DNA of 64,000 bases from Eledone cirrhosa. Lineage: Eukaryota. Made by a program: the position numbers and the translations under genes. Under the pieces are notes generated by a model. That model saw nothing but the letters and a program-made list of their open reading frames with translations, was not told the origin of the DNA and did no database searches. This document shows, in pieces, positions 1 through 64,000 of this stretch (position 1 is its first letter; every line of letters starts with the position of its first letter). Where the stretch lies: contig OZ024742.1 in NCBI GenBank assembly GCA_964016885.1, forward strand, positions 253,952,001-254,016,000, written 5' to 3'.

Positions 1-59
1 GGACAAACACGTCCAACCCATGCTAGTGTGGAATATACACGTTAAACGATGATGATGAT
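1..59 (+). repeat. 3' tail of RTE-LINE/SINE family ending in (GAT)n
   Basis: AACCCATGCTAG...ACGTTAAACGATGATGATG matches the tails at ~24440-24498 and ~58030-58075. Confidence 0.6.
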
Positions 60-635
60 ATATATATATATATATACATACACAATATTAATTTATAATT
101 TTATAAAGTCAGCTGTCTCTAACATGTAAACATCTCACTGAAAAGATAATATATATTGATATTAATATATTAATAAATTATCTACCCAGAGAAGTAATAA
201 AATGTATTAAACTTAAGCGAAAATCTCACTTTGGAGACTAAAATAAGTCAGTCTTTAGTTATTTAATTTGACATTTTTTCTTGAAAATACAACATCCGTA
301 ATTCCAAGACATTGGAATAACCAATATTGTAAGAATTTCAGTTTCTTCATCAGGAGGAGGAGGATTCTTTCTTAGGAATCAGGGAACAAGTTGAATATAT
401 ATTATACACAGCATGTCATTGCTAGACAGCATGTTGAACAATGTGTTGTATTTCTGAATTACTATAAAAAGATATCCCACTTAATGTATTAGGACAATAT
501 GAAGGTCGGGGAATTATATAAGTTAAAACCAACTTATTTTAGCCGATCTATCTAATATCCCCACAAAATGAGATTTTGGCTTAAGTTTAAAATATTTTGT
601 ATACATATATACATATATGTATGTATGTACATGAA

Positions 636-640
<5 letters not shown>

Positions 641-722
<82 letters not shown>
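641..722. repeat. (TA)n(TG)n compound microsatellite, representative of dozens of (TA)n tracts in the window
   Basis: direct reading; such tracts produce the spurious YIYI/CVCV ORFs. Confidence 0.95.
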
Positions 723-729
<7 letters not shown>

Positions 730-1447
730 GTTTGTGTGTGTTTGTGTATATATGTGTGTGTTGTTTAATATCAAATTGTGAAACAATTCTCAATTTAGCA
801 AACAGAAATTTGTTCGAACTCCAAACTATATAATCTGGAAGAATAAGGCAAAAAAGGAAATAGATATATATATATATATATATATATGGTGAAAAATAAT
901 GATATACAGAGTTTAAAATGTAAGGAGCATGAGTTGGTGTGGCGTGTTAGGGGTGTGTATGCGTGTAGCGTGTGGTGTGTGTGTTTGTGGCTTGGTGCTA
1001 TGTGGGTGTGGTGTGTGGTATGGGTTTGTATCATGTGTGGCTGTGAGGTGTGTGTGTGTGGTGCATGAGTGGAGTGTGCATGGCATGTAATAGTGTGTGT
1101 ATATGTGCTGTATGTGGTATGTGATTTTGTAGTATGTGATTTTGTGTGTGTGTGTGCATGTGCATGTGTGTGTGTGTGAGTGTGTGTGTGTAGCCATAAA
1201 TATTATTCTCTACTGTATAATCTCCTAGATATTTGGATTTATCTCATATTTTACAGTTAACAGAGTGAATCTTTATCATATATTTTAACATATATTCTAT
1301 ATTTTATGCAGCCAATCTAGATCATATATTTCATAAAATGTTGTTTAAATTTAATGAAATAAAATTACCAGTTCAAATTTTAAATTGAATATATTTTAAA
1401 TAACAGTTTCATGTTAACTCAATACAATTGATTATCATTATCATTAT

Positions 1448-1712
1448 GTGGATTGGCAGTATCGAAAAAAATACTTTGCGACATATAGTTAAGGCCCTTT
1501 ATGGCAGTATCGGTAGAGGGTCGGTTGCTGTGCCTTTCGGCATAGAGTTACACCCCTTTACGTTCTGAGTTCAAATCCTGCCACGGTTATCTTTGCCTTT
1601 CATCCTTACAGTGTTGATAAAATAAAGTACCAGTAATGCACTGGGTGATTAAATTGATTTTCCATTCCCCCAAAATGTTGGCATTGTGCCTAAAGTCGGA
1701 AGGCCAGTTTAA
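1448..1712 (+). mobile_element. tRNA-derived SINE, diverged copy of the 27151-27343 family
   Basis: B-box-like GAGTTCAAATCC followed by TTTGCCTTTCATCCTT...GATAAAATAAAGTACCAGT, shared with the copies at 27151 and 30890. Confidence 0.75.
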
Positions 1713-2307
1713 AGAACATTTCCTTAACCATAAGACAACCTTAAACCACCTCAAGAAACAATTGACCATGAAACTAACATGCCATGTATGGTTACTCAAG
1801 AGGACGAGTGTGAACATCTCAATTCTTTGAGAAATCGAGACCACATGTAAAACAATCAAAGGTGTGCTGATTATACTTCTATGAATGATCAAATATCTTA
1901 CAGAAGCTACACAAGAGCACATGCTTTAATACAAGGGTTGATCTTTTGGCCGCTGTCTCCACATCGCAAAATTTTGTTACATAACTGGAAAGTCACAGTA
2001 TAATCAAATACTTAAAGACATCCCAAGCAAACATCATTTCTCACACCCGAAAATTATCGCCCATAAAGCAGTGAAATGGATTTACCTCCCTCTTCTGTGC
2101 AGAATCCATCCAGTTTAAAAATACTTCCACTCAAATCATAATAACCATACAAAAGTTGATAATCCTTTTTAGGTGAAATGCTTGATTTCAAAGTATGGTT
2201 TAGTAATTGTTTTCAAATTAATTCTGAACCCAACTTGTCCTTTGGACTGAATGCTCTACCAACTTTTGATATAACAATCTGAATTTTAATTTTCACTACA
2301 TAATATA

Positions 2308-3608
2308 CAGGGTGTGGACGATATTTGTTCGCAATTTTCAACTGCTAATTTTATGCAATTTTTTTTACTTCCGTTGTCACTCTTGTCTTCATAAAAACAG
2401 TGACTATATTTCCATTATTTATTTTCAGAATAATTGATTATGAATAATTTTGAACCTCCAAATTTGTGGAAGAGACACGGAGTTTTTCTTAGAATCCACT
2501 CCGGGAGGACAAATAAGGAAATTTCAGACTTTCTCAGTGTCAGCAGGAGAATGGTGGAAAAGGTCAGAAAGGAATTGGAAGATTCAGGATTCGACTACGA
2601 AGCAACATCAGAGAGGAAAACACATGATCGATGATCTGACGCCTTCAGAACGCCCGACCGAGTTCGTTGCTGAAGTTCATGATATCATCAACAATGAACC
2701 TAGCAAGTCGAGAAAGGCATGAATGAAAGGCATGGATGAAAAGCTCATTAGGCTGGTGGTACATGAAGACATTCGGTACATTTCATACAAGATGAGGAAA
2801 GGACAATTACTGTCAAAGGCGATGCAAGAAAAGCGACTGAAGCATGCAAAGAAGCTGATAAACAAGTTGAAACACCCACTGGAGCCAGACATGCTGTGGT
2901 TTTTCTCCGAGGAGAAAATCTTCTGGCAAGACCAGAAGATCAACTCCCAGAACAACAGATGGCTCGCTGTCTCATCCAAAGACGTGCCCATAGTCATGCA
3001 GACAAAGTTTCCAGCGACAACATTGGTCTTAGGTGTCGTCAGCAGTCAAGGTGACGTCATGCCACCTCACTGCATCCCTGAGGGCCTCAAGCTGAACACC
3101 GATGGCTACATCCGCGTTCTGAGCGAGGTAGTAAAGCCCTGGATCGACCAGGTAGCTGCAGGTAGGCTGTACGTGTGGCAGCATGACTCAGCGCCTTGCC
3201 ATAGCAGCTGAAAGACCCAAGCATGGCTGTCAGAGAACTTCGTCGACCACACTTGACCTGACATCTGGCCTCCCAGCTCGCCTGACTGCAACCCCCTCGA
3301 CTTCTTTGTGTGGGGCGTAGAGGAACCAGACACCAACATATCTAGCTGCAATACGAAAGACGATCTGAAGGCCAGGATCACAAGTGCCTTTAGGGGCCTA
3401 AGCCGGTGGACAGTGACAAAGGCCTGTAGCCGGTTCCGAGGCCGCCTTGAAGCTGTCATCAAAGCCAATGGTGGGTTTATCGAGTGAGATCGAAAGAACA
3501 AGTCATGAAGACAAACTGACCCAAGTTTGATAAATATCTCTTAAAAAATAAAACTAGCCTGTTACTCTTTCCTAGACAGTAATCTTGCGAACAAATATCG
3601 TCCGCACC

Positions 3609-3611
<3 letters not shown>
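2308..3611 (+). mobile_element. Tc1/mariner-superfamily DNA transposon, DD37D (maT) family
   Basis: 27-bp TIRs CAGGGTG(T/C)GGACGATATTTGTTCGCAA at 2308-2334 and 3585-3611 (1 mismatch), flanked by TA on both sides; internal transposase. Confidence 0.93.
2440..3487 (+). pseudogene. DD37D transposase, disrupted by stops/frameshift
   Basis: WFFSEEK (for FSDEK), WQHDSAPCH...WPPSSPDCNPLDFFVWG with 37 codons between the 2nd and 3rd Asp; at least two in-frame TGA in that interval. Confidence 0.9.
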
Positions 3612-3656
<45 letters not shown>

Positions 3657-4064
3657 GCAGTTGCATTAAGAAAGTGTTAAGCATAATAGAGGTGTATATG
3701 AAATCATATACTGTATGTTTATATACAATAAGTATGTGAGAGCCTTGTTATGAAAGGTAAGATATTTTTTCATTATGAAAAGATTATTTTTCTCTCATTT
3801 GTTCTGTGAACATGACACAGGTCAGTGGGAGTTAAGAATGCTAGACAGCACTCTTTCAAGATTTGCTCAACTCTCATCAGTGGCATTCACTAAACCTGTA
3901 GTCACATGAAAATATAGTAGAGCATATAAAGATTTTGTGTGATGAACATTTGCTGGAAATGCTCATTTGCATATGGTGTGAACTTGGCTGGTTATAAATA
4001 ATTGACAGTAGCACTAAGATAAAGTTTAGCATAATAGGAGAGTATATGAAATTATATTCTATAA

Positions 4065-4098
<34 letters not shown>

Positions 4099-4104
4099 AA
4101 CATA

Positions 4105-4165
4105 TCTTCTGAAGATCCCATAAAAGGGTGAAAAGCAGCGATTCTTTGCTTAAACTTTAATCTGT
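4105..4165 (+). repeat. short fragment of PLE family-A 3' pLTR with hammerhead-like core
   Basis: CTGAAGATCCC...GGGTGAAAAGCAGCGATTCTTTGCTTAAACTTTAATCTGT matches ~23610-23665. Confidence 0.7.
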
Positions 4166-4172
4166 ACAAATA

Positions 4173-4244
<72 letters not shown>

Positions 4245-4642
4245 AGGGAGTGAAACTTGGAGTTACTGTAGGTTCATCCGGGTGACCACTCAAGTTTAGG
4301 TTCACTTCTGTGTCGAGGTGTAGAGTTATACAGAGTGTATTATAGTGAAAAGATAACAAGTACGATTGGTTACTCCTTCATTACATTTATTGGTTGGTGA
4401 CGCGCCTTTCGCCACTGATCAGCTCAAGGTTCGATCTGTATCGATCTTACCTGACTCTGTAATCTGCAGCTCGACGGACTATATATATATATATATTTAG
4501 TATATGTTGGTTGTATACCAACACCTCAATATGCAGATTGGAGCACTCGACGAAGTGCGCAGGTTGGTTTGGTTACTCCGGAGTAATGTAAAAATAAACT
4601 AAAATAAATAACTCAAATGTTTAAAATTTGGCTTCGTTTATT

Positions 4643-4697
4643 ACTGCTATATATATTTCGGTGATAGCCATCTTTGGCTGTGACCTCTTCAGGCAGT
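4643..4697 (-). ncRNA. type I hammerhead ribozyme motif (inverted copy of 5222-5276)
   Basis: reverse complement of the 5222-5276 motif. Confidence 0.8.
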
Positions 4698-5221
4698 CCA
4701 AATTAGTGTGGTAGAGACGAGTACACATGTTGTTGAGGTGTTTAACTTTGTCAATACTCCGATATGCCGAGTTCCTGGTTGTGTTGTTATTTCACTGAGG
4801 AACTGGAATCATATGAATTTAAACAAACGAATTTCAGCGTCAAAGGACATCTTCTCCTCCTATTGGTCAGTTGTGGGAACATTCCTCAGTCAAAAGTCTT
4901 TAGAAATTCGTTCTGAGGCGAGGCAATCTGTAGTGGTTGTTCTTGTTATTGTTAAGTACATCTGACCTCTACTCTTATGTTGGTAGTGGTGTTGGTGTTG
5001 GAGTCAGCTAAAAAAAATGATAAAGTGGTAGAAGGAATAAGATTGTAAAGGAACAAAAAAATAAAATAAGATAATCAAATAAAATGTGTGTGTGTTATAC
5101 CCAATCTCAATGTTAGAAAGATTTGTAAATAACAACCCAACCAGGAACTGGGCATATCAGAGTATTGACAAAGTTAAACACCTCAACAACATGTGTACTC
5201 GTCTCTACCACACTAATTCGG

Positions 5222-5276
5222 ACTGCCTGAAGAGGTCACAGCCAAAGATGGCTATCACCGAAATATATATAGCAGT
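5222..5276 (+). ncRNA. type I hammerhead ribozyme motif
   Basis: ACTGC-CTGAAGA-GGT..AGCC..GGCT..ACC-GAAA-TATATA-TA-GCAGT: helix I 5 bp, G10.1-C11.1, palindromic helix III. Confidence 0.85.
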
Positions 5277-5448
5277 AATAAACGAAGCCAAATTTTAAAC
5301 ATTTGGCTTATTTATTTTAGTTTATTTTATATACATATATATTTATATAATAAAGATAATAATAATATCGACGAGGTGTTAAATTGTCATTACATTTATT
5401 GCTGTGACGCACATTTCACAATTTATCAGCTCAAGGTTCGATCTGTAT

Positions 5449-8100
5449 CTTCTGCAGTTGCTGCCCATGTCTCACTACCATGCAGCATCGTGCATCTCAC
5501 ACAGGCATCATATAACCATCCTTTTGTACACAGGGAGAAACCCTTCTTAGTGAACAGAGGAAGCAGCTCCCTAAACTTCTTCCAACCCATCCTTATTCTA
5601 GATACTATGGCCTCGGAACACCCTCCTCCCATGCTAATCTGATCACCTAGGTACCGGAAGCTATCAACCACTTCTATAGAACCCACCTGCATTGGACAAA
5701 TATGTCTATCACTGCGATTACTACTGCCAACTTTCCCTGTACACCTACTACATACGTAGTTTTCCCTACCTGTTAGTTTCCCTGCTATCTCACTACATCT
5801 CTTGTGTATCCAAGATCTGCATTGCGTATATGTTATGGAATTTATGCCAGTTCCATTCCTACATGTCGAACATGGCCATTTTCCCGATGGAATCAGAGTA
5901 TTGGCCTCTCTTCGACTTATCAACACTTTTGTTTTAGCTATGTTCACTCTCAGGCCTCTTAATTCCAACTGCTGTTTCCATAGCCAGAATTTATTCTCTA
6001 GCTCCTCTACTGATTCTGCTATAAGAACCAGATCATCAGCATAGAGAAATTCTCATGGGCAGCCAGTCTTAAACTCGTCTGTTATGGCTTGGAGGACTAT
6101 AATGAACAAGAGCGGGCTGATGACCGAACCCTGATGTACACCTACTTGTATCTGGAATTCCTCACTAAACTCCATTCCTATTCTCACTTTACTGAAAGCA
6201 CCCCTCTACATAGCTTGCACTATCCTCACAAGCCATTTCTCTACACCTAGTTTCCTTAGGGACCGCCAGCTGACAGATCGGGGTACCCTATCAAAGGCCT
6301 TCTCTATGTCAACAAAAGCTAAGTATAGTGGCTTATTCTTCTCTAAGAACCTCTCTTGAAGTTGCCTCACTAAGAAGAGGCCATTTGTTGTACTTTTCCG
6401 AGGCACAAAACCAAACAGCATCTCATCTAATTTGACCCTTTCTCTAATCAGTTGCGCTAATATTCTCTCTGCCATTTTTATAACCTGATCCATCAGCTTT
6501 ATGCCCCTATAATTACTCCTCTCTGGAGCATCCCCTTTACCTTTGTAGCAATTTATGAGAATACTGCTGCACCAGTCTTTGGGTATGACACCACCCTATA
6601 TAGCTTGATTAATGATGCGTGCAACTAATTTAGTGCCTTCAGCATCTCAGCAACTATCCCCAACGGTCCAGCAGCCTTACCATTCTTCATTTCCTTAATT
6701 GCCTCTTGTACCCTATATTCGTTAATCTCAATAGCTGGTCCCTCTGTCGGGTCTACTGGGAGTAATTTCTCTCTGTCTCATTCGTTCTCTACATTCATCA
6801 GTCTCTCATAGTGACATTTCCATGCCTCCTCTTTTTAATCATTCGTGATACTAAGTACAGCGGCATCATTTCAGACACACTTATCTCCAACAACATCCTG
6901 ATTTGTAGTAACACACTGCCTTGCAATGCGGAACATCGCACGTCTCTGATCTTCCTGTCGCAGAACATTGGCAAATCTCCTACTCTCAGCCTCCCTGCGT
7001 GCTAAGTACACCTGACGTCTAGCTTCTCTCTTAGCGGATGTGTATCCTTCTCTACTTCCACCGTTTTTCCAAGCCTTCCATGTCAGTCTTTTGTCTCTAA
7101 TGGCCCTATCTACCGGGCTGTTCCACCACCAGGTCACTCTCTGTCTGGTTGAAGCTCAGCCCCAACCACAAGCTTCTTCAGTAGCGTGCAGTAAGTTGTC
7201 ACACAAGAAATTCCAGTTATCATCTATGTCATATGATTTTAAATTGTCTTACTTTTCGTCATACACATCTTGAAGGGTTTTTCTAAATTTATATTTTAAT
7301 GAAAGGTCTTTTAGCTTCCAGACCTTTCTTTTCCACACCTTCCTGTATGTCTCGTTCTTTCTCTTGCTTACTGAGATGTCACTAACGACTAACCTATGCT
7401 GTGGGTACATTCTTCCCCGGGGTATGCCTTAGTATTTGACACCATCTGTCTGTCTCGCTGTCTAACTAGCAGGAAGTCAATCTGGCTTATGTGCTCGCCT
7501 GATTTGTAGGTTATTAGGTGGTTGGTAGGCTTCTGGAAGTTAGTGTTGCAAATGGTTAGTGCACTTGCATCACAAAATTGCAGAAGCCTCACTCCTTCTT
7601 CATTACTTGAGCCGTAACCGTGCCCACTATGTAACCCAGTGTATCCATCCTGGAGCTGTCCAACATGTCCATTGAAGTCACCCGCTAGCATAACGATGTC
7701 TCTGTCCTCCGTCATTCAGGCTGTTTGTAAAAGATGCTCGTAAAAGCAGTCTTTCTCTTCTTTACCTAGGCCTGCCTGGGGAGCATAGGCAGAGATGATT
7801 GTCAGTAGTCTCTTGCCTACAACTAATTTAAGCTTAATTATTAAATTACCTCTATTGTCTTATTGATCCATCTCTCAGCCAGTAATATGCCCACTCCACC
7901 TAACCCATCATCATTACCCACCCCAAAAAGCTTATAACTACGATGTTTGCCTGCGATTAGTCTTGCAGAGGCACCTCTCCATCTCACCTCTTGCACGCAG
8001 CACACATCTACATGCCTTCTCTCAAGCATCTCCACTATCTCACCAGATCTACCTGTTAGAGTGCCAACATGAAGTTTGGCAACTCTGAGATGCGATGTCT
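5449..8100 (-). mobile_element. RTE-clade (BovB-like) LINE, APE-RT ORF decayed and 3'-truncated
   Basis: APE motifs VGTL, VCCVQEVRW, AGDFNGHVG, SQIDF; RT motif FVDIEKAFDRVP, YADD region near 6030-6045, FRYLG; fragmented over ORFs 5426-8374. Confidence 0.92.
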
Positions 8101-8116
8101 TGTTCTTTTTCCTGTT

Positions 8117-8350
8117 GTGCGATTGCCTGATGACGGTCGTGGGGTTCTCACACCTGGCCTCACTAACCACCCGACTACCGTGCGCAACCCTAACATGGTT
8201 AGTGTTATTGCTGTTTACGCAGTTGTTTTTGTGCGATTGCTTGATGACGGTCAGGGGGGGGGGGGGGTTCTCGCACAAGGCCGTACCAGCCACCCCACTA
8301 CCGTGCGCAGCCCTAACATGGTTAGTCTTATTGCTGTTGACGCAGTTGTT
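8117..8350. repeat. two ~115-bp tandem repeats at the RTE 5' end
   Basis: TGTGCGATTGC(C/T)TGATGACGGTC...CCCTAACATGGTTAGT...ACGCAGTTGTT occurs twice. Confidence 0.8.
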
Positions 8351-8485
8351 GCAATTCTTATTTGTTGTTCTCATAATTTTGGCATTTATTATACTGGTGG
8401 GATGCCCTTCCTCACACCAGCACCACTTTACTGCATGGGCTGGGTGCTTTTATTCGTGCCACCAGCACTAGAGAGGTCGTAATGG

Positions 8486-8628
8486 CTGATACATAGAATT
8501 TTAACATAGATTCCAAGTCACATACACACAAATATATAAAATAAACAAATACAGCCATCTTTCTGATACATAGAATTTTAACAGAGTTTCCAAGTCGCAT
8601 ACACACAAATATATAAAATAAACAAATA
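8486..8628. repeat. ~77-bp-period tandem duplication
   Basis: CTGATACATAGAATTTTAACA...CATACACACAAATATATAAAATAAACAAATA occurs twice. Confidence 0.8.
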
Positions 8629-8983
8629 GAGCAATCTTTATGAAAAGTGAGAGCTTTCACTATCATTCAAGCCGTTACATATAATATTTGACATAATTTT
8701 GGAGATATGGAGAAAGCAAAACCTATCTTTAAGAATCCACGTATGGTAATCAAATGGTTAATGACATAGAAATATGGTGATGAAAGGATTAATGACATAG
8801 ACAGTGTCTTTCATTAGAAATATGGTAATGAAAGGGTTAATGACATAGACATTCAGAGAAAATCAATCCCAGGCCTCATTCACATACCTAGTGGGGTAGG
8901 GCTCATCAAATCAAACCAAGAAAACAATGTTTCATTGGTCTTTCCATTACTGACATTATTTATCAGTTGTAACTACTGGCAGA

Positions 8984-9080
8984 AGGAGCAATGTGAAATA
9001 AAGTCTCTTGCTCAAGAACATAACCCATCACCAGGCCTAGGAATTGAACTTTCACCTCACAAAGCTATGCATCTTCACAA
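8984..9080 (-). mobile_element. SINE fragment related to 15753-16198
   Basis: GGAGCAATGTGAAATAAAGT(C/G)TCTTGCTCAAG and GAATTGAACT shared with ~16080-16150. Confidence 0.65.
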
Positions 9081-9097
9081 CAGTAAAGACACACACA

Positions 9098-9145
<48 letters not shown>

Positions 9146-9226
9146 AGGTGAGTTTTATTGTAGTACAATAAAGCAATGCAGATATCGGATAAGAAGCACT
9201 CTACAGTTTGTGGGACTGGAGTATGC

Positions 9227-9990
<764 letters not shown>

Positions 9991-10120
9991 ACGTGTCCGT
10001 TGAACCTGCGGGTCCAGAATCAGACAGATCCACACAATGATCGCGTCTCGAGCTGTCTTCCGGCGAAACAAATGTAACACACAATAAATTGAGTTCAGAT
10101 GCATCACTGATTTTTCGTTT

Positions 10121-10199
<79 letters not shown>

Positions 10200-10430
10200 T
10201 AGATAGATAGATATATTTCTTTATTTACCATAAAGGCATAAAAAGAAGGGACAAATACAAAGAGGGAGTTTACATACAATCGAGTAAAAAGGGTATAAAA
10301 TGAAAATAATCGAAAACAACCTCAAAAGGGAGGGGACGTGATGGGGGTTGCACACCCCCCCGAAAAAGTGTGCAATCCTTTGCCCGGGGAGCACATGGAG
10401 AAGGTGCTCCCCTCTCCTTCACTTCTTTAC

Positions 10431-13400
10431 CTACATGATGGTATACAGAGAAGGCCCATTTACACCAGCCATTCTCGCCACTATCACCCACCTTTCATAA
10501 AACTTCCTGTGGCCAAGCACCTCTCTCTCCATTCTTATCCTTCTTCCGAAGTGATATCGGAAGAAGTTGACCAGACTATGGCCAGAGAGGAAGTTGCCTG
10601 ACCTCAGACCTTTCAATCGTGTCCACCAAACAACCTCTTTCAACATGGCTATTACGCACAGAAAAACCGCCTTTGCTTCCTTTGTGAAGAGGGGAGGCGG
10701 TTTGATTGTCATCACGGACTCAGCGATCAATTGAATCGGCGCCACCCAGATCAGCCACGCCCGGACATTGCACCAATGCGTGCGCAACGGTTTCTTCGTG
10801 ACGTACGCATCTAGGGCAAATCTTTTTCGAGGGATCCCTGCCCGGGCGCCCGTGTCTGTAGAGCCTCTCTCGAACGGGTAGAGCCCCCCGGTAGTACTGC
10901 CAGGCTAGTGACCTCTGGAAGTTGTCCATTGGTCCCGGGCCGAAAGTCCTACCGAACAGGCTGGCCAGTTCGTCCTCTTCCATGTCCAGCGACTCTCCAA
11001 GGGTGTCATCGCCCCTGCTAGCCACCAGCCCTCTATAGAATGATGAGGTGGATTCTCCACCGATGGCCTGGCCCGCTTGCCAGAGAGCCCTGAGTGCCTG
11101 AGCACACTCAGTATGCCAGTCTCCCAGTTTTCCGGATCTTTGCTTGACCCAGGACTGCAGCTCGGTGAGCGAGACGAGTCTCGGAAAGGCTCGTTTCACG
11201 AACGGAGCCCACACCGGTTGACCAGTGAGGAATACTTGTAGGTGCCGTAGCCTTAATGCGTGCCTACGCATCATCAACCACGGCATCCTTAGCCCTCCTT
11301 TCGAAGGTTGTTGGCAGCAGATGGATCTTCTCACCATAGGAGGGCGCTTCTTCCAAAGAAATTGGAAGAGCATGCGTTCCATGGTGGTGAGTGTTTCCTT
11401 AGGGCAAGGCACGACAGTCAGGCGGTAGTAAGTGACGGACGCTATGTAAATGTTCGCCACCTCCGCCCGGCCTTTTAGGGACAGCTTACACTTGGCCCAT
11501 TTCTGGGTTAGTGCAAACACCTTGTTCGTAACCTCGTCCCAGTTCTTTTCCACCTGGAGGTCCGGTCCAAACCAGACCCCAAGCAACTTTACCGGGCCCT
11601 CCGTCCAGTGTCCGAAGACACCGTCGGGAGGCAACGGTCTGCCTCTCCACGTTCCGAGTTGCAGCCTGATAGATTTTTCCCGGTTCAGTTTCGCTCCTGA
11701 CAACCTTTCGTAATCCTCCAGTAAGGTACCGATCGCCTCGATCTCCGAGTCGGTCGATACCATTACTGTTACGGCATCGGCGTAGGCCGACACCGCTTTG
11801 CTCAATCCTGATTCCAGGGGGATACCCTGCAACAACTCTAACTTCCTCAGTAAAGGCTCGAGAGTCAATACGTACAGAAGGGAGGAGAGAGGGCACCCCT
11901 GTCGAATGGATCGTGTGATTTCGAACGGCTTCGAAATGTAGCCGTTCACCTTGATCCTAGAACAGATGTGGTTGCTATGTAAGGCAGTGATCCAGCCTCT
12001 GAAAACAGGACCGAACCCAGCCGCCGCTAGCACCGCATCCAGGTAACCATGGTCGACCCTATGAAGGCCTTAGACTGATCCAAGTTGATCAGGGCCCCAC
12101 CGAAGCCGGGTTTGTTGCCAACCCTCTCTATGATGTATTGCATGAGGTGGAGGTTATCGTGAATGGACCTGGATGGGATAGCACATGTCTGCGCATCTCC
12201 CACCAGGCTACCCACGACAAGCGCCAACCTCTTTGCTAACACCTTGGCCAAAATCTTTAACTCTGTGTTTTCCAGGGTTATGGGCCGAAAATTATTTATA
12301 CTATCCACCTTGTTCTCGTCCTTCCTCACCAGCGAGACTACGCCCTTGGCTACAGAACAAGGAATTCTCCCGTTCTGCTGCCAATTGCAGTAGACCGCTT
12401 CGAGGAGTTCGGAGAAGAAGACCGGCATTGCTAAATAAAGTTCGTAAGGTATACCATCGAGACCTGGGGATTTGCGTCTGCTGCATTGGCTCAGCGCATC
12501 TCCGATCTCATCAGCCGAGATTGGTTCCTCGCAGGACTCTGCCTCTTCGCTCGAGAGACGCGGCAAGCAGGCCGTCGAGGTATGGACCGAAATCCACGTC
12601 CCCGCCCGGACCCTCGCCTCCCACGAATAATCGGGCAAAGTGCCTTTGAAAGGCCTCGCACATCTGCTTAGGCTCCCGGATCACCCGTCCATCCTCGTCT
12701 TGCAACGACCGGATGGTGGATCGATTTCCACTCTTAGCTTCTGTCACGCGGGCCCAGCCAACGGCTTTGGCCCCCTCATTACCTAGAGCACGTATTTTAC
12801 TTCGAATGACGCAGCCTTCGTGCTTTGCATCGAAAAACTGGTTCAAGGCCGTCCTCGATGCCAGCACTCTGGCCACATCTTCGCTCTTGATTGCTTCTTC
12901 TAATTTACCTGTTAATTCTTTCTCGTTTCTATTCCTATCGGCAGCTAACATCTTGCTATAACTTATTGATTCTGTTCTAATCTCTCTTTTGAGAGATGCC
13001 CACCATCGGTTGTTGACGATTGCACCCGTCAACCTCTCCTTAACTAATCTGCTAATCCGGTTTCTGTAAGTCTCTTTTGCCGGTAAAGACAAATTAAGTT
13101 TCCAGTAACCGGGACCCTGTTTATGTGTTTTCTCGAGATTGACTACGCAGGTCACTAATTTGTGATCCGTATAGCCAACCGTGCGCATTTCTGGACAGCT
13201 TAATATGTCCCTATCCTTACTTCTAACTAAGAATCTATCTAAGTACGATTAGATTGACCACTGTGGTTTCTCCAAGTCCAGGTAGGCACAGTTGGAAAAT
13301 CTAGTCGATATCTATCGACCAAGTTAAAACGGTCGAGTAACCCCTTGAGGCTGTTACACCCCCCTCTATTAGGACATGCTCCTGCATTGTCCCAACGTGC

Positions 13401-13830
13401 ATCTAGGATGTCATTCCAATCCCCCGCTAGAAGCAGGGAACGCGACGTTCCCAGAAAAGTCTCCAAACGCTGGAAGAAGTCGGGCCGTTCAGCTCCGAAA
13501 GGGGAGTAGACGGCGACCAGTCTCAAGGCCGCACCTTCACTACTGCCAACGTCTAGCACCAACAAACGACCCTCCGGGTCCGAGTGAACAACCTGTACGG
13601 CAATACCCAGGTGTTTTTGCAGCAGTACGACAACCCCACCCCCACCTCCAGGTTGACAGAGAGATGCATGCAACTCAAAGTCATCGAAGGTAGGGGCCAG
13701 CTGCCGCACGACGCTGATCCGAGTCTCACAGATAACCATTACATTTATACCACATACCTGAGGTCATTTAGAAGCTTTGCTTGCTTCCAAGTTGAGCCCA
13801 GGCCACGTGCATTCAAACATCCTACTCTTA
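10431..13830 (-). pseudogene. Tx1-like ORF2 (APE endonuclease-RT-zinc finger), multiple frameshifts
   Basis: ORF pieces 13239-13739, 12511-13188, 12027-12638, 10720-12033, 10431-10787 carry consecutive domains. Confidence 0.88.
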
Positions 13831-15559
13831 ACACATCCACGTGGGCGGCAGAGCCAAAGGAGAGTGTTTCCAGTGGTTCGGGTCGCACGACTTCCATGGG
13901 GTCGGGGGTGTTGGGTGAAGGGGTGTCTTGTGGTGGTGTGGGGTCGTCAGTGTGTGGTGGGGTTGGGGTGTTTGGAGTTGTGTTGGGGAGGGGAGGGGGA
14001 GGGAGAAAGCTTTTTAGTAGGACGCGGTTTATGGGTTTGACGGAGGGTGGTCCTACGTCCTCCTTAAAATCCTTTTTTAGTTTTTGGTAGAGGTTCATTG
14101 CGATCTTTATTAATTTTAAATGTGGGTAGTTTTCTGAAGAAACAAAGTTTACACCTTCGGTTTGTACCGAAGGATTATTGTTTATGAGTTCATTTAATTT
14201 ATTATTGTTTCTGTTGATGTAAGTATAGTGTAATGTCTTTTTTTCGGATAGTGTGAGTGTTTCGAAGAGTGGAGGGGCAGGTTTGGTTTTGTTTGTTGCT
14301 GGAGGGGTGTTTTGTGTTTTGTTGGATTGTGTTGACATTTGGGTGGGGGTTGTTTGGCCTTGTGTGTTTTGCACATGTTTTCTTTTTTTCCTTTTAATCT
14401 GTCTGAAGGACTCCGTTTCTTCCTCCGAATTCGTTGGGTTATCTTCAGTGTTGGAAGGAAGAGGTATGTTTGCTGGTAATGTTTCCGTGTTGGTTTTCTT
14501 TGTGGGGGAGATGGATGTCACTATGTTAGACTGCGTTGTGTGTTGTGGCTGCGGTGGTTGTGTTGTTTTATTGAGTGAGGGGTTGGGTGGGCCTGTATTT
14601 TGTTTTGGGGTAATGTGTTGTGACTGTTTGTGTTGTGGTAGTGCTGTAGTTTTACTGAGGGACGGGTTGGGTGGGACTGAGTTTTGTTGTTTGTTTATCT
14701 GTTGTGGTGGTGGTGGTGGAGCTGGTGTTGGTAGCAAGGTTTTCTTTTTGTTGAGTTGGGGACAAGCCGCCTTCAGGTGCCCTCTGCCTGCACAGATATG
14801 ACAGGACGGTCTTCTCCCCTCCACGCTAATGTTTATATACCCGTGGCCTTCTAATAGGATTCTGTCGGGTATTTGGGCGATGCGTTCAGGCTTCATTTAC
14901 ACTACAAGCTCTGTAGCTGTTCCACTGAACGCATTGCCTGTGGTTTTCCCAATGGAAATCACGTTGTCATTCGCTGGATCGATGAAGCCAGCTATGAGCC
15001 AGCAGTAGTCCACATCTGGCATCATTGCATCCAGCCATATGCGTTGAGTTCTTTTACCCATATAAGATGGATAAAAGGTAAAATTTTTCGAACGAATCGG
15101 TGACAAAGCACATTTTTTTGCCGCCGATTCGTTCTTCATAATAATCGCTAGGCTTCCATACAGTCTGTCTTTTCTTATGAAAGTGGTTTCATTAAGTACT
15201 TCTGTGAGTACTGTTTTGATGTCTGTTTGAGTTGGCTGTTCAGGTTTTTTAGAAGTGTTGTTGATGGTGCGGAAAACGACCGTTCGACTTTCAATGTCTT
15301 TGGTGAGTTCTTGAGGCATTTTTACCGATAAAATACCATTCTCTCCTTCAGTTATATATTGTTTGGCGTCTGCAATTCTTTGTGCCACATCTGAAATATT
15401 TTCAGGTATATATGTCAAAGATTTCTTTGTTGTTTGTGCAAATGAAATCTTATTGGTGTTGACTTTGTCGTCTGCTTTGCTTTCTGTTATGATGTTGTTT
15501 TCAAATGTTATTTTTGTATTTGTTGTGTCTTTGTTTGTGGTATTAATATTGTCATGCAA
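13745..15559 (-). pseudogene. Tx1-like ORF1 (gag-like, zinc knuckle, P/T/N-rich linker), one in-frame stop
   Basis: ORFs 14897-15559 and 13745-14896 are contiguous in the same frame; CHICAGRGHLKAAC. Confidence 0.8.
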
Positions 15560-15689
15560 TTTTTCAAATTTTCTTTTTTCTACGGGGATTTTTTAGCACT
15601 TCTTTATCCAGCGGTCATCCTCCATGTGCATCACATGTTCATGCCAACGCAGTCTTCTCTCCCTCACACTATAGTTTAACAACAACGTG

Positions 15690-15748
<59 letters not shown>

Positions 15749-15752
15749 GTAC

Positions 15753-16198
15753 ATATCATCATCATCATCATCACTGTTTTACGTCCGTTCTTCCACGCTA
15801 GCATGGGTTAGATGGGTTGTCCTGTTGTGGGCAGTGTCCGGTCAGCTGACCTTGTCTTGCTCATACGGAACTGATTTGGGCTTGATTTCTACAGCTGGAT
15901 GCTCTTCCTAACACCAACCTCATCTACAGTGAGTGCTGGGTGCTTTTTTTCCATGGTGCCTACACGTCCACTTTACAGTGTGGGCTGGGTGCTTTTTTTC
16001 CATGGCACATCTATGACCACTTTGCAGTGAAATGATAGGGACCCCAGTCCTATCATCTCATTTCTACAGCTGAGTAAACTGGAGCAATGTGAAATAAAGT
16101 GTCTTGCTCAAGGAAACAACACATCACCCGGTCCGAGAATTGAACTCACAACCTTTTGATTGCAAGCTCAATGTTCTAACCACTAAGCCATACGCCTT
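15753..16198 (-). mobile_element. bipartite SINE: tRNA-like head plus RTE-derived 3' tail
   Basis: minus-strand A-box TGGCTTAGTGG and B-box GAGTTCAATTC; tail homologous to RTE 3'UTR at ~24225-24498; ends in (GAT)n; second copy at 57693-58075. Confidence 0.88.
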
Positions 16199-16717
16199 CA
16201 TATACATATATACATATGTATGTAAAAGGTAAACAGAAATAACAACACAATCGGTACAGTATATGATCATTAGGTTGTGATGAGTTTGATTCCTGGATAG
16301 AGTGATGTATTGTGTCCTTGAGCAGGACATTTTATTACACATTTACTTTGTTGTAGAAATGAGTTGTGACATCTGTGAGGTTGAGCTGTATTGGCCTTTA
16401 CCTTTCCTTAGCACAACACTAGTGGTAGGAGAGAGGTGACTGGCATGCATGGGCGACTGCTGGTCTTTCACAAAAACATTTTGCCTTGGCTTGTGTCTCA
16501 GAGAAGAACTTTCTAGTTACAAATCCCAGGGTCATTCATAATTGAAGAGGGCTTTGTATTCAGTACCTTACTTACTGTGGTTACCCCCAATTGAACCTGG
16601 GATACACACACACACGCACACACACATATATATATTTATATCAGATAGGGTGTAGTAAAATACCAGGTGAACCATAACCCACCAGAGTACTCGATAATTG
16701 TGGTAGTAGAATGGGTA

Positions 16718-16832
16718 ATATGAAAAGATTCAGGACCCTGACTGCTGAGCTCCAGACATTTCGACAGCTAGATCCGATCTAGCTGTCGAAATGGCCGGAG
16801 CTCAGTCGTCAGGGTCCTGAATCTTTTCATAT
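16718..16832. repeat. near-perfect 57-bp-arm palindrome (1-nt spacer) abutting (TA)n
   Basis: ATATGAAAAGATTCAGGACCCTGAC...CTAGATC C GATCTAG...GTCAGGGTCCTGAATCTTTTCATAT. Confidence 0.9.
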
Positions 16833-18270
16833 ATATATATATATCTATATATATATATATTCATGGTGGAGACTGTTTGGAAGCAGGTCATGTGGATTGT
16901 TCCTGTAATTCAAAAGGCCATCCTTGTTATGAATGGTGTCACATAAAATTTCCCTGACAATTATATTATGGGTACATGTGTCTGTGGAATGCTCAGCCAC
17001 TTGTTTGTTAATTTCACAAGCAACTGGGACACTCGTCATTAAAACCATCACAGGTCTATTTCATTCCATTCTACTGACATTGCTAAGCAGCAATATATTT
17101 ATTGTATACAGTAGTGCAATTGTGATAATGATAAATTCTAGAAGTATTTGTGGCATTTTCAAATCAAGATATTTATCTTTGAGGACACCAGAATTAGTAT
17201 ATCTAAATAACAACAGTATTACTGTAAAAGTGAGTGTAATTTTTCAGTTTTCTGCACTTATAAATCCTGTATCACATTCTAAAATACTCTATATAACACT
17301 ATACCAAATACAGCTAAACTGTGTTTGTTTGTAGTAAAATTAATAAACATTTTAGATGAAAAATAAACTACTTCGTGTTAACATTGCAGATCTATTGGTC
17401 CTGGCAGCAGTTGAAATAAATGCTTAGACATTTTATCTGGATGCGTTTTACTGAAACATGGGTAAACTATTCTAGTCAACTACTATTAGCATTTTATAAA
17501 TGCAACATGTAGAAATGTCTCAAAGCATTATTACTATTCTGATCATGTATTGTGTAGCAACGCTAGAGTAAACTCACAAATTCTCTTGTATTAACTGTAT
17601 GCTGTTGACGTCTGATGGAAGGCATTTAATGCATTCTTCTACTATTTTTTTTTAGTTTTCGTTTTGATTTGTTTCATTTTTGTTTTTATTCTTTTTTTTT
17701 TTCTGCTAAAATAACTTTCCACTCGAGATACAGTTTTCTGTGATTTACTTCCTAAGTATGGCTACTGTTTCTTGTTAAGATAAAGGGAGGAGGTTTTGTT
17801 GTAGTTTGTCCGTGTTGTTGTTGTTGCTACTTCTGGTATTGTTGTTATTACTGTAGGTTTCAACATCGGTGAGAAAATTGTGTTTTGAAGAGCATGAAGA
17901 AACGATAACTATTATATAACTGCAAATACATAGTTAAATGTCGATAGAATGAGATTGAAAAGAAATATACTTAAAGTTTGCCGTAGTTTTAAGATGATTG
18001 AATTATAGAAATAGGTGGTATACTGGGAATTTAAGTAAAGCGTAAACTGCATTGGAGCTAGGATATAGTAGCCATGGAAAGTATACATAGAAAAATATGA
18101 AGAAGACTTTGAAATCAGCGAGGGAAAATTAACATTCCTTACAAACATATATCAATATCTAGCTGAGATATCTTTTCAATTAGAAAAATTATATATATAT
18201 AATTTATCAATACAAATAAATTACTTCATTTGTATTTTCTCTTACATTTTAACTGTTTTTTTTCCACTAG

Positions 18271-18580
18271 ACTGCGACCATGCTGGGGCACCACCTTGAT
18301 TTAGCCAATCATATTAACACCAGGGCTTAATTTTTCTAGTTTGGTATTTAACTTATTGATGTTGTTTTTGTTGTACCACTAAGTAACAGGATATGAACAG
18401 TTACAAACATAGACACATATGCACACTCACACACACATAATGAGTTCCTTCAGATTACATCTACTAAATTCCTTTCAAAAGACAATGGCCAACTGGAGAC
18501 TAAAGTAGAAGACACTTGACCAAGGTGTTGCAAAGCAGGACTGAACCCAGAACCCTGTGGTTAACCACACAGCCATGTCT
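18271..18580 (-). mobile_element. old SINE copy
   Basis: minus strand CAGACATGGCTGTGTGG..GGTTCAGTCC..CTTGGTCAAGTGTCTTCTAC; related plus-strand copy at ~19931-20070. Confidence 0.6.
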
Positions 18581-18843
18581 GTTTGTTTTAGAAACACAAT
18601 CTCTAGATACTTCCAAAATTGATGTAAAGATTAGCAACAATGTTTAGTAACTGTCCTGTATCTGGATGTCATATGTTGAGAGTATATACACACAACACTT
18701 AAAGCTAAAGTAGGCAGTTAGGTTGGTTTAATAAAATATATTAATCATTTCAATAGCAGCCCAGCCAAAACCAGCTATGGTTCTATAAAACAGAACCAGT
18801 TATTTTAAAGGGTTTTTATTTGAATGAAAATCTTCCATCATAA

Positions 18844-19408
18844 TCTATATATATAAAACTGAGGATGTCTGTCTGTGTGTGTGTGAGTTTGAATCCCTAA
18901 AACTAGAGAAACACCCAAACTTTACACATGTAATACTTATGTTTCAGGGAGTGTTCTGAGCAAACAAAATTTCGAATTTTCAATGCATTAGGCGATTTAA
19001 CGATCTCTCTCTATAATTCTTAGTCTTTCTCTTTCTAGATAGATACATACATATAACGTCGCGCTCTTATAATATCTGTCTGTATGTCTGGCTGTCTGCA
19101 TTACGTTACTTCCCACAATTGGCTCTGCATCCAGAACGCGCCCTTATAATATCTGTCTGTATGTCTGCTGTCTGCTGCCTCCGGTTATTCTGTCATCCTT
19201 GCTCAAGACAAATCTCACACTCATTTCCCAAACAGTTAGTAAGTGCACACAACTTCTTCCTCACGTTTTAAGCCACAGTGTTGCTTACTTACGTACCACC
19301 AGACCCTTACTTCTTTGCCAGCCGTGGTTGTGGCAATACTAAGCTTAGCTAAGGCGGTTATATATTTCACAATACCTTATCCCGTGCAACGCCGGGTACC
19401 ACTGCTAG
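18844..19408 (+). mobile_element. non-autonomous Helitron (565 bp)
   Basis: A|TCTATATATATAAAA 5' end; subterminal hairpin CCCG-TGCAACGC-CGGG (19381-19396); CTAG|T 3' end; inserted between A and T with no TSD; internal ~40-bp direct repeat. Confidence 0.88.
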
Positions 19409-19624
19409 TATTATATAAAAACAGTAATCAGGTTATTACTTTAGTAATGAAACAATTAATAATTCTAGTAAAATTCTTCATAAAACGTTTTGATACCAAG
19501 TGAGCTGATTCTGCTTCAATGAAAGAAAAGGATCCATTTTAAAGATAATTTATTTGAACTAAAATCTTCGGACATAGTTTTAGATAAGAACCATATGTTA
19601 AGTTACTATTTTTAGTACACCTGT

Positions 19625-19840
19625 TGGTAATTGTCAGAATTGGTAGAGCATCAGACAAAATGCTATTCTAGTATTTGTTCTGTTCCTTTACATTCTGAAT
19701 TAAAATCCCACCTAGGTCAACTTTGCCTTTCATCCTTCTGGGGTTGATAAAAGAATGTACTGGTCAAATACTGGGGCTGATTTAACCAACTTTTCCTTTC
19801 TCTTTCTCCCAACGTAGTTGCCCTTGTGTCGAAATTAAAA
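19625..19840 (+). mobile_element. diverged SINE related to the 27151 family
   Basis: CAACTTTGCCTTTCATCCTTCTGGGGTTGATAAAA..GTAC central domain. Confidence 0.65.
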
Positions 19841-19930
19841 ACCGAATTTTAGTATACTCATCAAAATTGAAATAGTGTTATGGATACGAAAGAGTTAAAC
19901 ATATTTAAAAACAAAATCTCTACTTAGGGA

Positions 19931-20070
19931 CAGGCATGGCTGCATTGTTAAGGAGTTTATTTTACAACCACATTGCATCAGGTTCAATTCCACTGCATGG
20001 TACATTTTCTACTATAACCTTGACTTGACCAATATTTGTGATCGAGATGTGGTAGACGGAAACTGTGAGT
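19931..20070 (+). mobile_element. old SINE copy
   Basis: CAGGCATGGCTG..GGTTCAATTCC B-box..GGTAGACGGAAACTG. Confidence 0.55.
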
Positions 20071-20976
20071 GTGTCAATATCTGTGTTTGTTTATGTCCTC
20101 TAACTTAGCGGATCACCCAAAACAGATCAATCTTAGGCCTATCATGCTGTTTGTATGTACAAATATCGACACAACTTCTCCCACTGGGTATTTATATTTG
20201 ATGAAAAACTGTTCTGTTAATGATGCCCATATCAATCTATTGGAATGGTCACTTATTCTTCAGTTTTGAAACCAGTCAGAGAATTTTTAGTTAAGCTTAC
20301 TATTTTTGGTTGCTTGACTGTGAATATGTCCTTTGGGAAATATGCTTGTGAAGTGTTCTTTTAGAGTAAGTTACATGGATATACCCTTAAGAGATTTTGT
20401 ATAAGATATTATATAGATATAATCATCATTTGCTATCTCTGTCGGCAGCAGATTGCACACAAACTTGACTGAGTTTCTTCAAAAGTTTCCTATATATATA
20501 GAGAGAGATGGATATATAATAGGTAGGTAGGCAAGTAGGTAGGTGGGCAGAACGACAGACATATATAGATACGTATAATGCAAGCATGGAAAATTATGAT
20601 GTTGATGACGATATATATATAAGTATATAAATATATATACATACATTTATATATATATATATATATATGTGTGTACACACATACACGCATGTGTATATAG
20701 GAAAGCTATGTGTAAAATACATTTACATATATATATAGACACATAATTATATTTATAATCTCTATGGAAAGGAGAATTTTATTGTAAAAGTTACTTTGAA
20801 ATTTTTCAAATATCAAACCACTCTGTTATATAAACAGCAGTGTTTTAATTTCAAACTGTCTTTGTCACCAATAATAGATAATTATATAGAATAGGATTAT
20901 ATTGGAAGATGTTACAATTGAAATTAATCACATATATTGAATAGTTTACTCTGCAGGTGTTATATTAAGCTGTACC

Positions 20977-21102
<126 letters not shown>

Positions 21103-21161
21103 TATACATATATATATATATGTATATATATATACACACACACACATATATATACATATAT

Positions 21162-21162
<1 letters not shown>

Positions 21163-21193
<31 letters not shown>

Positions 21194-21618
21194 TTTACGT
21201 CCGCTTTTCCCTGCTTGCAAGAGTTGAACAGGCCCTATTCAGCACAGCATCTCTCCACTTGTCACGGTCCTTCATCATCTCCTCAGTGAGTTTCAGTCAT
21301 CTGAGGTCTTCTCTCACCACCTCTGCGGATGTCTTTCTATCATCCAGCATCGTGCATCTCACACAAACATCATATAGCCGTCCTTTCGCACGCAGGGAGA
21401 AACCCTTCTTTGTCAACAGAGGAAGAAGATCCCTAAACTTTTTCTAACCCATCCTTATTCTAGATACTATGGCCTTGGAACACCCTCCCTCCCATGAAAA
21501 TCTGATCACCTAGGTACCAGAAGCTATCAACCACTTCTATAGAAACCACCTGCATTGGAAAAATGTGTCTATCACTGCAATTACTACTGCCAACTTTCCC
21601 TGTACATCTACTGCATAC
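21163..21618 (-). mobile_element. RTE LINE 3' fragment with (GAT)n tail, internally deleted
   Basis: ~21345-21618 closely matches ~5483-5757; (CAT)n at 21163-21192. Confidence 0.8.
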
Positions 21619-21620
21619 GT

Positions 21621-22670
21621 GCTTGCGACAGGTTCAGAAAAGAACTCACAGCCTTCTTTAAAGGCTTCAACCTCTCTATACAGGTTGAGGCCAATCTCTC
21701 GGTCGTTAATTACCTCGACGTTACCCTCAACTTATTGAATGGGTTGTATTACCCGTATAGAAAGCCGAATGATACGCTTAATTACATAAGTAAGCATTCC
21801 AACCATCCTGCCAGCATAACCAAGAACCTGGTAAGAAACGTTTCGTTGAGGCTTTCCCGTCTTTCCACCAACGAGCGTACTTTCAACGACCATTCCACTT
21901 ATTACAATGAAGCTCTTGCTCGAAGTGGATTTGTCGATAAGGTAGCCTATACAGAGTACGAAAATAGACCTAGAAGAAATAGATCCCGTCGCATTTGTTG
22001 GTATAACCCACCATATAATATGGAGGTGGCCACACCATTAGCTAAGATTTTTCTTTCCCTTATTACGAAGCATTTTCCCCCTACACATAAATATAGTAAA
22101 ATTTTTAATAGAAATACTATTAAAATTTTCTACTCTACGACTCCTAACCTTGCACATAACATCACAGCTTCAAATTTAGCTAAACTACCTAGCCGTAGGA
22201 ACACGTGCAACCTTGTAGTTAGTACTAACTGTAATTGTAGGAATCGGGTTGATTGCCCCCTATCCGGGAAATGCCTCTCTAGTAACATTGTCTACAAATG
22301 TAGGGTTGTAACACCCATGTCCCGTAGGGCCTACATAGGGTTAACCGCCAATAGATTCAAGCAGCGTCTTTACATGCATACCCATTCTTTTCGTTACCCT
22401 CTAAGAAGGAATATGACGTCACTTTCAAATTATATCTCGAGTCTAAAAGACAACCACACCCAATATAAGTTACACTGGGAGATCCTAGCTAGGGCTAGGT
22501 CGTATAACGGAAATAAAAGACCATGTGACCTCTGCGTCGCTGTGGCCCTGGAAATACTCTACGCCACAGACCACATCTTAAACAAAAAATCTGAGGCAAT
22601 TTCGGCTCGTAAACATAAATTGCACAAAACTTTCCTGTATTACAGCCCCACGTTATACCCTAACGGATAG
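21621..22670 (+). pseudogene. truncated PLE RT-GIY-YIG ORF (first ~21 aa of listed ORF 21555 are antisense RTE sequence)
   Basis: homologous to ORFs 31239-32876 and 41481-43418. Confidence 0.88.
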
Positions 22671-23604
22671 TACGATCTATACGTGGATATCTTACGTCTT
22701 GATGTGGGAGCTAAGTATATGTTTTGTTTATACCTTTACTTATTTGCATAGGTAAGTATATATTACCCGTATGTTTTGTGAAGGTACGAATACCTTCTCG
22801 TACGTATATTCGATTGTTATGGCGTATAATTTTTTTATATATTCTGGTACATATGGTTCGGTTATGTGTATACGGGAGTTTTGCGTCTGTGTGAGTATGC
22901 AGGTTCGTATGTATGTAGGGCGTGTTTATATGTGTACTTCATGTTTTGGTTGACTTACGTCTCCGAACATTCGTGTATTTACATGTAGGTATGTGTGTGT
23001 GCTTGTTATATACGTATTTATTTATTTATATACGTTTATATAATTATTTATTTATTTGTATACACGCATACACACACACACATATCTATATGGTCGTGGT
23101 TTTGTTTACCTATGGTAAGTTTTTGCGTATGCTTGTGTATGTACGTATTTGTTTGCGTGTATGTATTTATTTATTTCTATTACTTCTGTTTTGTATTTAT
23201 TTACTTTGTTCTTAACTCTGTAGCGGAGATTCATTCGGTCTCCTAGTTAGAATTTTAGTCTACGACTTCTGCTATACCATTTACGTGGTTTTGTCTTTGC
23301 GTGTTAATTTTCTCCACGCTCCACATATGACGTGTTATGTTCGTTTTTCTCGTTCATTGCCAGAGAACGTCTCTATGCACCACCTAAGAGAACATTAGTC
23401 TACGACCTCTCTTATACCATTAACGTGGTTCTGTCTTTGCGCGTAATTGTTTTTCACCGCTCCTATTAATGACGTATTATATTCGTTTTTTTCCCGTTCT
23501 TTGCCAGCGAACGTTTCCACGAACCAAAGCATCGTCTTCCTGTCTTCCTCCAGTTGCAACGTTTTTTGAAATATACAGTTCTGCGTTTACAGATTGACTT
23601 TGTT

Positions 23605-23655
23605 AGTTTCAGAAGATCCCGTTAAGGGTGAAAGCAGCGATTCTTTGCTTAAACT
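23605..23655 (+). ncRNA. degenerate hammerhead-like motif of PLE family A
   Basis: AGTTT-CAGAAGA-tCCC gttaa GGGt-GAAA-GCA..TGC-TT-AAACT; core U4>A and U.U at 10.1/11.1. Confidence 0.45.
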
Positions 23656-23761
23656 TTAATCTGTTATTTTAATAAATATTTGCTCTACGGTTCTTATATA
23701 TTTGATATATATTTATCCTTATCGAGCCCTCTTTGGATTTTAGTCTTAAATTTATTATTAT

Positions 23762-23820
<59 letters not shown>

Positions 23821-23839
23821 TATATATATAGATAAATAT

Positions 23840-24498
23840 ACGAAAGAAACGAAGCCTGCATGCTCCGATGGATGTGTAATAGTAATATACGCGAACGACA
23901 GAGCATAAATGAATTGAGAGAGAGACTGAGCATAAGAGGAATCAAATGCTGTGTGCAGGAGAGGCGGTTGCGTTGGTAAGAACATGTGATGCGTATGAAG
24001 GATGACAGCTGCATAAAAAGGTGCAGGGCACTAGAAGTCAATAGAAGCCGCGGAGTGGGGTGACCCCAGAAGACCTGGGATGAGGTGATAAAAGCCGACC
24101 TTACCCAATTACACCTCTCAAAGGCGATGACATACGACCGTGACCTCTGACGTCACGCAGTAATACAGATTACCCGACCTCCCATGGGTACAAGCTGAAG
24201 CATATAGACAATATGCCCCCACACCCTCCCACTGCAAGGTGGTCGTGGAGGTGCCACGGCAAAAAAGCACCCAGCCCACACTGTAAAGTGGACATGTAGG
24301 CGCCACGGAAAAAGCACCCAGCACTCACTGTAAATGAGGTTGGTGTTTGGAAGAGCATCCAGCTGTAGAAATCAAGCCAAAATCAGTTCCTGTATGAGCA
24401 AGGCATGGTCGGCCGACCAGACACTGCCCACAACCCATCTAACCCATGCTAGCATGTAAGAACGGACGTAAAACGGTGATGATGGTGATGATGATGAT
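23840..24498 (+). mobile_element. RTE LINE 3' fragment
   Basis: ERNEACMLRW..RLRW C-terminal coding remnant related to ~60465-60670; 3'UTR and (GAT)n tail. Confidence 0.85.
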
Positions 24499-24529
24499 AC
24501 ACGTGTGTGTATGATTGTATATAGAAGAT

Positions 24530-24785
24530 TATATTAATAAAAGGAATTCCAACTTTGTCTGATTTGCTCGTTTTATTTACAATCCTTTAAAATTTATAAT
24601 GGTATTAGAATGAAATAGTATGGTAGAATATTAAATGTTAAGTGTTAATTGAACAAGTACTTTCTTGCTTTCGCAATCTTCAGGTGGTGACAGTCAAGTT
24701 TGCAATTCTCAACTGTTGAAAATTTTAGAGGATTGTAAATAAAACGAGTAAATCAGACAAAGTTGGAATTCCTTTTATTAATATA
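24530..24785. mobile_element. small fold-back element with minimal hammerhead in the spacer
   Basis: arms 24530-24595 and 24720-24785 are inverted. Confidence 0.75.
24652..24686 (-). ncRNA. minimal type I hammerhead motif
   Basis: minus strand CTGAAGA-TTGC gaaa GCAA-GAAA-GTAC-TT; helix I only ~2 bp. Confidence 0.6.
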
Positions 24786-24830
24786 TATATATTCATATAT
24801 ATATATAGATATGTGTGTGTATATGTGTAT

Positions 24831-25373
24831 ATCAAAGGTATATATTGAGTTAGGAACTCAAAATAGTCTCTTACAACAAAATAGCTGTAAGAAAGAGATA
24901 TTTCTGAGCCGTATATTATAATAGAATATAAAAGAAAAACGAACACAGACATATATATATGTGTTCAAATCGTAAGGGACCTGATTCACTAAGGTGAAAA
25001 GAATACTAACTATAGACAATAGGGTTCGCTTGTCCCAATTTAAGAAAAAATTAAGAAAATAAATGCAAACCGGAATTGTGGTAACTACCAATCACCCAGA
25101 CAACTTGTTCTTGTTTCGCAAAGTTAATTGTGAATATAAATACCAATCCAAGCTTTCTATTCACAATTAACTTTGCGAAACAACAAGTTGTCTGGGTGAT
25201 TGGTAGTTACCACAATTCCGGTTTGTATTTATTTTCTTAATTTTTTCTTAAATTGAGACAAGCGAACCCTATTGTCTATAGTTAGTATTCTTTTCACCTT
25301 AGCGAATCAGGTCCCTTACGATTTTGAACACATATATATGTCTGTGTTCGTTTTTCTTTTATATTCTATTATA
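24831..25373. mobile_element. fold-back element family C (~220-bp arms, 21-bp spacer)
   Basis: 24917-25136 inverts 25158-25373; homologous to 48885-49456. Confidence 0.85.
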
Positions 25374-25492
25374 ATTATATATATATATATATATTACGTA
25401 GACAATGGAGGCGTATGTGCATAAACACACCTGCACAGTGTCGTATTTGTGACAGTATCGTATTAGCTCAATGTACAATAACAGAGCCGTTA

Positions 25493-26088
<596 letters not shown>

Positions 26089-26548
26089 TAGACCGAAAAA
26101 TGCGGGCGCATGTGTATTAATATTCTTAAATAATAATAAACCTGGAAAAGTACAGGACAAGTAGAATTAACTCTTAATGTATTGAAGCTGGAATTTAAAT
26201 TTGATGAATTCAATGCAAGAGATAATAAGAAATAATAATGAATTAGGGGATTTATTAGATATTAAGTCATCAGTTTGCCTAAGTCAGCAATCACCATTTT
26301 GCCAACCAAATGCAATTAATGTCATCAATCTTTTGTACATAAATTGTCAGTTCATTTAAGTTGTCACTTTTTTGTCCCTTTAGTGTGTTAATTATACTGT
26401 ATTACTTTAAAAATTGACATTAAAAATTAATTGAAATTAATAGTAAAAAGTAATGAGCTAAATTTTGCATAAATTGTCATCATATTAAAATTATTAATCT
26501 AATTTCATTTAAAAAAAAGTTAAGTCAAAATTTGTCAAGATCGAATTA

Positions 26549-26667
26549 CAGTTGACTCTCCCTAATTGTCAGCGCCATTTTTGGCCCAACTTTTATTTTT
26601 TGTGACTCTCCCTAATTGTCAGTCATTTTTACAGTTCTTTTGAGTGACAATTAGAGATAGTCAACTG
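26549..26667. mobile_element. nested 119-bp MITE (CAGT-starting TIRs, TA TSD)
   Basis: TA|CAGTTGACTCTCCCTAATTGTCA ... TGACAATTAGAGATAGTCAACTG|TA; extra internal TIR-like copy at ~26603. Confidence 0.7.
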
Positions 26668-27150
26668 TATTTCAAAAAGAAAATTTAGTGATCAAGTGCG
26701 ATATCATTCTGATTGATAATCTGGATTACTGTTCCTTTCTTATGAGGAAAGCAGAGACTATCTTTTAGAGATTAGCACCAAATATTAACTAGGCCATTCC
26801 TAATGAATCAAGGTGATTTCTAGATCGTTTCTAATTATTTAATTAATAATTAAAGTAAAAAATTATCTTGGTTGTCTTTAGGTCATTCTTGTGTTATTCT
26901 AAATCTATCCATGAAAGAGCTAGGAATAACCATTCCACATGCCAGTGCCGAAACGCTGGCACAGAAATGCCTGCACCGAAACGTCCTGTTCCATGCCATC
27001 TTAACAACCTTCACCTCTTTGTGATTAAGTGTGATGTCATAGGCTTATTATTGTACATTTAATTCATCCAATTCAAATTCCAGCTTCAATATTTTAAGAG
27101 TTAATTCTACTTGTCCTGTACTTTTCCAGGTTCATTATTATTTAAGAATA

Positions 27151-27343
27151 TACTGCCAAGGCGGTGGATTGGCAGTATTAGTAGAGGGTCGGACGCCATG
27201 CTTTCCAGCATAGTTACGTCCCTTTACGATCTGAGTTCAAATCCCGCCGAGGTTGACTTTGCCTTTCATCCTTACGGGGTCGATAACATAAAGTACCAGT
27301 AATGCACTGGGTAATTGCTGGCCTTGTGCCTAAAGTAGAAACA
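27151..27343 (+). mobile_element. tRNA-derived SINE with 17-bp TSD
   Basis: TSD ATTATTATTTAAGAATA at 27134-27150 and 27344-27360; B-box GAGTTCAAATCC. Confidence 0.9.
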
Positions 27344-27779
27344 ATTATTATTTAAGAATATTAATACACATGCGCCCGCATTTTTCGGTCTAGTCCCCTT
27401 TTTTTAAGGCATTGCAGCAAATTATTTTAATTAAATTACCTTGACCATTTGCTAAGGCATTTACAATCCTTTTTTCATCAATAAAATTTAATTTTTCATT
27501 TCAATATTTTTATAAAATCCAAAATATTAAAATTGAAAAAGTATTTTGTAGAATATAATCAATAGAGACATTTGCCTTTTCTGAACACCCTTACTACAAG
27601 CCTTCAGGTGTGCCCATAGAGACAAAGCTATAATTGACTATACTCTAATGATCAATTTAGAGTTTAACTTAACAAGTGAAGTTATTAAAGATGCTAGAAA
27701 AACAAGCAATAAAAATAACTGAGTCAAAAATAAATAAAATTAAGTAGTAAATAAATAAAATGCCAATAAACAGTGAGCT

Positions 27780-28010
27780 CAAATTCAACAATAATTTGTC
27801 CATAGTTAGCAGTTAGTCCAAAATAAAATTATGTAGTCGAAAATCAGCATTTAGTCCAAAATAAGCAGCAAGTAGTCAAAAATAAAATTAAGTAGTCCAG
27901 AATCAGCATTTAGTCCAAAATAATAAGCAAGTAGTCCAAAACAAAATGAAGTAGTCCAGAATTAACAGTAGTCCTAATTATAAGTTGGTAGTCCAAGATC
28001 AATAGCCCAA
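27780..28010. repeat. degenerate minisatellite built on AGTAGTCCAAAA units
   Basis: recurrent (T)AGTCCAAAA / AATCAGCATTTAGTCC units with ~59-bp higher-order period. Confidence 0.7.
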
Positions 28011-28019
28011 AATCAAAAA

Positions 28020-29760
28020 TCTAAATTTTTTCCATAAACAATACAACGACATTAGGTAACTTAGGAGGAAATTTATTGTGCCTTTTTTTGATAATGTTGT
28101 CACTAATTTCATCCCAATTTTCAGCACCACTTTTTACCAGACAAGTATAATGGCCTGCCGTAGATGATACTCCTCCATGAAGAATGGCAGCTTTTAATGT
28201 GAAATTTGTGCCATATATTTGCTGCTTTTTTGTTCTCCTTCATTATTAATAAAGAAAATCTACTAATTGAGATGACAAGATATCTGAAATCGTTAGTATA
28301 TTCAATTCTTGAAGTTATTTGATGCTCAGTATTTTCAGAACAAGTATCACAGTATTTAGTCAAAGTATTTGTTGTTGAAAGTAGAGATTTAAATTGTTGT
28401 GTGCCATTAATAGGATTTAATATCAAATCCTCTTTTATTTGAAATGGAAGTTCAGATTCTATACCACATCCAGGTCTTGAATTACAATTGCAAACATTGT
28501 TATTTAAAGCTTGGCAATTTGTTTAATGCAATCGGCTACATCTAGTATGATCAGTTTGAATAAATTGAAGTTTTTCTCTAAATACCAAGTCCAAATGTAG
28601 AGAGAGTTCTTTCCAAAATTCATGAGCACATTGCTGATTTCCATCATGAAATCTTCCTCCAATTATTCTACTTAAGTTAGAGTCATTATGATTATTAAAA
28701 ATGATATTGCTTAATTCTTGATGTGCTCCATTCATGTTGTTAAAATTATAAAAATACTCTACAAATTCAGGCAATTGATTCAGTGATTGCACAACTGAAT
28801 TTGCAAAACAAGCATTTTTGGGGTTGATAAATTGATGTTTAAGGATTAAAGTTTGGCTGTTTTCATTTCTTTCCTTCTTTTTGGCAGGTTGGTTTGAATT
28901 TTCTTCCAAATTAAGTCTTTTGGTTCTTTTCTTGGGCACGCTAGAAGTGTTTGCCATTCAAGGAGGCTTTTTCCTGCAAGGTGGCAATGGAGGCAAATCT
29001 GCTCTTCCAGTACTTCCCATGCAGATTTGTCAACCATGATCAATGATCTTGGATCAAAGTCACAGGGATACACATTGCAAAGTTTTCTGGCTCTTGAAAG
29101 AGCTACATAAGCTTGACCATCAGAAAATATCTGATTTCCTAAATCAGCAACTATTCCATCCACAGAAATTCCTTGTGATTTGTGAATTGTTATAGAGTAA
29201 GCAAGAGACAATGAAAATTGTGTTCTGGTGACAAAAACACCAGGAGAAATTTCATAGTCTGCTTGAACTCTTCCAATGGAAATGGGTTTGTCCTTTTTGG
29301 TATCAAAAGACACCAACATATTGTCAACATTGCTTCCATTCCCAATTAATTCAATAACTGTTCCAATAACACCATTGCATAAGCCTTGATCTACATCAAC
29401 GTTTCGTTTCAACATCACTCTTGCTCCATTCAGGAATGGAATACAATTCAATCAATTTTTTAGCAATTTCTTCAACAGATGCTTTTCTATCAGGAAATAG
29501 GCATCTTTTTTGAAGAATGCTAATATCAGAGTCTGATGGGGAACCAATCCTAATTCTTCCCAAAATATCAACATAGTTGTCTTTGTCTTCTTTTTGTCTC
29601 ATATTAATGGTTAGCTCATCATATTGAAAGTATTTCCACAATGAATGCCCATTAATGGCAATTTCTGTTCTTTTGGCATCATATGATGAAATTCTAGAAA
29701 ATACTGGTTTTTCATTTACAGGTGGCAATTGCATCAAATCACCAAACAAATTAAAAAAGT
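28020..29760 (-). pseudogene. decayed PIF1-family helicase C-terminal half followed by USP/peptidase C19 domain (probable Helitron-like element fragment)
   Basis: GDLMQLPPV, ELTINMRQ, RVMLKRNVD..GLCNG, AYSITIHKSQG, GQAYVALSRA; then Cys box NPKNACFANSVVQSL, NQQCAHEF, His box LKAAILHGGVSSTAGHYTCLVK..WDEISDN (~28200-28095, unlisted frame). Confidence 0.82.
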
Positions 29761-30113
29761 TATGATGAGTCAAAATCAATGAGAGGCCTTATCCTCCACT
29801 ACTTGAGCACACATATTTTAGCGTAACTTTTTTTCTACTGACCCAAATTTCAATTTCCTTATACCAAAATGTAGCCTGGGATGAGTCCATTCTAGAGCAA
29901 AAAACCTGATAAGATTTGGGTGAGAACTGACTTAGTGACAAGTCCTAGAGCTGGTTGTCGTTGGGAAAAGGTTGACCTTAAGAATATTATTCACACACTA
30001 CCGTGTGTGAATGATACACATATATATTATATATACATATATATACATATATATTATATATATATATTTATATATATATATATAATGTATATTTATATAT
30101 ATATATATATATA

Positions 30114-30590
30114 TATTGTTATATTTGGGGAGGGTCATATTTGCGTAATATTGCCAGAATTAATAACAGAACACACTCACTGTTTGGTTGGTTTTCGCTT
30201 CTCGCTGTCTTTTATATATATATATCTGCGATCTAACTTACTCGGTCCTCAATGTTGCCATTGACTGACCGGCGGTCAAAAATAATACAGATACAATATA
30301 GACAAACACATATATATATAGTTTATATATGTAGTTTACATATATATATAGTTTATATATGTAAACTATATATATATGTAAACTATATATATGTGTGTTT
30401 GTCTATATTGTATCTGTATTATTTTTGACCGCCGGTCAGTCAATGGCAACATTGAGGACCGAGTAAGTTAGATCGCAGATATATATATATAAAAGACAGC
30501 GAGAAGCGAAAACCAACCAAACAGTGAGTGTGTTCTGTTATTAATTCTGGCAATATTACGCAAATATGACCCTCCCCAAATATAACAATA
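30114..30590. mobile_element. near-perfect palindrome (~240-bp arms) derived from the 3' pLTR of the 55.3-57 kb PLE family
   Basis: left arm inverts right arm, centre ~30358; right arm homologous to ~56705-56910. Confidence 0.85.
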
Positions 30591-30645
30591 TCTGTTTCGA
30601 CACACGATTTCATATAAAAAACCTCGCAAAACTAATTCATCGCCG

Positions 30646-30684
<39 letters not shown>

Positions 30685-30889
30685 TAAAAAAATAATGAAT
30701 AAAACAATGAAACAGTTCCTTATATTAAACAAAAAAAGTTCATTATTTAACGATCGTTTCTGGGATATATATGTGTTAGAATTGGCATGTATATTTAACA
30801 GATCTATGTACAAAATTATACAAAATTATACAAACTATCAAAATTAAATATACATACCAACTCATATATATGCCGTCTTCAGAAATAAT

Positions 30890-31072
30890 TGTTTCTACTT
30901 TAGGCACAAGGCCAGCAATTACCCAGTGCATTACTGGTACTTTATTTTATCGACCCCGTTAGGATGAAAGGCAAAGTCAACCTCGGCGGGATTTGAACTC
31001 AGACCGTAAAGGGACGTAACTATGCTGGAAAGCATGGTGTCTGACCCTCTACTGATACTGCCAATCCACCGC
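30890..31072 (-). mobile_element. tRNA-derived SINE with 19-bp TSD inserted in the PLE pLTR
   Basis: TSD TGCCGTCTTCAGAAATAAT at 30871-30889 and 31073-31091; absent from the homologous pLTR at ~36030. Confidence 0.92.
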
Positions 31073-32819
31073 TGCCGTCTTCAGAAATAATGAAATATAT
31101 TTATTGATAATAACAACAATTCAAAATTACAGGTCTGTTTGGGAACAGAGTTCAAATTGACCAATGGAAACACAAAAAGTTTATACAGTTAGGTGTGTGT
31201 ATATATGTAAGTAACTTCTCTTCTATATCACCTATACATTGATATTTGCTAAAAATAGATCTAACTTAACTTTGGATGACATTAATATTATTACACATGC
31301 TAGACTAACACTTATTGAATTTCAGAATGAATACTGGACCAGAAACACATATAGTAATCTATTTGATATTACTATGGGTTCAAGCGATTCCGCCCAAATT
31401 ACTGATCTCGTGGGCCTCTTTCTCCTTTTCAACATAAATGCCTCCTTTCCCCACCTTAAAGGTGGTTTATATCGTGATGACTGTCTTCTTCTTTCCAACA
31501 ACCTTAGCCTTTCAGAAATAGAAAAAAACAAAAAGCATATTAGAACTTTCCTTAAAGACTATTATAGTCTTCATATTACCTTTGAAAAAACAAGTAAAGT
31601 AGTAAATTTCCTAGATATAACTTTAGACTTAGCTACGGGTATCTACCAACCTTACCATAAACCCAACCAAAACTTACACTACATACACTCACAATCTAAT
31701 CACCCTAAATCTATCCTTAAAAACCTTGCATATAATATATCACTTAGAATTTCTAACCTTTCTTCTAACCAAGATGTATTTGATAAAAATGCGACCTTCT
31801 ATAATGAAGCTCTAGATAGAAGTGGCCACAAAAATAGATTAGAATATATACCTTCTACTAAAAATAAAAATACTATAAACATACAACCTAATATTACCAA
31901 CAAACACCAAATGAAAAGTACACACCTAAATGCCACCCACACTATACCCCAAAATACCAACAACTCTTCTAATATAAAGTATAGTAACTCTCAAAAAACT
32001 ACTCATCATACAACTCTAATAAATGTTAATAATAAAACTCCTAATAAACAAGATAAAACACCTAAATCTATAAATCTAACTAAAAATGTGCGTGGTGAGA
32101 TCATTAACATTAATCCTCCTAGTAAACATCACGATACAACCTATAAAAATAATAAACAACATAGAAACCGTAATAGACGAGTTACTTGGTATAATGCTCC
32201 ATTTAATTTACAAATTAAGGATAATATTGCTAAAAAAACTTTTTATATCCTAGAGAAAAACTTCCCGCCAAACCACAAATACCATCAAATCTTAAATAGG
32301 TCTACAGTTAAATTCTCATACTCAACAACCAATAACATAAAACAAAATATAAGTGCCTATATTGCATATAAATGTAAGAATACCATAAGTATACCACCAA
32401 TACATCAAACTAACCATAATATCTCCTCAAATACAGAATTAACGAAAGGTTGTAACTGTAGAAACAAAGCAAACTGCCCATTAAAAGGAAATTGTCTTGT
32501 TAACAACATAGTTTATAAATGTAATGTTAAAACTAAAGATTCTATTTGCTCATATATAGGAGCTACTTCTAACAATTTTAAGGTAAGGTTTAATACCCAC
32601 AAACATAGTTTTAAAAATGCCGCACTGGCTAATACAACATCTCTAGCAGAAAAAATCAATAGTTATAAAAATAAGAATATAGAATATGATATGACCTGGA
32701 GTGTGCTCAAAAGAGCCACCCCTTATCAAAATAATAGAAATGAATGTAGATTATGTTCCCAAGAACTATTTGAAATAATGAAATCTAAGGATATCCTATT
32801 AAATAAACGACAGGAATTA

Positions 32820-33900
<1,081 letters not shown>

Positions 33901-34029
33901 TTCCTAATACTGAAACTACTGTGTAAACACATATTATGATCTAATTGCAGATTAATATTCTATGTTTCTTGAAACCTATATTTACTATAATCCCCTTCCC
34001 CCCCTATTATTATTTGTATTTGTAAGCGT

Positions 34030-35800
<1,771 letters not shown>

Positions 35801-36021
35801 AACATACAGAGACATTAGCCCTGAATTTTTGTATTTACATACATCTTTTCGGCATGCGTATGCATGTGAACATATATTTTTATGCATATCTGTGAACGAA
35901 GTTACTTACATATATACACACACCTAACTGTATAAACTTTTTGTGTTTCCATTGGTCAATTTGAACTCTGTTCCCAAACAGACCTGTAATTTTGAATTGT
36001 TGTTATTATCAATAAATATAT

Positions 36022-36175
36022 TTCATTATTTCTGAAGACGGCATATATATGAGTTGGTATGTATATTTAATTTTGATAGTTTGTATAATTTTGTATAATT
36101 TTGTACATAGATCTGTTAAATATACATGCCAATTCTAACACATATATATCCCAGAAACGATCGTTAAATAATGAA
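36022..36175 (+). ncRNA. type I hammerhead with 115-nt helix II domain in PLE pLTR (inverted copy ~30742-30889, minus)
   Basis: TTCATTATTT-CTGAAGA-cGG..CCa-GAAA-CGATCG-TT-AAATAATGAA; 10-bp helix I; long paired helix II. Confidence 0.85.
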
Positions 36176-36369
36176 CTTTTTTTGTTTAATATAAGGAACT
36201 GTTTCATTGTTTTATTCATTATTTTTTAAATATTTTATCTTGACTCTGTATTCCGTTTATCTTTCACCGAAAATGATTTTTCATTGCATCTCTTCTTTCC
36301 ATGATATCCGGATTACAATGAGTTCTTCATACGGATTGGACACTACCGTAAACTCTTGGTAGATTTATC

Positions 36370-36420
<51 letters not shown>

Positions 36421-36425
36421 TAAAA

Positions 36426-36511
<86 letters not shown>

Positions 36512-36516
<5 letters not shown>

Positions 36517-37325
36517 AATCAGGAAAGAAGAGTGACACGGTTTGCTATACAAAAAAGGTTTTTAATCTCATTGCTGACAATTGTTTCTCTGAACTGGTAG
36601 GTATAGAGATCGCTATCCGCTTATTTTCGTGTTACTCGATCGCCAATACAAAATTATAACCAGCCAGTTCATTGGTCAGATAAAAAACCGACTATTACGG
36701 CCACCTGACCTACATTCTTTAAAAACACCAGCTTATCTTTACACTTGAAATAATACACCCTACGACAGTCTGTACATGTCAATTTTATACATCTGCCTCA
36801 TGTCAGCTAGTTTTACGCGCTAAAATCATAGATATACTATACTTCCCACCTAGATTGATGTTGTGATTATTTCAAATAATTTATTGCTAGCATTGTTGAT
36901 ATTGTTGTTATTGTTCTAACTGAATGCCATTACTACTACATATAGTAGCCTGTATATTCTTTTCATGCCTGTATATTCTCTTCATTCTCGCAAGCTCCGA
37001 TGAACTGACTGGTTATAATTTTGTATTGGCGATCGAGTAACGCGAAAATAAGCGGATAGCGATCTCTAGACCTACCAGTTCAGAGAAACAATTGTCAGCA
37101 ATGAGATTAAAAACCTTTTTTGTATAGCAAACCGTGTCACTCTTCTTTCCTGATTTACTATTACTCCAAGTGTTTACAACATAGGAATTACAGCGTACTC
37201 GCAGCATCACTATGGAAACGCCTTGTTGAGCCAAACTTAGCCAAGCGTTGATATCATCCACTACTCGGAGTACCATAACTGGACTACACCTAAGTGGACT
37301 GCATATAACTATTATTTGTTACCCC
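36512..37325. mobile_element. fold-back non-coding element in (TA)n (~160-bp inverted arms)
   Basis: 36512-36672 inverts 37000-37160. Confidence 0.85.
36994..37099 (+). ncRNA. hammerhead motif variant (U4>C)
   Basis: GCT-CCGATGA-aCTGACTGG..CCAGtTCAGa-GAAA-CAATTG-TC-AGC. Confidence 0.65.
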
Positions 37326-37453
<128 letters not shown>

Positions 37454-37456
37454 ATT

Positions 37457-37491
<35 letters not shown>

Positions 37492-37522
37492 ATATATATA
37501 TTTATGTATATATATGTATATA

Positions 37523-37581
<59 letters not shown>

Positions 37582-37614
37582 ATATTATATATTTATGTAT
37601 ATATATATAATATA

Positions 37615-37691
<77 letters not shown>

Positions 37692-37701
<10 letters not shown>

Positions 37702-38607
37702 CGTAAAATAAGAAAATATTTAAAAAAAGAAAATTTTTTAAAAATTTTTTTACTTACTTACTTAAATTTTCACTCCAACTAATTAGTTTCTGCAATGGGA
37801 TAAAGACAGTTACGTAATCCAACTGTCGAGAATTCATTGCGTCATCAGGGAGTCTATTCTCAGTTAAGTCTCCAGGCAATGCGCGGACACTGGCGGCTCA
37901 TATAAAAATAATAATAATTCGGTAGATCGAACAGCTGGCGAGGACTGGATTCTATGTACCGAAATTCTCACTGCTTCAGGTCAAATGGCCGATTCTAAAG
38001 AATCAATCACGTGACACAGAGGCTAGTTAGAAGGAATGGGATGGTAAGATGACTGACGCCTACTAACACCCCAACAAATTTTTTTAGAAGTGGTTTTGGC
38101 AAGTTTGCTCGACAAATCAGTGATTTGGAGATAAATATAGATAATTTAATATATCAACTAACATAAGCGCACAGATGCACGCCCATGCTAGCAAATACAC
38201 AGGTTATGTCATAGTACCTAGGTGGTTCAATGCAGGAGAATGCAGAACAATAATATAAAAGACGTAAAATAAGAAAATATTTAAAAAAAAAAAATTTTTT
38301 TATATGAGCCGCCAGTGTCCGCGCATTGCCTGGAGACTTAACTGAGAATAGACTCCCTGATGACGCAATGAATTCTCGACAGTTGGATTACGTAACTGTC
38401 TTTATCCCATTGCAGAAACTAATTAGTTGGAGTGAAAATTTAAGTAAGTAAGTAAAAAATAAAAAAAAAAATTTTTTAAAAAAATATTTTCTTATTTTAC
38501 GTCTTTTATATTATTGTTCTGCATTCTCCTGCATTGAACCACCTAGGTACTATGACATAACCTGTGTATTTGCTAGCATGGGCGTGCATCTGTGCGCTTA
38601 TGTTAGT

Positions 38608-38608
<1 letters not shown>
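37692..38608 (-). mobile_element. retrozyme-like family B, copy 2 (~560-bp unit plus ~310-bp inverted segment)
   Basis: direct repeat TATAAAAGACGTAAAATAAG at ~37692 and ~38254; hammerheads at 37772-37853 (-) and 38352-38433 (+). Confidence 0.88.
38352..38433 (+). ncRNA. type I hammerhead motif (family B; minus copy 37772-37853)
   Basis: ACTCC-CTGATGA-cGCAATG..CATTGCa-GAAA-CTAATTAG-TT-GGAGT. Confidence 0.87.
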
Positions 38609-38705
<97 letters not shown>

Positions 38706-39114
38706 GCTCATAATTGTTTTGGCATTAATACACTGGTTGGATGCCTTCCTAACACCAGTGCCACTTTACAGCATGGACTGGGTGGTTTTATTCGTGCCAC
38801 CAGCACTAGAGAGGATGTCTTACTGGACTCATGGGCCCTCTCTACCCCTCCTTTTTACAGCATGGTCATAACAATAATAACAATAATAACAATAATAATA
38901 ACACTATTAATAATTATCAATTAATGCAATCGTGCAATGCCTGTGCGTGAAGAATATTTTTAAAGTGAGGAAAGACTGTGCACTGAGCCAATCCCACTCT
39001 CTGAGCGACAGTAGCTATAACCCGAAAAGAAGAAAAGATCAACATCATCGGTAACTACTCAGCCGCAGGTTTTATGTCGGTGTTGACCCAGTTTCCTGAG
39101 ATGCCTTCTCCTAG

Positions 39115-39480
39115 ATTCTAGGTATCTATGGTCCCTCGGGAAGCATTTATCAAGTGCTCTAAAGAATGAGCGGGCCAAGCTGTTCTTTAGGGCCGCTGAG
39201 TAGAGTGGGTTGTACCACGTGATTTTTCTGCATCTACTCCTATGTGGGTGGGTTGAGCGTGCCGTGGGCTGTCGAGGAGTTGTTGGGTTGCTAGTGATTC
39301 CCGCATTGTTGCTTCCCCTTTGGGCGCTATGTGTTTTGCTACCTTCTCGGCCCGAATCTGTGGGGTGGTTGTTGCCTGCGCTAGGAGCTCTACAATGGGA
39401 TGGACCACCGTCACCCCCTCCACGTGTCTTGCGGTTGGGGGCGTCGGGCCCGGGGTGGTTAGTTGTTTCCATTCTGCCTG
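39115..39480 (-). pseudogene. PLE linker-region fragment
   Basis: RCRKITWYNPLYS...FFRALDKCFPRDHRY, homologous to the WYNPPY..FPPTHKY block of the other PLEs. Confidence 0.7.
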
Positions 39481-40187
39481 TGTTGTTAGGGTGCGCCTAT
39501 AAGTACAGCAGCCCCACCATACCCCTGCCTCGATCGACTCCTGTGACAACACATACTTATGCATATGTCCATACATAGATACTGTTATTTAAGATTGTAC
39601 ATGCACAGTTACTTACATGTGTGTGTGCGGGTGGGTTTGTGTGCGTGTGGGTGTGTGTGTGTGTGTGTACATGTGTGTATGTGGGTGTGGGTGTGGGGGT
39701 TTATAATGTGTGTGTATGAGGGGGGGGATTTAGGGGATGCACCTGGGCCTGTGCGTGTGCGCTTGGAACAATGTGAGTTGACATACACGCATATGTGCTT
39801 TAAAAATGTATTTTATTTTATTTTATTAATACATTTTTACACTTCTTAATCCAATTTTTAGTATTTCAACCCAATATAAAATAATATACCCAGTTTCTAT
39901 ATTTTAGTCCTCTAATATTTGAATACCATCTATATTATTCGCACATACACCTCATCAATTTACTTTTTAACCGTTATTTACAGCTAGTTTCATTTTGACA
40001 GCGTTCCTGATCAAAAGTCTCTCTCTCTTCCTTCATTCTTTTTTCCTCTCTTCTCTTTCTTTTTCCTTTTTCTCCTTTCCTTTTCTTCTATTTTCCTATC
40101 TTTTTCTTACTCTTATATTTCTGTCATATGTAGATTTTGCACTTTCCTGTTGAAAGTGTGTTTAGGCCTCATATCATGTTACCTTAC

Positions 40188-40251
40188 TTTATCTGATGAG
40201 AACACAATTTTTGTCCCAGGATGATGTTGTTTTCGAAATGCGCATAATAAA
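40188..40251 (+). ncRNA. type I hammerhead motif in PLE-like 3' end (~39560-40380; terminal fragment of same family at ~9143-9230)
   Basis: TTTAT-CTGATGA-GAA..TTC-GAAA-TGCGCA-TA-ATAAA. Confidence 0.8.
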
Positions 40252-41144
40252 ATATATGGAACTTTTTTAACCATCTTTTAATATCTTCTTTAATATATAC
40301 TCCAGTTCTACCAACTGTTGAGTGCTACTTATCTGATATATGCATAGTTTTATTGTTCTACAATATTACTCACCTTCTACATATATATATATATAGAAAG
40401 ATTTGAATGGATACAGTTTAGTTGAAAGGAATTTATTGACACGTGTTTCTATAACAGTTACATAACCTAAAACAGCTGCTATCTACAAACTTTTAGTTAT
40501 GCAGACATTCAATATTTCAATGTTATTATTTACTGTCATTTCATCAGAATAATATTACTGAGGACCTATTTAGTTTTTATAGAGAATATTAGGAGGGAGG
40601 GGTGAAGTTGTTAGAAGAATAGTTGAAGGAGTGGTTTTTCGATAGCAGTGAGAATTCTTGGTGGCAGTGAGTAATTAGATTCCCATCTGTTGTTTTGACA
40701 TTTTTTATAGAATATATTATTGGTTATTTTTCTAAATCTATAGAAGGATTAGAGATAGTAAAGATATGCGTGGCTGGTTTTGTGTTTGCACTTAATTAAC
40801 ATTCAGACTTAAATTTTTCTTTCAAGTGTACGTATCCTTTCACCCACGCATTCACAAACAAATATATTTGCACACCTCTACAAAATACATATACTCACAA
40901 TTCACATATTCATACTTACATATATATACACATGCATACACATATATATACACACATGTATTCATGTACATACATACGCGCTCATGTGTATACATTTTCA
41001 TACTCAACTTATCTTTATATACACACGTATAGACACACACATATATACATACATACTCTAGTCCATGCGTACACACATACACATACATACACATCCATAT
41101 ACACATATATACATACATATATATACATATATACATATACATAC

Positions 41145-41213
<69 letters not shown>

Positions 41214-41480
41214 CACTTTAATACATGAATACACTTACATCTAACTATACACATCAAACATATATATATATTTACTTATTTATATACATTTTCACATATA
41301 TATACATACTTATGGACGTTTTTAGACACATTCATTATCGCATATTTGTACCTATTCTCATCAGCATATCTTTCCATTATTAGTGTGGTAATTTAAGGTT
41401 ATTAATATATGTTGAGAAGAGATTGTTTTTATATTTTTCTAACTAGATTAAGGTTTATATAGTTGGGGGATGTCCCTCTT

Positions 41481-43803
41481 TTATGTAATATTCGGCTTGT
41501 AGTGGGAAAAAAGGGTTTTAGTTCTGTGACGGCAGAATAATGTTCGTTCAATTCTGTTATTCAGCAGTTTCTTCTTGTGTGTGATTATGTAATAAATCTC
41601 AAGATTACACAATTTGCAGAAATTTTGGCTCCTGGAAAAGCTTTGGGTTTTAGCTAATTTTTCCCATTTTAGGGTAAACTTTTGATCGCTATCCCTGAGC
41701 GTCCAAGCTTTTTCTGCTAAAGTTGTTACATTTCTTTGGCTCTGGTGTTTTATTGAGTAAGAATGCCTATACAATCGAGATTTAAACGATGTTGCCGTTG
41801 ATCCCACGTAATACCACTCGTTGCCTCCGGATTTAATGGTACACTTATAAATAATATTTTTTTCCAGGCAGTTATTGCCGAGGGGGCAGTTGTCAGGATA
41901 GATGCAGTTACAGTTGTGTACGTTGGGTTTTCTCTGGAGTAGTATTGCGGACGAACTTAGGTGTGGTTTATTTATGTTCTGTAGTGTATTGTTTACTGTT
42001 TTTTTTGTGTTCTTTGTACTTAAGTTCTTAGTGCTTTCGTTTAACCTTCTAGTATTGATCTTTTTTATGTGTTGTTCAAGGTTTAACGCTGTAGAGTATG
42101 ACAGTCTTATAGTGGTAGGGTTTAGGATTTTATGGTATTTGTGTGATGTGGGAAAATGTCTTTTAATTATTTTAAAGAAGAGTACTGGTAAATTTGTACT
42201 AATGGAACTATTGTATTCGGGGTTATACCATAAGTACTCTTTGCATCGCTTTCTATTAGTTTTGTTTGTTGGTTTACTGGTGTGCATACTATGGTAGTAA
42301 GTGTGGTTTGGTGTTGTGTTATTATATCTACCTATGTGGGATTTATTTTGGGTGTTTTGATTGTTCCCATCTATGTACTCTATTTTGTTGAGGTAGCCTG
42401 CTTTACTAAGGGCGTTATCGTAGTACTCGGCGTGTTCCTTAAATACTTGTATGTTAGAAGATAGACCCGAGATTCTAAGGGAAATATTTTTAGGGATAGA
42501 TTTAATTATAGAGATGGGGTGGTTAGACCCAACATTTACGTAATTGAGATTTTCATTCAATTTATGAAACGGTTTAATCAAACCAGAGTTTAAATTGAGT
42601 GTGACATCCAGGAAGTTAACTACTTTAAGGTTGTATTCATATGTTATAGTTAGTCCTATTTCGAGTAGTAGTTTTCTTATATCTTTGCGTAGTTTTTCTA
42701 GTTTTTGGTTATTAAGGTTTTTAGCTAGGAGGAGAACATCGTCGCGGTATATTCCGCCGTGGAGATTGCTGAATTTTTCCTGGAGTCTAAAGGCGATAAA
42801 TAACCCCACAATATCAGTTATTTCCGCCGAATCGTTAGAGCCCATTGTTATGTCAAAGTTAGAGGGTCTATCTTTACGTACCCAATAACTGTTCTCAAAT
42901 TTGACTATAGTTTTCCTAGCTTCTAATATAATCTTAATTTCATCGTTTGTAAGGTCAGAGTTATCCTTAGCAAACTTAATGGCTCTATTCAAAGTTTCAG
43001 GTGATATCGATGAGTAATATTCATCGATATCAAACTGGATAAACTTAGATTTATTCTTATTGCTAATGCTATTAAACCATCTTATTGCTTCTTGGGTCTT
43101 CCCCCAGAGTTTAATGTTAACCTTAACCTTAATTTGGGGGATGATTCTATCTAAGATATATTTGCTTATTTTACCTATATCTGATTTAGAGGGGCAGATT
43201 AATCTAATTTTAGGGTCATTATCAAAGTTTACCTTGTGGTCCTTAAGATTGAAGGTGGGTACCGCCGGTAAGAGTGGTCCTGTCCTATCTTCGATTCCGA
43301 GATTTTTCACTATTTCGCATGCCTCATCATTGATGTGCTTAAGGGCTACTTCACTCGTTTTTCTATATTTTTTATGTAATTCTTTTCGAATGAAGTTGTT
43401 GTATGTAGTGCAATCCATAGTGTACAGGTTTGATGTTTTGTCCGCTTTTACTACAATTCCTTTGGTGTTTTTAAGGTCGTCCAGTAGTTTTTTTTATATC
43501 TTTCTGTAATTTGCTGTTGGTGTTGCGTCCTTTGAATTTAATTTTAAGGATTAAGTTCATAAGGTCCTGCTCAAATGCATCTAATAGTGGGTTGGTGGGT
43601 GGGTTTTTACAAGTCCTAAAACCGAATTTGTTGTTTACACCACTTTCTAATGTTGAGTTCATACGGCTTCTATCATAGTGGAGCGTTTTCCACCTGACAC
43701 GTCGAATGAATTCATTAGTTTTTTGAATCATACTCAATAAATATTCCTTTCTACCTTGGGTTGGTATGTTTTTGAGTGACATATCCAGGTAGTGTTTTTC
43801 CAT
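41481..43803 (-). CDS. near-intact PLE RT-GIY-YIG polyprotein (~770 aa) with one frameshift in an A-run near 43490
   Basis: MSLKNIP N-terminus, KADKTSN, RLICP, QFDIDEYYSSI, FDITMGS, IYRDD, VNFLDV, CNC..CP, IIYKC..YVGST, CKLC. Confidence 0.85.
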
Positions 43804-44719
43804 TGTTGTGGTTGCGTTTGCTGTGTGGGTTGCTCGACTTTACAGGAGGTAAATATACAGTATTTTCCGTTGTGTTGTAATATAAATATTACACACAGTA
43901 GATTATCAGCTCACGTAGAGTTTGCTCGACGGTTCCAGTTGTAGTTCCAAAAGTAATCCGGAGAAAAATAGAAAGATTTGAATGGATACAGTTTAGTTGA
44001 AAGGAATTTATTGACACGTGTTTCTATAACAGTTACATAACCTAAAACAGCTGCTATCTACAAACTTTTAGTTATGCAGACATTCAATATTTCAATGTTA
44101 TTATTTACTGTCATTTCATCAGAATAATATTACTGAGGACCTATTTAGTTTTTATAGAGAATATTAGGAGGGAGGGGTGAAGTTGTTAGAAGAATAGTTG
44201 AAGGAGTGGTTTTTCGATAGCAGTGAGAATTCTTGGTGGCAGTGAGTAATTAGATTCCCATCTGTTGTTTTGACATTTTTTATAGAATATATTATTGGTT
44301 ATTTTTCTAAATCTATAGAAGGATTAGAGATAGTAAAGATATGCGTGGTTGGTTTTGTGTTTGCACTTAATTAACATTCAGACTTAAATTTTTCTTTCAA
44401 GTGTACGTATCCTTTCACCCACGCATTCACAAACAAATATATTTGCACACCTCTACAAAATACATATACTCACAATTCACATATTCATACTTACATATAT
44501 ATACACATGCATACACATATATATACACACATGTATTCATGTACATACATACGCGCTCATGTGTATACATTTTCATACTCAACTTATCTTTATATACACA
44601 CGTATAGACACACACATATATACATACATACTCTAGTCCATGTGTACACACATACACATACATACACATCCATATACACATATATACATACATATATATA
44701 CATATATACATATACATAC

Positions 44720-44780
<61 letters not shown>

Positions 44781-47043
44781 CACTTTAATACATGAATACA
44801 CTTACATCTAACTATACACATCAAACATATATATATATTTACTTATTTATATACATTTTCACATATATATACATACTTATGGACGTTTTTAGACACATTC
44901 ATTATCGCATATTTGTACCTATTCTCATCAGCATATCTTTCCATTATTAGTGTGGTAATTTAAGGTTATTAATATATGTTGAGAAGAGATTGTTTTTATA
45001 TTTTTCTAACTAGATTAAGGTTTATATAGTTGGGGGATGTCCCTCTTTTATGTAATATTCGGCTTGTAGTGGGAAAAAAGGGTTTTAGTTCTGTGACGGC
45101 AGAATAATGTTCGTTCAATTCTGTTATTCAGCAGTTTCTTCTTGTGTGTGATTATGTAATAAATCTCAAGATTACACAATTTGCAGAAATTTTGGCTCCT
45201 GGAAAAGCTTTGGGTTTTAGCTAATTTTTCCCATTTTAGGGTAAACTTTTGATCGCTATCCCTGAGCGTCCAAGTTTTTCTGCTAAAGTTGTTACATTTC
45301 TTTGGCTCTGGTGTTTTATTGAGTAAGAATGCCTATACAATCGAGATTTAAACGATGTTGCCGTTGATCCCACGTAATACCACTCGTTGCCTCCGGATTT
45401 AATGGTACACTTATAAATAATATTTTTTTCCAGGCAGTTATTGCCGAGGGGGCAGTTGTCAGGATAGGTGCAGTTACAGTTGTGTACGTTGGGTTTTCTC
45501 TGGAGTAGTATTGCGGACGAACTTAGGTGTGGTTTATTTATGTTCTGTAGTGTATTGTTTACTGTTTTTTTTGTGTTCTTTGTACTTAAGTTCTTAGTGC
45601 TTTCGTTTAACCTTCTAGTATTGATCTTTTTTATGTGTTGTTCAAGGTTTAACGCTGTAGAGTATGACAGTCTTATAGTGGTAGGGTTTAGGATTTTATG
45701 GTATTTGTGTGATGTGGGAAAATGTCTTTTAATTATTTTAAAGAAGAGTACTGGTAAATTTGTACTACTCGAACTATTGTATTCGGAGTTATACCATAAG
45801 TACTCTTTGCATCGCTTTCTATTAGTTTTGTTTGTTGGTTTACTGGTGTGCATACTATGGTAGTAAGTGTGGTTTGGTGTTGTGTTATTATATCTACCTA
45901 TGTGGGATTTATTTTGGGTGTTTTGATTGTTCCCATCTATGTACTCTATTTTGTTGAGGTAGCCTGCTTTACTAAGGGCGTTATCGTAGTACTCGGCGTG
46001 TTCCTTAAATACTTGTATGTTAGAAGATAGACCCAAGATTCTAAGGAAAATATTTTTAGGGATAGATTTAATTATAGAGATGGGGTGGTTAGACCCAACA
46101 TTTACGTATTTGAGATTTTCATTCAATTTATGAAACGGTTGAATAACAGAATTGAACGAACATTATTCTGCCGTCACAGAACTAAAACCCTTTTTTCCCA
46201 CTACAAGCCGAATATTACATAAAAGAGGGACATCCCCCAACTATATAAACCTTAATCTAGTTAGAAAAATATAAAAACAATCTCTTCTCAACCACACCTA
46301 AGTTCGTCCGCAATACTACTCCAGAGAAAACCCAACGTACACAACTGTAACTGCACCTATCCTGACAACTGCCCCCTCGGCAATAACTGCCTGGAAAAAA
46401 ATATTATTTATAAGTGTACCATTAAATCCGGAGGCAACGAGTGGTATTACGTGGGATCAACGGCAACATCGTTTAAATCTCGATTGTATAGGCATTCTTA
46501 CTCAATAAAACACCAGAGCCAAAGAAATGTAACAACTTTAGCAGAAAAACTTGGACGCTCAGGGATAGCGATCAAAAGTTTACCCTAAAATGGGAAAAAT
46601 TAGCTAAAACCCAAAGCTTTTCCAGGAGCCAAAATTTCTGCAAATTGTGTAATCTTGAGATTTATTACATAATCACACACAAGAAGAAACTGCTGAATAA
46701 CAGAATTGAACGAACATTATTCTGCCGTCACAGAACTAAAACCCTTTTTTCCCACTACAAGCCGAATATTACATAAAAGAGGGACATCCCCCAACTATAT
46801 AAACCTTAATCTAGTTAGAAAAATATAAAAACAATCTCTTCTCAACATATATTAATAACCTTAAATTACCACACTAATAATGGAAAGATATGCTGATGAG
46901 AATAGGTACAAATATGCGATAATGAATGTGTCTAAAAACGTCCATAAGTATGTATATATATGTGAAAATGTATATAAATAAGTAAATATATATATATGTT
47001 TGATGTGTATAGTTAGATGTAAGTGTATTCATGTATTAAAGTG

Positions 47044-47128
<85 letters not shown>

Positions 47129-47720
47129 GTATGTATATGTATATATGTATATATATGTATGTATATATGTGTATATGGATGTGTATGTATGTGTATGTGT
47201 GTACACATGGACTAGAGTATGTATGTATATATGTGTGTGTCTATACGTGTGTATATAAAGATAAGTTGAGTATGAAAATGTATACACATGAGCGCGTATG
47301 TATGTACATGAATACATGTGTGTATATATATGTGTATGCATGTGTATATATATGTAAGTATGAATATGTGAATTGTGAGTATATGTATTTTGTAGAGGTG
47401 TGCAAATATATTTGTTTGTGAATGCGTGGGTGAAAGGATACGTACACTTGAAAGAAAAATTTAAGTCTGAATGTTAATTAAGTGCAAACACAAAACCAAC
47501 CACGCATATCTTTACTATCTCTAATCCTTCTATAGATTTAGAAAAATAACCAATAATATATTCTATAAAAAATGTCAAAACAACAGATGGGAATCTAATT
47601 ACTCACTGCCACCAAGAATTCTCACTGCTATCGAAAAACCACCCCTTCAACTATTCTTCTAACAACTTCACCCCTCCCTCCTAATATTCTCTATAAAAAC
47701 TAAATAGGTCCTCAGTAATA

Positions 47721-47840
47721 TTATTCTGATGAAATGACAGTAAATAATAACATTGAAATATTGAATGTCTGCATAACTAAAAGTTTGTAGATAGCAGCTG
47801 TTTTAGGTTATGTAACTGTTATAGAAACACGTGTCAATAA
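47721..47840 (+). ncRNA. type I hammerhead with 91-nt helix II domain (minus copies 40433-40552 and 44008-44127)
   Basis: TTATT-CTGATGA-aATGACAGT..ACTGTTATa-GAAA-CACGTG-TC-AATAA. Confidence 0.82.
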
Positions 47841-47987
47841 ATTCCTTTCAACTAAACTGTATCCATTCAAATCTTTCTATTTTTCTCCGGATTACTTTTG
47901 GAACTACAACTGGAACCGTCGAGCAAACTCTACGTGAGCTGATAATCTACTGTGTGTAATATTTATATTACAACACAACGGAAAATA

Positions 47988-48075
<88 letters not shown>

Positions 48076-48880
48076 CTGGAAGTTTAGTAAAATCGAAGCT
48101 TCAGCTGTAGCCAAGCCAATGAGATACAATGAGGAATTTGTGCAGTCAAGCACTCAATGAGGAATCTCAGAGTAATACCATTCATTAGACGGCATGACAA
48201 ATTGAAAACTGTGGCAGGCAAGCCCAGCCACGACACCGAAGCAACGAGAAAACCAACAGGTTAATAAAAACAAATCTTGACCGTCTCAGAGGCAGATCTT
48301 CCTTTTTCCGATAGATTTCTATGAATTCAAAATCAACAATCCTACTTGCGCATGTATGCAAGTTTTTCGTGTTTGAAGATCGAACTAGGGATTCATGTTA
48401 TCAACAGGTTTCTGTTCTGCGCCGTGACCCGGTGTGGTATGAAGTAGTAAGTCACTGTTGTTAGCAGTGGCTAATGCCTCAACTATCACAGGCTTTTTCC
48501 CAACAAGGGAAATAACCCCGGGTTTTTTTTGGCAGGCAAATTCAAAAGGGCATTGTGTTCCCTGCACAAACCGAATAAGAAGCACTCGACCAGGCGTTAT
48601 TAAACAAACATAAATAATTAATCAATCAATGGTATTGTCTAATTAAATTAATTAATTAATTATTAGACCTAGGAGATAATACAAATGGAAGTTTAGTCAA
48701 ATGAAAGCTTCGGCTGTAGCCAATGCAACGAGATACAATGTGGAATCTCAGAGTAATAACATTCGTTAGACGGCATGACAAATTGAAAACTATGGCAGGC
48801 AAGCCCAGCCACGACACCGAAGCAACGAGAAAACCAACAGGTTAATAAAAACAAACCTGGATCGTTTCAAAGCCAGATCT
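48076..48880. repeat. non-coding element with ~200-bp terminal direct repeats
   Basis: 48077-48300 repeated with divergence and a small indel at 48686-48880. Confidence 0.75.
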
Positions 48881-48884
48881 TCTG

Positions 48885-49456
48885 AAACTCAAAATAGTCT
48901 CTTACAATTAATTAGCTCTAGGAAAGAGATTTTTCCGAGCCGTATAATATAACTGAACAAAAAAGAAAAACGAACACAGACATATACATATATGTGATTT
49001 TGAGTTTCTAACTCAATATATGCCTTTGATATATTCGGCTCCGTTGATCGTCGAGCTAATTCAAATGTCGAGTAAGCCCGGCTGCTATTTTTAGTGGTGT
49101 GAGTCTGCGAGACACGCTAAGTTCTGATACCATGTGTGTTGTTATATATACGCACACTATCCAGTTTTTTAATATACTTAGAAGTGACCAGGATACTAAT
49201 AATTCTTCACCCGCTGATGAGCAACGATTTGGTATTCCTCTTCACAATTAATATTGCGAAACAGTATTATCAAAACTGTCCGGGTGATTGGTAGTTACCA
49301 CAATTCTGGTTTGTATTTATTTTCTTGATTTATTCTTAAATTGAGTCTGGCAAACCCTGTTGTCTATAATTAGTATTCTCTTCGCCTTAGCGAATCTGGT
49401 CCCTTACGATTTGAACACATATGTCTGTGTTTGTTTTTCTTTTTTGTTCAGTTATA
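48885..49456 (+). mobile_element. family C non-coding element with inverted 5' segment and canonical hammerhead
   Basis: homologous to 24831-25373. Confidence 0.8.
49208..49286 (+). ncRNA. canonical type I hammerhead ribozyme motif
   Basis: CACCCG-CTGATGA-GCAA..TTGC-GAAA-CAGT..ACTG-TC-CGGGTG; GUC cleavage triplet. Confidence 0.9.
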
Positions 49457-49474
49457 TTTATATATATATATATG

Positions 49475-50365
<891 letters not shown>

Positions 50366-50617
50366 ATTCTGTTATTTTGCCCGAGAAAACTTTTTCAAAT
50401 TCCAATTGAGTTCTAGCACGTGGCTTGAATTCCTTTTAGAATTCATTGTCCTGCGCATGTATTGTTTTTGGCGGTAATTCTCCTTCCTCTTTTTTTGAGA
50501 CACTATGAGAATTTCTTTAGAACTGCTGGGCTAGCAACCTAACAGCTACCTCAAGCACTGATGGTGATTATCACTAAATATTAATGTTGATTTGATTATC
50601 AATATTATTATTGGGCA

Positions 50618-50744
50618 CCCACTGAAGAATTATAAGAGCCCACTTGAATAAGTATCTGTTAATCTTATACAAGCTTCTACATAAATTGGTATAATTTCAT
50701 CCAACTTGTAGGAATCTTATAATGAAACGAGACGTCCGTCTGGG
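50618..50744 (+). ncRNA. type I hammerhead with 95-nt helix II domain in a ~545-bp element (50366-50910) between (TA)n tracts
   Basis: CCCA-CTGAAGA-ATTATAAGA..TCTTATAAT-GAAA-CGaGACGTCCG-TC-TGGG. Confidence 0.8.
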
Positions 50745-50911
50745 AAGAGATATATTTGATATATCTCATATGAAATAATACAGCCAATTTTCCACACAAT
50801 ACAATTAGTTAGCACCCCGAACGTTTAATTAGGAATATACTCACTTATTTCCTAATGTTTGTTGAGTTGGGATTTGGCCGGAGTATCGCTATTAGCTTTC
50901 TCCGATAATGT

Positions 50912-55237
<4,326 letters not shown>

Positions 55238-55282
55238 TATATATATATATTCATATACATATAAATATACATATATATATAC

Positions 55283-57000
55283 ATAGTTTGATACAACAAG
55301 TTTGATTTAGAACGTAGCACAATGGAAAGCATCCAGCAGATAGCTAATTCCATACACCAGAGTATAACTGTAACTATCGACTTCCCTTCCAAACACCCTA
55401 ACAATAGACTACCTGTATTAGACACAGAACTCTGGATTAACACTATAGACGAGAGAGCCCAAATTCTCCACTCACACTATGCTAAACCCATGGCCTCCAA
55501 ATACCTGATACTCAAAAACTCAGCAATGTCCAGTAGTGCTAAGTTTAATATTCTGATCGCAGATTTGGTTCGACTGATGAAGAATGTGTCCCGCATGTGC
55601 GTCCCAACAGAAATGGAAAGACACATCCAACACTTCATCAACCGCATGCAGTTCTCTGGCTACAACCAAAGAGACAGAGTCAGAGTATACGAAGGAGCCA
55701 TGGAGAAGTATAAGACCCTCGTAGAACTGGACATGAAAGGAATTTGCCCATTATACAGGAGCAAATCATGGAATAGCTTAGATAGGGCTAGACATAAGAT
55801 AGGGAAAGCCACCTCATGGTACGACAACCAGAGATACCAGAGTGTCATGTTTGTGGACGCTACCCCTGGAGGGAAATTAGCTAACCAGTGTAGAAAAGCC
55901 CTGAGAAAGACCCACTTAAAAGTTAAGGTGGTAGAAAAGCCAGGAACCACCATAAAAACCCTGATCAGCAAAACCTACCCTTTTAAGAAAACCCACTGTA
56001 CCAATAGGAAATGTATCATATGTAAGGTAAACCCCCGGATAAACTGTAAAACTAGAAACGTAGTCTATAGCATAAGATGTACAGAGGGTACCTGCAGAAA
56101 CATGACAACAACATACATAGGTGAGACAGCTCGTAGCATAGGTGAAAGGATAGACCAACACTGGAGGGAACTAAAAGGACGAAAAAACGGGTCAGTACTA
56201 TACGAACATGCCAGACAACAACATGACGGTAACATAGACAACATAGAAATTAGAATAATATCTAAACATAGAAATGACCCAGCAGATAGGCAAATCAGAG
56301 AGGCCAGTGAAATAGAAATTAGAAGACCAAGACTAAACTGAAAGAATGAATGGAATAACAACAACACTCAAACAAACAACACTGACCTAAGAGAAGTATA
56401 AATAAGTAAATAAAATAAAATGAAATAAATAAATAAATAAATAAATACATTCACAAGCACAATAACAACAAACACATAAACACACATTAGTCACCCAATC
56501 ACGAACACACATCACACATCAAACAAAACACTATACATACACGCAAACGCATGCGCAAAGAAGACAAAATAAAATAAACAAACAAGCAAATAAATAAAAG
56601 AATATATAGACAGACTGAATAAAAATGGCGTAGCCATACAATTCAACAGGAGGAAACAATAGGACCACTGACGATGTTGCAGATGTGCAACGAAAGATTT
56701 ATGATAAACTATATATATGTGTTTGTGTCTATATTGTATCTGTATTATTTTTGACCGTTGGTCAGTCAATGGCAACATTGAGGACCGAATAAATTAGATT
56801 ACCGATATAAAAGACAGAAGCGAAAAGCGAAAACCAACCAAACAGTGAGTGTGTTCTGTTATTAATTCTGGCAATATTACACAAATATGACCCTCCCCAA
56901 GTATAACAATATATATTATATATATAACCCAAATATGACCCTCCCCAAGTATAACAATATATATTATATATATAACACAAATATGACCCTCCGCAAGTAT

Positions 57001-57007
<7 letters not shown>
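55283..57007 (+). mobile_element. second-type PLE (Neptune-like linker), 5'-truncated
   Basis: ORF 55322-56341: LPVLD, YAKP, SGY, CxxxxCxxC linker, VVYSIRC..C..YIGETAR..ER..H, H..H, REA; 3'UTR/pLTR follows. Confidence 0.88.
55322..56341 (+). pseudogene. PLE RT thumb + GIY-YIG endonuclease, truncated
   Basis: motifs as in the parent element; RT catalytic DD lies upstream of the truncation. Confidence 0.85.
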
Positions 57008-57072
<65 letters not shown>

Positions 57073-57156
57073 AAAGTTATATTTAAATTGTTGGGTTACA
57101 ACTAGTAAATATTTATAACTGATATAAAAGCACTCGACAAGTATTTGGAGTATATT

Positions 57157-58089
<933 letters not shown>

Positions 58090-58112
<23 letters not shown>

Positions 58113-58557
58113 TAGTAATAATAAAAAAATTGAAGACTAAAATCCAAAGAGGGCTCGATAAGGAAAATATATATCAAATATATAAGAACCGTAGAGCAAA
58201 TATTTATTAAAATAACAGATTAAAGTTTAAGCAAAGAATCGCTGCTTTCACCCTTAACGGGATCTTCTGAAACTAACAAAGTCAATCTGTAAAAGCAGAA
58301 CTGGATATTTCAAAAAACGTTGCAACCGGAGGAAGACAGGAAGACGATACTTTGGTTCGTGGAAACGTTCGTTGGCAAAGAACGGGAAAAAACGAATTCT
58401 GTATCAGGAGTTTTAGGTATGTTTTCCTGCTTGGTACGGGTATGTTCTTTGTAGAAATATTCAGATGTTGTTTCTGCATGATGAATATAAGTCAGTAGAG
58501 TGTTCAACCGAAGGAGCCAAATAGTAATAATAATAAAATTGAAGACTAAAATCCAAT
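58090..58557 (-). mobile_element. internally deleted mini-PLE of family A
   Basis: pLTR tail, ORF start MQKQHLNISTKNIPVPSRKTYLKLLIQ, then a direct join to the family-A 3' end. Confidence 0.75.
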
Positions 58558-58567
58558 ATACATCTAT

Positions 58568-59286
58568 ATCATCATCATCATCTTCATCTTCGTTTAACGT
58601 ACATTTTCAACGCTAGCATGGGTTAGACGGGAGATGTCCCACTTGAGGCAAGGTTGGTCGGGTAACCGTGTCTTGCTCATATAGGACTATCTGGCAGGTT
58701 TTCTACGGCTGGATGACCTTCCTAACACTAAGCACATTTACAGTGTGGAACTGGGAACTTTTTACCGTGTTACCTACACGGCCACATTACAGCGTCGATG
58801 TGAGTTTTTTTGTCATGACACCTACACGATCTCGATCTCATTACCTCATTTATTTGGACTGGATGTTGCGGTACCCACTTTACAGAGAGAAGGTGGTGTT
58901 GGTGGGAGTGGGAGAATAGGGTAGGGGTAGTGGATTGGGGTGTATATTTGGTTAAAGGTGCCTACTGACTGTAGGTTTCGCTTTGTACATAGGCAAGGCG
59001 GTTCTTCTGTATTACTGCGTAGCGCCAAAGATCTAGGTCCAGTGACATTGTCTTAGAGAGGTGTAAGGTCGGAATTTATTAGATCGTCCCAGGTTTTTCT
59101 GGGTCTACCTACTCTGTAACTACCATCAATTTTGATCGCCCTGCACTTTTTTATACAGCTGTCGTCTTTCATGCGCATCACGTGGCCATACCAACGTACC
59201 TTCTCTCAAGTAAACAGCATCTGATCCCTCTTATTCCTAATTTCTCACTTAGTTCATTTATGCTTTGCCGTTCACCTCACGTATAT

Positions 59287-59290
<4 letters not shown>
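58568..59290 (-). mobile_element. RTE LINE 3' fragment
   Basis: paralogous to ~59922-60632. Confidence 0.85.
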
Positions 59291-59350
<60 letters not shown>

Positions 59351-59354
<4 letters not shown>

Positions 59355-59850
59355 ACTAGAGATTGATTAACATATAAAAATACATGAATAATCACAGGAG
59401 ATTATTCAAGCTTGCGTGTAACTGCGCATAGCTAGTTTAGGCAATATTTACCTTTAAAAGTGATTAACATTACTTGTATATATCCCATTAAAGAAATATA
59501 TTTCACCAATTAATCAGATGGTAAGTCACGGAAAGTGGATATTATTGGATTGTCAACAAGGAATTGATAATAAATCCAGCTATTCGAGCTTACAGGGCGA
59601 GATCAAATTTTCAACTATCCGTTACCACGTGTTGCGTTCACACAAGATAGCGGTTTCGTTTCAGTGGCGTGAAAAGGTTTTCGACAACTAGAAATAGCAG
59701 TCAAAATTCTTCTCAACAGAAATAGCTCTACAGATAAGGAGCCGTATATATTAAATTCTCAGGATATATTGGCGCATGCTTTTTGTCATGACACCCATGA
59801 TTTCGATTTAGATTAAATTCATTTAATTGATTTATCTTAATTTTGGACTT
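59351..59850. mobile_element. non-coding element related to 49600-50309
   Basis: 59351-59720 resembles 49730-50123; 59750-59848 inverts 49600-49690. Confidence 0.75.
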
Positions 59851-63400
<3,550 letters not shown>

Positions 63401-64000
63401 TGAGGGAGATGGGTCTATGTTAGCCGCCCGCGGCCTAAATTAAGAGGGGGAATCCTTGCATCCTCGTCCGGCAGCATGAAGTGAATTTGTCTTTATCTTT
63501 GGCATTGTCACTGAGTGTCCATATTTTTTTACAGACTCTCCAGCATTCCGTAGTCCATCCATCATATCGAAAGGCAACCAGGTCTAAACTTAAGTGATAA
63601 CATAGGCCGCTGACTTATGATTGTTCCAAATAATAATGGTGGTGAGTGGGGGGGGGGGGGATCTGGGGTAGTTAGCGAGAAGGTTATAAAATAAAATCCA
63701 CTAAATTTTGGCCATAACCGAACGAGCATATAACTGTAATAAGGGAAGAATTATGGGATTTTAAAATACAAGAATATTATTTTGAACGATCAAACAGAAT
63801 TATCGAATAGCATTGAAAAAGAAAAGGTTGTATTCTGGACGATATGATACAGATAGATGAATGGACAAGGGAACATGGAGAGACGAGAAAATAGAATTCA
63901 TACATTACATTTCACAGAAGAGAGAACGAGCGATGTAGCCGTAAATATGGGTCGACAAATTCTGAGTTTCGTACCCCGCAACAGTTTATTTTATGTTTGA

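What the first reader, a model, noticed from the sequence alone, without database searches (positions are those of the whole stretch)
38352..38433. Direct covariation evidence that the family-B hammerhead is under structural selection
Helix II is GTAATG/CATTAC at 9.4 kb, GCAATG/CATTGC at 38 kb and GAAAGG/CCTTTC at 53.9 kb. That gives three different Watson-Crick pairs at position 2 and two at position 5. The internal hairpin also covaries (GATGGTTAC/GTAACTATC, GACAGTT/AACTGTC, GTTTC-UUCG-GAAAC with a cUUCGg tetraloop). The core CUGANGA/GAAA and the CTAATTAG helix III stay invariant.
Basis: seen in the sequence. Interest (0 to 1): 0.8.

Follow-up and report, generated by a model that had tools for sequence, protein, structure and literature searches.

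The report
Hammerhead retrozyme under RNA-structure selection
A 550-base non-coding repeat, present about 12,000 times in this animal genome, carries a predicted self-cutting RNA (hammerhead ribozyme) whose stems were kept paired again and again as the repeat evolved, and it likely spreads by borrowing the enzyme of Penelope-type jumping genes, whose copies stop just before the same small predicted RNA hairpin.

Summary
The motif is a type I hammerhead with a palindromic helix III, in a 510-580 bp ORF-less tandem/inverted repeat (about 12,000 anchor matches) inserted in (TA)n: a non-LTR retrozyme, likely moved by Penelope-like elements (PLEs). On a 109-tip tree built without the ribozyme, helix II has five double changes on internal branches (0 of 200,000 permutations), with all four Watson-Crick pairs at position 2. 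Over four stems, 36 of 37 lineage changes keep pairing, against 28 of 63 tip changes. So selection acts on transposing lineages; single copies decay. Against: three copies alone were weak proof, and position 5 tolerates a bulge or mismatch (339 against 1,593 copies). Compensation in PLE hammerhead families is already published. New here: a fixed extra A before G12, a GUU site, and a likely pseudoknot (one compensatory event). Also new: a bulged hairpin (YUC-stem-UY-GAR) lies 3-6 nt beyond the insertion ends of this family and of four other families in the window, among them an intact PLE; it may mark where reverse transcription starts. Cleavage and transcription are untested.

The parts
38352..38433 (+). 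Type I hammerhead motif (focal copy); predicted cleavage after 38428 (GUU)
38365..38413 (+). Extended helix II domain: 6-bp helix (38365-70/38408-13), 7x7 internal loop, inner hairpin 38378-38400
38414..38414 (+). Extra A between C11.1 and G12, fixed in all lineages sampled
   Evidence: 10,258 cores with CAGAAA; 50 matches with another base before GAAA, scattered over subfamilies, 2 of them unrelated
38418..38427 (+). Palindrome ACTAATTAGT (helix III; predicted dimer interface)
   Evidence: sequence; self-duplex -9.0 kcal/mol; intact in 93 of 99 family rows where it was not part of the query
38344..38377 (+). Predicted pseudoknot: leader GAGAAT (38344-49) with loop ATTCTC (38372-77)
   Evidence: GAGAA/TTCTC 169 copies, GAAAA or GGAAAA with TTTTC 23, crossed 3; one event on the tree
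38517..38538 (+). Bulged hairpin SL1 (TTC-stem-TT-GAA), 5 nt beyond the first end site
38108..38130 (-). Bulged hairpin SL2 (CTC-stem-TC-GAG), beyond the second end site
37692..38296 (-). Inverted arm of the same insertion: one full unit with a hammerhead at 37772-37853, ending in (TA)n
38297..38610 (+). Forward, 5'-truncated arm holding the focal hammerhead, ending in (TA)n
38000..38014 (-). Conserved TCACGTGATTGATTC box upstream of the hammerhead; promoter role inferred only
   Evidence: lowest internal-branch change rate among 20-column flank bins, 0.20 per column
9439..9520 (-). Hammerhead copy, GTAATG/CATTAC subfamily (element about 9395-9995)
53897..53979 (-). Hammerhead copy, GAAAGG/CCTTTC subfamily
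53729..55238 (.). Tandem plus inverted insertion of the GAAAGG subfamily (complete cores at 53973-, 54504-, 54696+; truncated core near 55224+)
41481..44130 (-). Copy of a young autonomous PLE family ('A'; frame split in this copy) with two end sites 118 nt apart, each followed by the bulged hairpin; candidate type of enzyme donor

Best explanation
The motif is a type I hammerhead fold inside a non-coding 510-580 bp repeat that is likely a non-autonomous passenger of Penelope-like retrotransposons, and its paired stems were kept intact in the lineages that spread, likely because only transcripts with the correct fold, and probably with cleavage activity, were copied into new sites. Steps: (1) shown - tandem and inverted copies, ragged 5' ends, two fixed 3' ends running into (TA)n; (2) inferred - multi-unit RNA is transcribed, perhaps from the conserved CACGTG box; (3) shown - helix II, the inner hairpin and helix I change by compensation or G-U steps on internal branches, while the core changes only at N7 and at the extra base after A9; (4) predicted - the ribozyme cuts after GUU, helped by a leader/internal-loop pseudoknot and by dimer pairing of the palindromic helix III between neighbouring units; (5) inferred - a PLE protein binds a bulged hairpin 3' of the cut, nicks (TA)n and starts copying 3-6 nt upstream of the hairpin, primed at a UAU(A) microhomology; (6) shown statistically - once inserted, copies pick up pair-breaking changes at about the flank rate.
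For: Helix II: 5 double changes among 7 internal pair events, against 1 among 14 tip events (Fisher p=0.0055); five same-branch co-changes occurred in 0 of 200,000 permutations. All four Watson-Crick pairs occur at position 2, and G-C to U-A occurs twice at position 5. Over four stems, pairing is kept in 36 of 37 internal and 28 of 63 tip changes (p=1.6e-8). Internal single changes away from a Watson-Crick pair: 14 G-U, 0 A-C, 1 other. C3,U4,G5,A6,G8,A9 show 0 internal changes, N7 shows 3, flank columns average 1.41. 75 of 84 distinct helix II domains fold with at least 5 of 6 pairs. 181 of 194 terminal ends fall in the bins at about 70 or 180-199 nt after the cut site, and 171 of 194 run into TA repeats. 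Family A has the same two-end pattern. The hairpin descriptor hits 26 times in the window against 1-9 in 30 shuffles; 12 hits lie 60-330 nt behind a hammerhead-like core against 0-1. Sister copies end 3-6 nt before it at 7 sites in 5 families.
Against: No cleavage or expression data. Position 5 is unpaired in register in 339 copies against 1,593 paired in the CCTTTC clade, and these include amplified sublineages; many have an extra G that allows a bulge or mismatch reading. For helix II alone, kept versus broken is not significant (p=0.063). In the whole-unit scan (132,870 pairs) the same three pairs rank first but at E=0.25-2.2. The pseudoknot rests on one event (E=38 over all pairs). Tip changes are also G-U-biased (22 against 6; contrast with internal branches p=0.08). 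43% of flank columns also show no internal change, so invariance alone is weak. The monomer MFE pairs CUGAU with AUUAG, 2.5-3.7 kcal/mol below the active fold in the three window subfamilies. No Rfam hammerhead match. No family-B copy was seen joined to a PLE ORF as its terminal repeat in 408 kb of loci. In PMC11167929, ribozyme mutants did not impair insertion in vitro; in the 2026 preprint 8 of 9 retrozyme dimers did not cleave. The focal arm itself appears to end 18 nt, not 5 nt, before SL2.
Confidence: 0.8

Rival explanations
1. The fold is selected but the ribozyme is catalytically weak or dead; the structure serves as a protein-binding, stability or export element of the RNA.
For: An extra A before G12 and a GUU site are both fixed; that GUU is slower than GUC is recalled, not checked. 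The competing monomer fold is lower in energy. Hammerhead mutants did not affect insertion in vitro (PMC11167929, main text).
Against: The core changes exactly where hammerhead chemistry allows it (N7, the base after A9) and nowhere else on internal branches. The palindromic helix III has no alternative lineage in 99 unselected rows.
Confidence: 0.13
2. The complementary changes come from template switching at quasi-palindromes during reverse transcription or replication, without selection.
For: Inversions and fold-back junctions are common in these insertions. The double changes mostly lack sampled intermediates on the tree.
Against: Lineage changes often go through G-U (14 G-U, 0 A-C), which only one RNA strand tolerates. 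Only 1 of 14 tip events in helix II is double, so such correction is not frequent in new copies. The arms are 6 bp and 37 nt apart.
Confidence: 0.04
3. The pattern is shared ancestry of a few subfamilies: columns co-vary only because they mark the same branches.
For: Three-copy comparisons yield many chance complementary pairs. Many non-structural pairs score high before correction.
Against: The tree-aware null and the branch permutation both reject it. The changes lie on five different branches of a tree built without the ribozyme.
Confidence: 0.03

Closest known systems
Non-LTR retrozymes of animals (PMC7229834; bioRxiv 10.64898/2026.07.22.740005)
   Same: ORF-less head-to-tail repeats with a type I hammerhead in each unit; low GC; thousands of copies; proposed to be non-autonomous PLE derivatives.
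   Different: The unit is 510-580 bp (150-450 in PMC7229834; 51-972 in the preprint). Copies are mostly short dispersed tandem/inverted insertions in (TA)n with two fixed ends. Circular RNA is not shown here.
Hammerheads in PLE pseudo-LTRs (PMC4209133)
   Same: [quoted passage not shown]
   Different: A further A between 11.1 and G12; U17; helix II broken by an internal loop and capped by a second hairpin; a longer palindrome (10 nt); a predicted pseudoknot. I did not see these in the parts read; Lunse et al. (PMC5785218) was not held and may list such variants.
Pseudoknot-stabilised hammerheads (PMC3088659)
   Same: Base-paired contact between the helix I side and the helix II side; predicted there for about 40% of hammerheads, in all three types.
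   Different: Here the contact would join the 5' leader of helix I to an internal loop of helix II in a eukaryotic repeat; it is supported by one compensatory event.
PLE 'tail' and internal initiation (PMC11167929; PMC8557442)
   Same: Two start sites inside the RNA, downstream of the hammerhead; RNA 3' of the start is needed; partial tandems with an inverted 5'-truncated copy; microsatellite bias.
   Different: The spacing is 116-118 nt, not 30-40; the ends have TAT(A) microhomology to the target, whereas the lizard element has none; and a shared bulged hairpin follows each end, which that paper does not define.

Membership tests
Type I hammerhead ribozyme | CUGANGA, GAAA and UH core | tested here: met
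   CUGAUGA/GAAA/UU; only N7 and the extra base after A9 change in lineages
Type I hammerhead ribozyme | Three helices, open at helix I | tested here: met
   helix I keeps pairing in 7 of 7 internal changes
Type I hammerhead ribozyme | Helix II closing pair directly next to G12 | tested here: not met
   Extra A between C11.1 and G12 in all lineages; equally readable as a C-A or A-A mismatch at 10.1/11.1. A mismatched closing pair is known in nature (U-U; PMC3088659 section 8)
Type I hammerhead ribozyme | [quoted passage not shown] | tested here: inconclusive
   Pseudoknot candidate, one compensatory event
Type I hammerhead ribozyme | Match to an Rfam hammerhead model | tested here: not met
   None at E<=1 in the window or E<=10 at the locus
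Type I hammerhead ribozyme | Self-cleavage | not testable with these tools
   needs an in vitro assay
Non-LTR retrozyme | Head-to-tail units, each with a type I hammerhead | tested here: met
   61 full monomers of 510-579 bp; same-strand neighbours at many loci
Non-LTR retrozyme | No protein coding | tested here: met
   six-frame translation of two units; no tblastn match of PLE proteins inside units
Non-LTR retrozyme | Transcribed and processed to linear and circular monomers | not testable with these tools
   no RNA holder listed
Non-autonomous PLE derivative | Partial tandems with an inverted 5'-truncated copy | tested here: met
   '-+' is the commonest layout, 42 of 153 loci, with 16 more mixed back-to-back layouts
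Non-autonomous PLE derivative | Two alternative 3' ends (tail) and microsatellite targets | tested here: met
Non-autonomous PLE derivative | Sequence descent from the pseudo-LTR of an autonomous PLE | tested here: inconclusive
   No parent found. Only the end hairpin is shared with family A; local alignment scores reached by 0, 2 and 53 of 300 resamples for three subfamilies

The most novel reading that the evidence does not exclude
PLE reverse transcriptases of this genome recognise a conserved bulged RNA hairpin (YUC-stem-UY-GAR) and start copying 3-6 nt upstream of it. Two such hairpins explain the two alternative ends (the 'tail'), and carrying the hairpin is what lets this retrozyme, with its pseudoknotted, extra-A hammerhead, hijack the enzyme.
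Probability: 0.6. Interest if true: 0.75.

Novelty: new variant of a known kind. Interest (0 to 1): 0.55.

Why it matters
Whether PLE and retrozyme hammerheads matter for spread is open: it has been suggested that they merely parasitise PLEs (PMC8557442), and mutants did not impair insertion in vitro (PMC11167929). A 12,000-copy family with a resolved lineage ladder shows selection on the fold and the core in copies that transposed, and offers natural compensatory series for assays. The end hairpin offers a concrete, testable signal for the unexplained internal start of PLE reverse transcription, and a way to link ORF-less repeats to PLE enzymes.

Tried and rejected
DNA search of the genome with the 136-bp locus found nothing, because common words are skipped; patterns were used instead. 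Rfam gave no hammerhead hit, only microsatellite artefacts. Pfam found no RT or GIY-YIG match in six window ORFs; the Atlas placed the 669-aa ORF next to HTH_animal/GIY-YIG/RVT_1 clusters. The first tree mixed in non-homologous flanks and was discarded. IQ-TREE failed on an option, so the tree is FastTree. A distal helix I extension (CTTA/TAAG) was considered; no covariation supported it. No other structured region emerged from the whole-unit scan. The core-sequestering monomer fold is lost in the N7=C lineage, so I do not take it as a selected switch. No RNA holder listed. Contigs of runs X4 and X5 were few and shallow and are not used as evidence of other hosts. A search for the autonomous parent returned only family A. 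Alignment A1 was not used. Lunse et al. could not be read. Earlier scan notes by sequence and by place were empty.

Full report
Observation. The three helix II variants and inner hairpins are in the window as quoted. The 9.4 kb and 53.9 kb copies are on the minus strand, and a strict helix-aware scan finds six complete copies and nothing else. The fold is type I: helix I ACUCC/GGAGU, CUGAUGA, an extra base, a 6-bp helix II, an extra A, GAAA, the palindrome CUAAUUAG, and UU at the cut site. The focal copy folds at z=-2.6; the 53.9-54.7 kb copies fold no better than shuffles (z -0.2 to -0.9). Rfam has no hammerhead match here.

What it sits in. Two disjoint anchors match 9,628 and 2,505 times in the 3.0-Gb genome, with 0 control matches. 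A pattern that leaves helix II and helix III free matches 10,258 times (control 16). Of its first 100 rows 99 are this family and 93 of those keep CTAATTAG; the six others carry scattered changes (read by eye). I collected 274 copies at 153 loci. Sampling was not random: it took the first hits on contig C1, oversampled the GGAAG subfamily, and added loci picked for a changed extra A. Sixty-one full monomers are 510-579 bp and code for nothing. Insertions are tandem and often back to back. Of 194 terminal ends, 181 fall at two sites about 70 and 186-191 nt after the cut, and 171 run into (TA)n through a TAT(A) microhomology. This is the PLE layout described in PMC8557442 (passages read) and fits a non-LTR retrozyme (PMC7229834, parts 2-3 of 6; bioRxiv 2026.07.22.740005, parts 1-3 of 5).

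Test of selection. I built a FastTree tree from 400 non-ribozyme columns for 109 copies from 107 loci (of 237 complete cores, 139 had enough flank; one per locus unless more than 8% divergent). It is ladder-like, and the ribozyme variants map onto it cleanly. Under a null that replays each branch's substitutions at random columns, the top three of 5,671 pairs are an inner-hairpin pair (E<0.004), helix II position 2 (0.02) and position 5 (0.16); the fourth is another inner pair (1.3). This is my own R-scape-style script. By parsimony, position 2 changes U-A to C-G, U-A to A-U and A-U to G-C, and position 5 changes G-C to U-A twice. Five same-branch co-changes occurred in 0 of 200,000 permutations. 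Leaving out two tips whose 1-nt indel shifts the parse, stem changes keep pairing in 36 of 37 internal and 28 of 63 terminal cases (p=1.6e-8). Tip changes in helix II (20 over 12 columns) run at about the flank rate (1.69 per column). Selection therefore acted on lineages that transposed, not on resident copies. The six fixed 5' core bases show no lineage change, while N7 shows three.

Evidence against. With three copies, chance complementarity is common for two-state columns (268 of 5,460). In the CCTTTC clade 339 copies are unpaired in register at position 5 against 1,593 paired, and some form amplified sublineages; many have an extra G that allows a bulge. Outside that clade one mismatch class gave only 32 scattered copies. 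In a whole-unit scan the same pairs rank first but at E=0.25-2.2. The G-U excess also appears on tips. The monomer's lowest-energy fold pairs the core with helix III. Nothing here shows cleavage or transcription. The statement that such families are full of compensatory changes is already in PMC4209133 (parts 1-2 of 4 read).

(1) The A between C11.1 and G12 is fixed: 50 matches carry another base before GAAA, scattered across subfamilies. I did not find this insertion in the parts read of PMC4209133 or PMC3088659 (passages and section 8), or through searches. Lunse et al. was not held, and figure supplements were not seen, so it may be in print. (2) N17 is U in 109 of 109. (3) The leader GAGAA(U) is complementary to (A)UUCUC in the helix II internal loop, which stays unpaired in 72 of 84 folds. 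One lineage changes both sides, to GAAAA/UUUUC and then GGAAAA (23 copies; 3 crossed). This is a single event and is not significant alone. Pseudoknots of this role are known (PMC3088659).

The end hairpin. A young intact PLE family A (785-aa frames, at least 150 near-identical copies) also has two ends, 118 nt apart, running into (TA)n. Each end of both families is followed, in read-through copies, by YUC-stem-UY-GAR. The descriptor hits 26 times in the window against 1-9 in 30 shuffles; 12 hits lie behind a hammerhead-like core against 0-1. The descriptor was drawn from these cases, so the independent check is position: sister copies stop 3-6 nt before the motif at seven sites in five families. 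Two more families fit by eye at about 7 nt, two sites had no usable sister, and the focal arm stops 18 nt before SL2. The first inner pair is C-G, U-A or A-U and the outer pair C-G or U-A across families. Within family B both hairpins are nearly invariant, and the bulge is UY in most copies (SL1: 65 UU, 13 UA; SL2: 63 UC, 38 UU, 3 other). PMC11167929 (main text read) shows internal initiation at two sites and a need for RNA 3' of them, without defining the signal. Text extracted from its supplementary figure has a UUC-N9-UU-GAAC stretch without an inner stem; I could not place it against the start sites, so it is a lead only. Searches found no description of this hairpin.

Mechanism and verdict. 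Most likely, multi-unit RNA folds the hammerhead and is cut after GUU, as a dimer or with protein help (predicted). A PLE enzyme then binds the end hairpin and copies the RNA into nicked (TA)n (inferred). The parent element was not found. By itself it is an expected property of a known class; the variant core, the lineage-resolved compensation and the shared end hairpin raise it to a new variant of a known kind, interest 0.55.

Noticed in passing
window 40393-47998: Complex tandem/inverted insertion of young autonomous PLE family A; many intact 785-aa frames genome-wide; hammerhead-like cores at 40547-, 44122-, 47726+ whose helices I did not resolve.
   Followed up: partly
window 4591-5328, 24915-25375, 25494-25986, 40193-40330, 49214-49480, 57005-57594: Several further short, often inverted elements with different hammerhead-like cores; most are followed about 100-110 nt downstream by the same bulged hairpin.
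   Followed up: partly
window 21543-22670, 31215-32876, 39059-39496, 51714-53170, 55292-56341: Further 5'-truncated PLE ORF fragments of several families; the 55.3 kb one has its own hammerhead-like core at 56668 (CTGACGA T GTTGCA..TGCAAC GAAA).
   Followed up: no
window 16718-16832: Short inverted repeat starting with a CTGACGA core that is cut off; likely a collapsed PLE-type insertion.
   Followed up: no
G000:C1:94666576-94674260: Long tandem array of the family (more than 12 units) in which some units carry GAAATG with CCTTTC, a possible intermediate of the position-5 change.
   Followed up: no
L022, L035, L066, L110 insertion ends: A minority of ends run into (CT)n instead of (TA)n, at TTCT microhomology.
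   Followed up: no
helix I across subfamilies: Stepwise growth: ACTCC/GGAGT, then a bulged ACTTCC/GGAGT, then /GGGAGT, /GGAAGT and ACTTTC/GGAAGT.
   Followed up: partly
window 2723-3540, 5426-8449, 10720-15592, 28121-29788, 60465-63439: Other mobile-element remains, judged from motifs in the translations only: a transposase-like frame, RTE-like and another LINE-like element, and helicase-like fragments.
   Followed up: no
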